Both the position numbers and the translations under genes were made by a program. From Candidatus Thorarchaeota archaeon SMTZ1-45 (GTDB taxonomy: Archaea; Asgardarchaeota; Thorarchaeia; Thorarchaeales; Thorarchaeaceae), in assembly GCA_001563335.1 (NCBI GenBank), contig LRSL01000055.1, positions 13,030-77,029 of the forward strand: a stretch of DNA of 64,000 nt, written 5' to 3'. Below, one piece after another: positions 1 to 64,000 of the stretch. The notes under the pieces were generated by a model. The model did no database searches, was not told where the DNA came from, and was given only the letters and a program-made list of their open reading frames with translations. Within the stretch, counting starts at the first letter, position 1, and the number at the start of each line of letters is the position of its first letter.

Positions 1-2
1 AA

Positions 3-89
3 CTACAAAAAGTGAAAGGTGTTGGACCTAAGATTGCAGGACGTATAAGACGTCTATTGACTACAAGATACCCAGGCTCAAAAAGCTAG
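3..89 (+). CDS. 3' end of a helix-hairpin-helix protein, probably the C-terminus of an XPF/ERCC4 (Hef-like) nuclease; partial
   Basis: Manual translation LQKVKGVGPKIAGRIRRLLTTRYPGSKS* contains the HhH motif VKGVG; the 5' part lies outside the window. Confidence 0.6.
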   Translation, partial: LQKVKGVGPKIAGRIRRLLTTRYPGSKS

Positions 90-772
90 TATACACGAGG
101 ATTCTTGCCTTTTCCTCGCTCATAGGCCTCGCGTAGGACATCTGTGATCTTCCTACTGATTTCCCAATAATCTAGGTAATCGTTTTGTTCAAGTCGGACG
201 AGACTGAGAATACTACGGAACAACATATACAATTTAGGGTCAATCTCACAGATCTCGCCGAGGCTTTCCTTGGCAAACTGTAGCCCTCTTAGGTAAATCT
301 TGTCTCGTTTTGTCATAGCCTCAGCTATTTCTTTCATCTCTTGTTTATCCTTTAGCTCGAAACCCAATTGTTTCATCGTACCTATGATGTCAAGTGTCCG
401 ATCCAGTTCAGACTCAGCTTGATCAGGCAGTTCATCCATATCCCCAGTGGCTATGAAGACGTTCTCAGCAGTTGCCCTCCAGAGCTTCTGCATGATATGA
501 CTATCACCATTTCCTGCTGGTTCGTAGCCATCTTGCTCCACCAAGCCACACTTCTCGAGCTCTTTGATGTGATATCTTACGGTTTGAGGTTTGATTTCCT
601 TTTCAGGATCTTGTTTTGATAGAAAATCGATGAGTTCTGTAGTAGACATTCGTCGGGCTCTCAAGGCATGAAGTATCTGTCTACGACTTTCGTCACTTAG
701 GACTTTGTACGCATCGATTGCTTCTTCACCAGTCAGGACCCGTATCGTGTCGATTGGTTTCGCCCCCTGCAT
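86..772 (-). CDS. ArsR-like winged-helix transcriptional regulator with C-terminal helical extension
   Basis: AYKVLSDESRRQILHAL...TVRYHIKELEKCGLVE wHTH pattern. Confidence 0.75.
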   Translation of the reverse strand: MQGAKPIDTIRVLTGEEAIDAYKVLSDESRRQILHALRARRMSTTELIDFLSKQDPEKEIKPQTVRYHIKELEKCGLVEQDGYEPAGNGDSHIMQKLWRATAENVFIATGDMDELPDQAESELDRTLDIIGTMKQLGFELKDKQEMKEIAEAMTKRDKIYLRGLQFAKESLGEICEIDPKLYMLFRSILSLVRLEQNDYLDYWEISRKITDVLREAYERGKGKNPRVY

Positions 773-879
773 CAGAATTCAACCTTACCTCAAACTATAA
801 GCTTTGAGAAATGTACAAAGTCATATTTTACACGACAGCTAATAGCCCACAGGGCTACTAGTGTCGGAATTCCATTGGT

Positions 880-1143
880 TTATGCAGGCACGTAGATCCA
901 TTGCCGCATGTCCTGCAGGCATGGTACGCGCTTGATTAGTTTCTTCTTCAAGAGTTTTCTAAGAGCATATCTGACAGTTCGAGGTGCGAAAGACACTTTG
1001 TCCAAGAGTTGCTTTGGTGTAACGCCACCCTTACCGCTACTCCTGAGAATATCTAGGACTATCATCTGACTCTTAGTGAGCTTCATGTTCTTGAGCTCTT
1101 CTTGGAGTTGTTGATCACTCATCATTTTTGAATACCTTCCCAT
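880..1143 (-). CDS. Small MarR-like winged-helix DNA-binding protein
   Basis: LTKSQMIVLDIL...PRTVRYALRKLLKKKLIKR...DMRQWIY, with a DxR wing motif. Confidence 0.75.
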   Translation of the reverse strand: MGRYSKMMSDQQLQEELKNMKLTKSQMIVLDILRSSGKGGVTPKQLLDKVSFAPRTVRYALRKLLKKKLIKRVPCLQDMRQWIYVPA

Positions 1144-1384
1144 TGTAATTTGTCAATTTTGTGAGGTTTTCTAATAGAAATTGCCTCAATCAACTAAATA
1201 TTTGACCAACAAAGTTACTTATTAACTTATCGCCGTGTGGAGTAGTATGTCGCGGTGTGTGACTGCGAATACTTAACATTGTTAATATCATTATTTGAAA
1301 GAAACGATCAAAGGCTTACTGGATGTATTTATCTAATTGCGGGAAAGTCTATAACTCCGAAGAACATGAGCTAGATGACCAGCA

Positions 1385-2662
1385 ATGAAAAAAGCCGTCA
1401 TACTTGCAGCAGGTGACTCAACAAGATTGTTGCCGCTATCAGCCAACCAACCCAAACATGTTCTTCCTATTGCTGGGAAACCTTTAATCTTTCACACATT
1501 GGAAGCACTGGAAAAGGCAGGGATCAGAGAAACACTTGTAGTCTATGGATATCAAGCAAGTAAGCTTCGAGAAGCTGTAGAAACACGTGCCTGGAAGATG
1601 AAGATTTCATTTGTAGATCAAAAAGAACGAAAGGGAACTGCTCACGCTGCAGGATATGCCAAGAAGTTTGTAGGAAAGAGTAATGCAATTTTGATGTATG
1701 GTGATGTTATGGTTGGTCCTAATACCTTTGAGGGTCTTATTGAGCGTCATAAGAAGAGAAAGTTTGACTTGACACTCTCAGTTAAACCAATTGAGAATCC
1801 AAGTGCATATGGAGTTGTTAAAGTACAAAGAGGCAAAGCCAAAGCTCTCATTGAAAAGCCTGAGCCAGAACAAATGGTTAGCGATCTTGTGAATGCAGGA
1901 ATCTATGCAATCAGCTACCCAATATGGGAAGCAATAGAGAAGACTGAACTCTCCCCAAGAGGAGAATATGAGATAACCGATTCAATATCTATGCTGATAG
2001 AGAAAGGTAATGTTGGGGCTTATTCATTACCATCTTGGTGGCTGGATATTGGAAAGCCCTGGGATTTGCTTGAAGCAAACAGGCTGTGTCTTGAGCAGTT
2101 GGAAAGACGTGTTGAAGGCACAGTAGAAGATGGGGCCACTGTGAAGGGCAAGGTCATTGTAGAAGAAGGCACCCTGATGAAGAGTGGTGCATATATTGAG
2201 GGTCCAGTTTTCATAGATGGGGAATCTGTCATTGGGCCGAACTGCTATATTCGACCACATACATCTCTTGGAAAGAGAGTCAAGATTGGAAATGCTGTAG
2301 AGATTAAGAACTCAATCATAATGAATGACACTAATGTTGGACACCTCTCATATGTCGGTGATTCTATAATTGGTCAACGATCAAACTTTGGTGCAGGAAC
2401 CATCACAGCTAACCTTCGTCATGATAACGAGACCATCTTTGCGACTGTAAAAGGTGAGCGTATAAACTCTGGGAGACGAAAACTTGGAGCTATCATCGGT
2501 GATGACGTAAAAACTGGTATTGGAACATCGATAAGTCCTGGGGTGGTGCTTCATCAGGGCTCTCAGACGGGAGTTGGTGTTATCGTCAAACGGGACATTG
2601 CACCGTATAAACTAGTTACTGTAAAACAGGACCAATCTATAATGGATGTAGAACGCCGATAG
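1385..2662 (+). CDS. glmU: Bifunctional sugar-1-phosphate nucleotidylyltransferase/acetyltransferase (archaeal GlmU)
   Basis: AVILAAGDSTRLLPL...PK NTase motif, EKP motif, C-terminal hexapeptide repeats, HLSYVGDS, NFGAGTITANLRHD. Confidence 0.88.
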   Translation: MKKAVILAAGDSTRLLPLSANQPKHVLPIAGKPLIFHTLEALEKAGIRETLVVYGYQASKLREAVETRAWKMKISFVDQKERKGTAHAAGYAKKFVGKSNAILMYGDVMVGPNTFEGLIERHKKRKFDLTLSVKPIENPSAYGVVKVQRGKAKALIEKPEPEQMVSDLVNAGIYAISYPIWEAIEKTELSPRGEYEITDSISMLIEKGNVGAYSLPSWWLDIGKPWDLLEANRLCLEQLERRVEGTVEDGATVKGKVIVEEGTLMKSGAYIEGPVFIDGESVIGPNCYIRPHTSLGKRVKIGNAVEIKNSIIMNDTNVGHLSYVGDSIIGQRSNFGAGTITANLRHDNETIFATVKGERINSGRRKLGAIIGDDVKTGIGTSISPGVVLHQGSQTGVGVIVKRDIAPYKLVTVKQDQSIMDVERR

Positions 2663-2676
2663 AGAGGAGTGATGCT

Positions 2677-4203
2677 TTGTCATCCAATAAACTGAAAGAG
2701 TTCAACACAGTAGTAAAGGACTCAAGCAGTGTCAATGTTCTCTTCGGGTACTGTTATCCATCCACATACAGAGCAGGAATGACTGGACTTGCATTGCATA
2801 TCTTTTATGCGATTTTAAACTCAAGAGAGGACACCTCATGCGAGAGATACTTCCGATATGATACTCCATCTCCAGCTCTTTCAGTAGATAGTCAGAGACC
2901 TCTGAAACATAATCACATTATTGGATTTTCACTTACTTATGAAGAGGACATAGTCAATCTAGTACAGATGCTCGACTCAGGTGATGTGCCAGTTCTTTCT
3001 GAGAAAAGAACCGAAGATGACCCTTTGGTCATTGTTGGAGGACCAGTCATCACTGCAAACCCTGAGCCCTTTGTTGATTTTGTAGATGCATTTGTAATTG
3101 GGGAAGGAGATGCAATAATTCATGATATTGTAGATGCAGTTGCATCTGGAAGTTCACGGAAAGAGGTATTGGCGCAATTTGCGGAACTCAACGGCGTATA
3201 TGTTCCAACGATTCCAAGATTGAATATTGATAGGAATATCATTCTTGACCTTGATTCACTCGAGTATCCCATTTCTCAGATTGTTCCCGATGTTCCAGAG
3301 GATTCAAGACTTGAGCCTGTTTTCGGAAAGTCGTTTCTTCTTGAGGTGACTAGAGGTTGTGGTCACTCTTGTCGATTTTGTCTCATTGGTCATGTATGTC
3401 AACCAAGAAGAACTAGAAGTCTTGACAGACTGAAATATCTAGTCAATATGGGGATAGAAAATACACCCGTAGGTAAAGTATCCATGATAGGATCTTCTCT
3501 TGGAGACCTTGATGGATTGGAAAGCCTTGTTTGTTGGACCGTAGACCAAGGCCTTGGAGTTTCTGTACCATCATTACGTGCAGACTCTGTGAGTGAACCA
3601 CTCTTGGAGTGTTTGGTTAAGAGCGGACAACGAACACTAACAATTGCTCCGGAAACGGGATCACAAGATCTGCGAAAATCGATTGGAAAAGGATTACAGA
3701 ACTCTGACATCGAGAATGCTGTGGAAGTGGCAGCACGATCTGGTTACAACGCACTGAAGCTCTATTTCATAATTGGACTTCCAGGGGAGACTGATGATGA
3801 TATTAAGGCCTCTGTAGACATGATTATCAACTTAGCAAAAGCCTCTAGTTTGAAGGTCACAGCCAATATCAATCCCTTCATTCCTAAGGCGCAAACTAGA
3901 TGGGAAAGGGAACCCCAACCACCAATAGAAGAACTACGTCGAAAGTTGAAGCTGATTGAAAGAGGTGTGAAAGGGAGAGTAAAAGTAACGATTGAATCAC
4001 TGGACCCAAGAAATGCAAGGATACAGGCGGCGCTTTCAATTGGAGACCGGTCATTAGGCAGGGTGATTCGGAATGCAGCTACCTATGGAGGATATGGAGG
4101 GTGGCGGCGGGCTGAGAAAGAAACTGGAATCCCGTTCTTTTCATTAGCAAATGATGCAGAAAGACTACAAAATGAGTTGCCTTGGTCCTTTTTGCGCAAA
4201 TGA
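2677..4203 (+). CDS. Radical SAM protein with N-terminal B12-binding-like domain
   Basis: EVTRGCGHSCRFC CxxxCxxC; VGGP..TANPEP; APETGS; YFIIGLPGET; FIPK motif. Confidence 0.85.
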   Translation: MSSNKLKEFNTVVKDSSSVNVLFGYCYPSTYRAGMTGLALHIFYAILNSREDTSCERYFRYDTPSPALSVDSQRPLKHNHIIGFSLTYEEDIVNLVQMLDSGDVPVLSEKRTEDDPLVIVGGPVITANPEPFVDFVDAFVIGEGDAIIHDIVDAVASGSSRKEVLAQFAELNGVYVPTIPRLNIDRNIILDLDSLEYPISQIVPDVPEDSRLEPVFGKSFLLEVTRGCGHSCRFCLIGHVCQPRRTRSLDRLKYLVNMGIENTPVGKVSMIGSSLGDLDGLESLVCWTVDQGLGVSVPSLRADSVSEPLLECLVKSGQRTLTIAPETGSQDLRKSIGKGLQNSDIENAVEVAARSGYNALKLYFIIGLPGETDDDIKASVDMIINLAKASSLKVTANINPFIPKAQTRWEREPQPPIEELRRKLKLIERGVKGRVKVTIESLDPRNARIQAALSIGDRSLGRVIRNAATYGGYGGWRRAEKETGIPFFSLANDAERLQNELPWSFLRK

Positions 4204-4311
4204 TGATTGAAAAACTAGCGCCATCTTGACAAAGCTCATAAGTCAATTCTCAGAAGTCTCTCTTGAGATACACTATGCCCTGTACGGGTCATGGTTGTCT
4301 GGTGACGATAC

Positions 4312-4656
4312 ATGTCTGAAGATGGTGAATTTCGGGAAACATTTCCCGCTCTCAGTAAGGAGCTTGAAGAGAAAACCACAAAGACATTGAAGATAGATGG
4401 TGTCCGGACAATGGCGGAGGAAACAGGTCCCAAGGGAGGCACAGAAACATTCACACCGGATGTGGTGGATTATATTCGACGATGTGACACAGTGTCGCAG
4501 GCTCTTGAGATCGTTGATTATCTTATGAGAAGAAACGAGATTAGTCCATCGCAAGCTAGGGAGATAAAGGGTCAATTGAAGACTGATGGTCTTAGGAGCT
4601 TTGGCTCAAAGAAGGAAAAAGACCACTACCTCCACCACGGAATTGGTGAGGAATAG
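4312..4656 (+). CDS. DUF2095-like conserved archaeal protein
   Basis: FPALSKEL, PDVVDYIRRCDT, EIVDYL, GLRSFGSKKE.HY motifs. Confidence 0.7.
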   Translation: MSEDGEFRETFPALSKELEEKTTKTLKIDGVRTMAEETGPKGGTETFTPDVVDYIRRCDTVSQALEIVDYLMRRNEISPSQAREIKGQLKTDGLRSFGSKKEKDHYLHHGIGEE

Positions 4657-4846
4657 AACAGAATAGCCTTAAAATGTGGCTAAGACTTTCATGAGTTTTA
4701 CATGCTTAGTAGAGCCTACTAGGTAACTAAGATACACATAGAGCAATTCTTTCATACAACTTTGTACGAGGAGGAGAGGGTTTGAGAAAGCAAAGCTAAG
4801 TAGAACGCGTGCAAAGACTGTTAGTGAGTCTGGATACGGACTTCAC

Positions 4847-6247
4847 TTAGCTTGGTTTGTAAACACCCTTGTCACGAGCCCACGAGATCGTTTCTGGGTC
4901 GCAACGCTTGAGTTCACGTTCTGGGAAGTCACTCAGGAGGTTCCACCCAATATCAAGAGTCTGCTCAAATGAACGGTCTTCAAACTCACCTTGGTTGATG
5001 AATTCAGTCTCAAATTTATCTGCAAACTTGAGATACTTCTGATCGCGGTCTGTCAAAGCCTCTGATCCTACGACTGCAACAAGGTCTCTGAGGTCACGAC
5101 CTTCAGAGTAAGCATAGTACAGTTGTGCCTGTATTTCCTTGTGATCAAATCGTGTCATTCCTTCACCTATTCCTTCTTTCATCAATCTGCTCAGTGATGG
5201 GCCAGGATCGATTGGTGGAAATATACCTCGTCTGTGTAGTCCTCTTCCAACGATAATCTGGCCTTCAGTGATGTAACCAGTGAGGTCTGGGATAGGATGA
5301 GTCATATCATCCTGTGGCATGGATAGAATCGGCATCTGAGTGATTGTACCATTTCGCCCATGAATACGACCAGCTCGTTCATAGATAAGACTGAGATCTG
5401 TGTAGAGATAACCAGGATACCCGCGTCGTCCAGGCACCTCAGACCTGGCTGCACTGATCTCTCGAAGAGCCTCAGCATAGTTAGTCATATCGGTCAGGAT
5501 TACAAGTACGTGCATATCAGCAGTGTAGGCTAAATACTCAGCAGCTGTGAGCGCCGCTCGTGGAGTGATGATACGTTCAATTGCTGGATCATTCGCCAAG
5601 TTCAGAAAGAGTGTAGTGTGTTCGAGTGCACCTGTTTCTTCAAAGGACTGCATGAAATATTGTGCCTCAGTGGCTGTGATACCCATCGCTGCAAACACAA
5701 TAGCAAAATCACCTTCCTCACCAGGAATCTCTGCTTGTCTTACAATCTGCGCAGCAAGTCTATTATGAGGGAGTCCGGATCCAGAGAAGATTGGTAGTTT
5801 CTGCCCACGGACAAGTGTGTTGAGTCCATCAATCGCAGATACACCAGTTTGGATTGGCTGTCGTGGATATTGTCGTGCATATGGATTGATGGGTGACCCG
5901 TAAATATCCCAATGATCCTCAGCAGTGAGCCGGGGGCCTTTATCCAATGGGTTTCCAGCGCCATCAAGAACCCTACCTAGAATCTCAGATGAAACAGGAA
6001 GCTTTAGTGTGTCACCTGTGAAACGTACAGCTGTAGTGTCTGTATCAAGTCCGCTTGTCCCTTCAAAGACTTGGATTACAGCACGGCCCTTTCCTGTTTC
6101 TAGAACAGTGCCTGTGAGTAACTCACCAGCGGGTGACCTGATTTTCACAACTTCATTGTATGACACATCGTGAGTGTTTTCGACGACAAGTAGCGGACCA
6201 CTTACGTCAGAAACGGTTCTGTAGACGATTGAGGATTCTTTAGACAT
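4847..6247 (-). CDS. atpB: V/A-type ATP synthase subunit B
   Basis: [44 protein letters not shown]; start trimmed to the ATG at 6247 (MSKESS). Confidence 0.97.
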
Positions 6248-6324
6248 TATAGAAACCGCCTTTGTCATGTGTTCTGTGCTTCGATGTCGTAAAAGTAGCT
6301 GAGTTTTAAGAGTTGCGAAGTGCT

Positions 6325-6840
6325 CTACAGCCATGCGGCAACATGAAAGAAGGCAAGAATCGGAGCCAGCAATAGGGCTCGAACAATTAGAGACTTGCCC
6401 TTTCCAGTCATATCATTTGCGCTGGGGGTGAAGTATAAGATAGCACCAGCAAGCAGACAGATTGCAACAATAGCATCCCCTAGCCAGACCAGTATCGAGA
6501 TTATCTCCGCATCAGTCATACCAAGGAGATGAAGCCAGGCGCTTGTTGCACTTTCAACTGTGATTGTTTCAACTCCACTGAGCTGAGCGAGTAGATTTAT
6601 GATAAGGGGCCCACCGAAGAAAAGAACTATGCCTGCTGCAACCAAGGATTTTGCTAGACCATCGCTAAGCCCAGTTGCATATATCATCATGCCAATCAGG
6701 ATGAAAATTAGGTAACCACGAATTGCCAGTGCAAAAAGAGCATTGAGTATCTCGCCTAATGTGCTGAACCAAGTATCAGGCAGTGGTATATCAAATGGCG
6801 ACTGTATCAATAGAAGCACTAGATTGCCCATGTGACTCAC
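6325..6840 (-). CDS. Membrane protein with two tandem hydrophobic hairpins (VirB2/TrbC pilin-like pattern)
   Basis: Four hydrophobic segments forming two similar units: [19 protein letters not shown] and [22 protein letters not shown]. Confidence 0.55.
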
Positions 6841-6875
6841 AGAAGAGAGTTAGCATGATTGGATATAATGACCAC

Positions 6876-7427
6876 TCAAACGAGCTCTTGTTTTAGAACT
6901 TGAAAATCTTCTCTCATTCGGTTTTTGACCTTAGGGAATCTGAGTGCAGCTGCTGGGTGGTAGGTCATGAAGTATTTTCTATCATCGATCTCATGGAACT
7001 GGCCATGTGCTTCTGAAACCTTCCGTGGACCGAGAAGTGAAGTGATTGCCACCCCTCCCAAGAGAACTACAACTTTGGGATTGATTATCTCAATCTGCTG
7101 TTCAAGATATGGTCTGCACGTGTTGATTTCGGCCTGAGTAGGAGTCCGATTCCTTGGGGGTCTTGACTTTAAGATGGATGTTATGAAGACATTATCTCTT
7201 GAGAAACCTATCTCTTGAATCATTGACGTTAGGAATTCACCAGATCTTCCAACAAATGGACGACCAGTTTCATCCTCACTCGCACCAGGAGCTTCACCTA
7301 TAAACATCACTTCTGAGTCCACTGAGCCTTCCCCAGGAACTGCATTGATACGTGTCTTATGTAGAGGACAAAGTGTGCAATTTCTGATTACATCATGTAA
7401 TGCTTCAAGCTGCTTTTTTCGTGTCAT
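6876..7427 (-). CDS. udg: Family-4 uracil-DNA glycosylase
   Basis: CxxC (CTLCPL), GEAPG, GRPFVGRSG, RPPxNR, YHPAA motifs. Confidence 0.93.
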   Translation of the reverse strand: MTRKKQLEALHDVIRNCTLCPLHKTRINAVPGEGSVDSEVMFIGEAPGASEDETGRPFVGRSGEFLTSMIQEIGFSRDNVFITSILKSRPPRNRTPTQAEINTCRPYLEQQIEIINPKVVVLLGGVAITSLLGPRKVSEAHGQFHEIDDRKYFMTYHPAAALRFPKVKNRMREDFQVLKQELV

Positions 7428-7491
7428 GTCTAGTTACTATATCACAATCTTAGCGATAAAAGCCACGAATTTCCAGATTACCGCTCACATA

Positions 7492-9300
7492 CTATTTTGC
7501 ACTTTCTTGATACAACAGACCAGATTCGGACATCTCTTGAAACAGTGATTGAAACTCGCCTTCCATCTTCCGCTCTATTGCATCCATTGTTTCATCATAC
7601 GAGTCCCAAGGTGCAATCTTCATTCTCGCAATGTTATCTAGAACACTGAGCTCTAGGATTCTTCGAACATGAACACCTAGCTGCACAGCTTCTGTCATCT
7701 TCTTTGTGAAGTTGATGATGATTCTCAACATACGATAGGTCTTACCCATAGGAGAGAATGTGTCAATCTCATGAAGTGCACTCTGTGTCAGAAAGTCTTC
7801 CTTAATCATCCGTGCAGCTTCTAAAACTGCACGTTCAGATTCAGGAAGTGCATCAGGTCCAACAAGCTGTACAATCTCTCTTAGTTCTTGATCTTTCTGC
7901 AAGAGAGCTAATGCTTCCTTTACTAGCTCTGGCCAGTCATTTCCCATGTTCATTCTTTGCCACTTCTCAAGAGTACCAAAGTATAGAGAATAGCTTGTCA
8001 GAGTGTTAATAGCAGGGAAGAATCTTCGGGCTGCAAGATCCTTATCAAGTGCCCAGAACACTTTAACGATCCTAAGAGTTGCTTGAGTGACTGGTTCTGA
8101 GAAGTCACCTCCAGGGGGTGAAACAGCCCCGCAGATTGTAATTGAGCCAAGTGTTTCTTTAGACCCAAGTGTCTTCACTCTACCACCACGCTCATAGAAC
8201 TGAGCTAGTCGTGAACCAAGATAGGCAGGATAGCCCTCTTCAGATGGCAGCTGTCCGAGACGACCTGAAATCTCTCGTAGTGCCTCAGCCCAACGGGAGG
8301 TTGAATCAGCCATAAGTGCTACGTCAAAGCCTTGGTCTCTGAAATATTCAGCAAGCGTGACAGCTACATAGATAGATGCTTCACGCGCTGCCACTGGCAT
8401 ATTAGATGTATTGGCAATCAGAACTGTCCGTTCCATCAGGGGACGACCTGTCTTTGGGTCTTTCAGATGTGGCCACTCCTCAAGTGCCTCTGTCATCTCA
8501 TTCCCACGTTCACCACAACCAACATAGACAACAACTTGTGCGTCTGCCCACTTAGCAAACTGATGGAGTGCGACTGTTTTTCCGGTCCCGAAACCACCTG
8601 GGATAGCACCAGTACCACCCTTTGCTTGGGGCATGAATGTATCAATGACGCGCTGTCCCGTCACCAAAGGGGTATCCATTCCAACACGTTCTTTGAAGGA
8701 ACGACCCACTCTGACGGGGGTTCTCTGCATCATCATGACATTATGGACATCACCATGTTGATCTTTCACTTTACAGATAGTTTCATTGACTGTGTACTCG
8801 CCCTTCTTAACTATCTCAACAATCTCGCCCTTCACTCCAAAGGGAATGAGAATTCTGGATGTGATGATACCTGTTTCAGGCACCTCACCAATGATGTCGC
8901 CAGGTTCAACATTGTCGCCTACTTTTACGGTGGGATTGAACTCCCATTTCTTCTCTTTGTTAAGACCTTCAACACTGAGCCCTCTTGTTATGAAGTCACC
9001 AGACATTTCTCGTAGGTCGGGTAGTGGTCTCTGAATACCATCATAGATTGATCCCAGAAGACCAGGTCCAAGTTCTACTGAAAGAGAGTCCCCTGTGGCT
9101 TCAACTGGCTCACCAGGAGCAACACCAGATGTTTCCTCATAGACCTGGGCTGTGAACTCTTCTTCTCCAACTTCAATCACTTCGCCAATTAGCTTTTGGT
9201 GTCCTACTCGCACGACTTCGTACATACGAACAGCAGGAATACCAGAGCACTTGACTACGGGTCCTGCAATACTTTCAATACGCCCAGTTTGTCTAGTCAA
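7492..9300 (-). CDS. atpA: V/A-type ATP synthase subunit A
   Basis: P-loop [50 protein letters not shown]; no intein. Confidence 0.97.
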
Positions 9301-9327
9301 TGTTCATATCTCCAGTTTGGTCTTAGC

Positions 9328-9651
9328 CTAGATGTTAATCTCGATTCCAACAGCTCTGCGAATCAGCTCTTTTAGCACTGTTTCATAGGCGCCAGTGGTT
9401 CCATTTCTGTCTGGTACCAGCAATATAACTGGTATGGGTGATTGTGAGAACTCAACGATTGTATCTTCTACTTCCGCAGCTAATGGTTCGGTGATGATGA
9501 TAAGTCCCATAGCGGGGTCTCTGAAGAACTGATAGAGCAGATCACGGGTTTCCGCTGGAGTTTTTGGAATAGCACACTCGCTCACACCGACCAACCGAAA
9601 TCCGGTGACTGTGTCCCTATCACCAATCACTGCAATCTTATCACTCGACAT
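9328..9651 (-). CDS. atpF: V/A-type ATP synthase subunit F
   Basis: KIAVIGDRDTVTGFRLVGV...IRRAVG; start trimmed to the ATG at 9651. Confidence 0.93.
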   Translation of the reverse strand: MSSDKIAVIGDRDTVTGFRLVGVSECAIPKTPAETRDLLYQFFRDPAMGLIIITEPLAAEVEDTIVEFSQSPIPVILLVPDRNGTTGAYETVLKELIRRAVGIEINI

Positions 9652-9734
9652 GGTAGATACCACTGTAGTCGGACTTGGCTCATGCTTTAGCTGTCCACTA
9701 AAAAGCATTTGGAATGAACATGATTGATAGAAAT

Positions 9735-10220
9735 CTAACCTGCAAATTGAGTAATGATGTCTTGCTCCTCGACAATTGTCCAGCAATACAGACATTTTAG
9801 CTGAACAGGGGTTCTAGAAACTACCTCATACTTGCTATGGATTGGTTCGCGCTCTTTATTTGTCACACACCGCTGATTAGGACATTTAAAGATGTCAGCA
9901 ATTATCTCAGGTAGCTGAACACGTGTCTTCTTTATGACTTTGAAGTCCTCAATAAGATTGATTGTAGCCTCTGGTGCGACAAGTGCAATTCGTGCAACCT
10001 CTTCTTCTTTGAGAAATCGATGCTCAACTTTCACAATGTCTTTTTTCCCTATCTTTGAACTGGTTATGTTCATAGCTAGAGAAACAACATTCCCATCCTT
10101 CCCTGTGATTCCTAGAATCTTTAGAACCTCTAGAGCTTTTCCAGCTCTGATATGATCAATCACAGTTCCATCATGAATCTTGACAATTCTGATTTTTTCA
10201 GTACCAACTTTCTCAGACAT
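9735..10220 (-). CDS. pyrI: Aspartate carbamoyltransferase regulatory chain
   Basis: GTVIDHI, KKDIVKVE, APEATIN, Zn ligands CPNQRC and CLYC. Confidence 0.95.
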   Translation of the reverse strand: MSEKVGTEKIRIVKIHDGTVIDHIRAGKALEVLKILGITGKDGNVVSLAMNITSSKIGKKDIVKVEHRFLKEEEVARIALVAPEATINLIEDFKVIKKTRVQLPEIIADIFKCPNQRCVTNKEREPIHSKYEVVSRTPVQLKCLYCWTIVEEQDIITQFAG

Positions 10221-10359
10221 ATAAGACACACGCAGCTCGTCATATCATTCACCCAGTTTTAGACCTTATCATTCAGAGCGCGAAAAACGTTCATCTTCTC
10301 AAAGGCGAAGGTTGATATGGACAACCGCTTGAACAGTCCCAGAAAACGGTGGAATTGTC

Positions 10360-11697
10360 TTGGTTTTAGAAGGTCTAGGAAAGTCACTGAACTCCGCTCT
10401 AAAGAGGCTGTTTGGCGCAAGCGTAGTAGACGAGGAACTCGTGAAGGAGCTAGTGAAGGATATCCAACGTGCATTGCTAGTTGCTGATGTTGATGTCAAT
10501 CTTGTGATGGCAATAACCAAGAGAGTACAAGAACAAGCATTGGATGAAAGACTGCCAAGAGGTGTGTCCCGTCGTGAACATATTGTCCGTGTTGTGTGGG
10601 ACACCTTAGCCTTCTTTCTTGGGGAAAAGACCGTCCCTCTAACAATCAATCCAGGAAAACCCAACCTTGTCATGATGGTTGGCATTCAAGGATCTGGTAA
10701 AACAACCACAATCGGAAAATTGGCACGTTACTACCAGAAGAGAGGTATCAGGACTGGAGTGATTTGCGCAGACAACTTTAGACCTGGAGCATATAATCAA
10801 TTGAAGCAGTTGGCTGAGAAATCAAATGTGCCCTTCTGGGGAGATGAGAGTGAAAAGGATGCCATAAAACTAGCAAAGCAAGGCGTCAGAGAGATGCAAA
10901 AGAAGGGAATCGAGCTCATCCTCTTGGACACCTCAGGTAGACACAGAGAAGAAACAGGGCTAATCAAGGAGATGCGCGATATCTCAAAGAGCGTGAAACC
11001 TCAGGAGATTGTGCTTGTAGTAGATGGTACTCTTGGTCAACAGGCAGGGGTCCAAGCGGCTGCATTCAAGAAAGCCACAGATATTGGATCGATAATAGTG
11101 ACCAAGCTTGATGGAAGTGCCAAGGGAGGTGGTGCCCTCTCTGCAGTGGCTGCAACTCAAGCACCTATCAAATTCATTGGCCTTGGAGAGGGGATGGATG
11201 CGATCGAACCTTTCAATCCAACAAAATTTGTTGGACGTCTTCTTGGTATGTCAGACATCCGAGGACTGATTGAGAAGGTCAAAGAGGCCCAGATAGAGGT
11301 TGAAGAAGATGCAGCTAAACGAATCATGAAGGGACAATTCACACTAAAAGACATGATGGCTCAAATGAAGCAACTCAAAAAGATGGGGCCTATCGGAAAA
11401 GTAATGGAGATGTTGGGGCTTCAATACAAACTTCCTGATGGCATTGCTGAGATTCAAGAAGAGAACATGAAACGTTGGGAAGTCATTATGAATTCAATGA
11501 CCAAGGCAGAGCTGGAAGAACCCAAGCTGATCAAATCATCAAGAATCAAGCGTATTGCGAAAGGTTCTGGAACCTCTCAGAAGGACGTTAGAGACCTCTT
11601 GAAGCAGCATGACCAGATGAAGAAGATGATGAAACACATGGGAAAGCAGCGACGCGGGCGAAAGGGAGCTATCCCTGGTTTTCCAGGACTCCAATGA
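10360..11697 (+). CDS. srp54: Signal recognition particle 54 kDa protein
   Basis: [30 protein letters not shown], Met-rich M domain. Confidence 0.97.
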
Positions 11698-11721
11698 ATG
11701 CATCCATAGGTTACCAAAGTT

Positions 11722-12183
11722 GTGATGCTCATGCGTCATTATCTAGTGAGATTCGAAAAGTTTCCAATAGATAAGAGATCTGTAAGAGCAGGTCAAAACA
11801 GCCCCGAAGTTGTGACTGCATGCAGATGCATCAATGTTGGACTATTTCTATCAGGAAGCCTTAGGCAAGACGTGGCAGTGTCCATAGCAATAGGAGTTCC
11901 GGATGATTTGATAGTGATTTCATTTCTTGGAAAATCATTGAGAAGGGTTTCGCCAGAGGAGAGGTCAATTTCTTTTTTCCTGTTAAAGTCAATTGAAAAG
12001 GCGCAGAATCTCAAGATTGATGATATGTTCACTATGGACAATGGAATCGAATTGATACGAGCTTCAAATGAAAAGATCTTAGAGCTATGGGCCTCTGAAA
12101 TTATTCAAGTTCCCTCATCCAATCCAGAAAGGTATATTCTCGACACCAACCTGTCTGCAGATAGGATAGAAAACAAACCATGA
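11722..12183 (+). CDS. Short, divergent TrmY-like (tRNA pseudouridine-54 N1-methyltransferase family) protein
   Basis: CRCINVGLFLSGSLRQD and LRRVSPEERS resemble the TrmY N-terminal half; the C-terminal SPOUT knot is not recognisable. Confidence 0.5.
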   Translation: MMLMRHYLVRFEKFPIDKRSVRAGQNSPEVVTACRCINVGLFLSGSLRQDVAVSIAIGVPDDLIVISFLGKSLRRVSPEERSISFFLLKSIEKAQNLKIDDMFTMDNGIELIRASNEKILELWASEIIQVPSSNPERYILDTNLSADRIENKP

Positions 12184-12244
12184 AGAAAGCTTCATAATCA
12201 CAGAGTTTCTGTTTTCAGTGAAATCAGCCGATGGGTGTGATTCT

Positions 12245-13420
12245 TTGCCTACCAATGTTACCCCAGAATTCGACAAGCAGAGGATTATTTACGAGGAAAC
12301 AGAAGACCTCGCTCAGCGGATAGTAGAGCTTGAAAAACTTCTATCTCTTGCACCTAGACACAAGGGTGCAGAGAGAATGGTGGGGGACTACAGAAAGAAG
12401 TTGGCTACACTCAAAGCTCAGTTTGAGAAGAAACGAGAACAGGAACGTGCGCGTCGAAGTGGTAGTTCAGATGAGGGTGTTATACGAAAAGAGGGGGCTG
12501 GTCAAATCTGTCTTATTGGCGTCACAAACAGCGGAAAATCATCGCTGATCAATGCAGTCACTAATGCAGAATTTGATGTTGGTGACTATCCATTCACAAC
12601 ACCAATTCCCACTCCTGCCATGTTAACTCTGGAGGACATCAATATTCAATTGGTGGAACTTCCAGGCGTCTTTGAAGGCAGCAATGAAGCAGGAATTGGT
12701 CGGCAAGCATTATCCGTAGCTAGAAATACTGATTGTATTGCTCTGGTTATTGACCTCTCTCAGGATATTGAGCAGCAGATGAGGATTATTCTTGGGGAGT
12801 TGGATGCCGCCCGAATTCGTCTTAACAAGGAGAAGTCTGCAATCAGGATTGAGAGAGTTGGTCTGGGGGGTCATATGATCTACGGTGCCCAGAATTTTCA
12901 AGGTGACATTGAAGAGGTCAAGGAATATCTCAAAGCACGTAGAATCACAAACATAATTGTACGGTTTCAAAAACCAGCCACATTCGAACAGCTAGTTGAT
13001 GCAATGGACTCAAGTGTTGCATATGTTCGAGCAATGATTATTGCCACAAAGGGTGACGCAGAGGGGTCTGAGGCTAGATTCAAGGAGCTTGAAGAGAATT
13101 ACAGCCATCGCTTTGACATAATCCCAACCTCCGCCTTGAGAAAAGAGAATCTTGATGGCATGAGCTGGGCATTCTATGAGCATCTTGATATTCTTAGGGT
13201 CTATACAAAGATTCCAGGAAAAAAGAGAGAGGACAAACCCATTGTACTTCCTGAGGGTTCAGTAGTTGAGGATGCTGCACGAAAGGTGCACAAGGAACTC
13301 TTTGTGGAAAGGTTCCGCTCAGCTGTCATACTACGAGACAATGACAAGATCAGGAGGAGAACTGTAGGTCTCAGTTATCCGCTTCAGGATGGAGATGTAT
13401 TACAGCTTGCCCACAGGTAG
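12245..13420 (+). CDS. DRG/OBG-family GTPase with C-terminal TGS domain
   Basis: GVTNSGKS, DYPFTT, ELPG, RVYTK..G TGS domain; probable TTG start at 12245. Confidence 0.88.
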   Translation: MPTNVTPEFDKQRIIYEETEDLAQRIVELEKLLSLAPRHKGAERMVGDYRKKLATLKAQFEKKREQERARRSGSSDEGVIRKEGAGQICLIGVTNSGKSSLINAVTNAEFDVGDYPFTTPIPTPAMLTLEDINIQLVELPGVFEGSNEAGIGRQALSVARNTDCIALVIDLSQDIEQQMRIILGELDAARIRLNKEKSAIRIERVGLGGHMIYGAQNFQGDIEEVKEYLKARRITNIIVRFQKPATFEQLVDAMDSSVAYVRAMIIATKGDAEGSEARFKELEENYSHRFDIIPTSALRKENLDGMSWAFYEHLDILRVYTKIPGKKREDKPIVLPEGSVVEDAARKVHKELFVERFRSAVILRDNDKIRRRTVGLSYPLQDGDVLQLAHR

Positions 13421-13429
13421 GGATGGCAT

Positions 13430-14167
13430 TTGACAGAGTTTCCAAACCTGGTTGTAGTTCTAGTTGGTCCAGAGAATCCCGGGAACACCGGGTCTGTGGC
13501 CAGAGCTTTAGGGAACTTCGGAGTGAACGAGCTAAGAATAGTTGGGGAAGACCATCGACAGGACCAATTTGCTCAGATGCTCTCAGTGCACGCTCATGAG
13601 ATTTTGAACAATGCGGGAGTTTTTAAGAGCCTAGGTTCTGCCCTTGCTGATATTGACTTAGCGTGGGCTGCAACTGCAAGAACAGGTGGAAATCACAGCG
13701 TCACAAGAGCCTTGGTGCCTCTCTCTGAATTGCCTGATCCAAATGCGCTTGAAGGTCGTATTGCACTAGTCTTTGGAAGAGAGAGTACAGGATTGTTCAA
13801 CGATGAGATAGCGTTGTGTGACCTTGCCTTTACAATTCCAGCTTCGAAGGAATATCCAAGTCTAAACCTCAGTCATGCGGTGTCAATTGTACTTTATCAT
13901 CTGTTCTCAAAATTCGCTCCAGAAGAGCCACGAAGGCCCTATGAGACGCGAGCAGCAACATATCAGGAACGAGAACAGGTGTACAAATTTTATGATGCTA
14001 TAGTGGATCATTTGAACCTAAAGGAGCATAAAATCCCAATCGCGAAACAGGTCTTCAGAAATCTTCTAGGAAGGGCCTATATGACAGGGAGAGAGGTCTC
14101 TACACTTACTGGAGTCATCAGACGAATCAGTGAACTTGTAAATGAGCGCGAAAAGCCTGAAGATTAG
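13430..14167 (+). CDS. trmJ: TrmJ-family SPOUT tRNA methyltransferase
   Basis: VVLVGPENPGNTGSVARA, LVFGRESTGL, YPSLNLSHAV. Confidence 0.9.
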   Translation: MTEFPNLVVVLVGPENPGNTGSVARALGNFGVNELRIVGEDHRQDQFAQMLSVHAHEILNNAGVFKSLGSALADIDLAWAATARTGGNHSVTRALVPLSELPDPNALEGRIALVFGRESTGLFNDEIALCDLAFTIPASKEYPSLNLSHAVSIVLYHLFSKFAPEEPRRPYETRAATYQEREQVYKFYDAIVDHLNLKEHKIPIAKQVFRNLLGRAYMTGREVSTLTGVIRRISELVNEREKPED

Positions 14168-14703
14168 TTCCCATAGCCCATCTTACGTTTCAGTTCAGGG
14201 TCAATCTTGTCGAAGACTATCTTGCATGGAGTAGGCATCTTTGGTGCTGCTTTCTTTAGGGCGGTCATTGCTGGACCTATGTGTCGAGGGTTCACTCTAA
14301 CTGTAATCAACGGTTGTCCTGGTCGAACTCGTGCGGCGAGCCCTATTACTTTGCCCCATGCCCTTCGCATTCCATCCTGAACACGGTCTGCACCAGCTCC
14401 GGAGATCATCTTATTCTCACGGAGATAGTGGTAGGGTTTGACACGCATCCGCAGGTGATAGTTCTGTCTACCTACCTTCTTGGTCATCTCCCTGTTGGAG
14501 GCAATACGTGCAGCCTCAAGGGCTTGATGTCTAATCTGGCATCTTTCAAGACCAACCAGGGATAGCTCAACCTCAAATACACCGCTTGCGTCACCCATGT
14601 CAAAGCTAGTCAATCTGCTAGGGGGCTGTCTATGAATATACCGCCGCCTGACAAATGGCTGTCTATCACATTCTCTGTAACAATGACCTGGTCGCTTTCC
14701 CAT
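14164..14703 (-). CDS. rpl10e: 50S ribosomal protein uL16 (L10e)
   Basis: QIRHQALEAARI, LRENKMISGAGADRVQDGMRRAWGK; ATG at 14703. Confidence 0.96.
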   Translation of the reverse strand: MGKRPGHCYRECDRQPFVRRRYIHRQPPSRLTSFDMGDASGVFEVELSLVGLERCQIRHQALEAARIASNREMTKKVGRQNYHLRMRVKPYHYLRENKMISGAGADRVQDGMRRAWGKVIGLAARVRPGQPLITVRVNPRHIGPAMTALKKAAPKMPTPCKIVFDKIDPELKRKMGYGN

Positions 14704-14787
14704 AATCATCACCAATTGGTCCTTTAGCCTAGTAGCTGGCTAGAACTACTCGAAACCGCGGGGATTCCAATAAAAGGATTATGGACT
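14679..14787. repeat. Direct repeat family A, copy 1 (first codons and upstream region of rpl10e)
   Basis: Aligns by eye with 21864-21970 at roughly 80% identity, e.g. cccataatcatcac, agaactactcgaa, gattatggact. Confidence 0.9.
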
Positions 14788-14876
14788 AGACCTTGAAGAA
14801 AAGATTGCAATTCGAGAAGGGAGCATTGGTTCGATTCGTCTAGTCAAATGATGACGATAACTGCAGGACTAGCCCA

Positions 14877-15842
14877 CTAGAGGAGAATAATAGAGCTGCT
14901 AAGACCTAAGATGAGAAGTATTATTAGTATTAGGATAATTTCAAGCCACGTTCTATGTTCAATTATCTTTCTCTTCACATAATGTCTTGTTATTCTGATT
15001 TTCTTGTACTGCGCATAGCTGTAAACGGTTAGCGTAGCTGAGAACAGTATTATCCCCGCGGTGACGATTATTCTATTTGTTGGGTAATCCCAGAAGCCAT
15101 TATTGATTGTTCTTAACACTTCAGCTGATTCGGTAACGTGGTTCAACGGATCATATACAACAACCTTCAAAACGTACACAGAGTTTTCGTATCGAGTGGT
15201 GTCCCAGAGTAGTACACCCTCCAATGTGGTCCCATTGATATCAATCGTTTCATGACAATTAAATGATGATGTAGCAACAACTGTGTCATTAGCATGGAGT
15301 TCGACCATGTAAATAAAAAATCCCTCATCATGCACCCTGAAGCTCACATTTGTGATACCGGTAAGTGGTCCATCAGGAATGTGAGTTTCTTGGATTACCG
15401 GGCCTTCAATATCCCTTCCAACACGACCCTCAATTGTCGCTGCTGAGTCTGCAAAAGGGACACCGCTAACCTTGGAAAACCAGACATACCAAGTGTCACT
15501 ATGTGTTGCTTGGAAGAAAACCATGTTCAACCGACCCTCTTGTGCAGGATAACTATAATCCTCATGCTTAGTAGTTGGCTCACTCCCATTCATGATGGCA
15601 TCTTGACCTGCTTGGTCAACAATGAAGAAGTAAATACCTTCTCCATCGATAATCCGAAAACGCGCATATAGGAGCTCGTCCTGGGTGAAATATAATGAAA
15701 CATTGTGATACTCCCCGGGGTTTATTGTGAGTAACTCCATGTCCTCAACAAGGTCAGCCGTAACCTCTCCTGATTCGCAGAAGACTAGACAACATATAAC
15801 CAAAATACAAAGAATAACCGTCCTACCTGTTGGCAAACACAA
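14877..15842 (-). CDS. Secreted, C-terminally anchored protein with GOLD-like and Ig-like beta-sandwich domains
   Basis: N-terminal signal-like segment; ARFRIIDGEGIYFFIVD...TWYVWFS; WDTT..N..Y.L.V..YD Ig-like pattern; two C-terminal hydrophobic helices. Confidence 0.6.
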   Translation of the reverse strand: MCLPTGRTVILCILVICCLVFCESGEVTADLVEDMELLTINPGEYHNVSLYFTQDELLYARFRIIDGEGIYFFIVDQAGQDAIMNGSEPTTKHEDYSYPAQEGRLNMVFFQATHSDTWYVWFSKVSGVPFADSAATIEGRVGRDIEGPVIQETHIPDGPLTGITNVSFRVHDEGFFIYMVELHANDTVVATSSFNCHETIDINGTTLEGVLLWDTTRYENSVYVLKVVVYDPLNHVTESAEVLRTINNGFWDYPTNRIIVTAGIILFSATLTVYSYAQYKKIRITRHYVKRKIIEHRTWLEIILILIILLILGLSSSIILL

Positions 15843-15907
15843 TCCTCCTACGGAAATAAGAACACATCAGCTAAATTATCTTTCGACCTCAAAAAAGGAG
15901 CTTCTCA

Positions 15908-15990
15908 TTCACCTGTAGTATCAGCCCGCCATACGTTCCTACACGGATGTGTGGCTTCTCGATGATCGGTATCTCAAACAACCGGAGTAC
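15908..15990. repeat. Intergenic repeat family B, copy 1
   Basis: 15934-15990 matches 19413-19469 at 48/57 positions without gaps (manual count). Confidence 0.85.
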
Positions 15991-16027
15991 CATCATCTTT
16001 CATAAGGATTAACGTACTAACATCATT

Positions 16028-16672
16028 GTGGTTTCAGCTGTTCTCTTGATTCTTGGTCTACTGGTTATCGTACTACGAGTCAGCAACATTCACGATGGAC
16101 AAGCATGTTCTGAAAGAATCTATGACTCCCTATATGACTCATGCACAACACTAAGTTCTGACTCCCCAGTAGTTGGTCCTAATATCAGCTGGTTTCCTGA
16201 TCCGAATGTCACTATGGCCATCGATGGCTATTACAATGGTCAGAACCAAGAAATCTTCGATTATTGGGTTTGGGTAAATGATTCTCTAGGAGTTGACTCT
16301 GTGATCTTTCGTTTCAAGTGGAGTAACGACGAAAAGTGGCTGAACAGAACTACTGGATTAATAGAGGGGGATGAGTTTCATGGGAGGTACAAAGGGAATC
16401 TAACTTGGCCAGCTCCCGGTGGTGGCAATTTTCAGTTCAAGGTATTCGCCAACAATACGTTAGGATACTGGAATGAAACTAGTCCTATGTCTGTTTGGTT
16501 TGGCTACTTGTACTGGAATCCGATTTACACCCCACACTTCTGGATTCTGTTCGTGATTCTTCCACTGGTGTCATTGATTGGTCTAGTTGGAGTTTGGAAG
16601 CTTAGACAAAAACGCACGTTATCTTGGACGCATGTGACATCAGCCCACAAAGGATTATGGACTGTGACCTGA
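16028..16672 (+). CDS. Hypothetical surface protein with Ig-like domain and C-terminal membrane anchor
   Basis: N-terminal hydrophobic stretch; VNDSLGVDSV...FKVFANNTLGYWNET; several NxS/T sequons; C-terminal TM helix followed by basic residues. Confidence 0.65.
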   Translation: MVSAVLLILGLLVIVLRVSNIHDGQACSERIYDSLYDSCTTLSSDSPVVGPNISWFPDPNVTMAIDGYYNGQNQEIFDYWVWVNDSLGVDSVIFRFKWSNDEKWLNRTTGLIEGDEFHGRYKGNLTWPAPGGGNFQFKVFANNTLGYWNETSPMSVWFGYLYWNPIYTPHFWILFVILPLVSLIGLVGVWKLRQKRTLSWTHVTSAHKGLWTVT

Positions 16673-16798
16673 GAACAAAGAAATATATCGGGTAAATTCT
16701 CAAGTGATTACCACCTTCCTCAAAGAGCATAAATTGATTCATGTCAATGTATTCTGCGTGGCGTGTGCAAGCACGATTCAGATTTTGGGGGATAAAGA

Positions 16799-17578
16799 TT
16801 GAATCCAATTGAGATTAGAAATCTTGTAAAGTCCTATGGTCATTTGATTGCTGTCAATAACCTATCTTTCGATGTTCGTGAGGGTGAAATCTATGGTCTA
16901 CTAGGACCAAACGGTGCTGGGAAGACAACAACCTTGAAAGTTTTGATGGGACTTTTAGATCCTGATTCAGGAACTGTCAATGTCTTTGGAATCAGTTCGG
17001 TTTCTGATCCTATTGAGGTTAAAAAAAGAGTAGGTTATGTTCCTGAAGAACAACTTCTCTATAATTCGTTAACATCTCGAGAAATCCTTGAGTTCGTAGC
17101 GTCAATTCGTGGCCTCGATTATTTTCATGCAAAAAACCGAGTGACAGAGATGGCTCGTGCACTTGATTTTACAAGTCACTATAATAAACCAATTGTGACA
17201 TTATCTCAAGGGAATAAACAGAAGGCAATGCTTCTCATAGCAATGCTACATGCTCCTGATTTGCTGATACTCGATGAACCTTTCTCTGGTTTGGATGTTA
17301 GAACAACGCGGATAATGAAGGACGTTATTCGTATTCACACAGAAAAAGGTGGATCAGTATTATTAAGTACACACATAATGGAGATGGCTGAGGGTCTCTG
17401 TGATCGTGTTGGTATTATTGATGAAGGTGTTTTGGTAGCAGAAGGAACTCTGGAGGAGCTTCGGGATCAAGCAGAATCTGAAGGAGCTACGCTGGAGAAT
17501 GTATTTCTGAAACTAACAGGTGAAGAGGAGGAAGTCAGAGAGGGCGTCGATGCATTACGGGAGGCTTTGGACAATTGA
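16799..17578 (+). CDS. ABC transporter ATP-binding protein (ABC-2 type)
   Basis: GPNGAGKTT, LSQG signature, ILDEPFSGLD, STH. Confidence 0.93.
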   Translation: MNPIEIRNLVKSYGHLIAVNNLSFDVREGEIYGLLGPNGAGKTTTLKVLMGLLDPDSGTVNVFGISSVSDPIEVKKRVGYVPEEQLLYNSLTSREILEFVASIRGLDYFHAKNRVTEMARALDFTSHYNKPIVTLSQGNKQKAMLLIAMLHAPDLLILDEPFSGLDVRTTRIMKDVIRIHTEKGGSVLLSTHIMEMAEGLCDRVGIIDEGVLVAEGTLEELRDQAESEGATLENVFLKLTGEEEEVREGVDALREALDN

Positions 17579-19221
17579 ATTTTCGTGAGCGTTGGAAGAT
17601 TGCAGGTACCATCGCTCAGGAAATTAGATTTCATGGAATGCTAGAAGCCAACCCTTCCAATCTTTCTAGAATCAAAGAGAAACCTGAACGTGTTGTTAAT
17701 CAAATTAAGAGAAGTGCATCATGGAATGCAATCCTGACGGGGTTTGTCATCATTATGATTGGTTTTCTGATGGTGGCGTCAGTATTATTCCTTGGAATAC
17801 CTGGTGAACGCGAACTGAATTTTGCTATATCGCTTGGAATCTTCCTTGGTCTGGGTTTTGTAATAATATTCTTTGTAAATCTGACCTCCGCAGCCGGATT
17901 CTTCAATGCAGGTGCTATGCTATTACCTTCTACATTGCCATTTAGCAGACCCGATCTGGAGGGATTGATGACCTTGGTCTTTGTACGAATATTCGTAGCT
18001 CCCTACGTCCTGCTTCTGACTATTTTTCCTTTAATAACATCTCTTGCTTTTGGGATTGTCACAGGAATCTTTGTTCTTGGAGCATTAGTAACAACGCTGA
18101 TTTTATCTCTAGGTGCCTTAATCAGAGCAGCGGGATGGTTTCATCAGAAATCGCAGTCTGGTGACGAGTCAGCATTTTCGGTCATCATTCGAGTTGGGGC
18201 AGGCATAGGAATGACTCTCGGTATTGTCATGGCTTACGGCGCTATGAATTTTGTACCATATATTGTTGAATTTATCATCTTTGTTTCAACAGCTTTTAAT
18301 CCGGAAGTTCTGAGTATTTTTGCTCTAATTTTCCCATTCTCCTTTGGATTCGTTGGGGCAATGTTGACATATGGTCTTGTATTCTCTCTCCCAACAAACA
18401 CTATTGCTATTGCTGCATCAATCATCTATGTTTTTCTAAGCCTGCGAAGTTATCGTTCAAGCGGTCGAATATTGCGTTCTCTTGCACTAGGCGGTGTGCC
18501 CATGGCAGTAGCATCCACTATAAGGCCAATCGATTTGCATATCTCTTCTTCAATTCCTGCTCTCATTAGAAAAGATATCCGAGTCGCAACTCGGAGTCTT
18601 GGTTCAATTATGCTCCTTGTGTTTCCTTTTCTTATGATCTTTGTAATCCTTCCTACTTTATTCATCGGATACACTGAATCTACCGTTATACGGAGTTTTT
18701 CGGTTTTAATGGTGGTGGGATATGCTACAATGTTTGCAGGCCTCTCAATAATGGGGCTACTTGGGCTTGATACACAGGGAGCGTCAGTGTATGAAGGATT
18801 ACCACTTCAAACAAGACAAGTTCTTAACTCTAAGATAACCATATTCGCCATTTCTTATGCGGCTACATTATTGATTGTTTTCGTATTACTCCTATCTAGT
18901 CGCTTAATTTCACCATTTCTTCTATTCATACCATTATTTCAACTACCTTGTGGGTATTCAATTGGTGGAGCTGTAGGTGGTGTAATTTATAGGATACGTG
19001 GTGGTGGTCGAGTAACTTCAGTGAATCTTGTAGGTGACCAGGCAGTATCATTCATGGCCCTGATAGTAAGTGCAATAGTTGGCTTTCTACCTTTGATTGG
19101 TTATTCTGTTATCTTATTGCAAACTGGGAGTCATTTGCTATCAATCCTCTCCCAACTGTCAATATCGTTGCTTGAAATGGTTCTGTTACTAATTGGTATA
19201 CCCCGTGTCTTGAGAGATTAA
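17575..19221 (+). CDS. ABC-2 type exporter permease
   Basis: Many TM segments, LIRKDIRVATRS motif, 4-bp overlap with the ATPase gene. Confidence 0.8.
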   Translation: MNFRERWKIAGTIAQEIRFHGMLEANPSNLSRIKEKPERVVNQIKRSASWNAILTGFVIIMIGFLMVASVLFLGIPGERELNFAISLGIFLGLGFVIIFFVNLTSAAGFFNAGAMLLPSTLPFSRPDLEGLMTLVFVRIFVAPYVLLLTIFPLITSLAFGIVTGIFVLGALVTTLILSLGALIRAAGWFHQKSQSGDESAFSVIIRVGAGIGMTLGIVMAYGAMNFVPYIVEFIIFVSTAFNPEVLSIFALIFPFSFGFVGAMLTYGLVFSLPTNTIAIAASIIYVFLSLRSYRSSGRILRSLALGGVPMAVASTIRPIDLHISSSIPALIRKDIRVATRSLGSIMLLVFPFLMIFVILPTLFIGYTESTVIRSFSVLMVVGYATMFAGLSIMGLLGLDTQGASVYEGLPLQTRQVLNSKITIFAISYAATLLIVFVLLLSSRLISPFLLFIPLFQLPCGYSIGGAVGGVIYRIRGGGRVTSVNLVGDQAVSFMALIVSAIVGFLPLIGYSVILLQTGSHLLSILSQLSISLLEMVLLLIGIPRVLRD

Positions 19222-19340
19222 ATAGAAGATATTGTTGTCAAACTGTACACATGGATTCTTTCTTGCTGTAGAGATGATTATCGTTGCTGAATTGGTCTGG
19301 TGGTGTCGATTAATTGAGAATGGATGAGATGTGTTTCATG

Positions 19341-19469
19341 CGAGAATAAATCGCCCTACTTTGTATTAATCCCGAGAGAGAGTCACACTGGTAGCACCAG
19401 TGGATCGAGTCGCGTTTCTACACTGATGTGTGATATCTCGGTTATCGGTATCTCAAATAACCGGAGTGC
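19341..19469. repeat. Intergenic repeat family B, copy 2 (longest)
   Basis: 5' part aligns with 21044-21098 (cgagaataaa...ttgtat.aat...tcacactggt); 3' part aligns with 15934-15990. Confidence 0.85.
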
Positions 19470-19584
19470 AGGCTTGCTCGAACATGCTTACAATTCAGAT
19501 GAACAGTACACATCAACAACCTTCCAACATTTTATCAACATCCCAAGCGGGATATAGACGAATGATATGAGAACGTGACATTGA

Positions 19585-20043
19585 ATGATAATTATCACTG
19601 TGGTCACACTACTAGCATGGAGATTACTCAGACGCTTTAGAAAGCAGTATTCACTTGCCATATTTCTCGTTGTGATAGCTATAACCTCATTTCTCGTCAT
19701 GTACGATGTTAAGACTGCTGGAGTGTTTCGAGAGAACATAACGCCGGATTATGACATTGTTCACTACAACAGTTTCGTATTGTTCCCATTTGTTGTTCAG
19801 AAGCATCACAACTGGTCATCGCAGGAGTACTTCTATCGAGTTCTCCTCTTGGGTCGCGAAGGGAGTGTGAAGTATGAGGAAACTCCAAAGCCAGACCAGA
19901 GCGAGTACATGCATTTGTCCCTCGTAGTGATCTCTGCAATATTCTGTGTTCTAGGGTTCCTCTCCGCTTCATTGGTAATTATCGTTGTTGAGTTTGTTAA
20001 TTGGTATCGATTCAGGAAGGGAGTGCGGTGCGAAGAAAGGTAG
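19585..20043 (+). CDS. Hypothetical membrane protein
   Basis: 152-aa ORF with three hydrophobic segments. Confidence 0.55.
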   Translation: MIIITVVTLLAWRLLRRFRKQYSLAIFLVVIAITSFLVMYDVKTAGVFRENITPDYDIVHYNSFVLFPFVVQKHHNWSSQEYFYRVLLLGREGSVKYEETPKPDQSEYMHLSLVVISAIFCVLGFLSASLVIIVVEFVNWYRFRKGVRCEER

Positions 20044-21008
20044 TGGTAATATCAATAGCAGTAATTATCCTAGTCCTAATCCTTGTCTATTTTCGACCTC
20101 CTTCTTATCATACGACACCAGAAGGAATTCCAGTTTTAGATTCCGTCTTTGCAGAATTAGTTGACCAAGATCCAGATCCGGTTGTTTTCCCACAGTTTCC
20201 GGTTGTTGAAACTCCATTATCTATCACGATGGATTGCGACTACAGCCAATTTGAAAAAGTGAATGAGAGCATTGCACTGTTAGCATCGATTGAATTCAGC
20301 TTGAAAGTCTGGTATCTGACGGAATATAATCTGACAATAGACACAGATTGGACTATTCTTGATGACGAAATTTGGCGTTTCAGATTCCATGATGATAGTG
20401 TAGATGTCTATGTGTCAGTGAATTCGATATCGGGGAAAGTTTGTGGTTTTTCTTCCGTATGGCCTATTGGTGAATCACCATTCTTGCCAAATACATCGGA
20501 AAACCAATTTGCCAACTCTTCAGAACTGGAGCAATTAGCAATCGATTTCTTCAATCAATTCAACTACTCATTATCACCTCATGCAAGATATATTGGTCCT
20601 AATCTAAGATATGACTATGCCTTTCATCATGACGTTTTTGTGATTTCATTTTCTAACGTAGTTAATAATATATTAATCGAAAGTGGAATACATCTTCGTC
20701 TTGATGTTGAAGCAAATGCAATCTTAAGTTTCAGTTATACTTGGGTACATGTCGATGCCCTTCCAATAGAGAATATAATTTCCCTTGAACAAGCTAGTCA
20801 ATATGCACGGAGTTATCTAACAGAAGAAGCTAATATTTCGCAATTTACAATAAATACAGTAGAACTTCTTTTCGACAGGACTTGGACACCAGTAGGCGAC
20901 CTTTATCGACTAGGCTGGATTGTTTCCATTGACTCTGAATATATAGTAGGGTTAAAGATTGATGCAAAAAGTGGATTCATCTATGATATTGGATACAAGG
21001 TAGTCTAG
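20028..21008 (+). CDS. Hypothetical membrane-anchored extracellular protein with PepSY/YcdB-like repeats
   Basis: N-terminal TM; VSVNSISGKV, ISLEQASQYARSYL and IDAKSGFIY PepSY-like motifs; probable GTG start after GGAG. Confidence 0.6.
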   Translation: MRRKVVVISIAVIILVLILVYFRPPSYHTTPEGIPVLDSVFAELVDQDPDPVVFPQFPVVETPLSITMDCDYSQFEKVNESIALLASIEFSLKVWYLTEYNLTIDTDWTILDDEIWRFRFHDDSVDVYVSVNSISGKVCGFSSVWPIGESPFLPNTSENQFANSSELEQLAIDFFNQFNYSLSPHARYIGPNLRYDYAFHHDVFVISFSNVVNNILIESGIHLRLDVEANAILSFSYTWVHVDALPIENIISLEQASQYARSYLTEEANISQFTINTVELLFDRTWTPVGDLYRLGWIVSIDSEYIVGLKIDAKSGFIYDIGYKVV

Positions 21009-21043
21009 TCTGCTGAAACTAATAGCAGAATTTTCGTTTTCTA

Positions 21044-21113
21044 CGAGAATAAACCATCCAATCTTGTATCAATTCCGAAAGATTCACACTGGTGGAACTG
21101 GCAGTCTGGCATA
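21044..21113. repeat. Intergenic repeat family B, copy 3
   Basis: Aligns with 19341-19397 with one 2-nt gap; cagtctggcata resembles cagcccgccata in copy 1. Confidence 0.7.
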
Positions 21114-21223
21114 AAAACATCCATGTCTATTCCACTTGTATATTACACAATATCTTCAACTCTTCTGATATTATTAAAAAATCTTAAAGTCAAAAAGGGG
21201 TTATACATAATTGGGGATTTGAT

Positions 21224-21832
21224 TTGGATGAAAATCAGCCTGAGCAGGTCAGGAATAGAGTAATTGAGAGTATTAAAACGCAGAGAGCAATTCTTGTGCG
21301 GCGTGTTGCAATCATACTACTGCTTCTTTATTTTGCCGTTATGGTGGATGTTGGAAGTTACGTCTACGGGACTGTCGATCATGGGTTCTATTTTACATAT
21401 CTTGGATATGACATATTCCCCATACCGTATCAATGGGCGGTCCTTCTACCTGTAATAACTGAACTGGACCCACTCAGATCATTCATCTTCTTCACTTTCA
21501 TCGGGCAAGGGATATGGATTGTCTGGGCGTTATTAGGTATCATTTACATTGTGATGCCACTTGTTCATTGGGCATACAACATCAAGAGAGAACCAGATTC
21601 GGAAATTATGCAAGTTCGATCAGATAAGGTTGAGAAAATAGGAGTCATCACAGGGATAGTTGCAGTTCTCTCGGTATATCTTTCAGTTGTAACTTTCAGG
21701 ATCAATCTCGTGAATTATGGTCTTCTGCCACTAGTATTAGTATCAAGCTTATCAATCGTGGTCATATGTTTCCTAGTAATTGAAATTTTAAATATGATTA
21801 GAAATAAGACAAGGAAAATTCCAGTCACTTAG
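21224..21832 (+). CDS. Hypothetical multi-pass membrane protein
   Basis: 202-aa ORF with about four TM segments. Confidence 0.6.
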   Translation: MDENQPEQVRNRVIESIKTQRAILVRRVAIILLLLYFAVMVDVGSYVYGTVDHGFYFTYLGYDIFPIPYQWAVLLPVITELDPLRSFIFFTFIGQGIWIVWALLGIIYIVMPLVHWAYNIKREPDSEIMQVRSDKVEKIGVITGIVAVLSVYLSVVTFRINLVNYGLLPLVLVSSLSIVVICFLVIEILNMIRNKTRKIPVT

Positions 21833-21863
21833 TGATGAATCATTTAGAAACACTAGATCAATC

Positions 21864-21970
21864 AACAATGATCTGGTTCTCTCCCATAATCATCACAAAT
21901 TGGTCTTTTAAACTAGTATCTAGTCAGAACTACTCGAACCAACGGGGAGTCAGTACAATGATTATGGACT
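21864..21970. repeat. Direct repeat family A, copy 2 (decayed duplicate of the rpl10e 5' end and promoter)
   Basis: See 14679-14787; same orientation, two single-base indels. Confidence 0.9.
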
Positions 21971-21999
21971 GTGATCTGATTGCATCTGACATTTGTAAA

Positions 22000-22512
22000 C
22001 TACATATGTCGAAGGCACACTTCGAATTGTGTTTGAAAGACAGCTGAGCCGGTATCTAAGTCAATGAAACGAAGTGCCCAAATGTATGCTCCGATAAAGC
22101 TTACACCAAAATAGCCAGTGGAGTATTCTGTGCCTGTCAAATCCCAACCGCCTCCACTACCATATCCCTCAAATGAATCTATCTTGTCAGAGTCGTTGAG
22201 TGACATAAAACTGGTTAATGTCATATGTGCATAACCAAATTCTAGTATGAAATTATCTTCATTTTTGTTATGACTAAATAAGACACCCTCAACACCAACC
22301 CCGTACTCCAGATGGTCATCATCAATAATGAACTCCCTACAGAACCATTCCCCGTTGCTTAAACTGATACTTTCTCCGGGACTCGAATATATGATCTCTC
22401 TTTGTCCCAAATACATTGGAATGATACTAGGGCCTACTAATATTAGAAATAGCACTGAGAGGACACCAATAGAAAACAAGATTCGTCTTCTTTTTGTTGT
22501 TTCTTCCACCAA
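22000..22512 (-). CDS. Hypothetical protein with N-terminal membrane anchor
   Basis: KRRR followed by a TM helix, then a beta-rich domain. Confidence 0.6.
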   Translation of the reverse strand: MVEETTKRRRILFSIGVLSVLFLILVGPSIIPMYLGQREIIYSSPGESISLSNGEWFCREFIIDDDHLEYGVGVEGVLFSHNKNEDNFILEFGYAHMTLTSFMSLNDSDKIDSFEGYGSGGGWDLTGTEYSTGYFGVSFIGAYIWALRFIDLDTGSAVFQTQFEVCLRHM

Positions 22513-22596
22513 GATTCATCCTCTGGGTTTCTTATCTTCACTGATTTTTGTAAAATTCGTTCTACTGGATAAATAGCTTTCAAAACTTATGTACTC

Positions 22597-22626
22597 TTGT
22601 CCAGGTCTTGTCCAAGACTTGGACAA
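22597..22626. promoter_or_regulatory. Nested palindrome, candidate transcription-factor operator between divergent genes
   Basis: TTGTCCAGGTCTTG-TC-CAAGACTTGGACAA (13/14 inverted match), containing the perfect TTGTCCAAG-A-CTTGGACAA. Confidence 0.45.
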
Positions 22627-22740
22627 TCTCTTCATAATAGATGTTATTTGTGATCATGCATAATGACGTCAAATGAGTAGTCGTGTTTGAAACGAGATAG
22701 AAGATATTGCTTAAGAACAAAAGATGGTTATCGTTGATAC

Positions 22741-23133
22741 ATGAAAGAAGAGCTCATAGCACCCTGTGGCATGAACTGTGCAATATGTGTTGCATACTTT
22801 GGATATAGAATGGATGGAGGCAGGAGAAAGACTGCATGTAGTGGTTGTAGAATTAAGAACAAGGATTGTGCCTTTGTCAAAAAGCAATGTGAACTTCTTT
22901 CCAAACACCAGATTGAGTATTGTTTCGAGTGCGATCACTTTCCTTGTGAGCAGTTAAAGAAACTTGACAAGCGCTACAGAATTAGATTCAATATGAGCAG
23001 TATTGAGAACTTGGAGAACATAAGAGATAATGGAGTTAGAAAGTTCCTCAAACAGCAAAGGACAAGATACAGATGTCCTGAATGCGGTGGCACTATATGT
23101 GTTCACACCAACAGATGCTATAGTTGCTCTTGA
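22741..23133 (+). CDS. DUF3795-family Cys-rich protein
   Basis: APCGMNCAIC, CSGCR, CFECDHFPC, C-terminal CPECGG...CYSC. Confidence 0.85.
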   Translation: MKEELIAPCGMNCAICVAYFGYRMDGGRRKTACSGCRIKNKDCAFVKKQCELLSKHQIEYCFECDHFPCEQLKKLDKRYRIRFNMSSIENLENIRDNGVRKFLKQQRTRYRCPECGGTICVHTNRCYSCS

Positions 23134-23189
23134 AATCAAGAGATTGAAAAGGAGTACTGATACAAGATATAGAGAAGGAGTATTGAATT

Positions 23190-23408
23190 ATGGGAAAGAA
23201 AGGAGTTGCAGCTGGTGTTCTGACCTTCCTTGTAGGGTTGGTGTTAGTCATAGATGACCTCCACGACTTTGTCGCAGGGACTGATTTTCTTCACTTCCTG
23301 CCAGACTTTGACCCCTATATCATCTTTGGATTCCAGCTACACCATCTCTACATTGGTATTGTATTAATCCTGATTGGACTAGCCATTGCCATGAAGTATG
23401 ATGAGTAG
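23190..23408 (+). CDS. Small hypothetical membrane protein
   Basis: Two TM segments, QLHHLYIG motif, GGAG upstream of the ATG. Confidence 0.65.
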   Translation: MGKKGVAAGVLTFLVGLVLVIDDLHDFVAGTDFLHFLPDFDPYIIFGFQLHHLYIGIVLILIGLAIAMKYDE

Positions 23409-23420
23409 CGCACTTGAAGT

Positions 23421-23825
23421 CTACTTCTCACTCTTCACACGAGGCTCAGCGACGACCTGAATTGGATTACCCTCAGGGTCCTTCAGATTGAAGTAGGAAA
23501 CCATGTCAGGAATATCCATGATGTCAGATGTGTCTAGACCTTTACTTTCGAGGTATGTCTTGCAAGCATCGAGATCATCAACATCCAAAGTAAGAGTTCC
23601 TGAACCTTGACGATGTTCACCATCGCGAATGAGGTTGATACCAAGCTTGGCGCCCCTTGCAGGGAGTGCAAACTCAGCCCAACCGACTTCAGCACCTCCG
23701 TCCCAGGTTATGTCAAAACCCATGATTTCAGAGTAGAACTTTTTCGCACGATCAAAGTCCTTCACTTGATATTGAAAATATACGGATCCTTCTTTGTAGG
23801 GCATTGGCCATTTCTTATCGCTCAT
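23421..23825 (-). CDS. VOC/glyoxalase-family protein
   Basis: VKDFDRAKKFYSEIMGF, LDVDDLD, LKDPEGNPIQ; start trimmed to 23825. Confidence 0.88.
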   Translation of the reverse strand: MSDKKWPMPYKEGSVYFQYQVKDFDRAKKFYSEIMGFDITWDGGAEVGWAEFALPARGAKLGINLIRDGEHRQGSGTLTLDVDDLDACKTYLESKGLDTSDIMDIPDMVSYFNLKDPEGNPIQVVAEPRVKSEK

Positions 23826-23883
23826 AACAATCATGCTATTCAGGTATAATTGTGATTTAACTATTGTGAACACAGTAGAGGTT

Positions 23884-24819
23884 CTATAAACCTTGAAGGC
23901 ATGCGATTGCAATCAATGGGAAAAGGATAGTTGCATCACCAATAACGGTCTCAAAGTTCGCTTCTGTCTGTACTTTTTGCCAGGATATCCCCTCATCAAG
24001 GGGTGCACCACCAAGACTACCACCCTCAGGTCGGTCAAGTGTGATTTGAACAGCCATGTCGAGACCCCCCCTAAGAATAGTAGAACCCATGGTGAAGTGC
24101 TTTGTGAGACCTCCTCCAAGCATGATGGCTCCGGTTTTTTTCTGTTCTGTCACAATTTTACCAAGAATTCTGAGATCCTTCACAAAGTCAAGGGCAAGAT
24201 TCTTGGTTGTGCTGTAAGTATAGAGATGAAATCCTAACATGGAGTCCATGAGACCGGGAGAGAATATCGGAATATTATGAAGAGCAGCCTGTTTGACGAT
24301 GGAGTTGTCATCTTCGATTGTCATGCCAAGTTCAGTAAGAAATTCACTTGGAGCAAGAGTTGTCAGTTTCTCATCAGAGAGTCTGTCGAGGAATCCATAG
24401 ATACCCTTCTCGAAGAGCTCAAAGTCCTTTTCGTGCACGAAAATGTCTGCTATTCGTCCCATTCCAGCCTCGCGAAGTTCAACATCATCCTTTGAGGGCG
24501 GAACTCTGAAGTGGCTGCCTCCATATGCCTCGACAAGATCATGTACAATGTTTGCGCCACTTGTGACGATAGCTTGGATGAAACCCTTCTCAACAAGATG
24601 ACGAACAATGTTTCGTAGACCTCCTGGAACCATAGGTCCAGACATAGAGAGGAATGTAAAGCAGTCCGTGTCGTCAAACATGCGCTTTGTAATTTCAGCA
24701 GCTCTTCCCAGTCTTCCTGCTCCAAGAACACCCACCTTTTCCATGGCTTTGAGATAATCAGGGATTTCCTTGATCTTAGTAGGGTCTACATGGTTGACCT
24801 TGTCCAAATCAGTCACCAA
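23884..24819 (-). CDS. dys: Deoxyhypusine synthase
   Basis: SGPMVPGGLR, TSGANIVHD, LGGGLTKH, GSLGGA..DEGISWQK with the catalytic Lys. Confidence 0.92.
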   Translation of the reverse strand: MVTDLDKVNHVDPTKIKEIPDYLKAMEKVGVLGAGRLGRAAEITKRMFDDTDCFTFLSMSGPMVPGGLRNIVRHLVEKGFIQAIVTSGANIVHDLVEAYGGSHFRVPPSKDDVELREAGMGRIADIFVHEKDFELFEKGIYGFLDRLSDEKLTTLAPSEFLTELGMTIEDDNSIVKQAALHNIPIFSPGLMDSMLGFHLYTYSTTKNLALDFVKDLRILGKIVTEQKKTGAIMLGGGLTKHFTMGSTILRGGLDMAVQITLDRPEGGSLGGAPLDEGISWQKVQTEANFETVIGDATILFPLIAIACLQGL

Positions 24820-25069
24820 GAGCGAACCATGAGCTTGCTGAGATAAGTCATTCTGTTGAGATGAAATGAAAGAAACGAGCCCAGGCCATATTCCGGGAGG
24901 GCAGGACCTGGACTCACAAATCCAGAACGAATTCTAAATATATTATGACAGGAACAATGTTCAGGTTTGTTTCGACTCTAGATACTGTTTGACGAATTGT
25001 TGTAGAGTGGGGAGGCTTCCGAAAGTAATCATTAGAAGCGTACTTCAATACGTTTAAACGCTAAGACCC

Positions 25070-25717
25070 ATGGCTTGTCTTATGCAGCTAAGTCCCTATA
25101 GCACTCTCCCCCTAGTAATCATTGTTCATGCACTATTTATGCAAGGAGTGTGGCTCTTCTTAGGTCGTCGAGCTCGGGACATATATCTTGGAGACATTAT
25201 GCACTTTCGAAAGCCATCATCAGTGCTCTCAAGATACTACGATTGGCGTGTCACGAAATTCCTTAATGCGCTGATTGAGGGCATTGTGTTCTTAGTCATT
25301 CTGCTTGCTTCGTTAATATTGATATCAATAATACTGGTTGACTTTGCTGCGTTTATAGATGCAATTCTCTATGTCTTGTTTGTGATGTTCCTCTCCTTCT
25401 TGAGCTCTATCCAAATGGCATGGCGTGTCAAAGAGATCAATCAGCGAGAGAACGAATTGAGGTCTTCAATTAGTTCATCCACGGATAAGATTGGCGTAGC
25501 AAGAGAAATGATTGAGAATCTAATTGTCCAGGGACCTATGGGGGATGGGAGAATCTGGTTTGCTCTATACAGACTGGCTCAAAAGCCAAACCAGGTTGGA
25601 TGGGCAATTAGGGATGTACTTTTTGAGAAGGCGAAAGAGTTGAGGGCAATGGATCAATATTCAACTAGGGAATATAATTCAGCCACACGTGACAAAGGAC
25701 CAGGAATAGAATCTTGA
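25070..25717 (+). CDS. Hypothetical membrane protein
   Basis: Three TM segments and a soluble helical C-terminus. Confidence 0.65.
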   Translation: MACLMQLSPYSTLPLVIIVHALFMQGVWLFLGRRARDIYLGDIMHFRKPSSVLSRYYDWRVTKFLNALIEGIVFLVILLASLILISIILVDFAAFIDAILYVLFVMFLSFLSSIQMAWRVKEINQRENELRSSISSSTDKIGVAREMIENLIVQGPMGDGRIWFALYRLAQKPNQVGWAIRDVLFEKAKELRAMDQYSTREYNSATRDKGPGIES

Positions 25718-25797
25718 ACCAGGGCTAAAGGCTATTCAGTAAGTCTTATATCCGATTCCAAAGGCGTTCACGAGAATCCCATTAGGAGGAACTCCAT

Positions 25798-26082
25798 ATG
25801 TCAAAGAGTGACGTTCTAAAAGGCCGTAGAGGCGTTGTCACAAGTTATCGTAGGGGAAAGCACCTACAGCATCCAAATCAAGTGATTCTGCTATTCAATG
25901 AGATCAAGACCAGATCCGAGGCTTCAACACTTGTTGGTCGTAGGGTGAAGTGGATCTCGTCTGAGGAGAAGGAGTTCCTAGGCAAGGTGCTTGGTCCACA
26001 TGGAAACAGTGGGGCAGTTCGTGCTAAATTCCGGACAAATCTACCCGGGCAAGCTATTGGAACCCCAGTTGTCCTATTATAG
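25798..26082 (+). CDS. rpl35ae: 50S ribosomal protein eL33 (L35Ae)
   Basis: SYRRGKH, GKVLGPHGNSGAVRAKF..NLPGQAIG. Confidence 0.96.
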   Translation: MSKSDVLKGRRGVVTSYRRGKHLQHPNQVILLFNEIKTRSEASTLVGRRVKWISSEEKEFLGKVLGPHGNSGAVRAKFRTNLPGQAIGTPVVLL

Positions 26083-26123
26083 ACAATCACGAACTTTTAT
26101 CTAGCTAGCAGAGGATGCCTAAT

Positions 26124-26197
26124 TGGCTCCGATGATGCAACTGGCTATCTGAGGGCAGAGATGCCCAGCGACGATTCATAGTTAGACTGAGGAGCCA
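26124..26197 (+). ncRNA. C/D-box methylation guide sRNA
   Basis: 7-bp terminal stem TGGCTCC/GGAGCCA; box C ATGATGc (26132); box D' CTGA (26149); internal hairpin GGGCA-GAGA-TGCCC; box C' gCGACGA (26168); box D CTGA (26187); two 11-12 nt guides. Confidence 0.8.
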
Positions 26198-26238
26198 CAT
26201 CTTGAACACATTTGTCTGCTTATGGTTGGAGAAATATT

Positions 26239-26817
26239 ATGCTTGAGTTGTTGCTGTATTTCACTGCATACTTTCTTGCAGGGCTCTCACTCAAGCTAGG
26301 AGATGACCTACTGGATGAGCTTGATAGGTCTCAACTGGCCATGATTCCTTTGTCTATTGCGGGACTTCTATTTGGCCTACTCATGACAATCTCAGAGTGG
26401 GACTTGGTTCTACTGACCAGCATAGTGATTGGTGTCTTAGTTTCAGGGAAAGTGAATAATCCCCAATTCATTGTGGGGTTTGTGTTAATCTTCGGAACTT
26501 TGCTAGTGGTTGGAGTTCCAGTTGTTACAGACTGGTTAGAGTGGATGACTTTACTCATCATTCTCTTCATGGCAGCAGTCCTTGATGAGAAAGGAAATGA
26601 TTGGGCAGATAAGGAGAAATCACCATTGGCCTTCAAAATGTTCGAGTATAGATTCGTGCTCAAGATAGTTGTGCTTGGCCTTGTGATACCTTGGCCAATG
26701 TTTCTTTTAGCAGCAATTGGACTTTGGATCTTTGATCTTGGGTATGAATCTGCTGGGTGGCTAATAAAAGGATTATCAAGCAAGAGTCTTGTAAGCAAGA
26801 CTACAACAGACATCTAG
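26239..26817 (+). CDS. Conserved archaeal multi-pass membrane protein
   Basis: KLGDDLLD, GKVNN, AAVLDEKGND, FEYRF, FDLGYE motifs; about six TM segments. Confidence 0.7.
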   Translation: MLELLLYFTAYFLAGLSLKLGDDLLDELDRSQLAMIPLSIAGLLFGLLMTISEWDLVLLTSIVIGVLVSGKVNNPQFIVGFVLIFGTLLVVGVPVVTDWLEWMTLLIILFMAAVLDEKGNDWADKEKSPLAFKMFEYRFVLKIVVLGLVIPWPMFLLAAIGLWIFDLGYESAGWLIKGLSSKSLVSKTTTDI

Positions 26818-27783
26818 AAAAACAGGATCTAGTCCCTTTTCTCGGGCGAAGTCTACCCCTTCTTGACTTATCAGAGCAATTCCATTTACACCACTCAGAA
26901 TCGCATATCGGTCGGTCTCAATTTTGTGTTTTCCCATTGGTCGAGCACATCCCAAGAGAAGTGGAACTTCTTTCATTCCTAATCTTGCAATGGTGATTAT
27001 GCGTCCAATGTCCTCAGGAGCTGGTGGGTTGATGTCTTGCATTGGTGTCTTCCTCAAGGGACTCAACGCAATAATTACAACTGCAGCTGGATTGCCTTGG
27101 GCAATCATATCCAAAGCTTCAATCTCACCAGTCAGTCTTCCATAATCGAGACCTACGAGTACATGAGGCACAGTTGGTATACCAAGATCCTCAAGGATGT
27201 CAAGTGAACGTCGCATCTTCTTTGGTCCATCTTTAATGTGATAGACCTCCCTTGAAACACGCTCACTGCCAATGACATCAAGCATTGCTGCGTCAATCTG
27301 GGCCTCTGCTAAACCTCGAGCTGTTTTTTTACTAACAAGACCAGTATGCACTACAATCTCGAGGTCTAATTCAGATTTCACCCTTTGAATTGAGTCAGTG
27401 AATCGCTCCAGAGGGACGTATCCCTTTGAGTCAGACCCGCCACTAATCAATACACCTTCTCCACCCAACTTTTTGATTTCTTGGCACCTATCAAACAGAC
27501 TCTCAGGAGTGAACGTGGACTCCATTCCCTTCAAAAGCCGTCCATCACAATGTTCACATTTGAGAGAACATGATGTGCCTGTCACACTGAGTGATGCAAA
27601 GTTCTGGGAGCTTACTTGAACATGGTCTTTGATCTCATATGGATATGCTGTTGGGCTATAGCATAGAAGGTCATGATCATAGATAATTAATCGCTGATCA
27701 AATCCTTCTTTCATTAACTCCTTAAGCTCATTGGATGATGCTTGTAGGACTGCATATCCTTCATTGATTATATCAAAGCTCAC
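26776..27783 (-). CDS. Radical SAM protein, LipS1-like archaeal lipoyl synthase subunit
   Basis: SVTGTSCSLKCEHC, LISGGSD, GCAR and C-terminal CC motifs described for LipS1. Confidence 0.75.
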   Translation of the reverse strand: MSFDIINEGYAVLQASSNELKELMKEGFDQRLIIYDHDLLCYSPTAYPYEIKDHVQVSSQNFASLSVTGTSCSLKCEHCDGRLLKGMESTFTPESLFDRCQEIKKLGGEGVLISGGSDSKGYVPLERFTDSIQRVKSELDLEIVVHTGLVSKKTARGLAEAQIDAAMLDVIGSERVSREVYHIKDGPKKMRRSLDILEDLGIPTVPHVLVGLDYGRLTGEIEALDMIAQGNPAAVVIIALSPLRKTPMQDINPPAPEDIGRIITIARLGMKEVPLLLGCARPMGKHKIETDRYAILSGVNGIALISQEGVDFAREKGLDPVFLDVCCSLAYKTLA

Positions 27784-27911
27784 AGGAGTACCTCGTGATT
27801 TCTGAGTATACCTAGGTTTTTAGAATTGTTATGTATGCTAAAGAGTAACAAACAAGTACATCTTGAGTTTCTTTTGGACTCATCTCCAAACTTGATGGCA
27901 GGTGGCATACT

Positions 27912-29351
27912 GTGTCTACTGTGCAAACAGATTCAATCAATCTCTTCTTTAATGCAAAAAGCGTAGCTATCTATGGTGCTTCTGCAAGTCAGAACAGTGT
28001 GGGTCAAGCAATAGTTCAGAACTTTATCAAGCCACAATACACGGGGAAGGTCTATGGGGTCAATCCAAAATATACACAGGTCCTAGGTATTCCCTGTTTT
28101 CCTACACTCCAAGATATAGAGGCACCAATAGATTTAGTCGTTGTAGCGGTACCCGCCAGAATTACACCAAGGGTCTTTGAAGATATTGCAGCCAAGGGGT
28201 CCAAGGCGGTTATTGTGATATCAGGAGGATTCTCAGAGACTGGTCCCAAAGGAGCAGAGATTGAGGATGAGATTGTTGCAATAGCTAGGAAGAGTGGAAT
28301 TCGAATAATAGGTCCAAACTGCGTGGGAGTTGTGGATACACACAGTCACATTGACACATTCTTCTTACCTGAGTATCGATGTGGGCGTCCAAAACCCAGT
28401 AATGTGGCAAATATCTCTCTTGTATCTCAGTCAGGAGCGTTTGCCGCTGCAATATCTGACTGGACTGCTGAGCTTGGTCTGGGGATAAGCAAGCTCATCA
28501 GCTTGGGAAACAAGAGCGACATTGATGATGATGATCTTCTTTGCTATCTTGGAGATGACTCTACAACCCAAGTCATATGTTATTACACAGAAGGCTATGA
28601 TGAGGACAAAGGTCGTACGTTCTTTGACACAGCAAAGACTGTGACTCCACGCAAGCCAGTTCTCGTTGTAAAATCAGGAAGAGGAAAGAGAGCTAAGGCA
28701 GCTTCAATGTCACACACAGGGTCTCTTGCTGGGTCTGATAATATCACTGATGCAGCCTACAAACAAGCTGGAATAATTCGGGCAAATAACTTTGAACATA
28801 TGTTTGACATGGCTAAAGCGCTAGCTATGCAACCAGCAGCGAAAGGCGACAGGGTTCTAATGGTCACTAATGGGGGTGGTCTTGGTGTAATGACCACTGA
28901 TGCTCTTGAAGCATTAGGGCTTAACATACCAAGTCCCTCAGCTGAACTTGTGAAGAAGTTCAACGAGAAATTACCTGCGTATTGCGCAGTGGGTAATCCA
29001 ATCGATGTGGTTGGGGATGCAAACTCAGGTAGGTATAATGTGGTACTTGAAGAGGCAATTGCGAGTGGCGAATATGACATCTTCGTGGTAGGCATGTTAC
29101 TGCAGACACCTAGTCTGGACATGGATGTTACCAATGTGATTTCAAACCATCAGCGTTCATCAGGACTTCCATTTGTTGTTGTTTCCATGGGAGGAGGATT
29201 CACAACAAAAGCAGGTGAGATAATGGCGCTGATGGGAGTTCCGACCTACCCAACAGGTGAGAAGGCAGCTCTTGCTGTGAAGGCTCTCGCGCAATATGGA
29301 GAGATCAGGTATGGTGCCAAGTTCAGCAAAACAATGGTGTCGGACAAATGA
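27912..29351 (+). CDS. acdA: Acetate/acyl-CoA ligase (ADP-forming) alpha subunit
   Basis: CoA-binding domain, IIGPNCVG, SQSGA, SHTGSLAG phospho-His, TNGGG, NPIDVVGDA. Confidence 0.92.
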   Translation: MSTVQTDSINLFFNAKSVAIYGASASQNSVGQAIVQNFIKPQYTGKVYGVNPKYTQVLGIPCFPTLQDIEAPIDLVVVAVPARITPRVFEDIAAKGSKAVIVISGGFSETGPKGAEIEDEIVAIARKSGIRIIGPNCVGVVDTHSHIDTFFLPEYRCGRPKPSNVANISLVSQSGAFAAAISDWTAELGLGISKLISLGNKSDIDDDDLLCYLGDDSTTQVICYYTEGYDEDKGRTFFDTAKTVTPRKPVLVVKSGRGKRAKAASMSHTGSLAGSDNITDAAYKQAGIIRANNFEHMFDMAKALAMQPAAKGDRVLMVTNGGGLGVMTTDALEALGLNIPSPSAELVKKFNEKLPAYCAVGNPIDVVGDANSGRYNVVLEEAIASGEYDIFVVGMLLQTPSLDMDVTNVISNHQRSSGLPFVVVSMGGGFTTKAGEIMALMGVPTYPTGEKAALAVKALAQYGEIRYGAKFSKTMVSDK

Positions 29352-29399
29352 TATAATAGGATGGACAAATCAGCAACAAGAGAGAGGTCTGAGTCATAG

Positions 29400-30131
29400 A
29401 TGAAAGAAGCGAAAAAAATCTTCAAGGCTGCTCGTGAGGAGGGCAGGACCTTTGTTCTTGAACACGAAGCAAAGGACATCATGAAGGCATATGGCATCCC
29501 AATTCCAGCCTATGCAACTGCAACTACGGTTGAAGAAGCAATTGAGAAATCCAAAAGCATGGGATTTCCCGTTGTACTCAAGATCCTTTCCAAAGATATT
29601 CTGCATAAGTCAGATGCAGGAGGCGTGAAGATTAATCTCAAGAATGAGGACGATGTTCGAAAAGCCTTCGATGAGATTATGAAGAATGCAAAGAAGTATG
29701 GAAAAGAGAAAGGTTTGGAGATTGACTTGAGTCGTGGGGTTTTCATCTCCGATTTTGTAGACATGGGGACTGAGATCATTGTGGGAGTCACAAAGGATCC
29801 ACAATTTGGTCATGCTCTTATGGCAGGTCTGGGCGGCATCTTTGTCGAGGTTCTCAAAGATGTGTCATTCAGACTGATTCCATTCTCAGAAACTGATGCT
29901 AGGGAGATGTTAAGCGAACTCAAAGCATACAAGATTCTCGAGGGTGTGAGAGGCGAGGGTCCCCGGGACATTGACGCGTTAGTCGAAGTAATGCTCGCAG
30001 TTTCAAAGATGGTTGAGGAGAACCCTGAGATAATTGAACTTGACTGTAATCCAACATTCGTATATGAGAAAGGAAAAGGTGCCCTCGTGGTTGATGCGCG
30101 GATTTTGATAGAAAACCTCAACGAAACTTAG
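29400..30131 (+). CDS. acdB: Acetate/acyl-CoA ligase (ADP-forming) beta subunit, ATP-grasp
   Basis: GFPVVLKILSKDILHKSDAGGV, DPQFG, GLGGIFVEVLKD, ELDCNP, VDARI. Confidence 0.92.
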   Translation: MKEAKKIFKAAREEGRTFVLEHEAKDIMKAYGIPIPAYATATTVEEAIEKSKSMGFPVVLKILSKDILHKSDAGGVKINLKNEDDVRKAFDEIMKNAKKYGKEKGLEIDLSRGVFISDFVDMGTEIIVGVTKDPQFGHALMAGLGGIFVEVLKDVSFRLIPFSETDAREMLSELKAYKILEGVRGEGPRDIDALVEVMLAVSKMVEENPEIIELDCNPTFVYEKGKGALVVDARILIENLNET

Positions 30132-31324
30132 TCACTAATCATAGTATGAAGAAGAACTAGACCTCTCTTGAGATCGATGTCCTTCAGAGGATCTTTTGAT
30201 GATGTCTTTGTAGCTGTGGCTAGAAGCAACAAGAGTGCAACCAATCTAGGCACAAGTCTAGCGTACTGAAGTAGGAAGTCTTTGTTTCCAGTTGAGTCTA
30301 CAACAAGACCTTCAAGACGTCTTATCAAAAGCTGAATCCTCTCTTCTACGCCATTATCAAGTTTAAGTCCTCGAAAAAGCTGAATCGCCACTGATTCATC
30401 TTGCAAGAAGGCAGATGAAACACCAATATTCTCGAACATCTGCAAAGCATTGAGAATAGTAGAGTCGTAGTGCTCATCTTCGAGCCGTTCTATCTCTTGT
30501 TTTACAGCCTGAAGTTGACCTAGAAAACGGAGTGAGTTTGTCAGTATAGTCCGCGAAGCCCCAGAGGTGGCTGGAGCCATTTCTGCTAAATAATCACCAT
30601 GAACCTTCTCAAGGCGTGCAGCAGCTGACGAGTTCAGTTTTCTCTCGAACCCTGGAGAGAATCCAACACTTGCTGCTTTTGGCAGAACAGGATGCGACCC
30701 CAATCTACGAATTACAGTCAGCGCTTTGAAATCCTCACTTGGAACATAGAAGCAAAGTATTCGGAGTATGTCATATGCTGTTTCAAAGTCAGTTTCTGAT
30801 ATCACATTGCGACCTTGTCCTTTGCATGCAAAAGCACTAAGAATAGCCCATGAAGAAATAAAACTCTCACGAAGGTCATCTCGTTGGACTTTATCTGCCA
30901 CCTCATGTTCTTTCAAGAAACGAAACAATTTCTCTGCAGCACCTGAGATTCTCTGTAGAGTATTGGGTCCAAATTGGAGGTCAGTTATGGACTTAATGAA
31001 GTTCCTTGGTTCCCTAGAGGGTGGTCTTAATACAAAACCAGGCTCATTTCTGGTCATTAGCCACCATTTTGATGTTGAAGTGAAATAGTCAAGCACATCA
31101 ATTGCTTCAGTGACATCAGTTGGATTTGCTAGATCTCGGGATTCTAAATATGCCACAAGTTTCGTGAAGAGACTGACAAATCGTGTTAGATGGACTGATA
31201 TCTTGGACCCTAAGAACAGAAAATCTGTAAACCTAGTTACTACTATTTCGATTTGTTTAGGGACAGAGTCCTCTACCGTTATTCCTAGCAAACCTTTGTA
31301 GACTTCAACTGGAGTTCGCGTCAA
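30128..31324 (-). CDS. Hypothetical all-alpha protein with four ~95-aa AAA-lid-like units
   Basis: Long ORF; recurring ends ESRDLANPTDVTEAIDVL, QGRNVISETDFETAYDIL, KDPLKDIDLKRGLVLL. Confidence 0.6.
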   Translation of the reverse strand: MTRTPVEVYKGLLGITVEDSVPKQIEIVVTRFTDFLFLGSKISVHLTRFVSLFTKLVAYLESRDLANPTDVTEAIDVLDYFTSTSKWWLMTRNEPGFVLRPPSREPRNFIKSITDLQFGPNTLQRISGAAEKLFRFLKEHEVADKVQRDDLRESFISSWAILSAFACKGQGRNVISETDFETAYDILRILCFYVPSEDFKALTVIRRLGSHPVLPKAASVGFSPGFERKLNSSAAARLEKVHGDYLAEMAPATSGASRTILTNSLRFLGQLQAVKQEIERLEDEHYDSTILNALQMFENIGVSSAFLQDESVAIQLFRGLKLDNGVEERIQLLIRRLEGLVVDSTGNKDFLLQYARLVPRLVALLLLLATATKTSSKDPLKDIDLKRGLVLLHTMISD

Positions 31325-31385
31325 AACTCTGCAATCTCCTGTTATGTCAATTCACTGATTTTGACATATAAAAGCTGACAAGATA

Positions 31386-32162
31386 CTACTTACCAAATCT
31401 TCTAGACCGTGCTCCATAGGAACGTAAAGCGCGCCATATATCAATCCGGCGAACAGCTGGCCAGTAAACTTGTGCAAAGTAAAGCTCTGAATATGCGGAT
31501 TGCCACAAGAGAAAACCAGAGAGTCGTTCTTCACCTGATGTACGAATTATAAGATCAGGGTCAGGTATACCATTAGTGTATAGGTGGCCTTCTATAATGT
31601 CCTCATCAATCTGAGATGATGACAATTCGCCAGTTTCAATCTTTTCACCAATCGCCCTCACAGCATCAACAAGCTCAGCTCTTCCAGAGTATCCAATAGC
31701 GACATTTAGAATGTGGTCATTATATTCTTTGGTTTCCTCCTCGGCATCTCGGATAGCTTTCTGAACTTTTTCAGGAAGAAGGTCAACTCTTCCAATAGCC
31801 TGTATTCGAACTCGATGACGGTGAACATCCGGATTCCCGACGACTTCACTAAACTTTTCTTCTGCAAGAGCCATTATCTCCTCGACTTCATCCTTTTTCC
31901 TCTGAAAATTCTCGATAGAGAAGGCATACAATGTGCACACTTTCACATTAGCCTCCCAAAGAATACGCAACACATCCATCACCTTCGCAGCACCCCTTTG
32001 ATGACCAAACCATGGAACCTCAAGGCCATGTTTTCGTGCGTATCTACGGTTCCCATCTAGAATAATGCCAACATGTCGTGGAGCACTATCTTTGTCTAAT
32101 TGTCTGAAGAGATAGTATTCATACAGTCTATACATAGGACCAGATAGGTTCAATTCTAACAC
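31386..32162 (-). CDS. uppS: cis-prenyltransferase (undecaprenyl/polyprenyl diphosphate synthase)
   Basis: HVGIILDGNRR, YAFSIENFQR, PDLIIRTSGEERLSGFLLWQSAYSEL, C-terminal RRFG. Confidence 0.95.
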   Translation of the reverse strand: MLELNLSGPMYRLYEYYLFRQLDKDSAPRHVGIILDGNRRYARKHGLEVPWFGHQRGAAKVMDVLRILWEANVKVCTLYAFSIENFQRKKDEVEEIMALAEEKFSEVVGNPDVHRHRVRIQAIGRVDLLPEKVQKAIRDAEEETKEYNDHILNVAIGYSGRAELVDAVRAIGEKIETGELSSSQIDEDIIEGHLYTNGIPDPDLIIRTSGEERLSGFLLWQSAYSELYFAQVYWPAVRRIDIWRALRSYGARSRRFGK

Positions 32163-32224
32163 ACTCTACTAAACTAAAATGGAAACCTCAACTTAATAGA
32201 GTTGATGTTGTGTTGGTAGATGCA

Positions 32225-32596
32225 TTAGATCATTTTCGCAATCTTCTCTGCAGCACGTTTCATATCTAAGAATATGAGACCTAGTTTGGCATTTGCAGTG
32301 GTGGAAACAGTCAGACAAGCGTTGATGCCAGCTGCCGTGACCAACAACCAGCCATCGACACCCTTGACATTGACTTGCTCAAGGTTGCCTTTCCCAAGCT
32401 CTATCGCCGCTCTCTCACCAAGACTCAGCATAGCAGCAGTCATTGCTGCGACCTTTGCCTCATCTACATCTGTGGGAAGAGCCGAAACAATTGGTAACCC
32501 TTCTACACTAACTATAGCACAGGCTTCAATCTCGGGAATGCTTCCTTGTAGTTCGTTCAGAACACCTTCGAGAGTATTTTCGCGGGTCTCTGCCAT
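32225..32596 (-). CDS. Roadblock/LC7 (MglB-like) protein
   Basis: AIVSVEGLPIVS, VAAMTAAMLSLGER, LEQVNVKG, AKLGLIFLDM. Confidence 0.92.
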   Translation of the reverse strand: MAETRENTLEGVLNELQGSIPEIEACAIVSVEGLPIVSALPTDVDEAKVAAMTAAMLSLGERAAIELGKGNLEQVNVKGVDGWLLVTAAGINACLTVSTTANAKLGLIFLDMKRAAEKIAKMI

Positions 32597-32609
32597 TTGG
32601 TCTCACCTG

Positions 32610-33182
32610 TCATTTGTACATTCTTTTCAGGATGACTTCTCTTGCTATTGCTTGAAAAGCCCTCTTAACTCCTACGCCCTGTACAGCAATTGTTTCATAG
32701 ATGGGTACATTTCCACCAAGACCAAGTAGGTCGAGCATTTCATCTCGTGACATCCTGTTTGGTAAGTCTCGCTTGTTTAGCATGACTACTATCGGAATTT
32801 CACGACCAAGAGCATCACCGAGGAACAACTTTAGCTCCTCGAAACTCTCTGTGTTCTCATCGCGCTGATCCGGTGAAGAGTCTGCAACAAATAGGATTCC
32901 ATCAGTGCCCTGAAGCACCACCTTTCTCTGATGCCTGTGTCGTTTCTGTCCAGCCACTGTGAAGACATCGAAAAGCACTCGGCCACCCGCTGACATAGGG
33001 ACATAGTCAAAGAACAGCGTACGATTGGTTTCATCCTCAATTGCAGTGAACTCTCCCTTCTGTAGCCCTTCTACTTTTCCATAAAGCCAGCGGAGCGCGG
33101 TTGTTTTGCCTCCTAGGGACGGGCCATAGAATACTAGTTTGAGATGAATTCGTCCCTTGTCGTCTTTTCGAATTGTAAACAC
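32610..33182 (-). CDS. MglA-like (Arf-related) small GTPase
   Basis: G1 GPSLGGKTT, G2 RTLFFD, G3 TVAGQ, FVADS, G4 NKRD. Confidence 0.92.
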   Translation of the reverse strand: MFTIRKDDKGRIHLKLVFYGPSLGGKTTALRWLYGKVEGLQKGEFTAIEDETNRTLFFDYVPMSAGGRVLFDVFTVAGQKRHRHQRKVVLQGTDGILFVADSSPDQRDENTESFEELKLFLGDALGREIPIVVMLNKRDLPNRMSRDEMLDLLGLGGNVPIYETIAVQGVGVKRAFQAIAREVILKRMYK

Positions 33183-33370
33183 CTCATTGTGTCACTGCAG
33201 AGGTCCCTGTAGTGGGATGTTGGTTGAGTAAAGTTCTGTCTAATAAAAGCCTTTGTGGCACGAGAGGGTGCCCTCGGACGGCTTTTTGGTTGACTGAACT
33301 GATTCACTCCAGTACTCATGATTACTGGAACAGCCAAGCGTGGATACATCTGTGTGTGATATGTATGATT

Positions 33371-33835
33371 TCACACACGCTCGAGCTCAGCCAGGGCAGA
33401 TTTTAGGTCTTCTTCGTCAAGCTCGCTCTCTTTGGGAGATAATGGCTCCACTGCAAGGAACTTGTCAAGCTCATTAGCTAGTTGTACACCTTGTTTCTTC
33501 ATCACAAGCCGGATCAGACCAATATTCACCTCTGCCTCAGAAACTACACAGAGTACACCTTTCCCACAAGCTGAGGCGAAAATTTTGCCCTCCGAGAACT
33601 CAGAAGTGACTATCTCAAGCTCCCCAATCTGCAGGTTCTTGCCCTGCTCCTCACTTGCACAGAAGACCGCACTGGCAATGGCTCCAATTGAGTCGACGTC
33701 TACTGGGTAGTAGCTCAGCTTCGACACATTAGCTATTGTGAGGCCTGTCTTGTCGACTAGTATGACCTTTTTGATACCTTTGTCTTGGCGAATGATCTCT
33801 GTCAAAATTTTATCAAACGCCTTTGGGTCGCTCAT
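33371..33835 (-). CDS. Roadblock/LC7 protein with acidic C-terminal helix
   Basis: ILVDKTGLTIA, IGAIASAVF, VNIGLIRLVM; tail ELDEEDLKSALAELERV. Confidence 0.88.
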   Translation of the reverse strand: MSDPKAFDKILTEIIRQDKGIKKVILVDKTGLTIANVSKLSYYPVDVDSIGAIASAVFCASEEQGKNLQIGELEIVTSEFSEGKIFASACGKGVLCVVSEAEVNIGLIRLVMKKQGVQLANELDKFLAVEPLSPKESELDEEDLKSALAELERV

Positions 33836-33861
33836 TCATAGTTCACCTCAATCTTATTCTC

Positions 33862-34164
33862 TTACTGATTGTTCTTAAGGACTACTAGGATGAGTCCTTC
33901 GTTCACTTCCGGTGCGATGTTAATCTGACCCTTGGTTGTATCCAAGGTCAGAAATGACAACGACCCCTCTCGAAGTTCTCGCACAGCATCTAGTGCTTTT
34001 CCAACGAGGGAGGTGATTATTGCAGCGACGTTCTCTGTAGTTTCCGGGTCTAGATCACTACTGAGTGGCAGACCTTCCAAGGTGGTCACGACAACTCCTC
34101 GGACTCCTTCTTGTGACTTAAGTTTAGAAAGAATCCCTTGGAGCTTTTCTTGGCTAATCACCAT
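33862..34164 (-). CDS. Minimal roadblock/LC7 protein lacking the C-terminal helix
   Basis: GVRGVVVTTLEGLPLSSDL, VAAIITSLVGKA, ends at LILVVLK; ATG at 34164. Confidence 0.85.
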   Translation of the reverse strand: MVISQEKLQGILSKLKSQEGVRGVVVTTLEGLPLSSDLDPETTENVAAIITSLVGKALDAVRELREGSLSFLTLDTTKGQINIAPEVNEGLILVVLKNNQ

Positions 34165-34402
34165 ACAGAGGCCTCGCTGATTCAACTGTGCCTTAACATC
34201 TACGCCGCAGTTGACTATTTTAGACTTGTGGAGATATGTTACCAACCCACGTAGCTCATTTGCGCATTTGAAGAATATTTGGGGTTGTGTTACATCATCT
34301 GTGGGGATTTTATACCTTCATTCATAATAAAGAATTGATTCCAGTGTCGTTCCTGGAAGGACATGAATAATGCCCAGTAAACAATGAACGATTGTGTTAC
34401 AT

Positions 34403-34442
34403 AAAAAAAGAAGCGTGGTCGTGTTAGAAAAACACACGACCA
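34403..34442 (-). terminator. Hairpin plus U-tract terminator after the Sec23/24-like gene
   Basis: TGGTCGTGT...ACACGACCA inverted repeat followed by a T7 tract on the minus strand. Confidence 0.55.
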
Positions 34443-34461
34443 TTGATTTTGATTCAAAGTA

Positions 34462-36084
34462 TTAGGCTTCTTCATCTTTGTCAAAGAGTTTCTTTGAGCT
34501 TCTTTTCATCTGAGCAAGACTACCTGTGAAAGCTTCATCAGCAGCTCCTGATGGGCCTGCAGCTGGAGCCTCAGCCATCATCTCCTCCTGACGAGTAATC
34601 TCAGCCTCCTCGTTGTTCAAGACATTGTCAGTCTTATCCAACATTGCTTGAACGCTAGCAGGAGCAGACTTTGCCTTTGTCTTCAGAGCCTTTCTGAATG
34701 AGGCGATCCGCTCTCGCCCCTTCTCCCTATCACCACGGAAAGACTCTTCCCCAGCTTTCTGTGTCACAAAGGTTGCACCAACTGTTGGGTCGAGGGTTTC
34801 CATTATTTCTTCCTCTTTCTTGGTAACACGAAGCTTGGTTGTCACCACACGAACTCTTCGTGCACCCTCTTCATCAGTGTAAGATACTTGGACCTGTATT
34901 GGTACTTCAGGCGCCTTAATCTCCATTTCTGGTTCAACCTCAAAGTATAGCTCATGATCCTCACCAACAACTCCAATCTTACTCTCGCCGTTCTTCTTCA
35001 ACTGGTCAACAACAGCCCGGGAAACTCCAGAGGCATCTTTGACTTTCACACCTGGAGGTGTGACAAGCCGCACCTCTACATCCCTACCTAGAAGAGATGC
35101 TCCAGCCAATTCAGAGAGACTGCGATCAAGCTCATTTGGAGTCACATAGTACATCTGACCACCAGTTGCTTCAGGTAAGAGCCCTAACGTCTGAAGCTCC
35201 ATGCCAGCACCTGAGGCAATACCAACTACATCGACCGCGGTACCGAGTTCCATGAACATCTTTCCTAGGTCCTCGTAGTATTTACTCGCAGGAGTGACCT
35301 GATATCCCTCAAGAGCACCAATACCTTCGTTAGCAAGCCCATCCGTGAGAAGGACCACTCTTCCAACATTGCGATGCTTGGCAATGACATAGGCCATTCC
35401 AACTGCTGGGCCCAACGCAGTGCCACCTTGGTCACGGAGTGTTTGTACATGCTTTTTTAGCCGGTCCTTGTTCTTTCCCACACCTACTAATTTCACCTGG
35501 TCAAGAAGCTTCTTTGTAGACTCCATGATATCTTTAAGACTCGCAAAGGAGTCTCTCGGAAGTTCAACTGGATTTCCGTTTTCCAGATTTCGAGCAACAA
35601 CAGAGCTCTCAAACTCTATCAATCCAAACATGGTGTCTGGTGCGTTCGCGGCAAGACTGTCAATGGATGTGTTCAGACTGCGTTTAACTGCAGCTAGGTT
35701 TGCTCCAGCCATTGATCCTGAAACATCAATTAGCCCAAGAAATGAACGTCCGCCTACAGAGATTGTTTCCGTTTCGGTGGTTGTGTCTGGTGGCGGGTTA
35801 ACAATGAAATCGGTGTCATCACCTGCTACTACAATCTCACCCTCAATGACATTTAGAGTTCCACAGAAAGGACAAACAAAGTGTTTGCCCACCTTTGGAT
35901 CGTCTTCTATTTGGTCTACACTAAGAAGGAAGCCATTACATTTGTGGCATGCAATGGGCTTTCCTACAATCTTTGTGGTTTCATGCGCAAGATGACCAAA
36001 TTCTACACGCAGGACATATGGAATATCGCTCAGTACTTTTTTCGAAGCTGGAAAAGCCGCTGAGCTAGTTCTCAACATAGGCAT
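34462..36084 (-). CDS. Sec23/Sec24-like protein (Zn finger + vWA + beta-sandwich + helical region)
   Basis: PIACHKCNGFL...FVCPFCGTLN Zn finger; DVSGS/GGTALG/LTDG vWA; ATGGQMY; QVQVSYTDEEGARRVRVVT beta-barrel motif of Sec23/24. Confidence 0.85.
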   Translation of the reverse strand: MPMLRTSSAAFPASKKVLSDIPYVLRVEFGHLAHETTKIVGKPIACHKCNGFLLSVDQIEDDPKVGKHFVCPFCGTLNVIEGEIVVAGDDTDFIVNPPPDTTTETETISVGGRSFLGLIDVSGSMAGANLAAVKRSLNTSIDSLAANAPDTMFGLIEFESSVVARNLENGNPVELPRDSFASLKDIMESTKKLLDQVKLVGVGKNKDRLKKHVQTLRDQGGTALGPAVGMAYVIAKHRNVGRVVLLTDGLANEGIGALEGYQVTPASKYYEDLGKMFMELGTAVDVVGIASGAGMELQTLGLLPEATGGQMYYVTPNELDRSLSELAGASLLGRDVEVRLVTPPGVKVKDASGVSRAVVDQLKKNGESKIGVVGEDHELYFEVEPEMEIKAPEVPIQVQVSYTDEEGARRVRVVTTKLRVTKKEEEIMETLDPTVGATFVTQKAGEESFRGDREKGRERIASFRKALKTKAKSAPASVQAMLDKTDNVLNNEEAEITRQEEMMAEAPAAGPSGAADEAFTGSLAQMKRSSKKLFDKDEEA

Positions 36085-36269
36085 CAGTATTTGCCTCCAA
36101 AATAATTCGAGTGACCTTTGCGTGAGGAGTTTTAAGTGATTCTACGAAGAATGCTTCTTCGTGTACAAGATAGTAATCTATAATGAACACTACAGACCAA
36201 CACACAAGATATTTACATGCCTAATACCTGAAAGCAGATAGACAATTCAGGCCTCTTGGGAGGAATTTC

Positions 36270-36635
36270 ATGATGGATAAAGCTAAGATTGAAAAAGTTG
36301 TATCAGAAACGATGGCTGCCAATGCAGATTTGGAAGGTATAGTCATATGTGATGCTAAAGGAAGTGTGCTCTTTGGTCACACAATTAGTGGAGGGACAAA
36401 GCATTCAGACATAGCAAACCTTGCGGTGAAGATAGCAGCTAACTCGTCCCAGCTCTCAGCTGGTCTAGACAAGGGGGGCCTGAAGGAAGTCAATATTGCA
36501 TCAGATACCGGTTTCATTCTTATCCTCGGCGATGTTAAATTGGTACTAACGGGAGTCGCAGGAGAAGGAGCGAGAGAGTCACTAGGGCTTCTCAGAATGG
36601 CTCTGCGAAGAGCGCTTTTGCAAATGGTTACATAG
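36270..36635 (+). CDS. Divergent roadblock/LC7-like protein
   Basis: GIVICDAKGSVL, LKEVNIASDTGFILI, SLGLLRMAL. Confidence 0.7.
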   Translation: MMDKAKIEKVVSETMAANADLEGIVICDAKGSVLFGHTISGGTKHSDIANLAVKIAANSSQLSAGLDKGGLKEVNIASDTGFILILGDVKLVLTGVAGEGARESLGLLRMALRRALLQMVT

Positions 36636-36834
36636 AACCAGCCCAAAAAAAGTCAACAGAGTTAGACTTTTCAACACATTAGAGAATGCCCTCCAAGCCT
36701 GAATACGTTATCCAGATATAGCTGGAGTATTACTAAGGTCATACCAACCGTATTTAGGCCTCTGTAAAATCAGAATAACACAATTGGTCACGCTAAGGTT
36801 GTTCTGACTGAAACTTGCCGGAAGGGAATGGGAC

Positions 36835-39800
36835 TTGGTTCATATTGAGAAGCTTGTATGCAAGGGCTTCAAATCATTTGGACGAGAGACAGTCACCATT
36901 AAGCTAAACCCAGGTTTCACGTGCATAGTTGGACCAAATGGATCTGGCAAGTCCAATGTTGTTGATGCCATTCTCTTTGTGTTGGGACAACTAAGTGCTA
37001 AGACTCTTCGTGCTAATGTGTTTTCGGACTTGCTATATTCTCCGCCGAAACCAAATATGCCTCCAAAAGCTAAGTCTGCTCATGTAGAGTTGCACTTCGA
37101 TAATAAGGATAGAAAATTACAGATTGATGCGGATCGTGTTGTGATTGAAAGAGAATTAGATGATTCTGGAAAATCAGTATGCCGCATCAATGGAAAAGTA
37201 GTTACTCGTACTGCAGTGTTGGATGTATTAGGCGCCATTGGAGTGGACCCCAATGGGTACAACCTTGTCCTCCAAGGGGAGATTGCTCAGATGGTCAAGG
37301 TTAGTCCAATAGAGCGAAGGAAATTGATAGAGGATATCGCAGGAATATCAGCTTATGATGAACAGAAGGAACGCGCTCTCAAAAAGCTGGCTGAAAGTGA
37401 GAGCAACTTGGGTAAAGTTGACATGCAGCTTCAGGAAAGGCGCCGACAGCTTGAGAAATTAGAAGAAGATATGTCTGATGCGCGTAGGTATCAGAGTCTC
37501 CATAATCAGACACGAACACACAGAGTTGACATTCTCGCATGGAGTACCATAAAGGGTAATTCTAGGATTGAAACCATCAACGAAACGCTGGCGCAACGCG
37601 CTGAAGAGGCCGAGAGTCTTGTCAAGGAATTTGTAGAAGTGGAAACAGGTATACAGAGCACGGAAACTGAGATTGAGAAGATAGATCATGAGATTGATCA
37701 GATCACTGGAGGAGATTCAACTAGGGTATCAGAACAGTATGGTATAGTTTCTGCTGCTGTTTCTCATGTAAGAGGTGACCTGGAGAGAGCTCAAGCAGAG
37801 TTTGACAAGGTAGCTGGAGAGATGTTGGCGCTCAGTGAGGAACTTGAAACTGTACAAGATGAGATTAGTCACAATGAACAGGTTTTGGCGGACAAGAACA
37901 ACGAACTGACTGGTCTTGAAAAAGAGATAGCAGGTACAGCTGCAGAGATCATCCGATTAGAGGACATGTCAGAAAGGGCACAGATTGAATATTATGAAAC
38001 TACACTACGGCTTCAGGATTTGAACAATCAAATGAGACACCTAGATGAGGGTGTTTCTGAAGTTCGATCAACGATAAAGTCAGACAACAGGGAGTTAGGA
38101 CTTGCATATGAGGAACTAAGAGATGCAAAGGAGAGTCTGGAGAAGACTGAAGCAGAGATTTTACAATTGAAGGAAACCGTTCCTGAGAAGAGAACTGAGC
38201 TCGAAAAGTCCGAACAGCTCGAGCGAACTCGACAGGCTGAAATCGATGATTTGACTGAACGGCTTACAACTGTAGATGCAGAAGTTGCAGAGAGCACAAA
38301 AATAGTAGCTCAGACAAGAGAGGAGCTCATCAAGGTAAAGGCACGTCAAGACGCTTTGAAAGAGGCAGAGGACGCGTTTCTTAAGAGACGTCGTGCAATC
38401 GCCACAGTTCTGGAGCTTAGAGATGCAGGTGCAATTGGTGGAATATATGGCACAGTAGCAGAGCTTGGAACAATTGACCCAGACTATGCGGTAGCATTGG
38501 AAATAGCTGGGGGCAATAGACTCTCACATATTGTTGTTGAGAATGAGCGTGTTGCAACGGAATGTGTCAACGTGTTGAAGAATGAGCGAGTTGGTAGAGC
38601 CGCGTTCATTCCACTTGACAAGATTAAGACTAGTGCTCCTGGAAAACTCCCCAAAGATGATGGAGTTATCGACTTCGCATTGAACTTGGTGAAGTTTGAT
38701 CCTAAAATGCACCCAGCATTTGAGTTTGTATTTTCTGATACAATTGTGACTGAGGATTTTGAAACAGCAAAACGGCAAGGGTTCCAAGGACAGAGAGCAG
38801 TATCTCTTGAGGGAGATCTTGTAGAGCGTTCTGGATTGATTACAGGGGGATATTTCCAACAGGCCACAGCTGGGCTGTCGCTCCAGGTGGAGGACACTAG
38901 CCCTGAGATTGAGGATCGTCTTAAGGGATTGGAAGAGATTCTGACCGAGCTTCGTAGCAAGCAGGATGTTCTTCGGAAAGAGCTAAAGAGCTATGAAAAG
39001 GAAGTTCAAGGTCTTTCAAAGACAAATTACAAACTCCGTATGGAACTGGAGCGATTAGAAGAACGATTTGAAGAGCAAAAATCTAGATCTACGATATTAC
39101 AGGAGCGAATAGACAAGGCGAGCCTCACAATCAATGAACTTGAATCTCAGATAAAAGACCTTCAAGAGCGCGATGATGAACTTAGTGTACAGCGAGAGAG
39201 AGTTCGTACTCAACGTGATGAAGCTAATGAAGCATTGGTCACCTCGGATGCCAACAAGCTCAATCAGGAAATCAAGGATTTGAAGGAAGTACTGGAACAA
39301 TATCAGAAACAAAGAGAGAAGCTTCAGAGTGAAATCACCTCTGTAAGAGTTGCGATTGATGAACGGCTTGGACCTAAAGCCATTGAGCTTGAATCCAAGA
39401 TTCAAGCTCACGATGCAATTATTCCAGGCCTTGAGGAGGAAGTGAAACGACTACAAATGGGACTCTCAGAGAGAGAAAGAGAGTTTGAGAAGCTCAAGGA
39501 AGAGCGGGAACGCATTGATGAGGCTGTAAAGGATAAGCGAGTTCGCCAGCTTGAATTAAAAGAAGACCTACGAAATCTAAGGCTGCGGCATGAAGAGATT
39601 CGTGAAGCACAGACATCCAATGAAAAGGCAGTATATCGGCTTCAGACCGAACAAGGCAGACTAGAGGCGGATGTCGTTGGATTTGTAGCTGAACTGAACA
39701 CAGTTGGAAGCGCCCAAGAGGCTCTTGAGGAGAGAGCAGAAGAACGGGAACTCACCTACAAAGAGATAGAGGAACTTGAGGAGAAAATCAAAGAGATTGA

Positions 39801-40425
39801 GAGAGAACTCGAAGCCATGGGACCTGTCAACCTGAAGTCTCTGACAGACTATGACTTGGAGAAAGAACGGTACGAAGAAATTGTTGACAAAAAGACTAGG
39901 TTGGAAAATGAACGAAAAGAGATACTTGTGTTCATGGAGGAACTTGAGGCTGAAAAAACACAGAAGTTCCTCACCGTCTACAACGAGATTGCTGACAACT
40001 TTTCAAAAGTTTTTGCAAAGCTTTCTCCTGATGGTGAAGCCAACCTCATGCTTGAGAATCCCGAACATCCTTTGATGGGAGGAATAACAGTCAGATCAAA
40101 ACCACGCGGAAAAGAGCTGGTCACTCTTGATGCGATGAGTGGCGGAGAGAAGACGCTTACTGGATTGGCACTCATTTTTGCCATTCAGATGTATAGTCCT
40201 GCAAGCTTCTACATATTTGATGAGATAGATGCTGCGCTTGACAATGTTAACGCTCATAATGTGGCACTACTCATCTCAGAGATGTCGAAAAACTCACAGT
40301 TTGTTGTTGTGTCCTTGAGAGACACCACAGTTCGAAAAGCTGATTTATTGGTTGGAGTATCAAATCAAGATGGAATCTCAAGGATTGTTTCAGTCGATTT
40401 GGAGGAGGTTGCTACATCAGCATGA
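36835..40425 (+). CDS. smc: Chromosome segregation protein SMC
   Basis: GFKSF, GPNGSGKSN, coiled coils, hinge GGIYGTVAELG and GLITGG, MSGGEK, FDEIDAALD. Confidence 0.97.
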   Translation: MVHIEKLVCKGFKSFGRETVTIKLNPGFTCIVGPNGSGKSNVVDAILFVLGQLSAKTLRANVFSDLLYSPPKPNMPPKAKSAHVELHFDNKDRKLQIDADRVVIERELDDSGKSVCRINGKVVTRTAVLDVLGAIGVDPNGYNLVLQGEIAQMVKVSPIERRKLIEDIAGISAYDEQKERALKKLAESESNLGKVDMQLQERRRQLEKLEEDMSDARRYQSLHNQTRTHRVDILAWSTIKGNSRIETINETLAQRAEEAESLVKEFVEVETGIQSTETEIEKIDHEIDQITGGDSTRVSEQYGIVSAAVSHVRGDLERAQAEFDKVAGEMLALSEELETVQDEISHNEQVLADKNNELTGLEKEIAGTAAEIIRLEDMSERAQIEYYETTLRLQDLNNQMRHLDEGVSEVRSTIKSDNRELGLAYEELRDAKESLEKTEAEILQLKETVPEKRTELEKSEQLERTRQAEIDDLTERLTTVDAEVAESTKIVAQTREELIKVKARQDALKEAEDAFLKRRRAIATVLELRDAGAIGGIYGTVAELGTIDPDYAVALEIAGGNRLSHIVVENERVATECVNVLKNERVGRAAFIPLDKIKTSAPGKLPKDDGVIDFALNLVKFDPKMHPAFEFVFSDTIVTEDFETAKRQGFQGQRAVSLEGDLVERSGLITGGYFQQATAGLSLQVEDTSPEIEDRLKGLEEILTELRSKQDVLRKELKSYEKEVQGLSKTNYKLRMELERLEERFEEQKSRSTILQERIDKASLTINELESQIKDLQERDDELSVQRERVRTQRDEANEALVTSDANKLNQEIKDLKEVLEQYQKQREKLQSEITSVRVAIDERLGPKAIELESKIQAHDAIIPGLEEEVKRLQMGLSEREREFEKLKEERERIDEAVKDKRVRQLELKEDLRNLRLRHEEIREAQTSNEKAVYRLQTEQGRLEADVVGFVAELNTVGSAQEALEERAEERELTYKEIEELEEKIKEIERELEAMGPVNLKSLTDYDLEKERYEEIVDKKTRLENERKEILVFMEELEAEKTQKFLTVYNEIADNFSKVFAKLSPDGEANLMLENPEHPLMGGITVRSKPRGKELVTLDAMSGGEKTLTGLALIFAIQMYSPASFYIFDEIDAALDNVNAHNVALLISEMSKNSQFVVVSLRDTTVRKADLLVGVSNQDGISRIVSVDLEEVATSA

Positions 40426-41141
40426 TGAATGAAGATTCTCCCTTCTGGGCAACTCCACCCTACATTCTTCTCACAGATGTGCTCCAACTAGATAAAGTTG
40501 AACCTTGGAATGTAGATGTCGGTAAGCTTGTGGTTGGTTTCCTTGATGAGATGAAGCGACTGGGAGATATTGATTTTCGTATCTCAGGAAATGCACTATA
40601 CTCAGCATCTGTGATTTTCATGAGAAAAACCAGAGAGTTAGTTGAACTTGGGCTCCTACCACCAGAGGAAGATGATGATGAGGATTTCGTGATTCCGCTC
40701 ATTCGTCCCCCCTTCAGACTGACAAATCGGCGTGTGACGCTTGAAGAGTTACTTGTTGCTATGGATCAGGTTCTCAGCAAGGGTGTCAGACAACGAGCTA
40801 TTACTACCAAACGAAGATACAGCTCAAGAGCGGATCCATTGACATTTGAGATGAACAAAGACCAAGCCAACATTGAGGAGACAATAGCTGATGTCTATGG
40901 AGATCTCTGCAGGATAATGAAAGTTGGAGAGGTGTCAAGGTTTACTGATGTACTTATGAATAACACAAGACAAGAGATTGTGAGAGTCTTCTTTTCACTC
41001 CTGTTCCTTTTTGCAAGAGCTTACATTGACATTTGGATGGATGAAAATAGCATCATCTGGGTAAAACTAGAGGGACCTCCTAAGGCGACTAAAAAGGACA
41101 AGTCTAGTGATGAGGGGATAAAACCAGAGATTAAGACCTAG
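40422..41141 (+). CDS. scpA: Kleisin ScpA
   Basis: EPWNVDV, DFRISGNALYSAS, RRVTLEELL, C-terminal FFSLLFL winged helix; overlaps the smc stop. Confidence 0.9.
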   Translation: MMNEDSPFWATPPYILLTDVLQLDKVEPWNVDVGKLVVGFLDEMKRLGDIDFRISGNALYSASVIFMRKTRELVELGLLPPEEDDDEDFVIPLIRPPFRLTNRRVTLEELLVAMDQVLSKGVRQRAITTKRRYSSRADPLTFEMNKDQANIEETIADVYGDLCRIMKVGEVSRFTDVLMNNTRQEIVRVFFSLLFLFARAYIDIWMDENSIIWVKLEGPPKATKKDKSSDEGIKPEIKT

Positions 41142-41151
41142 GGTGTTGTCA

Positions 41152-41697
41152 ATGGATGATGATATGATCACACTAGAAGCAGCCCTTTATGTTTCGGGTC
41201 GAGCTCTGACTTTAGAGGAACTGGCAGACATCATTGGTAAGTCTCAATCTACTGTGCAGAAGATACTTGATGAATTAAGCTTCGAATATAGCAAGAGAGA
41301 GAGTGCTTTAGAGGTAGTTGCTCTACCAAAGGACCGGTATGTGATGCAGTTGAAACCAGAACTCACTCCCCGCGTTGGTAAACTAATACCAGGAGGACTC
41401 CTCTCATTCGCAACTCTTCAGACTCTGGTTTTTGTTGCTCTCAAACAGCCCATACTTCAATCAGAGCTTGTATCTCTACGAGGAACACATTCCTATGATC
41501 ATATCAAAGACCTTGTTGACAAGAAGTTCATTGATGCTGTACCTGAGGGTCGCTCAAAGTTATTAACAACAACCCAACTCTTTGCTGATTATTTCGGTCT
41601 GGATAGTGATAGAGTCAAACTCAAAGCACAACTCAAGTTCAAAATGAAGAAAATACTTGAAGACCAGAGTGAAATTAAAGAACCATCTACACATTAG
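41152..41697 (+). CDS. scpB: SMC-Scp complex subunit ScpB (KITE)
   Basis: LEAALYVSG, LQTLVFVALKQPI, TTQLFADYFGL. Confidence 0.93.
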   Translation: MDDDMITLEAALYVSGRALTLEELADIIGKSQSTVQKILDELSFEYSKRESALEVVALPKDRYVMQLKPELTPRVGKLIPGGLLSFATLQTLVFVALKQPILQSELVSLRGTHSYDHIKDLVDKKFIDAVPEGRSKLLTTTQLFADYFGLDSDRVKLKAQLKFKMKKILEDQSEIKEPSTH

Positions 41698-41704
41698 ACC
41701 GGTT

Positions 41705-42718
41705 CTAACACACCCTTGGTATAGGCTCTCCATAAGGCACCTGGAGTATTTTACGACCTCCGATTTTAGTTCTCATGACGACTCTGGCTTTACCATCAAG
41801 AACCTTTCCAACTACACGAGCATCATTGGTGGTCTTGTGTTTTGAAAGAGCACTTAGAATGTCATCAGTATTGGTTGAGTCCACAATCATGACTGCTGTG
41901 CCTTCACAGGCCATATGAAGTGGATCAAGACCAAGTACATTACATAAGGATTGTACTGCTGGACGAATAGGAATTAGGTCTTCTTGTAGCTCAAATTCAA
42001 CCTTTGATTTTGATGCAATCTCGTTCAGTGCGACTGATGTGCCGCCCCTGGTTGGGTCCTTCATGGCATGCACTCCGCCTATATCAAGACATGAATGAAT
42101 AGGGTCCCAGAGAGGTGCTACATCACTGACCAAATTAGTATCAAACTTCAGTCCTTCTCGATGCGCTAGTAATGATGTTCCATGATCACCAACTGGTCCT
42201 GTCAGGATTATGTCATCACCTGGTCTGGCACCACTGTCTTTGATGGGATGGTCTAGGTATGGAATCCCTATGCCTGTTGTTGACATAACAATCCCATCAA
42301 GAGTGCCAGGGGGCATCACCTTTGTATCACCAGCTATCATAGCCACGTCAAGTGGTTCGATGATGCTATTGAGAGACCGAAGCATGGTTTCAAGGAGCGC
42401 GATTTCAACTCCTTCTTCTACAATCACTGTGTTTGTCATTGCAACTGGTCGAGCGCCCATAACAGCCAAGTCATTAATGGTGCCACATGCTGTCAGAGTT
42501 CCCAAATTACCACCTGGGAATACTATTGGATGTACAGTATGAGCGTCAGTGCAGACAATTAAGTTAGCACCTGCAGCTTGAAATGTGGCTCCATCGTCCA
42601 TCTCATCCAGACCTATATCCCCAATCTTTCTTCGACCAAAGGAGGGGATTATGACACCTTCCAATAGACGATGCATTACCTTTCCACCAGCCCCATGTGC
42701 TGTTTCAATCTTAGACAT
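41705..42718 (-). CDS. hypE: Hydrogenase maturation protein HypE
   Basis: AHGAGG, GTINDLAVMGA, GDTKV, KDPTRGG, C-terminal PRVC. Confidence 0.95.
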   Translation of the reverse strand: MSKIETAHGAGGKVMHRLLEGVIIPSFGRRKIGDIGLDEMDDGATFQAAGANLIVCTDAHTVHPIVFPGGNLGTLTACGTINDLAVMGARPVAMTNTVIVEEGVEIALLETMLRSLNSIIEPLDVAMIAGDTKVMPPGTLDGIVMSTTGIGIPYLDHPIKDSGARPGDDIILTGPVGDHGTSLLAHREGLKFDTNLVSDVAPLWDPIHSCLDIGGVHAMKDPTRGGTSVALNEIASKSKVEFELQEDLIPIRPAVQSLCNVLGLDPLHMACEGTAVMIVDSTNTDDILSALSKHKTTNDARVVGKVLDGKARVVMRTKIGGRKILQVPYGEPIPRVC

Positions 42719-42867
42719 TATCGATTCTCCAGCTAAGTGGTATCCTGAAGCAACCCCTGAAAGTATTTGAAGAGGTCGCTTTGGTCATGAGAAGAAGTTG
42801 GCCACTAAGCAAGATTTAAAACGAATCTACAAGGAGCCTCATTGACCTAACTAAGAGGTAGTCAGAA

Positions 42868-43245
42868 ATGGGTGTCTGGCATAGAAGATCATCACGAACA
42901 TCCACCGGAGCTCGATTAAGACGTTTCAGAGGCAAGAGAAAGCACCAGATGGGGCGAACTCCAACTGAAACTCTAATGGGTGAAGCCAAAAGAATATCAA
43001 TCGATAGTAGGAGTAAAGCAAAGAAGACCCCAGCCCTCCGTCTGACCCAGGTTAACGTTACCGACCCATCAAAAAATGTCACATACCGTGCTGAGTTACA
43101 GGATGTCGAGAAGAACCCAGCTAATATGGACTATCAGCGAAGGAAAGTCATCACACGCGGTACTATCATCAAAACCTCGAAGGGGCGTGCAAGGGTAACA
43201 AGCAGGCCAGGGCAAGATGGCATTCTGAATGCGGTACTAATCTGA
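42868..43245 (+). CDS. rps8e: 30S ribosomal protein eS8
   Basis: KRKHQMGR, NPAN, ITRGTII, ARVTSRPGQDG. Confidence 0.96.
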   Translation: MGVWHRRSSRTSTGARLRRFRGKRKHQMGRTPTETLMGEAKRISIDSRSKAKKTPALRLTQVNVTDPSKNVTYRAELQDVEKNPANMDYQRRKVITRGTIIKTSKGRARVTSRPGQDGILNAVLI

Positions 43246-43272
43246 GAAACTGGCTCTTGCTCACAGTTCTCT

Positions 43273-43668
43273 CTAAGATGATGGAGATTCAACAATCTCC
43301 GCTTCTATACTTGTTATCACGAAATCCTTTCCACCTGTGATTTTAGTAGAACTACTTCTGCATCTTGGACACTTCATAGGTGCAAAAACAGCTATCTGAT
43401 CGGGAATATCAGGGTCTATCTTTGACTCGCCTTCAAATCCACAGTCACTACAGAGGAGTCGACCTCTGACTGTCTTGATCCTTAACTCTGCACCCTCCAG
43501 GATTGAATTTCTACTGGCAATCTCGAAATTGAAAATTAGTTGTTCAGGTACAAGAAATGTGAATTCTCCAACTTCTACATTTACAACTGACACTTTTGAT
43601 GCCCTATTGCTCTTTGCTGCTTGGAGTGCAGTGTCCACAATAGAACAGGCTGCGGAGAATTCGTGCAA
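43273..43668 (-). CDS. hypA: Hydrogenase nickel metallochaperone HypA
   Basis: N-terminal MHE, CSDC and CPRC Zn ligands, GKDFVITSIE. Confidence 0.93.
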   Translation of the reverse strand: MHEFSAACSIVDTALQAAKSNRASKVSVVNVEVGEFTFLVPEQLIFNFEIASRNSILEGAELRIKTVRGRLLCSDCGFEGESKIDPDIPDQIAVFAPMKCPRCRSSSTKITGGKDFVITSIEAEIVESPSS

Positions 43669-43797
43669 CTAGTCACACCAATTGGAGCTTGTTTGAAGTC
43701 CTGTTAAGTCATTTCCGATATAGTCAAAGGTCAGACTCTTTATATGAATCAGTGTCCACGGAAGGATTGTTCTGTTATGATTTAAGAGGGAGACGCT

Positions 43798-44403
43798 TTG
43801 TCAAAGACACCTAAAGAGTCAAGGAAGAAATCTGCGTCTAAGAAAGAAACAACGAGTAGTAAAAAGACCTCATCCAAGCAGACAAAAAAGAAGGTATCTG
43901 AACCCAAGACAAAAGCTAGTGAGAAGAAGACTACTAAGACAAAGAAGACACCCGTCAAGAAGACAAGTCAAAAGAAATCAACACCTAAGATGACTGTAAA
44001 GAAAAAACCTGCGAGAAAAACTCTCAGCAAAAGTGAGAGAGAGATGCTTAGCGAACTGGAAACCGAGATACATAGTGATGACGAGCAGGTGTGTCTGGGA
44101 GCTGTCGAGCGTCTTGGCGCTTTGAAACATCCTGATGCAACACGTGTTTTGATTGTCGCATTGGCTGATCAAAGATACATGGTCAGGATTCATGCAGCAG
44201 CTCAGCTTGGTGAACGGAGGGACAAGGAGTCAGTGGATGCATTGGTAAAATCATTAAATGATGATTCAATTTTCGTTAGGCAGACTGTGGCTGGGGCTCT
44301 TGAGAACATAGGTGGTGCCAAAGCAAAGAAGGCTATCTCTAAGGCTGAGAAAGATGGTTTACTACTGGATGAATTGCCAGAGGGAAAAAGACTAGGTGAA
44401 TAG
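43798..44403 (+). CDS. HEAT-repeat (PBS-lyase-like) protein with a Lys/Ser/Thr-rich N-terminal tail
   Basis: About 78-aa K/S/T low-complexity tail; LAD...VRIHAAAQLG and LND...VRQTVAGALENIG repeats. Confidence 0.8.
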   Translation: MSKTPKESRKKSASKKETTSSKKTSSKQTKKKVSEPKTKASEKKTTKTKKTPVKKTSQKKSTPKMTVKKKPARKTLSKSEREMLSELETEIHSDDEQVCLGAVERLGALKHPDATRVLIVALADQRYMVRIHAAAQLGERRDKESVDALVKSLNDDSIFVRQTVAGALENIGGAKAKKAISKAEKDGLLLDELPEGKRLGE

Positions 44404-44471
44404 GAGTTAGATGCTTCTTTGTCATTGTCAGAGAAGTAATGTATTTGACTACATTCTGCTTATATTGAAAG

Positions 44472-45050
44472 ATGTCAGGAAGTTGTTACAAGACTAGACG
44501 GAGAATATCTATCTTGAATGAAGAGATTACGAAGATTGAGTCGCAAATCAAGGATCTCGATTTAGATTACATGCGTGGATTGGTTTCAGAGGAAGAATAC
44601 AACAGGAAAATGGCTAACTTGAAGCAGCAACTTGAACAAGTCGGTGGCTCAACACAGACTGTTTCATCAGTTCAAAGAATCGAGTCAAAGGAACTACAAG
44701 CCACTAAGCTTCATCCCCCGCCAGTTGAAAAAAGAGCCACCGTGGATCCCGTAACAGCAGTGAAAAGAGCAGTAGAGGGCATGAGAAGACTTGCGTTGGA
44801 GAGAATAGCGCAAGAAGCAGGTGTTTCAACTATGAATGCCACTCAGATCCTAAGCGACCTTCTTGATGGAAGGGAATTATCTGGAAGAATTGATCATGAG
44901 AGAGGCGACTTCATTCTTGGAACTGGGAGCGGACCTCCACCAAAGACTATTGCGGTGTGTCCATATTGTAAGAATGATTTGAAGCGAATTGCAGTAAAGG
45001 GAGAAACTGTGACCTGTACCATGTGCAAAGAGTCATTCATCATTTCATGA
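44472..45050 (+). CDS. SHOCT-like + PCI-like winged helix + Zn-ribbon protein
   Basis: GLVSEEEYNRK; ILSDLLDGRELSGRIDHERG; CPYC...CTMC. The true start may be the TTG at 44514. Confidence 0.65.
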   Translation: MSGSCYKTRRRISILNEEITKIESQIKDLDLDYMRGLVSEEEYNRKMANLKQQLEQVGGSTQTVSSVQRIESKELQATKLHPPPVEKRATVDPVTAVKRAVEGMRRLALERIAQEAGVSTMNATQILSDLLDGRELSGRIDHERGDFILGTGSGPPPKTIAVCPYCKNDLKRIAVKGETVTCTMCKESFIIS

Positions 45051-45065
45051 AATCAGTCTGGGTGG

Positions 45066-46343
45066 ATGCAAATGGACTTCTTTCAGGCTTGTCTCAAGGC
45101 TGATAATCGAGAAGCTGTAAATGCTATCAGGAAGATGATTCCATCCTCACGCCCATCAGCAATTTGGGCTGTACTTATGCATGGCGCAGCATGGCACGAA
45201 CAACGAACCTATGATACACCGCACTCAACAATCCTGGTGAATTCTATCCACAGAATGATTGAGGACCTGGGCAGCCATCCTGGACTTACACCTGAGGTCC
45301 CGTCTAAATCAGTCAGAATTACACTTGAAGAGGAGAAAAAGCTAGCAGTTCAGGAATTACTAGTTGAGCGTCTTGCCTATCATTTGGCTGATATTGACCA
45401 CTGGAATCTGGAGAAAGGACCAAGCTACAATGTTGAGAAGAGCATTGATTCACCTGACAATGCAGTACGTAAGTTTGAGAGTACAATACGACAAAAGAGT
45501 CTAGTAGGTTCCTGGGAGGCTTCACTAATTCTAGCATCCCGAGATGAGCCTATTAGGTTAAGACGTGTGATTGCTTCACTGGCAGCGGAAGAACCTGATA
45601 AGCTGGGACATGCTTTCATTATGCCAGTTTCACTCATTCTCGAGTTGCCTGGAGCTGAATATACTCGGCCTCAGATTGCATCATTGTGGCATCTAATGGA
45701 ATATCTTGTAAGAAAAATACCCTCAAAATCTCCAGATGGGTACTCTCCAGATGATAATCTGTCAAAGCTGACAAAACCGATTAGTCTGGTAGAGTATAGG
45801 AACGTCTTTTTGAACTCTATAGTGAATTATGGAATTCTTGGACACAACACAATCTTTGCTCAGAGAATTGCAGATGCAAACCAGAGAGGACTTGTGACTA
45901 AAGAGATGACTCTTTGGCTTATTGAGAAGTTGAAGCGGAACATTGGTAGTTCAATAACCTCTGCTAATGATCTAGTATACGAGAGAGTCGTGAAAAAACA
46001 AGTAGACTCAGACTGGACTCAACAGCCTGAAGTTATCAGACTTCCGCACACAAAGGACACTCAAGACTGGGTCAATTCGAGTGATATTTCTGAAATGTGG
46101 ACTACTATGACTCAGGAGAGCTCTAGTGAGTTTGAGAGTAGAGTTCCTGAGTTTGATGATGAGTGGCACTTGGTCCGATGTTGTCAATACATCATGGCGG
46201 CTCTTCTGAGTGAACCGCGAGCAGCTCATGTGATGATTTTCACTCATGCTGCTTGGAGTCTTGTAGACCATGATCTGGTACCAAATGATTTAGCAGCTCT
46301 CCAGGTTCATAGAATGCTGCGTAAACACCTGAGTGAGTGGTGA
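45066..46343 (+). CDS. Hypothetical helical protein with four conserved-looking His motifs
   Basis: PHSTIL, GHAFIM, GHNTIF, AHVMIFTHA spaced along a 425-aa ORF. Confidence 0.65.
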   Translation: MQMDFFQACLKADNREAVNAIRKMIPSSRPSAIWAVLMHGAAWHEQRTYDTPHSTILVNSIHRMIEDLGSHPGLTPEVPSKSVRITLEEEKKLAVQELLVERLAYHLADIDHWNLEKGPSYNVEKSIDSPDNAVRKFESTIRQKSLVGSWEASLILASRDEPIRLRRVIASLAAEEPDKLGHAFIMPVSLILELPGAEYTRPQIASLWHLMEYLVRKIPSKSPDGYSPDDNLSKLTKPISLVEYRNVFLNSIVNYGILGHNTIFAQRIADANQRGLVTKEMTLWLIEKLKRNIGSSITSANDLVYERVVKKQVDSDWTQQPEVIRLPHTKDTQDWVNSSDISEMWTTMTQESSSEFESRVPEFDDEWHLVRCCQYIMAALLSEPRAAHVMIFTHAAWSLVDHDLVPNDLAALQVHRMLRKHLSEW

Positions 46344-46418
46344 CCAGTCAACAAATCCGGATTCGTATTCAAGCATGCATTAAACAAATTTCGGAAGAGG
46401 AATATATCCTCTCAAGAG

Positions 46419-47981
46419 TTACTTTCCTTCTCCCTTACGATAGGACTCAGCAAGAAGATCAGGGATGTACCGAACCTGCATGTTTGTTTCCTTCATCATA
46501 TCATTGATTTGGATTGTACAAAAAGGACATTCAGTAGTCACCATGTCAGCACCTGTCGCTTCAATATACTCCTTCTTTGTTAACGCAATCTTCTGGGATA
46601 GTTCACGTAGGCCTGCTCGAACTCCACCACCAGCACCACAACAGCGATTCTTGTATGGGTCATCAATGTATTCTACACCTGGAATCATCTTGAGAAGCTC
46701 GATTGGTTCATCGTAGACGTGTTGACCTCGTCCCAAGTGACAAGGTTCGTGATAGGTTATCTTCAACTTGATCTCCCCTTTTGGTGGGACTATGTTCTCC
46801 TTCCCAATCACTTGTATCATATATTCAGCCATATCATAGACCTTGTAGAGTGGTGGTTCACCTCGCTCTGACTCAATGAAAGGTCTATGGTCTTCACGAA
46901 GTGTCTTTCCACATCCTGCACATGCAACTACCACGGTATCACAATTGTACTTTTTACAGGCTTCTTCGAATATTTCGGTCACCCTTCGTGCTGCAGCGTG
47001 AGCTGTGTTGAGGTCTCCAGTTCTGAAAGCAGGACTTGCACAACACCACTGTTCCTTCGGAACGACTACATCAATGTTGTTACGGTTCAGGACATCAATC
47101 AATGCTTTCCCAGTGTTCTGCATTCGATAGTCTATGAGACATCCTGTGAAGAAGGCAACTCGACCGCGCGGGTTGTCCACAAAGAACTCTGCGTCTTTAA
47201 CCTGCTTTAGAAGTGGCTCATCCTTAACGGGTACAGCCCTGCCAGTTTCATTGATAGAATCAAGAAATGCCTGTTGTCCCTCAGCTAATGGATAACCAGC
47301 CTCAACAGCCTTCGCACGGAGCAACTCGACTGCCAAAGCTGGGATGTCTATCTTTTTTGGACAGATATCGGTACACATCCTACAAGTCGTGCAACTATAG
47401 ACTGACTCATTCATTGCCATTGCCACTCGATCCTCAACGTCACGTGGGTCAAGCTCGAGCCTGGCAAGTTGACGAATAATCATTGGACCAGGATAATCCC
47501 AAGTTTCATGGACAATTGGACAGTTTGAAAGGCATGCACTGCATTCAATGCATTTGCGAATCTCACGAAGTTTCTCTATCTCTTCAGCACGGATGATCTC
47601 TGGATGTTGTGGTTGTTTATCGCGTGCAACGTAGGGACGGATTCGTCTAATACGAAAGGTTGTTTGAGCCATGTCAGTGACCAGGTCCTTGATGACTGGC
47701 ATCTTTTCAAGAGGTTCAAGGACTAGATTCTCATCAGGATTAACCTTGGTTCTGCATGCGATTCGGGCCGTTCTGTTTACTTTTACAGCACAGGAACCAC
47801 ACTGGCCGCCTCTGCACTCCCAGCGAAATGCCAAGCTTGAATCAAATTTGTCCTGAATATAGAGTAACGCGTCTAGGACCGTCATTCCAGGTTCATACTC
47901 AACATCGAACTCTTGAAAATACGGTGCATCATCACTGTCAGGATTATAGCGCTGCACTCTTGTTTTGATTGTCTTTGCCAT
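46419..47981 (-). CDS. tfrB: Fumarate reductase Fe-S subunit fused to CCG domains (TfrB-like)
   Basis: CRGGQCGSC [2Fe-2S]; CIECSACLSNCP and CTTCRMCTDICP; CCA and CCGAGGG HdrD-type domains. Confidence 0.85.
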   Translation of the reverse strand: MAKTIKTRVQRYNPDSDDAPYFQEFDVEYEPGMTVLDALLYIQDKFDSSLAFRWECRGGQCGSCAVKVNRTARIACRTKVNPDENLVLEPLEKMPVIKDLVTDMAQTTFRIRRIRPYVARDKQPQHPEIIRAEEIEKLREIRKCIECSACLSNCPIVHETWDYPGPMIIRQLARLELDPRDVEDRVAMAMNESVYSCTTCRMCTDICPKKIDIPALAVELLRAKAVEAGYPLAEGQQAFLDSINETGRAVPVKDEPLLKQVKDAEFFVDNPRGRVAFFTGCLIDYRMQNTGKALIDVLNRNNIDVVVPKEQWCCASPAFRTGDLNTAHAAARRVTEIFEEACKKYNCDTVVVACAGCGKTLREDHRPFIESERGEPPLYKVYDMAEYMIQVIGKENIVPPKGEIKLKITYHEPCHLGRGQHVYDEPIELLKMIPGVEYIDDPYKNRCCGAGGGVRAGLRELSQKIALTKKEYIEATGADMVTTECPFCTIQINDMMKETNMQVRYIPDLLAESYRKGEGK

Positions 47982-47993
47982 CTTCTAGCCTCC

Positions 47994-49682
47994 TCATGGT
48001 AGCGTGATTTTGGTGATCACTAGGTCTTCCTTTCGCAGCTCCATCTCGCCATTTTTCCCCTTGCGAATAATGATATTGTAATGGCCCTTCTCATTGGGGT
48101 CAGCATCAACTCGATAGTGAGCGCCTCTGCTTCCCTTCCGCATTACTGCTGCCTCTGCAACCATTCTAGCAGTTGTCACCATGTGAGCAAACTCTATTGC
48201 TTGATGCCAGCCAGGATTGAAACGTTTCACAGGAACATCGACCTTAATCTTAGGAACTACTTCTTTCTCAATTCGTCTCAGTTCCTTGACTGCATACTGC
48301 ATCTCGTCTTCTTTTCTGAAAATCTGGACCTTGTTCCACATAAGCTCGGTGAGCTCATCACGCGCATCTGCAGGAGATACGCCCTCCTTCCGCTTGAGCA
48401 TCTCTTCAAGATTCACAAACTCACTCATAATCGCATCGCGGTCCACACCTAGATGAGTGTTCTTTTTCGCATACTTAGCAGCATTTTCACCAGATAATGC
48501 GCCAAAGACTTGAGTGTCTGCAAGAGCATTCCCTCCGAGTCTGTTTCCTCCATGGACACCACCTGTACACTCACCAGCGGCATAGAGACCAGAAATGTTA
48601 GTGGCTGAGTCTTCATCAATCTTAATTCCGCCCATGAAATGGTGTGCGGTTGGTGACACTAGCATCGGTTCATCTCGGATGTCAACTCCAGCGTCTTCGA
48701 ACTGTTCAATCATGCTTTCCAGTCTAAACTCAATAATCGTTCGTGGGAGATGTGCTATGCTAAGATAGACACCTCCATCAGGAGAACCTCTTCCCTCAAG
48801 GACCTCGGTCATGATAGACCGTGCAACTTGGTCACGACCAGCAAGCTCCATGACCTCAGGATAATACCGATTCATGAATCGCTCGCCTTCATTATTCAGA
48901 AGAATTCCTCCTTCACCACGAACTGCTTCTGTGACCAGACGACCTTTGGCTGACTCGGGCTTGACCATACCTGTGGGATGAAACTGGACCATCTCCATAT
49001 CGATCATCTCGCAGCCTGCTTCGTAGGCCATTCCATAGCCATCTCCAACATCTAGCTGAGCATTACTGGTAACACTGAAGATTCTGCCTGCACCTCCAGT
49101 AGCCATGACTACAGCTTTCGCACGAAACACAAGGTAGTCTCCATACTTCAGGTCTACAGCACAGACACCAGCAATCTTACCATCTGTTACCAAGAGTTTA
49201 GTGGCAAACACTTCGTCAAACACACGAACTGATGACTTACGAATTCCCTCTGTGAGCGTGACCATTATCTCAGAACCGGTTCTGTCAGAGGCATAGGCAG
49301 TTCTTCGCCAGCTCTGTTTACCAAAAACTCTCTGAGCAATTTTACCCTCAGGAGTCCGATCAAAGACTGCGCCCATGTCTTCTAGGTCGAAGATTCTCTG
49401 CGGCGCATCTCTTACAAGTATCTCTGCCAATTTCTGATTGTTTAGGTAATTCCCACCGACAATTGTGTCCTTGAAGTGTGTTTCAGGATTGTCATCTGGA
49501 TCTACATTACCCAGAGAAACATTATAGCCGCCCTCAGCCATGGCTGTATGTGCCTTACCGAGCAGCTCTTTGCTTAGCATGATGACGTCCAGGTTGTGTT
49601 TTGAGGCCGCTATTGCAGCACGGCACCCAGCTCCGCCAGCGCCAACAACAAGAACGTCACACATGATTGTCTTGTAGTCCAA
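47994..49682 (-). CDS. tfrA: Fumarate reductase/succinate dehydrogenase flavoprotein (TfrA-like)
   Basis: VGAGGAG, AHTAMAEGG, QFHPTG, TEAVRGEGG, HHFMGG, HGGNRLGGNAL. Confidence 0.88.
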   Translation of the reverse strand: MDYKTIMCDVLVVGAGGAGCRAAIAASKHNLDVIMLSKELLGKAHTAMAEGGYNVSLGNVDPDDNPETHFKDTIVGGNYLNNQKLAEILVRDAPQRIFDLEDMGAVFDRTPEGKIAQRVFGKQSWRRTAYASDRTGSEIMVTLTEGIRKSSVRVFDEVFATKLLVTDGKIAGVCAVDLKYGDYLVFRAKAVVMATGGAGRIFSVTSNAQLDVGDGYGMAYEAGCEMIDMEMVQFHPTGMVKPESAKGRLVTEAVRGEGGILLNNEGERFMNRYYPEVMELAGRDQVARSIMTEVLEGRGSPDGGVYLSIAHLPRTIIEFRLESMIEQFEDAGVDIRDEPMLVSPTAHHFMGGIKIDEDSATNISGLYAAGECTGGVHGGNRLGGNALADTQVFGALSGENAAKYAKKNTHLGVDRDAIMSEFVNLEEMLKRKEGVSPADARDELTELMWNKVQIFRKEDEMQYAVKELRRIEKEVVPKIKVDVPVKRFNPGWHQAIEFAHMVTTARMVAEAAVMRKGSRGAHYRVDADPNEKGHYNIIIRKGKNGEMELRKEDLVITKITLP

Positions 49683-49765
49683 CTACAGTCCTCCGATGAA
49701 AATTCTGTCCGTGATTGAACCGTCGGGGCTAGACCCTCTCTTTAAGAGTTACTGTTGAAACCAAT

Positions 49766-49796
49766 AAAAAAAGCGAGAGGCAGACTATAGTCTGCC
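49766..49796 (-). terminator. Hairpin plus U-tract terminator after the fumarase beta gene
   Basis: Perfect palindrome GGCAGACTATAGTCTGCC (49779-49796) followed by T7 on the minus strand. Confidence 0.6.
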
Positions 49797-49808
49797 CTAG
49801 ACCTATAA

Positions 49809-50417
49809 TCACTCTTTGATTCCAATTTTAGCATAAACATCCGCTTTTCGACTTGCAACTAACTTGTCCATGTCTTCATGTATGCTACTTCCATGTGAGT
49901 CCATGGTGACTAACAGAGGGCCAAACTCCTCAGCAGTGATGACCCAAAGTGCTTCAGGCATTCCAAGATCCTGCCATTCATATGCCCGAACCTCTTTCAA
50001 CCCTTTAGCTGCAAGCGCACCACATCCACCAGTGTAGCTACAATAAACAGCTCCAACTTCTTTCAGAGCTGCTAGAGTCTTCTTCCCCATTCCACCTTTT
50101 CCAACTATCATTCGGGCTTTGTACTTGCGGAGAAACTCGTCTTCGAACATCTCCAACCGACCACTTGTAGTAGGACCAGCTGATACAATAATCCACTTTC
50201 CACCCTTTTGCCAAGCCACTGGACCAACATGATAAACCACACTACCCTCAAAGTCTACAGGAGGTCGTTCACCCTTCTCAAACATGTGTAGAGCTCGTTC
50301 ATGCGCTTCATCACGGGCAGTATAGACATGTTCACCTGTGACATAGACCACATCACCAACCTTCAGTTTTCGTGCATCTTCTTCCGAGATTGGGGTTGTC
50401 AAATGATGTTCAACCAT
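49809..50417 (-). CDS. Class I fumarate hydratase beta subunit
   Basis: LKVGDVVY, TARDEAH, AGPTTSGR, GKGGMG, DLGMPEA, MDSHG. Confidence 0.92.
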   Translation of the reverse strand: MVEHHLTTPISEEDARKLKVGDVVYVTGEHVYTARDEAHERALHMFEKGERPPVDFEGSVVYHVGPVAWQKGGKWIIVSAGPTTSGRLEMFEDEFLRKYKARMIVGKGGMGKKTLAALKEVGAVYCSYTGGCGALAAKGLKEVRAYEWQDLGMPEALWVITAEEFGPLLVTMDSHGSSIHEDMDKLVASRKADVYAKIGIKE

Positions 50418-50418
50418 C

Positions 50419-51306
50419 TTAGTTTCCCTCCAATGGATGTGTAAGATATGATACCTTCAGGTCTTTCGTGATTATTGCAGTACTACGCCTTGCAGCCCAG
50501 CACTGAACAGCTACACCAACAGGAAGGCTGGCTGGGTGCCGCATGGCATAATCGACCTTTACACCGAGAACTGTTGTCTTTCCTCCAAGACCCATAGGGC
50601 CAATTCCTGTTGAGTTAATAGCGTCCATGAGCTCTTCCTCAATCTTAGCAACCTCAGGTTCTGGGTGTTTGTCATTAAGAGGACGTAGAAGTTGTTGTTT
50701 TGCGATTTTGATCGCTATATCTGAACCACCACCGATACCTACGCCGATGATGTTGGGAGAACAAGCGGCACCCATGTAAGAGAGCGCGTTATCAACTACA
50801 AGTTTTTTCACTCCTGTCAGACCAACACCTGGTTTCAGCATTCCCACAATGCTGGCATTCTCACTACCTCCACCCTTTGGAAATGCTGTGATCTCTACAG
50901 AGTCACCATCGACAATCTCCCAATTTATCCACGGAATCTTCGCACCAGTATTATCACCAGAGTTACCTCCAACAATTGGATGAACAGCATTAGGTCTGAT
51001 GGGTATCTCTTTGGTTGCCTTTCGACTCGCCTCGGTGAGTGCTGCTTTGATTTCACCCATAAATGGGAATTTAGCACCCGCTCTGACATAGAAAATCATG
51101 ATTCCTGTGTCTTGACACATCGGAATTCCAGTTTCTGCTATCTCTAGATTTGTGAGGATGGCAGAAAGCTGGGTCCTTGCAGTTTCATCGGTTTCATTAT
51201 TCTTTGCAGCCTCAAGAGCCGCTTTGACATCTGAAGGAAGTTCGGTTACCGCCTTCTCTAGTAGACGAAAAGTAGTATCATGGATTACTTGGTACGGATC
51301 TTTCAT
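50419..51306 (-). CDS. Class I fumarate hydratase alpha subunit
   Basis: PMCQDTG, PKGGGSEN, ACSP, GIGPMGLGG, HPASLPV, QCWAAR; ATG at 51306. Confidence 0.92.
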   Translation of the reverse strand: MKDPYQVIHDTTFRLLEKAVTELPSDVKAALEAAKNNETDETARTQLSAILTNLEIAETGIPMCQDTGIMIFYVRAGAKFPFMGEIKAALTEASRKATKEIPIRPNAVHPIVGGNSGDNTGAKIPWINWEIVDGDSVEITAFPKGGGSENASIVGMLKPGVGLTGVKKLVVDNALSYMGAACSPNIIGVGIGGGSDIAIKIAKQQLLRPLNDKHPEPEVAKIEEELMDAINSTGIGPMGLGGKTTVLGVKVDYAMRHPASLPVGVAVQCWAARRSTAIITKDLKVSYLTHPLEGN

Positions 51307-51462
51307 TCGATCAGCTTCCAAACTGTAGACTTGTGAAGGGCGATAGCTCAGGCCCACACACAAGTCGCGAGAAAATAAGGGTGCTTAATCTGTGTTACTA
51401 TCAAGACCAAAGGCTATGACTATATACAGGATTGCAATGATTGAAGAATAGGAGTCCGATGA

Positions 51463-51951
51463 TTGATGGTTCTTGACTTGTCATTTGCTTCCATTATGTC
51501 GTTTCTCGCAATCATGGCACTCCTGTTAATCTATTCAGTTCTGGATTATCGTGATAGAAGAGTAACAAATGAGTTTGTCATTATAGGAGGTATAGTGGGT
51601 GGCATTATCCTAATACTCACTGGACATTTTACTTCTAACATAGTATTGCATCTTACCGCCTTATTGTTTGTAGTTCCTTTAGCTTATATCTTGTTTAGAC
51701 TCGGTTCGATTGGTGGAGCAGACGCGAAGGTGCTTGTTGTGTTATCGTTCGTTAGCCCAGGGGTTGAACTAGTCATATGCGACGAGCCTGTTCTGGAGGC
51801 TATTATAGCGCTTGGATGGGAACTAGTTGTCATGCTTCTGGGAGGTTATTTCTATTGGAGAGTCAGAAAGAAGAATGAGGCCTCAACTCCACCATTGATA
51901 CCGTTTCTCCTAGTAGGATACCTGGCATTACAGGTGATTGCAGTATTCTAG
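51463..51951 (+). CDS. A24-family prepilin/preflagellin peptidase, short form
   Basis: SVLDYRDRRVTN, IGGADAK aspartate motifs, PLIPFL. Confidence 0.8.
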   Translation: MMVLDLSFASIMSFLAIMALLLIYSVLDYRDRRVTNEFVIIGGIVGGIILILTGHFTSNIVLHLTALLFVVPLAYILFRLGSIGGADAKVLVVLSFVSPGVELVICDEPVLEAIIALGWELVVMLLGGYFYWRVRKKNEASTPPLIPFLLVGYLALQVIAVF

Positions 51952-52025
51952 GTATTCTTTGAGCTGACTTCCTTTTGTCTGCGAGCTCATTCCAATCCCA
52001 GACTTCCTATTCTTGAATGGAAAAA

Positions 52026-52382
52026 TTAGAGCAGTGTTAGAATCTCAGGCGGAATTGTGAAAGCATACATTAGAGTCCACAGAACGACCCACAGCATCAG
52101 GTACGAAGGCAATGAGTTGGTAATCATTTTCTGTGTACCGCCAAGAGTTTCCAGATCAATCTCTAGTATATACCGAATCACAAAGAGCGACAGTATATAG
52201 ACAAGGAAGCCGAATATCACTCCACGGGTTCCCGCGAAAATGGGGCCTGTAATGCCGCAGACCAGAGCACTGAGTAGAGCAAAGAAAATCTTCACATAGT
52301 ACTGTTGGTCATTTGGAGAACTAGCCCATCTTCCAAACATTCGTTTGAAGAGGTTCTTTAAAGGAGTAAGATTCATCGTCAA
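52026..52382 (-). CDS. EMC6/Rab5-interacting-protein-like small membrane protein
   Basis: Three TMs; YYVKIFFALLSALVCG...GFLVY...SYLMLWVVLWTLMY terminal motif. Confidence 0.65.
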   Translation of the reverse strand: MTMNLTPLKNLFKRMFGRWASSPNDQQYYVKIFFALLSALVCGITGPIFAGTRGVIFGFLVYILSLFVIRYILEIDLETLGGTQKMITNSLPSYLMLWVVLWTLMYAFTIPPEILTLL

Positions 52383-52455
52383 TCACTGTCTGATTGATGG
52401 GTGGTTCAATCGACGAGGTTATAATCGTGTCGGTTTGATTGCGAGATGAGAGGAC

Positions 52456-54471
52456 ATGAAAGACTCGATGAGTAACGTTGACATCAGGCTCATTCTACCA
52501 GAGCTACGTGAGTCAACAGAAGGAGCCTTCATCAAAAATGTGTATCAATATGGAGATATCTTTGTGCTGAAGCTCTACACACCAGGCGGTGGTACATCAC
52601 AGCTTCTCATTCATCCAGGTCATCGTATTCATCTCACAGAGTTCACTCGGAAGGCTCCAAGAGTACCACCAAAGTTCTGTTCGGTCTTACGGAAATATCT
52701 CAGGGATAAACGGGTCAGCTCAGTTAAGCAGCATGATTTGGATAGAATTGTTGTGATTGAGGTGGGGGATGATGAGAGCTCGTACAAGCTTGTTGCGGAG
52801 TTGTTTGGTACAGGCAACCTCCTTCTTCTAGACCCCAAAGACACTATCTTTGTGGCTATGAGATATCGAAAGATGCGGGATCGAGATATCATACCAAAAG
52901 CAAAGTATGAATTTCCACCACTGCGCGGAGTTGATGTACTAAATCTCGAAACAGACGCACTTCAAGACATTATCTCTGAATCAGATGCCAATATTGTACG
53001 GACTTTAGCAAGTCGACTCAATCTTGATTCCTTGAGCTGTGAAGAGATCTGTGCATTAGCGAATGTTTCACCAAGAGTAATGGCTCCTGAGATTGACAGT
53101 CAGACTCTAACAGACCTCCAAGCGGGATTGGATGCGTTTGTTGTAAAATTGAAGACAGGAGTAAATGAACCAAACATCGTTCTTGATGACGACCCTACTG
53201 AGGATGAAGAGCCTGAGTTCATTGCGTTTTTGCCGTTTCGTTTCGAGCTATATCAGGAGTTACCAGTAGAAACGTTTGATACATTTAGTCAGGCTATTGA
53301 TGAGTACTCTGGAGTTGCAGAGAGCGAGTTGGAAGATGATCAAGAGCAGGACGCTCTCTCAAGAGAACAAAAACGATTACAACGAATAATCGACAAACAG
53401 AATGAGAGCATAGATAATCTGGTTGCAAAGGCAAAGACTCTCAGAATCAGTGGTGAATTGATATACTCTCACTTTTCCGTTGTACAGGAGGTTTTAGAAA
53501 CAGTCACTAGAGCCAGAACAGGTGGAATGCAGTGGGAGGAAATTATAGCCAAGATTGACCAAGGTCGGCAGCAGGGGATACCATCTGCAAAGTTGGTCAA
53601 AAGAATCATTCCATCCCAGGGTCAAATAATAGTGAGGCTGAATGACACTGATGTGACATTGGATATTCGACTCTCAGCCCAAGATAACGCCTCACTCGCC
53701 TATGAGCAGGCCAAGAAATCGGAGGCAAAGGTAGAAGGTGCCAAGAAACAGATTGCGAGCACAAAGGAGAAACTGGAAAAACTAGAGGTCGTAGTTTCCG
53801 AACCTGAAACCAAGAGAGTTCCTGTGAAGGTTAGAAAGAAACGATGGTATGAGAAGTTCCGTTGGTTCTTCTCATCTGAAGGCTTTCTCGTTCTAGGAGG
53901 AAGAGATGTAAAGAGTAACGAAACCCTTGCGAAACGTCATATGGGAGCCAATGATGTCTTCTTGCACGCAGCTCTTCATGGTGCTCCATACACAGTAGTC
54001 AAGGTACCAGATGAGGCGCCTGGAGAAAAGACACTAGAGGAGGCTGCACAGTTTGCAGTCACTTTTTCAAGTGCATGGCAGGATGGGTTATCAAATGGTG
54101 ATGCCTATTGGGTGAATCCTGAGCAGGTGAGCTTTAGTCCACCCTCTGGCGAGTATCTACCGACTGGAGCTGTGATGATATATGGTTCAAAGAACTATAT
54201 TCGTAGAGTACCAATAGAGCTTGCAGTTGGGATTCTACTTGAGGAGGAATATGCTGTTCCAATCTCAGGTCCACCATCAGCAGTGTCATCACAAACAGAG
54301 TTCTATATCCAAGTGATACCAGGAGATACGAAAAAGGGGCAACTTGTAAAAGATGTGCTCAACCGACTCAGAGAGTTAGTGCCTGATGAGAGAGCAGCAC
54401 TGGTTAGTCAGATACCTCAGGAGGATATGATGCGAGTTCTACCTGCTGGTGGAGGAAAGCTAAATCTCTAA
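52456..54471 (+). CDS. rqcH: Ribosome quality-control protein Rqc2/NEMF (archaeal RqcH)
   Basis: MSNVDI, LRKYL, QHDLDRIV, ELFGTGN, WYEKFRWFFSSEG.LVLGGRD, HGAP, GEYLPTGA. Confidence 0.92.
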   Translation: MKDSMSNVDIRLILPELRESTEGAFIKNVYQYGDIFVLKLYTPGGGTSQLLIHPGHRIHLTEFTRKAPRVPPKFCSVLRKYLRDKRVSSVKQHDLDRIVVIEVGDDESSYKLVAELFGTGNLLLLDPKDTIFVAMRYRKMRDRDIIPKAKYEFPPLRGVDVLNLETDALQDIISESDANIVRTLASRLNLDSLSCEEICALANVSPRVMAPEIDSQTLTDLQAGLDAFVVKLKTGVNEPNIVLDDDPTEDEEPEFIAFLPFRFELYQELPVETFDTFSQAIDEYSGVAESELEDDQEQDALSREQKRLQRIIDKQNESIDNLVAKAKTLRISGELIYSHFSVVQEVLETVTRARTGGMQWEEIIAKIDQGRQQGIPSAKLVKRIIPSQGQIIVRLNDTDVTLDIRLSAQDNASLAYEQAKKSEAKVEGAKKQIASTKEKLEKLEVVVSEPETKRVPVKVRKKRWYEKFRWFFSSEGFLVLGGRDVKSNETLAKRHMGANDVFLHAALHGAPYTVVKVPDEAPGEKTLEEAAQFAVTFSSAWQDGLSNGDAYWVNPEQVSFSPPSGEYLPTGAVMIYGSKNYIRRVPIELAVGILLEEEYAVPISGPPSAVSSQTEFYIQVIPGDTKKGQLVKDVLNRLRELVPDERAALVSQIPQEDMMRVLPAGGGKLNL

Positions 54472-54608
54472 GAGTCGAGATTTGGTCTGGTATAATAGAC
54501 TACAGACACATTTAAAATCAGACAAGTGGCAATCCAGCTCGAGAAGACACTCTGCCAGTTGGTTGGTTGAGCGTCGGACCAACTTCTGATAATATTGAGG
54601 TAAAATAA

Positions 54609-55166
54609 ATGTCTGAACCCTCTCATTCAATGTTTGTGAGAGACATCATGTCTGTAAACGTCGTGACAATGCCTCCAGACGCAACAATCTTCGATGTTGC
54701 CACATCTATGACTAAGATGGATATTGGTTCCATAATCATCGTTGATGAAGATCGTCCTCTTGGAATAATAACGGAGTCAGACATTGTTAGACGTGTCATA
54801 GCAGAAGAGAGGGATGCAAAGAGCACAGCCGCCCGAGAAGTTATGTCATCACCCATAATTCATGTTGAACCCGGAACTGCACTAACTGAAGCTATGCGTG
54901 TGATGGCACGAAGCAACATTCGCCGTGTTGCAGTTCTGAAAAACAACTCGTTAGCGGGAATTATCACTTCAAGAGACCTGCTTCGTTGGTCCCCAGAGCT
55001 CATCGATATCCTTGTAGAGTCATTACGACTCAGGAATGAAGGCATCGAAAGGGAAGAGGATGATGAATATATTGCCTATGGAGGCGAGTGTGATAGCTGT
55101 GGTGAATACTCGACTGATTTAATCGAGGAAGATGGCGAGTATTTGTGTGAGAACTGCCGTGGTTAG
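54609..55166 (+). CDS. CBS-pair protein with C-terminal Zn ribbon
   Basis: VRDIMS, GIITESD, GIITSRD; GECDSCG...LCENC. Confidence 0.88.
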   Translation: MSEPSHSMFVRDIMSVNVVTMPPDATIFDVATSMTKMDIGSIIIVDEDRPLGIITESDIVRRVIAEERDAKSTAAREVMSSPIIHVEPGTALTEAMRVMARSNIRRVAVLKNNSLAGIITSRDLLRWSPELIDILVESLRLRNEGIEREEDDEYIAYGGECDSCGEYSTDLIEEDGEYLCENCRG

Positions 55167-55230
55167 TTGGTCGCGTACTCATTAACCAACTTGTATTGTG
55201 CAAGTGCAAATGTGATAGGAGACTATTGTC

Positions 55231-56049
55231 GTGAAAGTGAGCCAAATTATGGTCGAGCCAGCCACAATCGATAAGGATCAGAGGCTGTCCTATGCGCTCG
55301 AACAGTTAGAGAAGAAGGGTGTAGAAAGGTTAATTGTTGTTGAGAATGGGAATGTCAAAGGCATTCTCACATACGCTGACATTGCTGACAGATTGGGAGT
55401 AAGTAAGGTAGTAGCGCTCTCAATAAAGAGGCTCCATGTATCCAGTGCAATGACTGACACTGTCATTACAGTAGGTCCTGATGATGAGGTCACCGATGTG
55501 GCACAGCTCATGGTTGAGCGCGGAATGAGTGGTTGCCCTGTTGTGGATAATGAAGGTGCTCTTGTTGGAGTGATCACAAAGGTGCAAATATCTCAACTAG
55601 TTCAAAAGTTCAAAGATATTAAAGTCAAAGAGCTGATGACCACAGAAGACATCCTTCAGGTCAATCCAGTATCACGTCTTGTGAAAGCCAGAGGAGACAT
55701 GCTTGCGGCAGGTTATTCAGGCATCCCTGTCACTGATGGTGGTCGAGTTTTGGGACTGATCACAGAACGAATGGTTGCAGAGGCAATGGCCAGATTCACT
55801 GTAGAGGTGCCTGACAAGCACCGTGCAAATCAGGTCAGACAGATTCGTGTCGTAGATGCAATGCTACAGCAGCCCCCACTTGTAACGCCAGATGATTCGA
55901 TTGCAGATGCCTCAGGAAAGATGCTGGAGGCGAAGCTTAGTTCTTTGCCAGTTGTTGGCGCGGCCAATAGAATTGTTGGGATGATTAGCGCAACAGATTT
56001 CACACGATTTGTTGCAAACAAGTTTAAGGTCCCAGAAGCGTCTGAATAA
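55231..56049 (+). CDS. Protein with four CBS domains
   Basis: Four CBS motifs (GILT, GVIT, GLIT, GMIS). Confidence 0.88.
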   Translation: MKVSQIMVEPATIDKDQRLSYALEQLEKKGVERLIVVENGNVKGILTYADIADRLGVSKVVALSIKRLHVSSAMTDTVITVGPDDEVTDVAQLMVERGMSGCPVVDNEGALVGVITKVQISQLVQKFKDIKVKELMTTEDILQVNPVSRLVKARGDMLAAGYSGIPVTDGGRVLGLITERMVAEAMARFTVEVPDKHRANQVRQIRVVDAMLQQPPLVTPDDSIADASGKMLEAKLSSLPVVGAANRIVGMISATDFTRFVANKFKVPEASE

Positions 56050-56098
56050 GAGTGAATCCAGTGTCAATCTACGCTGGCAACACTGGCGTTGATGTTAC

Positions 56099-57412
56099 AT
56101 GACCGTGGATATGGTCCTCAAAGATGGCATTTTCATAGAGAATGGTAGGGAAACCGTACGCTCTGTGGCAATCGAAGCCAGCAAGATTGAGGGTGTTTAC
56201 AGACATGGAGAAGAACCTCAATATCTCGATTCAATTGATTGTAGAGGGCTCTATATTCTTCCGGGTCTGATAGATATTCATGTTCACCTCCGTGATCTTA
56301 AGGAGTCTGATAAGGAGGACTACGAAACGGGCACCATGGCTGCAGCTGCCGGTGGTGTAACGACAGTTGTTGATATGCCAAACTCAAACCCACCGGTTCT
56401 TGACAAGAGAACACTTGATGACAAGATATCTAGAGCACATGAGTTAAGTTATGTGAATGTGGGGTTCTATGCTGGAATACCTCATAACATTGATGATTTC
56501 GACGTTCAGATGATCAGAAACATACTTGGATTGAAGGTCTATCCTCACTCGCCGCTAGACAAACGCACAAATTACACTAGGGATAGGATTAGGGAGTGTA
56601 CCAAACTAGCAGTAGCAAGTGGGATTCCACTCCTGTTTCATCCAGACATTGCTACTCAGAAAAAAGAACCAGAGAACATTGAGGAGTTCTTACTTGCACA
56701 TAGCTGTGAGAATGAGGTCAAATCAGTACAGTCGTTCATTGATGCTAAGATTGAATATGAGGCCAGACTACACGTATGTCATGTCAGTTGTGCAGCGACT
56801 GCCAGACTGATTCATAAAAACCGAGCAGAAGATACACTGACCGCGGAAGTAACTCCTCACCATCTATTCCTTTCAGGAGGGGATTTTCCCCATGATGATG
56901 GTGTAGCTAAGATGCTTCCACCCTTGAGGTCTCCTTATGACAACAAAATGCTAATGGAGGCATTGTGTAAGACATGGGCAATTGATTGTGTTGCGTCTGA
57001 CCATGCACCTCACGAGAAATGGGAAAAAGCAGCACCCTTTCTGAAAGCAGCATCAGGAATACCTGGTCTTGAAACCACTCTACCACTCATGCTGACAGAA
57101 GTGTTCGAGAAACGATTGACATGGATAGACTATCTGAGGGTCTGTTCATCTGCACCTGCAAGAATTCTCGGACTTGAAACGAAAGGAATTCTCTCTAAGG
57201 GATATGATGCTGATATTGTATTGGCACGAATACAAGAAGGAACAATAAGAGGCAGTAACTTCTTCTCGAAAGCGAAAATCACTCCCTTTGAGGGAAGACG
57301 AGTTCTAGCCCGCCCTATAACCACTATTGTTGGAGGCGTGGTTGTGTTTGATAATGGTGAGTTTTTCACAGGACCAGGTATTGCGGGAAGAGTACCAGTT
57401 CAGAAATCTTGA
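56099..57412 (+). CDS. pyrC: Dihydroorotase (amidohydrolase superfamily)
   Basis: PGLIDIHVHLR, AAAGGVTTVVDMPNSNP, EVTPHHL, PPLR, SDHAPH. Confidence 0.85.
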   Translation: MTVDMVLKDGIFIENGRETVRSVAIEASKIEGVYRHGEEPQYLDSIDCRGLYILPGLIDIHVHLRDLKESDKEDYETGTMAAAAGGVTTVVDMPNSNPPVLDKRTLDDKISRAHELSYVNVGFYAGIPHNIDDFDVQMIRNILGLKVYPHSPLDKRTNYTRDRIRECTKLAVASGIPLLFHPDIATQKKEPENIEEFLLAHSCENEVKSVQSFIDAKIEYEARLHVCHVSCAATARLIHKNRAEDTLTAEVTPHHLFLSGGDFPHDDGVAKMLPPLRSPYDNKMLMEALCKTWAIDCVASDHAPHEKWEKAAPFLKAASGIPGLETTLPLMLTEVFEKRLTWIDYLRVCSSAPARILGLETKGILSKGYDADIVLARIQEGTIRGSNFFSKAKITPFEGRRVLARPITTIVGGVVVFDNGEFFTGPGIAGRVPVQKS

Positions 57413-57466
57413 AGAGTGCAAGATAAATAACGATGAAATTGCACAGACAGACTGAGTTGATACTTA

Positions 57467-58099
57467 GTGACATACACATACTCCGATGATGATGGGGTCT
57501 TTCTTGTTAATTTGGCTAGAAAGACGGTGGATGATATTGTACAGACAAAACAAAAATCAAAGATACCAGATGAAACGCCAGAACATCTGCGTGCCAAATC
57601 AGGTGTGTTTGTCACATTAAACTCAATCTTTCAGAATCGTGTCAATCTGAGAGGCTGTATAGGTCGACCATACCCAACTCAACCTCTAGTCGAAGCGACT
57701 ATTGATTCTGCTGTGGATTCTGCCATCAACGATCCTCGTTTTCCACCAGTCACACCAAAAGAGCTTGACAAGATTATAGTGGATTTGAGTGTTCTAACCC
57801 CTCCAAAGAAGATAGAATATACAAATCCAGAGGAGTTATTGGAGCTCGTAAAGGTCGGAAGAGATGGATTGATTGCTATCAGAGGTATGTTCCGTGGACT
57901 ACTGCTTCCTCAAGTGCCAGTAGACTGGAAGTGGAACACTCTGGAGTTCTTAGAGCACACTTGCAACAAAGCAGGACTGCCAGTTGATATGTGGAGAAAC
58001 CCTGAGACTGAGTTTATGTCGTTTCAGGCAGAGATTTTTGGTGAAGAGAAACCAAGGGGCAAGATTGTGAGAGATCCAAAACATCCAAGGTGTGATTGA
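57467..58099 (+). CDS. AMMECR1-domain protein (TIGR00296 type)
   Basis: GVFVTL, LRGCIG, DPRFPPV, GLLLPQV, KAGLP. Confidence 0.92.
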   Translation: MTYTYSDDDGVFLVNLARKTVDDIVQTKQKSKIPDETPEHLRAKSGVFVTLNSIFQNRVNLRGCIGRPYPTQPLVEATIDSAVDSAINDPRFPPVTPKELDKIIVDLSVLTPPKKIEYTNPEELLELVKVGRDGLIAIRGMFRGLLLPQVPVDWKWNTLEFLEHTCNKAGLPVDMWRNPETEFMSFQAEIFGEEKPRGKIVRDPKHPRCD

Positions 58100-58963
58100 A
58101 TGAGATTCGGTAACCTCCCTCCAGAAGCAATAGAGAGTCTAAAGAGATTCATTAATGAAGATGTCAGGTCGGGTGATATTACAACAGAATTAACAGTACC
58201 AGAGGATACGAAGGCTTTAGCTACAATCTATGCAAAAGAACGGTCAGTACTTGCAGGGATTGAAGAGGTAGCTGCAATAGCAGATTTCTCGGGACTCACC
58301 TACGAGATTCTTGCTTTTGAGGGAAACTGGGTAGATCCTCAGCAACCGGTGATGCGTCTGAGAGGGTCTGCATGGAATTTGCTAACGGTTGAAAGAGTCT
58401 GTCTGAATATTGTTCAGAGGATGAGTGGAATAGCAACAAAGGTATACAACATGGTCGATGCTGTAAAAAAAGAGAATCCTAAAGTCAAAGTTGCAGCTAC
58501 AAGAAAAACAACTCCAGGGTTTAGATTCTTTGAAAAGCGAGCTGTCATGATTGGTGGCGGAGACCCACATCGATATGCGCTAGATGACATGGTACTGATA
58601 AAGAACAACCATATCACAGCAGCTGGTGGAGTACGCGCAGCTGTGACTACAGCCAAAGAAAAGACCTCATTCAGTAAGAAGATATCTTGTGAAGCTCGCA
58701 CACTGCAACAAGTCCAAGAGGCAATAGGTGCTGGGGCGGATATAATCCTGTTAGACAATTTCAAGCCAAAGGATGTTGGTGGACTGATTGAAGTCCTCAA
58801 AGCTGATGGTACACGTGACAAAGTGATACTAGAGGTTTCTGGAGGGATTAGTGAGGAAAATATCAGGGATTATGCTAGGAGTGGAATAGATGTGATATCA
58901 TCGGGAGCATTGACACACTCATACAAATCATCAGACTTTCACATGCTCTTGTCGATGAATTAG
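58100..58963 (+). CDS. nadC: Nicotinate-nucleotide pyrophosphorylase (carboxylating)
   Basis: GDITT, RMSGIAT, TRKTTPG, HRYAL.D, LIKNNH, ILLDNF, SGGI. Confidence 0.95.
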   Translation: MRFGNLPPEAIESLKRFINEDVRSGDITTELTVPEDTKALATIYAKERSVLAGIEEVAAIADFSGLTYEILAFEGNWVDPQQPVMRLRGSAWNLLTVERVCLNIVQRMSGIATKVYNMVDAVKKENPKVKVAATRKTTPGFRFFEKRAVMIGGGDPHRYALDDMVLIKNNHITAAGGVRAAVTTAKEKTSFSKKISCEARTLQQVQEAIGAGADIILLDNFKPKDVGGLIEVLKADGTRDKVILEVSGGISEENIRDYARSGIDVISSGALTHSYKSSDFHMLLSMN

Positions 58964-59172
58964 AATTGAAAATGATTCGAATATTCACTTTTAGGCCGCT
59001 GTACACAAGTTCTTAAGGAACGATTCTGAAAATCTTGTTGCAGGTACAAGAGAAGCGAAACGCACTTTCTATCATCGGAATTATCGAGTTTGTTTTTTCA
59101 GGCATCGCAAATTTCACAGAAGGAACCGCTAGTTTTGACAACTTGCATATCGCAAATAGCGAGTGAATAACA

Positions 59173-59754
59173 ATGAGTTATGAAGAACACGAGCCAATTG
59201 AGGCTACAGTGGCTGAACTCAAGCCACGAATGAAAAATGTCACCATTTCTTTCAAGGTGACTAGTATAGGTGAAGAGCGTGAGATTGAATCCCGCAACGA
59301 CGGTTCATCTCATCGAGTCTGTGATATCACTGTTGGTGATGAAAGCGGAATTGTACAGGTTCCACTCTGGGATGATGCAATTGATAGCATTGAAGAAGGG
59401 GCAACCTACAATCTAACCAATGGATACACAGGGCTCTTTCGAGGAAACTTACGATTGAATGTTGGTAGGTATGGTAAGCTCGAGGAGGCTGAAGAAGCCA
59501 TCGAGGACGTCAACATGAGTATCGATATGTCTGCTGAAGAACATGAGGACGACAGACCCCGTAGGAGCTATGGCGGTGGTGGAGGCCGAGGTGGCGGAGG
59601 CTACAGCGGTGGCGGTGGTCGTAGATATAGTGATCGATCTAGCAGCGGAAGTTATGGTAGTCGAGATGGCAGCTACGGCGGCGGAGGCTATGGTGGTAGA
59701 AATCGCCGTGGCGGTAGCGGCTATGGTGGAAACAACAGACGTTCCAGATACTAG
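59173..59754 (+). CDS. ssb: Single-OB-fold ssDNA-binding protein with Gly/Arg/Ser/Tyr-rich tail
   Basis: VGDESG.V...LWDD, NGYTGLFRGNLRLNVGRYG OB motif; ~65-aa RGG/SYG tail. Confidence 0.88.
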   Translation: MSYEEHEPIEATVAELKPRMKNVTISFKVTSIGEEREIESRNDGSSHRVCDITVGDESGIVQVPLWDDAIDSIEEGATYNLTNGYTGLFRGNLRLNVGRYGKLEEAEEAIEDVNMSIDMSAEEHEDDRPRRSYGGGGGRGGGGYSGGGGRRYSDRSSSGSYGSRDGSYGGGGYGGRNRRGGSGYGGNNRRSRY

Positions 59755-59796
59755 ATTTGAAACTAAGAAGTAATCAAAGCAGCAGTAGCTGCTAAA

Positions 59797-59826
59797 TTGT
59801 GGGTAATCAATAATGATTACTCACAA
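59797..59826 (+). terminator. Hairpin terminator between ssb and tRNA-Glu
   Basis: TTGTGGGTAATCA-ATAA-TGATTACTCACAA followed by a T-rich tract. Confidence 0.6.
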
Positions 59827-59888
59827 ATCCTTGTTTTTGATTTTGATAGGGTCAGAGAAATAAGAGTTCGTCCTAGATTGAATGAGGA

Positions 59889-59966
59889 TGGTGCCCCAGC
59901 CGGGATTTGAACCCGGGTCTTAGACTCGAAAGGCCTAGATGCTGGGCCGGGCTACACTACTGGGGC
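59889..59966 (-). tRNA. tRNA-Glu(TTC), CCA encoded, no intron
   Basis: Reverse complement GCCCCAG...TAGGC-CTTTCGA-GTCTA...GGTTCAAATCC...CTGGGGCACCA folds as a cloverleaf. Confidence 0.95.
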
Positions 59967-60026
59967 TATGTAGCATCGAGAACTTTGCCTTGCTGTTATT
60001 AAGATTATGTAGAGGTCGCATTTGGA

Positions 60027-60380
60027 CTATGATGCTGTGCGAATTATTGCGTCCTTAGAAGATTCAATAGCTCGAATCTGATGGACCTCACGAAGAACTG
60101 ATTTGACACTTTTTCTTCCATATTTGAGATAACCACTTGATACAGCCTGAAGTAGAAATGAATGCAGGTCACTGGATGATGGGACTCCGGAGATCTTGTA
60201 GGATCCTGCAACGAGTGTTGGGACAACCAAGATGCCATATGCCTCAGCAATTAGATATTGTTTCTCAACATCAACCTCGTAGATGTTTTGTTCAAGCCCC
60301 AGAGCCTTACTCTCATCTTTGAGCATTGATTTGAGTGAGTCACACCATACACAGTGGTCTGAGGTGAACATTAGAATCAT
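60027..60380 (-). CDS. Thioredoxin-family protein
   Basis: MILMFTSDHCVWC CxxC, EVDVE, YGILVVPTL cis-Pro; start trimmed to 60380 so it does not overlap the tRNA. Confidence 0.8.
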   Translation of the reverse strand: MILMFTSDHCVWCDSLKSMLKDESKALGLEQNIYEVDVEKQYLIAEAYGILVVPTLVAGSYKISGVPSSSDLHSFLLQAVSSGYLKYGRKSVKSVLREVHQIRAIESSKDAIIRTAS

Positions 60381-60586
60381 GGAGTTCGCACCTTGGAGTT
60401 GCCTCGTAGTCACTCCAGTTGAATATAAAGTCAGAAAAAGCTCAGCTCTAGATCTGCTTAGCCGAACAAATTCTTGACAGTCTAAGTATCCTGAATCGTT
60501 CATATTTCGAATGCTTGGAACGACAGTTTGGAAACCATTCGCAACTTTAATATCCCAAAGCAAATGCAAGAGCATTGTTCTGAATC

Positions 60587-60663
60587 GGGCCCGTAGCTCA
60601 GCTTGGTAGAGCAGCAGGCTCATAACCTGTCGGTCGTGCGTTCAAATCGCGCCGGGCCCACCA
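60587..60663 (+). tRNA. tRNA with CAT anticodon, most likely tRNA-Ile2 (agmatidine-modified)
   Basis: GGGCCCG acceptor typical of archaeal Ile2 rather than iMet (A1-U72); GCAGG-CTCATAA-CCTGT; GTTCAAAT; CCA; TTTAATAT TATA box upstream. Confidence 0.9.
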
Positions 60664-60680
60664 CCCAGAAATTTCATGTT

Positions 60681-61874
60681 TTAAGGAATCAATTTTAATG
60701 CCTTTAGGGGATGTTTTAGGAGTAAACGCTTGAGAATGCGGTTTCTTAACTCCTTGTACGGTCTTATGCCCATTACAAGCTCCATAACATACTCCCTCAG
60801 AGTTTGGTCAGTATATGCCGCCTGACATGCCAATTCCATGTTCTTGTTCGACTTTAAGAGAATCTTTGCTAATGACTGAGCAATCGCTAGATCTTGGTTG
60901 AAAGCATTTTTACATCTTTGTTCATATGAGGATACGTTTGCATTCTCACCCTTCGGTATTTCTTCATTGGCGACTTCAGCAGCAATCTTTCCAGACTTGA
61001 TGGCGTAGATGATACCCTCACCTGTGACTGGAGCAACATATCCAGCCGCATCTCCAACTAACATAACTCTCTTTGAACACGTGTTCCTAATCTTCCCTCG
61101 TAGTGGCAGTCTTGCAGCAGTAGTATCATGCAAGTCACACTTTATGGAGTGGCGCTCCTCAAAACCAGCTATAAATCGCTTCCACTCATCTTTTAGGTTC
61201 TGCATCTTGCTGACACGTACGCCAATACCAAGACTGAACTCTGTCTTCTTAGGAAAAGCCCAAGCATAGCCATAGAGGACTGGTCCAAAGTAGATCTCGA
61301 TTATTGATTTCTCATTTACAATCCTAGAGATTTCAGAGAACTCCATGGGAACAGATGCCTCAATACAGAGACCTACCTCGTCATCTCTCCAACCAGTGTT
61401 GATGCCTGTTTTCCTTCCGACTAGACTGTTAGTGCCGTCAGCACCTACAAGCAATCGACTGGTGTAGGTTTCATTCTCTGTGACTGCGATGACAGAGGCA
61501 GAACTCTCCATGACATCTAAGACCTTGGCACCCTCAACTACCTCCACTCCAACTTCCTGAGCTTTCTTTAAGAGGAAAGAGTCGAAGCTTTCTCTCCGAA
61601 CAGTAAATCCTGATGACTCTGAACGGGACTGCTCAATGACCATTCCACTGGGCGAGTATATCCTCACTCCATATGCTTCACGCTCAATCACTGGAGATAG
61701 ATCAAAGTCTAGGGCATCTCTCACCCTCACTGTGATACCACCACCGCAAGCTTTTCTCCTTGGATGGTGCGCTTTTTCAAGAACTAATACTTCGAGCCCC
61801 AGCTGGGCTGCTCTTCGAGCACAGGTGGTACCTGCTGGACCTCCTCCGACAACGATTAGGTCATAGGTCACCAA
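60681..61874 (-). CDS. Geranylgeranyl reductase family flavoprotein
   Basis: VGGGPAG, RRKACGGG, VGADG, YGYAWAFPK, LVGDAAG..APVTGEGI; probable TTG start at 61874. Confidence 0.9.
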   Translation of the reverse strand: MVTYDLIVVGGGPAGTTCARRAAQLGLEVLVLEKAHHPRRKACGGGITVRVRDALDFDLSPVIEREAYGVRIYSPSGMVIEQSRSESSGFTVRRESFDSFLLKKAQEVGVEVVEGAKVLDVMESSASVIAVTENETYTSRLLVGADGTNSLVGRKTGINTGWRDDEVGLCIEASVPMEFSEISRIVNEKSIIEIYFGPVLYGYAWAFPKKTEFSLGIGVRVSKMQNLKDEWKRFIAGFEERHSIKCDLHDTTAARLPLRGKIRNTCSKRVMLVGDAAGYVAPVTGEGIIYAIKSGKIAAEVANEEIPKGENANVSSYEQRCKNAFNQDLAIAQSLAKILLKSNKNMELACQAAYTDQTLREYVMELVMGIRPYKELRNRILKRLLLKHPLKALKLIP

Positions 61875-62009
61875 GGCAATCTCCCCAAAATCCTTGTATG
61901 GTAGAGGTGGCTTCTTTTTCTCTCTTTTGTAGCACATTATCGTTTCAGGATTAGTTGGAAAGAGACAAATCAGATATTCAAGGAAGTGGTATATTGAGTA
62001 GTGGTTGTG

Positions 62010-62561
62010 ATGCGTAAGAGCTTTCTGAGTAGTTTGTCAATCGTGATTTTGTTACTATTGCCATTGTTCGCTCAAGCATTTGACATAGACAGAGATATGG
62101 GTGTTGGTGAATTGTATGTTGTATACGGGAACGCAAATGCTGGATGGAGGATAGAGGGATCGTTCTCAGCTGACTATGATATTGAGTTCTTCATCTGTGA
62201 TACAGAGAACTACTCTAGATGGGATAGAAAACAGAGCGCATTTCTCTATGAACACGATGAGGAAACCACGGGTAATATCTTCAATTTTACAATTCCCTAC
62301 GATTCAGAATGGTATGTTGTCTTCTCGAATATTCAACTGCAAAGTCCCATTAGTTTGCAGGCAGAAGTCTACTACATAGATCAGTCTGATGTTGTTCAGA
62401 CACAGGTTGGTTGGTATAGTCGAAACATGCTTGTGACTCCTTTGTTTATTGGAATCCTATTGATAGTACCAATTGCCCTTCTCATTGGAGTCTATATATC
62501 AAGAAAAAGAGAGCCAGTCCCAGCAGTCAGGTATGATGAGATTCTTTCAACCCCAGACTAG
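62010..62561 (+). CDS. Type-I membrane protein with a GOLD/emp24-like lumenal domain
   Basis: Signal peptide ending AQA; IEGSFSADYDIEFFICD...FNFTIPYDSEWYVVFSN; single C-terminal TM; 20-aa tail. Confidence 0.65.
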   Translation: MRKSFLSSLSIVILLLLPLFAQAFDIDRDMGVGELYVVYGNANAGWRIEGSFSADYDIEFFICDTENYSRWDRKQSAFLYEHDEETTGNIFNFTIPYDSEWYVVFSNIQLQSPISLQAEVYYIDQSDVVQTQVGWYSRNMLVTPLFIGILLIVPIALLIGVYISRKREPVPAVRYDEILSTPD

Positions 62562-62589
62562 TTCAATTTGAACCAGTCTCACCAATTCC

Positions 62590-63063
62590 CTATTCTTTGC
62601 TCATCCTCTTCCAGAGCCCTTCCCACCATGCAACAAATGGACCGGTTGGTGAGATTGCTATGCCTGTTTCTATTCCAATCCTGACAGGCATATCATTCTT
62701 CACTTCCTCAATATCAATTTCAATGAGAGCATAGTTTTCGTCTATTGTGAATGGTTCCTCAACAATCCGTGCTTTCCCTCTGATGCTCACTGCGATGTCA
62801 GGAGCACATATCATTGCAACCATCACACGTGGTTCACGTTTCAGGTTGCTCAGAGTGTCATGGTATCGATAGACAATGAAACGCATCAAACGTGGATTAA
62901 CTGCTCGCATGCTACCGAATGGTGCAATATGTGGAGATCCATCCTCATCGACCGTGGCAACAACAGAACTGGGATTGAGTTCTCCATTTGCCTTATGCCA
63001 TGCCCTAAAAGCATCCTCATGAAGTTCGGGAGACCTACGCCATCTCTCTTGTTTTTCAGACAC
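62590..63063 (-). CDS. Pyridoxamine 5'-phosphate oxidase-like FMN-binding split-barrel protein
   Basis: VATVDEDGSPHIAP, TLSNLKREPRV, SIRGKARIV. Confidence 0.85.
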   Translation of the reverse strand: MSEKQERWRRSPELHEDAFRAWHKANGELNPSSVVATVDEDGSPHIAPFGSMRAVNPRLMRFIVYRYHDTLSNLKREPRVMVAMICAPDIAVSIRGKARIVEEPFTIDENYALIEIDIEEVKNDMPVRIGIETGIAISPTGPFVAWWEGLWKRMSKE

Positions 63064-63224
63064 TTTCTACTCACCTCAGCCAAAGCCTGTATGGTATTTG
63101 TTTCATGTTCCATATCATATCTTTTATTTGACCAAGAGTATTCAATTATATTTAGAACACGTGTTCTTACAATATCAATTATAGAACGGATGTCTTAAGT
63201 GAGAGATGAGTAACCGCATTTGTT

Positions 63225-64000
63225 ATGCAGCTCTTCAGTGATACTATTGTTCTTGGTGTAGTTGCGAGCCTAATGGCTGGTGTGGCAACAGGAGTAGGAG
63301 CACTACCAATCTTTCTCAAACGCAACTTTAGTCGAAGATCACTGGATATTATGCTTGGATTTGCTGCGGGTGTCATGCTAGCTGCTTCATCTTTCAGTCT
63401 CTTAGTTCCAGCCTTAGAAGACCCGTTGGTGAATGACTGGACTGATGTATTGACTGTTGTAGCGCTTGGGTTTGGGCTGGGAGGTATATTCGTACATTTA
63501 GCTGACAAGTACGTTCCACATGCTCACTTCAAGAAGGGAGAAGAGGGGCCGTCTTCAACCATGGCAAGGGTCTGGCTTCTCATTCTCGCAATCACTATCC
63601 ATAATTTCCCTGAGGGGCTAGCTGTTGGCGTTTCGTTTGGAATAGATGACCCATTGACTGGAATCTCAGTCGCAGTGGCGATTGGATTACAGAACATGCC
63701 GGAGGGGCTTGCAGTGGCTGCACCTCTGGTAAGAGAAGGGTATCCCAGAGGAAGAGCAGTACTGTTAGCGTTAGCGACAGGGCTTGTAGAGCCCATTGGA
63801 GGACTCCTCGGAGTGTCAATAGTTGTAATCGCTGCATTTCTGCTACCTTATGGTCTAGCTTTTGCGGCAGGAGCCATGATCTTTGTTGTAGGAGATGAGA
63901 TGATACCAGAGAGTCACTCAAGTGGACATGCACGTGTGGCTACATGGGGCATCATAATCGGATTTGTGATCATGATGACACTTGACAATGTCTTCCATTT
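63225..64000 (+). CDS. ZIP-family (GufA/ZupT) metal transporter; 3' end cut by the window edge
   Basis: Manual translation from the ATG at 63225: MLGFAAGVMLAAS, AITIHNFPEGLAVG, IGLQNMPEG, FAAGAMIFVV..EMIPESH. Confidence 0.92.
   Translation, partial: MQLFSDTIVLGVVASLMAGVATGVGALPIFLKRNFSRRSLDIMLGFAAGVMLAASSFSLLVPALEDPLVNDWTDVLTVVALGFGLGGIFVHLADKYVPHAHFKKGEEGPSSTMARVWLLILAITIHNFPEGLAVGVSFGIDDPLTGISVAVAIGLQNMPEGLAVAAPLVREGYPRGRAVLLALATGLVEPIGGLLGVSIVVIAAFLLPYGLAFAAGAMIFVVGDEMIPESHSSGHARVATWGIIIGFVIMMTLDNVFH

Follow-up and report, generated by a model that had tools for sequence, protein, structure and literature searches.

An insertion hotspot at the rpl10e promoter of a Thorarchaeota archaeon, and a decayed second copy of the rpl10e 5' region within it

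Genes and a repeated segment at the locus

The window is a 64,000-nt stretch of contig LRSL01000055.1 from the MAG of Candidatus Thorarchaeota archaeon SMTZ1-45. On its minus strand at 14164..14703 lies rpl10e, a gene of the ribosomal protein L10e/L16 family (Pfam Ribosomal_L16, 1.4e-29), whose start at 14703 was fixed by aligning 22 sequences from the genus. The 5' region of this gene, copy A (14679..14787, minus strand), extends over codons 1-8, one base of codon 9 and ~84 nt upstream. It reads, from the gene outward, MGKRPGHC from the ATG at 14703-14701, an SD sequence (GGTGAT), a leader with a hairpin, a TATA box (CCTTTTATT) and a box at the BRE position. Box 1 (14773..14788, plus strand; AAAGGATTATGGACT+1) forms the distal edge of the rpl10e promoter.

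The same region recurs in direct orientation as copy B (21864..21970, minus strand), with 89 of 109 aligned columns identical (82%), two 1-nt gaps and a start-to-start spacing of 7184-7185 nt; a self-comparison of the window gave 82% over 73 ungapped nt. When the whole assembly (3,544,182 bases) was searched with copy A, only copy A itself (E 1.9e-51) and copy B (E 3.0e-22) were matched, the next-best hit having an E value of 0.34. The initial annotation had described a direct repeat of ~80% identity made up of the first ~8 rpl10e codons and ~85 bp upstream, with the second copy decayed, and this description held in each respect. Copy B is frameshifted by a 1-nt deletion and reads MGENQIIVD-stop, and its TATA box has decayed to CATTGTACT. 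The mismatches are spread evenly, with no identical crossover tract, which suggests either that the event is old or that the copies come from different lineages. Comparison of promoters singles out neither window copy as native.

The interval between the copies begins with i1, a 321-aa membrane or secreted hypothetical protein (14877..15842, minus strand) with no homologue in other hotspots. It is followed on the plus strand by the 3' part of an element termed E (15934..16032), which contains the 55-nt core D3a, and by i2, a 214-aa membrane hypothetical (16028..16672) whose start may differ, since in public contigs an additional 23 nt follow 16033. The ABC module (16649..19472, plus strand) consists of genes, a spacer and an E element. 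Its left junction is box 2 (16649..16664, plus strand), and it encodes a DrrA-like ABC ATPase (16799-17578, plus strand; ABC_tran) and a 548-aa permease with 14 hydrophobic segments and no Pfam match (17575-19221, plus strand). The near full-length E element (19333..19473, plus strand) has a TATA-like start, a 23-bp imperfect hairpin and core D3b. Beyond it lie the membrane-anchored i5 (152 aa, family F9) and i6 (335 aa, family F14) at 19585..21008, the 5' part of a further E element (21028..21102) and i7 (202 aa, 5 hydrophobic segments; 21224..21832), all on the plus strand. The G007 homologue of i6 matches PepSY. Copy B, which includes box 3 (21956-21971), occupies nearly all of the gap 21833-21999 between i7 and the convergent gene F10 (170 aa; 22000-22512, minus strand) and points into the 3' end of i7. 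F10 and a DUF3795 protein (22741-23133) still belong to sequence that varies within the genus (22000..23133). The conserved right flank (23163..24819) comprises F2, a 72-aa ORF (23190-23408, plus strand), a glyoxalase-fold protein (23421-23912, minus strand) and deoxyhypusine synthase (DHS; 23884-24819, minus strand).

The cargo was expected to consist of secreted or membrane hypotheticals and an ABC exporter; in agreement with this, each of the six hypothetical ORFs between the copies has 1-5 hydrophobic 19-aa segments, alongside the ATPase and its 14-segment partner. The island is lower in GC (0.36-0.43) than its flanks (0.44-0.47). No integrase had been noted, and the 68 window ORFs scanned with Pfam yielded no recombinase or transposase family. 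Searches with Pfam, PHROGs and NCBIfam for integrase, replication or transfer genes between the copies matched the ABC ATPase only. Tyrosine recombinase PF00589 had 0 matches in the 88%-complete genome and is matched in only 8 of 28 genomes of the genus. An Rfam scan of 13000-25000 at E up to 1 gave no match, and ARAGORN placed no tRNA within 36 kb of the island. The window also carries Asgard-type genes (Roadblock/LC7, an Arf-like GTPase and a Sec23/24-like protein).

Both junctions are covered by independently assembled contigs from four public runs of four studies, with 0-2 differences. Copy B is spanned together with both flanks by X1 record 8 (18984-25000; 0 differences, although X1 may be the source sample), X2 record 15 (20879-23515) and X3 record 22 (21446-22024), and copy A is bridged by X1 record 3 (14365-15969). 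Since contigs from three other samples bridge copy B, it is not a chimera, the alternative that the initial annotation had raised. Neither the joint 14787->21971 expected of an empty site nor a circle junction occurs among the contigs of the four runs, which drop rare forms. X1-X3 contain a joint 14785->15936 whose two sides measure just 25-29 nt, and it may stem from relatives; another joint, 21082->15934, is the intact E of a relative. None of the RNA runs contains the stretch.

Variation at the locus across the genus

In 12 genomes of the genus, DRG-SpoU-rpl10e and F2/Glyox/DHS are kept with 1.5-10.3 kb of differing genes between them. Homology to the window ends on the left at 14784-14789 in 10 of 13 genus loci and restarts on the right at 23163-23190 in 12 of 12. 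Region 14788-23162 is thus one species' version of a genus-wide additive insertion hotspot, bounded by the rpl10e promoter and the F2/glyoxalase/deoxyhypusine-synthase block. Empty sites are found as well. Loci with rpl10e next to DHS are L056, L128, L137, L138 and L165; the distance between the genes is 92 nt in a sister-family genome and 119-188 nt in the metagenome loci L128, L137, L138 and L165. Loci L130, L132, L150, L151, L157 and L169 have only F2, with or without Glyox, between the two genes. The relatives compared are MAGs or metagenome contigs throughout, and contigs of several of them break at rpl10e. The proposal that the rpl10e 5' end and promoter serve as an insertion anchor, to be checked upstream of rpl10e in relatives, is borne out, and the anchor is a recurrent one, by the different cargo, by the empty sites and by orphaned copies in two more lineages (below). 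The ~7 kb between the copies is not a single element, and the variable region extends beyond copy B to 23162.

The 7 kb interval is a mosaic of at least three modules, built in several steps and joined at short repeats specific to the hotspot, namely the 16-nt box and copies of the ~160-nt palindromic element E. The ABC module shares 91.2% and 91.6% nucleotide identity with G022 and G018, respectively, compared with 75.5-81.4% for the flanks. The box junction falls between the TATA box and the BRE position. The window has 3 occurrences of an 11-mer of the box where 0.04 would be expected, and a 13-mer is found 29 times across 28 genomes of the genus, compared with 2 for a control. Exact non-promoter copies of the box with readable orientation all run in the same direction, in 9 different left contexts, and box and E copies with readable orientation are all direct. 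In G022, ~260 nt (spacer and E) are inserted exactly at the left edge of the box relative to G018/G019. Upstream of the ABC genes the box carries 1-2 substitutions in G018 and G008, as in their flanks, so that no selection on the box as a site is demonstrated. In G019 and G021 the junction of the ABC module is formed by E fragments and not by the box, and many hotspot junctions lack E or lack the box. E itself is an imperfect palindrome (89% of cells paired versus 28-48% in slid controls) and follows the ABC genes in the window and in G022.

The 55-nt core alone folds at -2.5 kcal/mol with no compensatory pairs. The longer E does fold (-18 kcal/mol), but its covariation does not exceed that of shuffles, 47 of 500 of which match its number of double-change pairs, so no RNA role is demonstrated. 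The 16-mer has 38 matches in viral contigs; this is about the chance number by our own estimate, and none of the 38 has protein or DNA similarity to the hotspot.

Orphans with the same left boundary (codon 8-9) occur in two further lineages, G004 and metagenome contig L153, and the boundary is thus shared by three lineages with different promoter types. The L153 copies are 79% identical over 286 nt and lie 6.2 kb apart. An nhmmer profile detected two copies in 2 of 92 sequences, and BLAST with copy A returned no second match in the 27 other genus genomes, the G004 orphan being listed and not the attached copy. Outside the left boundary the window and G004 orphans share only CAATC, and 176 of 2000 shuffles were as good. 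The L153 insert was also examined as a possible mobile element; with PHROGs, PADLOC, a sequence search of the PDB and two look-ups in a protein atlas, an HNH endonuclease was the only named gene, and a 24-residue match of primase type (PriS-like) was weak (E 0.0066).

Promoter replacement can be read directly from the relatives. The nearest relative of G004 in rpl10e codons 9-110 is G022 (85-86%). The G004 orphan, which lies on a different contig from rpl10e, matches the G022 promoter region at 85.2%, versus only 67-70% for the attached copy. These identities indicate that the promoter attached to rpl10e in G004 is foreign and the orphan native, so incoming DNA can supply a working promoter, as the initial annotation had supposed it must. 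As the orphan is as close to the live promoter of the sister (85%) as is the adjoining coding sequence, it would have formed near that split. In rpl10e codons 9-110 the sisters G010 and G043 reach 92% identity, as against 76% upstream, where G010 is instead 93% like G018; G022 and G018 share 89% in rpl10e nt 31-180 and 77% upstream. The nearest relatives of G004 also differ between SpoU and rpl10e.

Origin of the second copy

Considering these observations, we propose that copy B is probably a scar, left by an insertion through a single crossover in an additive genomic island whose anchor is unusual. The incoming DNA would have carried its own segment of rpl10e codons 1-8, leader and promoter, and a single (Campbell-type) crossover between this and the chromosomal segment would leave one copy driving rpl10e and the other stranded 7.2 kb away, where it would decay. 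The DNA between the copies was assembled stepwise, with modules joining at box and E copies. We infer a circular intermediate, the single crossover and an enzyme as parts of this scheme. As to the enzyme, two options appear about equally plausible: a putative recombinase that acts in trans at the 16-nt box, or the homologous recombination machinery of the host working on the segments in common. The lower GC content of the island agrees with the scheme. Against it stand the absence of recombinase and replication genes from island and window, the failure to find empty-site or circle joints among the contigs, the even spread of mismatches between the copies, the promoter comparison that favours neither window copy, the box substitutions in G018 and G008, the junctions formed without the box, and the reliance on MAGs and metagenome contigs, with the G004 orphan on a separate contig.

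There is also a more far-reaching reading, which we regard as unlikely. The locus would then be an integron-like cassette platform of this Asgard genus without a neighbouring integrase, docking at the BRE/TATA edge of an essential ribosomal-protein gene promoter. The 16-nt box would be the crossover core and E a cassette-borne recombination or expression module; cutting would be done by a putative recombinase encoded elsewhere or by a transcription-factor-tethered activity, and the rpl10e promoter would have to be rebuilt at each insertion.

Alternatively, the orphan could have been made in another lineage, the hotspot being swapped between species by double homologous crossovers in its conserved flanks (rpl10e and the DHS side) and the old orphan imported along with its neighbours. 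The mosaic of flanking-gene identities (G022 versus G018; SpoU versus rpl10e in G004), the modules common to different species at 91% and the even divergence of copies A and B are all consistent with such exchange. We nevertheless consider it quite unlikely as the source of copy B: it merely shifts the origin of the orphan elsewhere, the G004 orphan formed near the split from its sister, and i1, i2, i7 or an orphan next to F10 were found in none of the relatives searched.

Unequal crossing-over or slippage could also have duplicated the rpl10e 5' region locally and in tandem, with unrelated insertions filling the space later, in which case no repeat-bearing incoming DNA would be required. Such a duplication would account for the direct orientation of the copies, the absence of mobility genes and the stepwise mosaic between them. 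We find this explanation highly doubtful because the genes next to the copies, i1 and F10, are not paralogues, three lineages that differ in promoter type have the identical boundary, the attached copy in G004 is foreign, and the BLAST search with copy A gave no second match in the other genus genomes. There is only a very slight probability that copy B was kept for a function, whether as an antisense promoter or as a site of termination or regulation between i7 and F10. It does fill nearly the whole gap between these genes and can still form a hairpin (ACTAG tat CTAGT), and the G004 orphan has an intact TATA box 73 nt upstream of a 447-aa membrane ORF. In the window, however, the TATA box is lost, the frame is broken and the copy points into i7, and nothing of the kind lies downstream of the F10 homologues in G018 and G013. 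An assembly or binning artefact, which the 5.8% contamination of the source MAG (88% complete) and the contig breaks at rpl10e in relatives might suggest, has negligible probability given the contigs over both junctions.

Significance and relation to known systems

Gene gain and loss in Asgard archaea is relevant to the question of how the archaeal ancestor of eukaryotes came by a large mosaic genome. Few Asgard integration sites are known, and in the portions of PMC11529989 and PMC8813620 consulted they are sites, either tRNA genes or short AT-rich motifs, for elements that carry an integrase. At the present locus genes have been gained repeatedly and in a specific orientation at an essential gene's promoter, with no integrase seen. 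Each insertion event has to replace the first codons of rpl10e together with its promoter, and this promoter is exchanged between species as a module. The locus is defined across the genus and occurs in empty, small and large forms, so that it is suited to the study of gene-flow rates, donors and recombination mechanism.

Integrons are one point of comparison. Their attC sites are imperfect palindromes with RYYYAAC / GTTRRRY cores at each cassette end. Similarly, the locus has a promoter-proximal array in a single orientation, a short conserved junction sequence with insertion exactly at one box edge, and an imperfect palindrome (E) recurring at several module junctions. Unlike integrons, it has no IntI or other tyrosine recombinase beside the array or in the genome, its box AAAGGATTATGGACTG lacks the GTTRRRY core, transcription from the resident promoter is directed away from the cassettes, E or the box is missing at many junctions, and modules are often multigene. 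Orientation and promoter-proximal insertion are therefore as in integrons; IntI and attC cores are not found.

Tycheposons of Prochlorococcus reportedly carry tyrosine recombinases and use tRNA genes. As far as they are described in the part of bioRxiv 10.1101/2020.12.28.424599 consulted, they resemble the locus in being cargo islands, in a lineage said to be without common transfer mechanisms. Elements of Asgard archaea, as portrayed in the sections of PMC11529989 and PMC8813620 available, include Yucahu-i of Atabeyarchaeia, integrated with an 11-bp att, and aloposons integrated at tRNA sites. They share with the locus an Asgard host, short direct repeats around the insert and a smaller excisable unit nested inside a larger one. 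Unlike the window, they encode tyrosine integrases, circles have been seen, and they target an AT-rich motif or tRNA genes and not a ribosomal-protein promoter (same sources, to the same extent). A self-mobile element such as a provirus, integrated plasmid or ICE would carry an integrase and replication or transfer genes within the repeat-bounded segment, and the segment here does not. A limited full-text search of the literature found no paper on an rpl10e-anchored island.

The closest likeness is to the additive flexible genomic islands of Alteromonas and other marine bacteria, integration hotspots that mostly use a tRNA or tmRNA gene, at its 3' end, as their anchor (6 of 8, in the part of PMC4898812 consulted). 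The shared features, within what that source describes, are a chromosomal site that stays fixed while the set of gene cassettes changes from one relative to the next, a direct repeat of part of the target gene downstream of the cassettes, the same cassette across species at identity above that of the core, and cargo that is mostly transporters and surface proteins (PMC4898812). Here we likewise find a position shared by relatives, a target-gene repeat, cassette identity above core and unoccupied sites. In contrast to those islands, as they are presented in PMC4898812, the host is an archaeon, no integrase was found, and the anchor is not a tRNA or tmRNA gene but a protein-coding one, essential and used at its 5' end and promoter, so that the insert must restore the promoter. 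On our best reading, the rpl10e-anchored scar is a variant of this already known kind of additive island, with an unusual anchor.

The duplicated rpl10e start and promoter

The initial annotation had described a same-orientation repeat of about 80% identity at the start of rpl10e. Alignment of 14679-14787 (copy A, attached to rpl10e) with 21864-21970 (copy B, an orphan detached from the gene) bore this out, with 89 of 109 columns identical and two single-base gaps; within this repeat, a 73-nt core without gaps has 82% identity, its two copies being 7184 nt apart. Searching the whole assembly (3.54 Mb) placed the repeat at two positions only (E 1.9e-51 and 3.0e-22; next best E 0.34). Read on the minus strand, copy A contains CAGTCCATAATCC TTTTATTGG, a leader of ~45 nt with a hairpin, a Shine-Dalgarno-like GGTGAT, an ATG at 14703 and the coding part MGKRPGHC, which represents codons 1-8 of rpl10e, a gene matching Pfam Ribosomal_L16. 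The sequence CCATAATCCTTTTATT is unchanged across 21 aligned attached copies from the genus and is also found in an orphan in genome G004; from its position and the archaeal promoter consensus, we take it to be the predicted TATA box, preceded by an element at the BRE position. In copy B one nucleotide is deleted in codon 3-4, the reading is MGENQIIVD-stop, and CATTGTACT stands where copy A has CCTTTTATT. The arms of the leader hairpin (14715-14760, minus strand) vary by species (TAGCC..GGCTA, CGGTC..GACCG, TGCCCAcTGGGCA, CTGCTCAgTGAGCAG) with complementarity kept when read by eye, and this hairpin may be a regulatory leader.

The possibility that copy B is an assembly chimera can be dismissed, as contigs from public sequencing runs span it with both flanks. 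Record 8 of run X1, possibly from the source sample, covers 18984-25000 with 0 differences, while record 15 of X2 (20879-23515) and record 22 of X3 (21446-22024) also cross copy B; record 3 of X1 spans copy A. In X2-X4, which are from other studies, 60-79% of the words sampled from 14100-23400 are present and the longer pieces on 13000-25000 are collinear with the window, and the same island is therefore present in other samples. Neither circle nor empty-site joints were seen in these assembled contigs. Contigs from X1, X2 and X3 have a further 23 bases after 16033, where the i2 ORF starts, that are absent from the window, so the window's i2 start or frame may be wrong.

The interval between the copies encodes i1 (321 aa, minus strand) and i2 (214 aa), an ABC ATPase (ABC_tran 1.1e-30; top NCBIfam match the DrrA subfamily, below cut-off) with its partner protein (548 aa, 14 hydrophobic segments), and the further proteins i5 (152 aa), i6 (335 aa) and i7 (202 aa). 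None of the six hypotheticals has a match in Pfam, PHROGs or NCBIfam, and each contains 1-5 hydrophobic segments. GC content is 0.44-0.47 in the flanks, ~0.41 over 16000-20000 and 0.36-0.39 over 20000-23000, and the low-GC stretch continues beyond copy B. The remaining window genes are housekeeping, including Asgard-type Roadblock/LC7, Arf-like and Sec23/24-like genes; a eukaryote-like cluster at 32225-36084 encodes three Roadblock/LC7 proteins, an Arf-like small GTPase and a Sec23/24-like protein.

The rpl10e locus across the genus

rpl10e was detected in 38 of the 41 genomes searched and 18 surrounding stretches were retrieved. The hotspot set consists of the 12 genus genomes with rpl10e and the deoxyhypusine synthase (DHS) gene on one stretch; the genus is sampled by a draw of 28 genomes, the relatives are all MAGs or metagenome contigs, and related genomes are non-independent observations. 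DRG-GTPase, SpoU and rpl10e are retained on one side in 12/12. On the other side is DHS (12/12), with family F2 and a glyoxalase-fold protein in most; beyond this block, where the stretch is long enough, are a 215-aa protein and L35Ae. The interval from rpl10e to F2 holds 1.5 to 10.3 kb of differing genes, among them LVIVD-repeat, MFS, TPR, PepSY, radical-SAM and numerous uncharacterised membrane proteins. Of 13 genus loci, 10 lose DNA homology to the window at 14784-14789, two at the start codon and one at 14819; the homology restarts at 23163-23190 in 12/12. The window's variable region is therefore 14788-23162, and F10 and a DUF3795 gene, both beyond copy B on the right, belong to it.

The initial annotation had proposed looking among relatives for an empty site or other cargo, and both were found. 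In a sister-family genome the rpl10e-DHS distance is 92 nt. A metagenome scan yielded 53 loci (rpl10e identity 71-89%), four of which (L128, L137, L138, L165) have DHS 119-188 nt after rpl10e; in L130, L132, L150, L151, L157 and L169, F2 with or without the glyoxalase gene is the sole content before DHS. Sequence comparison thus identifies the locus as a genus-wide insertion hotspot.

A second rpl10e (70-74% identity) is present at G000:C86:64175-64711 (L055), on G022:C20, G003:C139 and G023:C50, and in metagenome loci L149, L159 and L163. Its context is different, with no DRG, SpoU or DHS nearby; it adjoins TFIIB and an Ssb-like OB protein in L149 and L159, and TFIIB genes also occur on L163. 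It is either a genus paralogue or derived from a co-binned lineage.

Module junctions, the box and element E

The interval between the copies is a mosaic. Positions 16649-19472, containing the ABC genes, a spacer and the palindromic element E, are 91.2% identical to G022 over 2824 nt and 91.6% identical to G018 over 2580 nt, while the flanks of these genomes are 75.5-81.4% identical to the window. Six genomes carry the ABC genes, with at least three contexts among them, and families F9-F18 are likewise shuffled among loci. Two short locus-specific repeats, the box and E, are found at many module junctions.

The box, AAAG GATTATGGACT G, is a 16-nt repeat at the distal promoter edge. Its 11-mer is found at 14777, 16653 and 21960 (3 observed vs 0.04 expected; 0/100 shuffles reach three), and a 13-mer occurs 29 times in 17/28 genus genomes compared to 2 for the reversed control. 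Fourteen hits fall off the fetched rpl10e stretches: six are hotspot pieces, one is near a hotspot-type gene, one is at a contig end and six are unrelated, at least three of these last being readable as coding in our own reading. Non-promoter copies have nine distinct left contexts and diverge from the promoter directly after AAAG, between the TATA box and the BRE position; all copies with readable orientation are direct. The small F13 gene, with a box in front, has three different left neighbours, and what comes after the F18 upstream region plus box also varies, being F11 in one genome and the ABC genes in another. Behind the stop codon of the permease gene, G018, G019 and G021 have ...TAGA(A/T)G followed by GATTATGGACTG; in G022, ~260 nt (spacer plus E, ending GTCTAAG) are inserted precisely between these two parts, with the F13 flank next as in the others. 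Counting against a selected site, the box copies upstream of the ABC genes carry one substitution in G018 and two in G008, and in G019 and G021 the ABC module is joined at E fragments instead of the box. An extended box, GAAAGGATTATGGACTGG, at 3063-3080 of L059 (G015:C90) lies outside the G015 rpl10e hotspot, with a homologue of a hotspot gene from G007 ~2.3 kb away, and may mark a second docking site.

E is ~160 nt long, with a TATA-like TTTCATACGAGAATAAAAC start, a 23-bp imperfect hairpin and a conserved tail at its end. The sequences searched contain sixteen copies or fragments, with pieces in the window at 19333-19473, 15934-16032 and 21028-21102. Matches occur in 15/28 genus genomes and are hotspot-specific, and 13/13 copies with rpl10e on the same stretch point one way. 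In the hairpin 89% of cells are paired versus 28-48% with slid partners; covariation is weak, as 47/500 shuffles reach the observed count of double-change pairs. E might act as a small RNA, as a portable promoter-leader or as a recombination site. Contigs from X1-X3 join 14785 to 15936 (promoter box end to E core start) and skip i1; as the matching sides are only 25-29 nt, this joint may belong to a co-occurring relative and not to a variant of the genome studied here.

Promoter source, mechanism and known systems

The G004 orphan (108 nt; codons 1-8, leader and promoter) is on contig C18, and the G004 rpl10e is on C61. Metagenome contig L153 carries the true copy and, 6.2 kb away, an orphan that matches it at 79% over 286 nt. 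The repeat-bounded insert at this same site (3813-9754, native coordinates; 5.9 kb) has six genes that all run in one direction. Only one is recognisable and encodes an HNH endonuclease, phage-like and with a CGNR zinc finger; of the others, one encodes a 326-aa protein whose PriS-like match is weak, and four have no assigned family. The insert may be a defence module or mobile element. The left boundaries (...TGT T in the window, ...TGT in G004, ...TGT TAT in L153) each fall inside codons 8-9, past which CAATC is the sole sequence common to the window and G004. An nhmmer profile of attached copies gave two hits in 2/92 sequences (window and L153), although strongly decayed orphans escape BLAST and nhmmer.

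The earlier claim that incoming DNA supplies the working promoter holds for G004. In a tree of rpl10e (minus the first 30 nt) plus SpoU, G004 adjoins G022, and the two are 85-86% identical over rpl10e codons 9-110. The G004 orphan is 85.2% identical to the G022 upstream region, compared to 67-70% for the attached copy, whose best match (G013) is 77-78%. These identities mark the orphan as the native promoter of G004; the working promoter arrived with foreign DNA. In the window the comparison favours neither copy as native: the nearest relatives by coding sequence, G014 and G010, are also among the nearest upstream. Sisters G010 and G043 are 90.6% identical in SpoU and 92% over rpl10e codons 9-110 but 76% upstream, where G010 and G018 are 93% identical (69% over codons 9-40). 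The promoter and first codons have thus been exchanged between species as a module, with the breakpoint at the gene start. The TATA of the G004 orphan (L064, G004:C18, 3-1523) is intact, and a membrane ORF of 447 aa lies 73 nt downstream of the orphan, a possible promoter capture.

In the simplest event, that of the initial annotation, circular DNA carrying the same rpl10e 5' segment would meet the chromosome, and a single crossover would give the order gene body, copy, cargo, copy, old neighbour. The sharp recurrent boundaries (at codon 8-9 and between AAAG and the G after it) and uniform orientation fit a defined att segment. As initially reported, the window has no integrase, with 0/68 ORFs matching a recombinase or transposase in a Pfam scan; no recombinase genes were found in any hotspot examined, and PF00589 has no match in this genome (88% complete) and matches in just 8/28 genus genomes. 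Alternatively, host homologous recombination on the shared 16-286 nt could act in place of a dedicated enzyme.

The hotspot resembles an integron in its array logic but lacks the defining features: it has no IntI and no GTTRRRY core, and the promoter reads away from the cassettes. The Asgard elements described in two reports encode integrases and target tRNA genes or an 11-bp AT-rich motif (PMC8813620, PMC11529989). A full-text literature search found no rpl10e-anchored island. The kind that comes closest is the additive flexible genomic island, with fixed hotspots, varying cassettes that can be near-identical across species, and a direct repeat that duplicates part of the target gene (PMC4898812). 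Those islands are mostly anchored at a tRNA 3' end, whereas here the host is archaeal, the integrase is missing and a gene for an essential protein provides the anchor with its 5' end and promoter, so that insertion entails promoter replacement.

What the first reader, a model, noticed from the sequence alone, without database searches (positions are those of the whole stretch)
26124..26197. C/D-box guide RNA after rpl35Ae whose guide matches LSU helix 69 in the register of eukaryotic snR63/SNORD46
Seen: a complete C-D'-C'-D architecture with a 7-bp terminal stem and an internal D'-C' hairpin, 41 nt downstream of rpl35Ae on the same strand. The D guide TTCATAGTTAGA contains TCATAGTTA, the complement of the conserved H69 loop UAACUAUGA. 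Known: the modified base pairs with the 5th nucleotide upstream of box D. Here that is the second A of UAAC (E. coli A1913), the position methylated in yeast (Am2256, snR63) and in human by SNORD46. Inference: an Asgard guide for a decoding-centre modification shared with eukaryotes, possibly co-transcribed with a ribosomal protein gene like eukaryotic hosted snoRNAs. The D' guide CAACTGGCTAT could pair, with two G-U pairs, to LSU AUAGCUGGUU (E. coli ~802-811), but that is tentative.
Basis: partly seen in the sequence, partly recalled or inferred. Interest (0 to 1): 0.85.

Follow-up and report, generated by a model that had tools for sequence, protein, structure and literature searches.

The report
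Asgard methylation guide RNA for ribosomal helix 69
This is a real, conserved small guide RNA of Thorarchaeota and other Asgard archaea that is predicted to direct a sugar methylation onto the same nucleotide of the large ribosomal RNA (helix 69 loop) that yeast and humans methylate, but it appears to have its own promoter and is not simply riding on the neighbouring ribosomal protein gene.

Summary
Window 26124-26197 (+) has a full C/D-box small RNA layout: 7-bp terminal stem, box C, D' guide, D' box, 5-bp hairpin, C' box, 12-nt D guide and box D.

- **Conservation.** The RNA is conserved in Thorarchaeota. The stems covary: 9 of 12 pairs show compensatory changes, and 0 of 500 shuffles match this. 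The guide cores do not vary.
- **Wider spread.** A covariance model finds it in 47 of 151 genomes of the phylum, in several families.
- **D guide target.** The window's genome has no assembled rRNA. All 5 same-genus LSU genes examined carry the same helix 69. The D guide pairs with it over 11 positions (10 Watson-Crick, 1 G-U). This places the second A of UAAC (E. coli A1913, yeast Am2256) at the methylation position.
- **Guide and target covary.** One distant lineage has UAUAA in the rRNA and TTATA in the guide.
- **Not supported.** The hosted, co-transcribed reading is not supported: a conserved BRE/TATA-like motif sits at -29 in 57 of 62 loci.
- **D' guide.** It more likely pairs next to helix 69, at helices 70/71, but weakly in this lineage.

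This is a new member of a known kind. Expression and methylation are untested.

The parts
25798..26082 (+). rpl35Ae gene (context; upstream neighbour on the same strand)
   Evidence: Pfam PF01247 Ribosomal_L35Ae, E 2.8e-21. The stop codon TAG is at 26080-26082.
26089..26101 (+). Putative archaeal promoter: BRE-like ACGAAC followed by TATA-like TTTTATC, ending 22 nt before the 5' stem
   Evidence: A TATA-like word starts at -36 to -24 before the stem in 57 of 62 homologous loci, 48 of them at exactly -29. A control slot 60 nt further upstream has one in 1 of 62 (alignment). The motif accompanies the RNA where it is displaced from rpl35Ae (L050). Calling it a promoter is an inference from sequence; no transcript data exist.
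26124..26130 (+). 5' strand of the terminal stem (TGGCTCC)
   Evidence: Perfect 7-bp complement of 26191-26197. Five of the 7 pairs show compensatory changes in 62 homologues.
26132..26138 (+). Box C (ATGATGC)
   Evidence: Matches RUGAUGA at 6 of 7 positions. Columns T13, G14 and A15 are invariant in 62 sequences. Box variants are listed.
26139..26148 (+). D' guide (AACTGGCTAT); core GGCTA(T) conserved
   Evidence: Core conserved in alignment A1. Best candidate targets are LSU GUAGCCA(AAU) just 3' of helix 69, and SSU GUAGCCGGUU. Neither is statistically distinctive for this one sequence: 421 of 1000 shuffles do as well.
26149..26152 (+). Box D' (CTGA)
   Evidence: CTGA in 42 of 62 homologues and degenerate in the rest.
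26153..26166 (+). Internal hairpin between D' and C' (GGGCA-GAGA-TGCCC). It would act as the canonical stem of a C'/D' kink-turn
   Evidence: Four of the 5 pairs show compensatory changes in 62 homologues. All 5 do in the cross-family alignment A2, which is fitted to the model.
26168..26174 (+). Box C' (GCGACGA, degenerate)
   Evidence: Aligned homologues carry canonical ATGATGA or ATGACGA at the same columns.
26175..26186 (+). D guide (TTCATAGTTAGA), complementary to the LSU helix 69 loop
   Evidence: TCATAGTTA is invariant in 62 sequences. The guide pairs over 11 contiguous positions (10 Watson-Crick, 1 G-U) with ACUAACUAUGAG in 4 of 4 same-genus LSU genes scanned, and this is the top hit in each. 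The C'-D spacer is 12 nt in 62 of 62.
26187..26190 (+). Box D (CTGA)
   Evidence: CTGA in 51 of 62 homologues.
26191..26197 (+). 3' strand of the terminal stem (GGAGCCA)

Best explanation
Window 26124-26197 encodes a 74-nt box C/D small RNA.

**Assembly (inferred).** The terminal stem with boxes C and D would form a kink-turn. The D' box, internal hairpin and C' box would form a second one. Both would be bound by L7Ae, then by Nop5 and fibrillarin, all of which the genome encodes.

**D guide.** The 12-nt D guide base-pairs with the loop of helix 69 of the large-subunit rRNA. By the rule that the target faces the fifth guide nucleotide upstream of box D, fibrillarin would 2'-O-methylate the second A of UAAC. 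This is the equivalent of E. coli A1913, yeast Am2256 and human U46/SNORD46.

**D' guide.** It most likely holds the strand just 3' of helix 69 (GUAGCCA, E. coli 1930-1936, helices 70/71). It would act as a second anchor or folding aid, and possibly as a guide for the C1934 equivalent.

**Transcription.** The gene is most likely transcribed from its own BRE/TATA promoter, which lies between the rpl35Ae stop codon and the RNA.

**Shown here:** the layout, its conservation and covariation, the complementarity, guide-target covariation, and the presence of the protein genes.

**Inferred:** expression, RNP assembly, the methylation itself, and promoter use.
For: - **Layout and chance.** The layout was verified. 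The site is unique in the genome under a strict scan: 1 real, 0 in the reversed genome.
- **Conservation.** Thirty BLAST loci were found in the family. The 9-mer TCATAGTTA lies downstream of rpl35Ae on the gene's strand in 68 of 73 rpl35Ae loci.
- **Structure.** In 62 distinct sequences, 9 of 12 stem pairs have compensatory changes, with 0 of 500 shuffles reaching the observed score.
- **Distribution.** The covariance model R1 hits 47 of 151 genomes of the phylum: f1 25/26, f2 1/1, f5 12/13, f9 2/25, f17 2/5, f18 1/1.
- **Target.** Helix 69 reads GGGACUAACUAUGAGUCUC in 5 of 5 same-genus LSU genes. The D guide's best LSU/SSU hit is this site: 10 Watson-Crick plus 1 G-U, while the next best sites have 5-8 Watson-Crick pairs.
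- **All homologues.** All 62 homologues keep at least 9 contiguous pairs with that site.
- **Own rRNA.** In 9 genomes that hold both the RNA and their own LSU gene, helix 69 is the top D-guide site in 8. In the ninth it ties on Watson-Crick pairs and ranks second.
- **Covariation with the target.** G060 has rRNA UAACUAUAA and guide TTATAGTTA.
- **Spacer.** The C'-D spacer is 12 nt in 62 of 62.
- **Proteins.** Fibrillarin and Nop5 genes are adjacent on contig C26, and two L7Ae-family genes lie on C24.
- **Eukaryotic counterpart.** Yeast Am2256 (snR63) lies two nucleotides before the E. coli 1915 equivalent. The N. crassa member of the snR63/U46 group also uses its D guide.
- **Promoter.** A TATA-like word is present in 57 of 62 loci, against 1 of 62 in the control slot.
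Against: - The host's own rRNA is not assembled, so the pairing is shown only on relatives' rRNA.
- No RNA run was available, so no transcript or methylation evidence exists.
- For this single sequence the guide match alone is only moderately rare: 15 of 1000 shuffled guides reach 10 Watson-Crick pairs somewhere in the LSU plus SSU.
- Box C ends in C and not A. C' is degenerate (GCGACGA, giving C-U where U-U is usual). The C-D' spacer is 10 nt, not 12.
- The window's D' guide has no distinctive target: 421 of 1000 shuffles do as well.
- No Rfam family reaches its gathering score here. The best match is sR22, at 18.2 bits against a cut-off of 40.
Confidence: 0.8

Rival explanations
1. The RNA is made: it is co-transcribed with rpl35Ae and trimmed out of the mRNA's 3' tail, like a hosted snoRNA. 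It would have no promoter of its own.
For: - The RNA is on the same strand, 41 nt after the stop codon.
- rpl35Ae lies next to the RNA in 26 of 27 loci of families f1 and f2, and in 1 of 20 loci of other families (L167, f18).
- Most archaeal C/D sRNA genes are reported to lack their own promoters and to be processed from longer transcripts (review section read).
Against: - A BRE/TATA-like motif lies at a fixed distance in 57 of 62 loci (48 at exactly -29), against 1 of 62 in a control slot.
- The motif travels with the RNA in L050. TATA-like words also precede the displaced copies in L060, L069 and L108.
- In family f5 the RNA sits between unrelated genes, again with an A/T-rich box about 25 nt upstream.
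- Read-through from rpl35Ae is not excluded.
Confidence: 0.15
2. The D' guide does not act on helices 70/71 of the LSU rRNA. It targets the SSU rRNA at GUAGCCGGUU, which would methylate the first C of GCC.
For: - For the window's D' guide this is the longest match found: 10 contiguous pairs (8 Watson-Crick, 2 G-U) in the G017 SSU gene.
- Ten contiguous pairs (G-U counted) form in 27 of 62 homologues.
- The site is present in the G017 and G014 SSU genes.
Against: - The match relies on 2-3 G-U pairs.
- The motif was not found in the G012 SSU gene.
- 421 of 1000 shuffled guides do as well somewhere in the rRNA.
- In other Asgard families the D' guide of the same RNA clearly maps 27-30 nt 3' of the helix 69 loop on the organism's own LSU rRNA. 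There it forms 8-10 Watson-Crick pairs, against 6-7 for the next best sites.
- About 45% of Pyrobaculum sRNAs aim both guides within 100 nt of each other.
Confidence: 0.15
3. In Thorarchaeota the D' half no longer guides a methylation. It is an orphan, or only a helper that adds base pairs near helix 69.
For: - Only 6-8 contiguous pairs form at GUAGCCAAAU in 51 of 62 homologues, and 9-10 in 8 of 62.
- The D' box is degenerate in 20 of 62.
- The C-D' spacer is 10-11 nt, not 12.
- Guide positions 8-12 vary without keeping complementarity.
- 28% of Pyrobaculum guides are orphans.
Against: - The core GGCTA(T) is nearly invariant across the family, which implies selection on it.
- The D' box is canonical CTGA in the window and in 42 of 62 homologues.
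Confidence: 0.3
4. The match in position with eukaryotic Am2256/U46 is convergent, not inherited. Helix 69 is a general hotspot that many unrelated guides hit.
For: - Helix 69 is described as a methylation hotspot in hyperthermophilic archaea, with a high density of predicted sites around E. coli A1912. The same clustering is reported for Pyrobaculum.
- Exact sites are reported as mostly not conserved between archaea.
- No SNORD46 or snR63 model appears among the 5 Rfam matches at E up to 10.
Against: - The same nucleotide is the predicted target in every Asgard family where the RNA was found.
- The eukaryotic counterpart in N. crassa also uses its D guide.
- Neither point proves descent.
Confidence: 0.6

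Closest known systems
Archaeal box C/D sRNAs (dual-guide 2'-O-methylation guides bound by L7Ae, Nop5 and fibrillarin)
   Same: It shares boxes C, D', C' and D, a terminal stem, and a 12-nt C'-D spacer. Its guide is complementary to a conserved rRNA hotspot (helices 68-71). Its two guides are aimed at neighbouring rRNA segments, as is described for many archaeal sRNAs.
   Different: - It is 74 nt long, with a covarying 5-bp hairpin between D' and C'. From my own recall, not from a call, typical archaeal sRNAs are about 50-60 nt and have a short K-loop there.
- Its C' box is degenerate and its C-D' spacer is 10 nt.
- It appears to be one of very few such RNAs in this genome under my simple scans. 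Those scans are not exhaustive.
Eukaryotic snR63 (yeast) / U46 = SNORD46 (plants, human) / N. crassa CD33
   Same: The predicted target is the same nucleotide, the second A of the helix 69 loop UAAC (yeast Am2256). The D guide is used, as in N. crassa CD33, which forms a 13-bp duplex.
   Different: - No sequence or model similarity beyond the generic boxes was detected. The Rfam matches at E up to 10 were sR22, SNORD83, SNORD109A and two unrelated families.
- N. crassa CD33 lies in an intron.
- This gene is intergenic and has its own putative promoter.
- This RNA also carries a second conserved guide region.
Haloferax/Haloarcula C/D sRNA for Gm1950 in helix 69
   Same: It is also a mesophilic archaeon with few guides that keeps one aimed at helix 69.
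   Different: That target is in the helix 69 stem (E. coli 1909 equivalent), not at loop position A1913.
Yeast snR75 (Gm2288) and snR13 (Am2280/2281), the helix 70/71 methylation cluster
   Same: The D' guides of this RNA family map to the same strand. In families f9 and f18 the predicted target is the G that, by my counting, corresponds to yeast Gm2288.
   Different: - In the window's lineage the D' guide points at a different nucleotide, the C1934 equivalent. From recall, this is not a known eukaryotic 2'-O-methyl site.
- In eukaryotes the helix 70/71 sites have their own guide RNAs (snR75, snR13), apart from the helix 69 guide snR63.

Membership tests
Box C/D sRNA (archaeal 2'-O-methylation guide) | Box C (RUGAUGA) near the 5' end and box D (CUGA) near the 3' end | tested here: met
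   ATGATGC at 26132-26138 (6 of 7 positions) and CTGA at 26187-26190. The TGA core of box C is invariant in 62 homologues. Box D is CTGA in 51 of 62.
Box C/D sRNA (archaeal 2'-O-methylation guide) | A terminal stem that brings C and D together in a kink-turn: 3-nt bulge, tandem G-A pairs, U-U, G-C | tested here: met
   A 7-bp stem is followed by the bulge G-A-U. The pairs G26134-A26190, A26135-G26189, U26136-U26188 and G26137-C26187 are then possible by inspection. The stem covaries. The three-dimensional fold was not tested.
Box C/D sRNA (archaeal 2'-O-methylation guide) | Internal D' and C' boxes | tested here: met
   D' is CTGA and C' is GCGACGA, which is degenerate. Homologues carry canonical ATGATGA at the same columns.
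Box C/D sRNA (archaeal 2'-O-methylation guide) | A guide of about 10-12 nt next to box D, complementary to rRNA or tRNA, with the target facing the fifth nucleotide | tested here: met
   The D guide forms 10 Watson-Crick pairs and 1 G-U pair with the helix 69 loop of same-genus LSU rRNA. The host's own rRNA is not assembled. The D' guide is inconclusive.
Box C/D sRNA (archaeal 2'-O-methylation guide) | The genome encodes L7Ae, Nop5 and fibrillarin | tested here: met
   PF01269 (290.7 bits) and PF01798 (219.7 bits) match adjacent genes on contig C26. PF01248 matches twice on C24.
Box C/D sRNA (archaeal 2'-O-methylation guide) | A stable transcript of about 50-80 nt | not testable with these tools
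   No RNA run was listed for this stretch.
Box C/D sRNA (archaeal 2'-O-methylation guide) | 2'-O-methyl present at the predicted nucleotide | not testable with these tools
   This needs RiboMeth-seq, primer extension or a ribosome structure.
snR63 / U46 (SNORD46) snoRNA family | Guides the helix 69 loop A (yeast Am2256) with the D guide | tested here: met
   The yeast site and its relation to E. coli 1915 are from passages read. Use of the D guide in the N. crassa member is.
snR63 / U46 (SNORD46) snoRNA family | Detectable sequence or model similarity to family members | tested here: not met
   A cmscan of 26000-26320 at E up to 10 lists 5 matches, none named SNORD46 or snR63. That Rfam holds such models is my recall, so this test is weak. 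I do not file the RNA under this family.

The most novel reading that the evidence does not exclude
This RNA belongs to an Asgard-wide, vertically inherited dual guide for the helix 69 / helix 70-71 bridge region. It would be the direct ancestor of eukaryotic snR63/U46 (Am2256). Through its D' half, it would also be the ancestor of the helix 70/71 guides such as snR75 (Gm2288). Under this reading, at least one eukaryotic rRNA ribose methylation and its guide date back to the archaeal ancestor of eukaryotes. The long body with an internal stem, which looks eukaryote-like, would then be an intermediate form.
Probability: 0.2. Interest if true: 0.8.

Novelty: new member of a known kind. Interest (0 to 1): 0.55.

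Why it matters
Guide RNAs of Asgard archaea have not been catalogued in the papers I could search. Exact methylation sites are reported to be poorly conserved among archaea.

Here one guide keeps the same predicted target across several Asgard families. That target is the helix 69 loop A, which contacts the decoding site and is methylated in yeast and human. The guide also covaries with the rRNA.

This gives a concrete, testable case for asking whether some eukaryotic rRNA modifications were inherited from the archaeal ancestor. It also gives a covariance model for finding the RNA in cultured Asgard strains. In those strains, RiboMeth-seq or ribosome structures can check the prediction.

Tried and rejected
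- **Host rRNA.** Neither an LSU nor an SSU gene was found in the window's genome, which is 87.7% complete. The exact complement of the guide occurs only at the guide itself. I therefore used relatives' rRNA.
- **Rfam.** Nothing reaches a gathering score at the locus. At E up to 10 there are only generic weak C/D matches.
AGCTGGTT occurs within the LSU gene of none of the 5 same-genus LSU loci searched. One hit in G001 lies in the flank, outside the gene. I rejected this target.
- **tRNA targets.** In 26 tRNAs found by aragorn, the best match is 6 Watson-Crick pairs for either guide. I rejected tRNA targets. tRNAs with introns may have been missed.
- **MFE fold.** The fold of the single sequence (z -1.6) pairs the two guides with each other. 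I did not use it.
- **Downstream ORF.** A homologue follows the RNA in only 13 of 73 rpl35Ae loci. So I did not pursue the idea that the RNA is a conserved 5' leader of that gene.
- **Loose genome scan.** The loose scan for other C/D RNAs gave 38 real candidates against 8 in the reversed genome. Three of the real ones have a D guide with at least 9 Watson-Crick pairs to rRNA. The other two lie on contigs C31 and C47 and were not followed up.
- **RNA evidence.** No RNA holder was listed for window 25700-26500.
- **Closed or capped tools.** Supplements of Dennis 2015 and Lui 2018, which list every predicted site, are closed. They may show whether non-Asgard archaea also target the A1913 equivalent.
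Full report
**1. What is there**

Window 26124-26197 (+) reads as follows:
- 5' stem TGGCTCC
- one unpaired G
- box C ATGATGC
- D' guide AACTGGCTAT
- D' box CTGA
- hairpin GGGCA-GAGA-TGCCC
- one unpaired A
- C' box GCGACGA
- D guide TTCATAGTTAGA
- box D CTGA
- 3' stem GGAGCCA

By inspection the terminal part can form a kink-turn: a 7-bp stem, a 3-nt bulge, tandem G-A pairs, a U-U pair and a G-C pair. The D' box, the hairpin and the C' box can form a second one, with C-U where U-U is usual.

The upstream ORF (25798-26082) is rpl35Ae (Pfam PF01247). Its stop codon ends 41 nt before the stem.

The surrounding genes are a deoxyhypusine synthase, two ORFs without a family, and a radical SAM protein.

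Close relatives of the rpl35Ae locus are titled Thorarchaeota or Promethearchaeota MAGs, so the Asgard assignment holds.

**2. Is it more than chance**

A strict scan of the whole 3.54-Mb genome for the four boxes, the allowed spacers and a stem of at least 4 bp finds only this site. It finds none in the reversed genome.

BLAST of 121 nt against 61 related genomes gave 30 loci, all in family f1.

Among 73 rpl35Ae loci from public genomes, 68 carry TCATAGTTA on the gene's strand downstream.
- In 64 of them it starts about 90-160 nt after the gene.
- In 4 (L050, L060, L069, L108) it lies 500-700 nt further on.
- Of the 5 loci without it, 3 end too early to contain it.

An alignment of 62 distinct copies (A1) shows:
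- an invariant D-guide core;
- a nearly invariant D' core, GGCTA(T);
- covarying stems: 9 of 12 pairs have changes on both sides, 90.6% of cells are paired against 31-45% when partners are slid, and 0 of 500 shuffles reach the observed covariation.

The outermost pair of the stem holds in only 26 of 62. The C'-D spacer is 12 nt in all 62. The C-D' spacer is 10 nt in 40 and 11 nt in 22.

**3. Distribution**

A covariance model (R1) matches 47 of 151 genomes sampled from the phylum at E up to 0.01:
- f1 25/26
- f2 1/1
- f5 12/13
- f9 2/25
- f17 2/5
- f18 1/1
- single weak hits in f14, f15 and f22
- none in the other families

Model R1 was built from Thorarchaeota only, and stricter filters were applied, so misses are not absences.

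In the 23 more distant matches that were aligned (A2), 21 keep ATAGTTA next to box D. The stems covary strongly, though that alignment is fitted to the model. One weak hit (L170) lacks a C' box and is doubtful.

**4. Target of the D guide**

The host genome has no LSU or SSU gene assembled. This is common for binned genomes.

Five same-genus LSU genes (G001, G009, G012, G014, G017) all read GGGACUAACUAUGAGUCUC at helix 69. The window's D guide pairs with ACUAACUAUGAG at positions 2-12, with 10 Watson-Crick pairs and 1 G-U pair. This was the best site in each of the 4 LSU genes scanned, and no SSU site came close.

The fifth guide nucleotide faces the second A of UAAC. That A is two nucleotides 5' of the U that corresponds to E. 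coli 1915. Passages of PMC2794176 equate yeast pseudouridine 2258 with E. coli 1915 and name Am2256 (snR63) as the loop methylation, conserved in human. So the register matches yeast Am2256 and E. coli A1913.

For this one sequence, 15 of 1000 shuffled guides reach 10 Watson-Crick pairs somewhere in the rRNA. The single match alone is therefore only moderately rare. The weight comes from conservation:
- All 62 homologues keep at least 9 contiguous pairs at this site (the same-genus helix 69 was used as a proxy for all).
- In 9 genomes that hold both the RNA and their own LSU gene, helix 69 is the top site in 8 and tied-second in 1.
- In G060 (family f18) the rRNA loop is UAACUAUAA and the guide reads TTATAGTTA, which is a compensatory change.
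- In family f9 the rRNA has the same A, but the guide keeps one mismatch there, leaving 8 Watson-Crick pairs.

**5. Target of the D' guide**

For the window's D' guide no site stands out, since 421 of 1000 shuffles do as well. There are two candidates.
- **(a) LSU GUAGCCAAAUGC.** It begins 19 nt after the U of the helix 69 loop UAAC (E. coli 1930-1941 by my count). It forms 7 contiguous pairs in the window, 8 in the commonest variant, and 9-10 in 8 of 62 homologues.
- **(b) SSU GUAGCCGGUU.** It forms 10 contiguous pairs, but 2-3 of them are G-U.

I prefer (a) because of what other families show. There, the D' guide of the same RNA maps with a clear margin onto the same strand of the organism's own LSU rRNA.
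- f5 pairs with AAAUGCCUUGU, 9-10 Watson-Crick pairs.
- f9 pairs with CCUUGUCUAGU, 9 Watson-Crick pairs.
- f18 pairs with CCUUGCCGG, 8 Watson-Crick pairs.
- All three sites lie 27-30 nt after the helix 69 loop, and the next best sites have 6-7 pairs.

Dual guides aimed within 100 nt of each other are common in archaea (about 45% in Pyrobaculum). They have been proposed to help rRNA folding.

By my count the f9 and f18 target G corresponds to yeast Gm2288 (snR75). That site sits in a known helix 70/71 methylation cluster. The Thorarchaeota target would be the C1934 equivalent, which from recall is not a known eukaryotic site.

The numbering between E. coli, yeast and these rRNAs is my own count from recalled sequences. 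It is consistent with the landmark modifications.

In Thorarchaeota the D' half looks partly decayed. The D' box is non-canonical in 20 of 62, and guide positions 8-12 are not kept complementary.

**6. Transcription**

Between the rpl35Ae stop codon and the RNA lies ACGAAC-TTTTATC (26089-26101), ending 22 nt before the stem.

A TATA-like word starts 24-36 nt before the stem in 57 of 62 loci, 48 of them at exactly -29. A control slot has one in 1 of 62. The five misses have such a word a few nucleotides further upstream.

- In L050, where about 600 nt separate rpl35Ae from the RNA, the motif stays with the RNA.
- L060, L069 and L108 have other TATA-like words at about -30.
- In family f5 the RNA lies between an FMN-dependent isomerase-like gene and a membrane protease-like gene, named by eye only. 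It again has an A/T-rich box about 25 nt upstream.

So an independent promoter is the better reading.

The rpl35Ae linkage is real, but it is limited to f1, f2 and f18 among the loci examined: 26 of 27 loci, and 1 of 20 from other families. Read-through transcription is not excluded. It would be ordinary for archaea in any case.

**7. Machinery**

Fibrillarin and Nop5 genes lie side by side on contig C26. Two L7Ae-family genes lie on C24.

**8. Comparison with what is known**

Helix 69 is a described methylation hotspot in archaea. A haloarchaeal guide targets the helix 69 stem.

The kind of element is therefore known. Four things appear new relative to the library I could search (searches found no paper on Asgard C/D sRNAs):
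- this particular family;
- its breadth across Asgard lineages;
- the constancy of the predicted target, which equals the eukaryotic site;
- the internal covarying hairpin.

Descent from a common ancestor with snR63/U46 cannot be shown. Guide similarity is forced by the target, and no model similarity was detected.

**9. Verdict**

This is a genuine C/D-box guide RNA for the helix 69 loop (confidence 0.8). It is a new member of a known kind. Expression and methylation are untested.

Noticed in passing
L173 (G037 LSU gene), about 2046-2838: An insertion of about 800 nt, possibly an intron, sits directly after the 3' strand of helix 69. It lies between the predicted D-guide and D'-guide target segments, in the one same-order genome outside the family.
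   Followed up: no
L044 (G048 LSU gene) and L040 (G038 LSU gene), helix 69 region: In L044 the sequence before AAGGTAGCC is not a recognisable helix 69. In L040 the AAGGTAGCCAAA word was not found in the LSU part. Helix 69 loops also differ among Asgard LSU genes: UAUAA, UCUGA and UGUGA are seen. None of these genomes had an R1 match.
   Followed up: no
L159, L160 (family f9) and L167 (family f18): The D' guides of the same RNA family point at a G in helix 71. By my count this G corresponds to yeast Gm2288 (snR75). In these lineages both predicted targets would therefore coincide with eukaryotic methylation sites.
   Followed up: partly
window 26107-26118 versus 26155-26165: The stretch just upstream of the RNA (GCAGAGGATGCC) resembles the internal hairpin (GCAGAGATGCC). 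The upstream GGATGCCTAA is conserved in close relatives. This may be a partial duplication or a processing signal. It is unexplained.
   Followed up: no
L037 (G024:C203): This copy matches the 5' half (stem, box C, D' guide, D' box) and then diverges completely. It lacks the helix 69 guide. It may be a truncated or rearranged copy, or an assembly join.
   Followed up: no
G026 (C150 and C59); L049 and L057 (one MAG, two contigs): Two full-length copies of the rpl35Ae-sRNA locus occur in one binned genome, at 90% and 87% identity to the window. This suggests two strains in one bin and not a true duplication.
   Followed up: no
G000 contigs C31:734-838 (-) and C47:18213-18309 (-): These are two further box C ... 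box D candidates. Each has a 5-bp stem and a D guide with 9 Watson-Crick pairs to LSU rRNA. Under simple scans the genome seems poor in canonical C/D RNAs.
   Followed up: no
window 59892-59966 (-) and 60587-60660 (+): Two tRNA genes. They are the only Rfam matches above the gathering score in the window.
   Followed up: no
window 26212-26817 (+): This 201-aa predicted membrane protein has no Pfam family. A GGAG lies 7 nt before the ATG at 26240. A homologue follows the RNA in only 13 of 73 rpl35Ae loci.
   Followed up: partly
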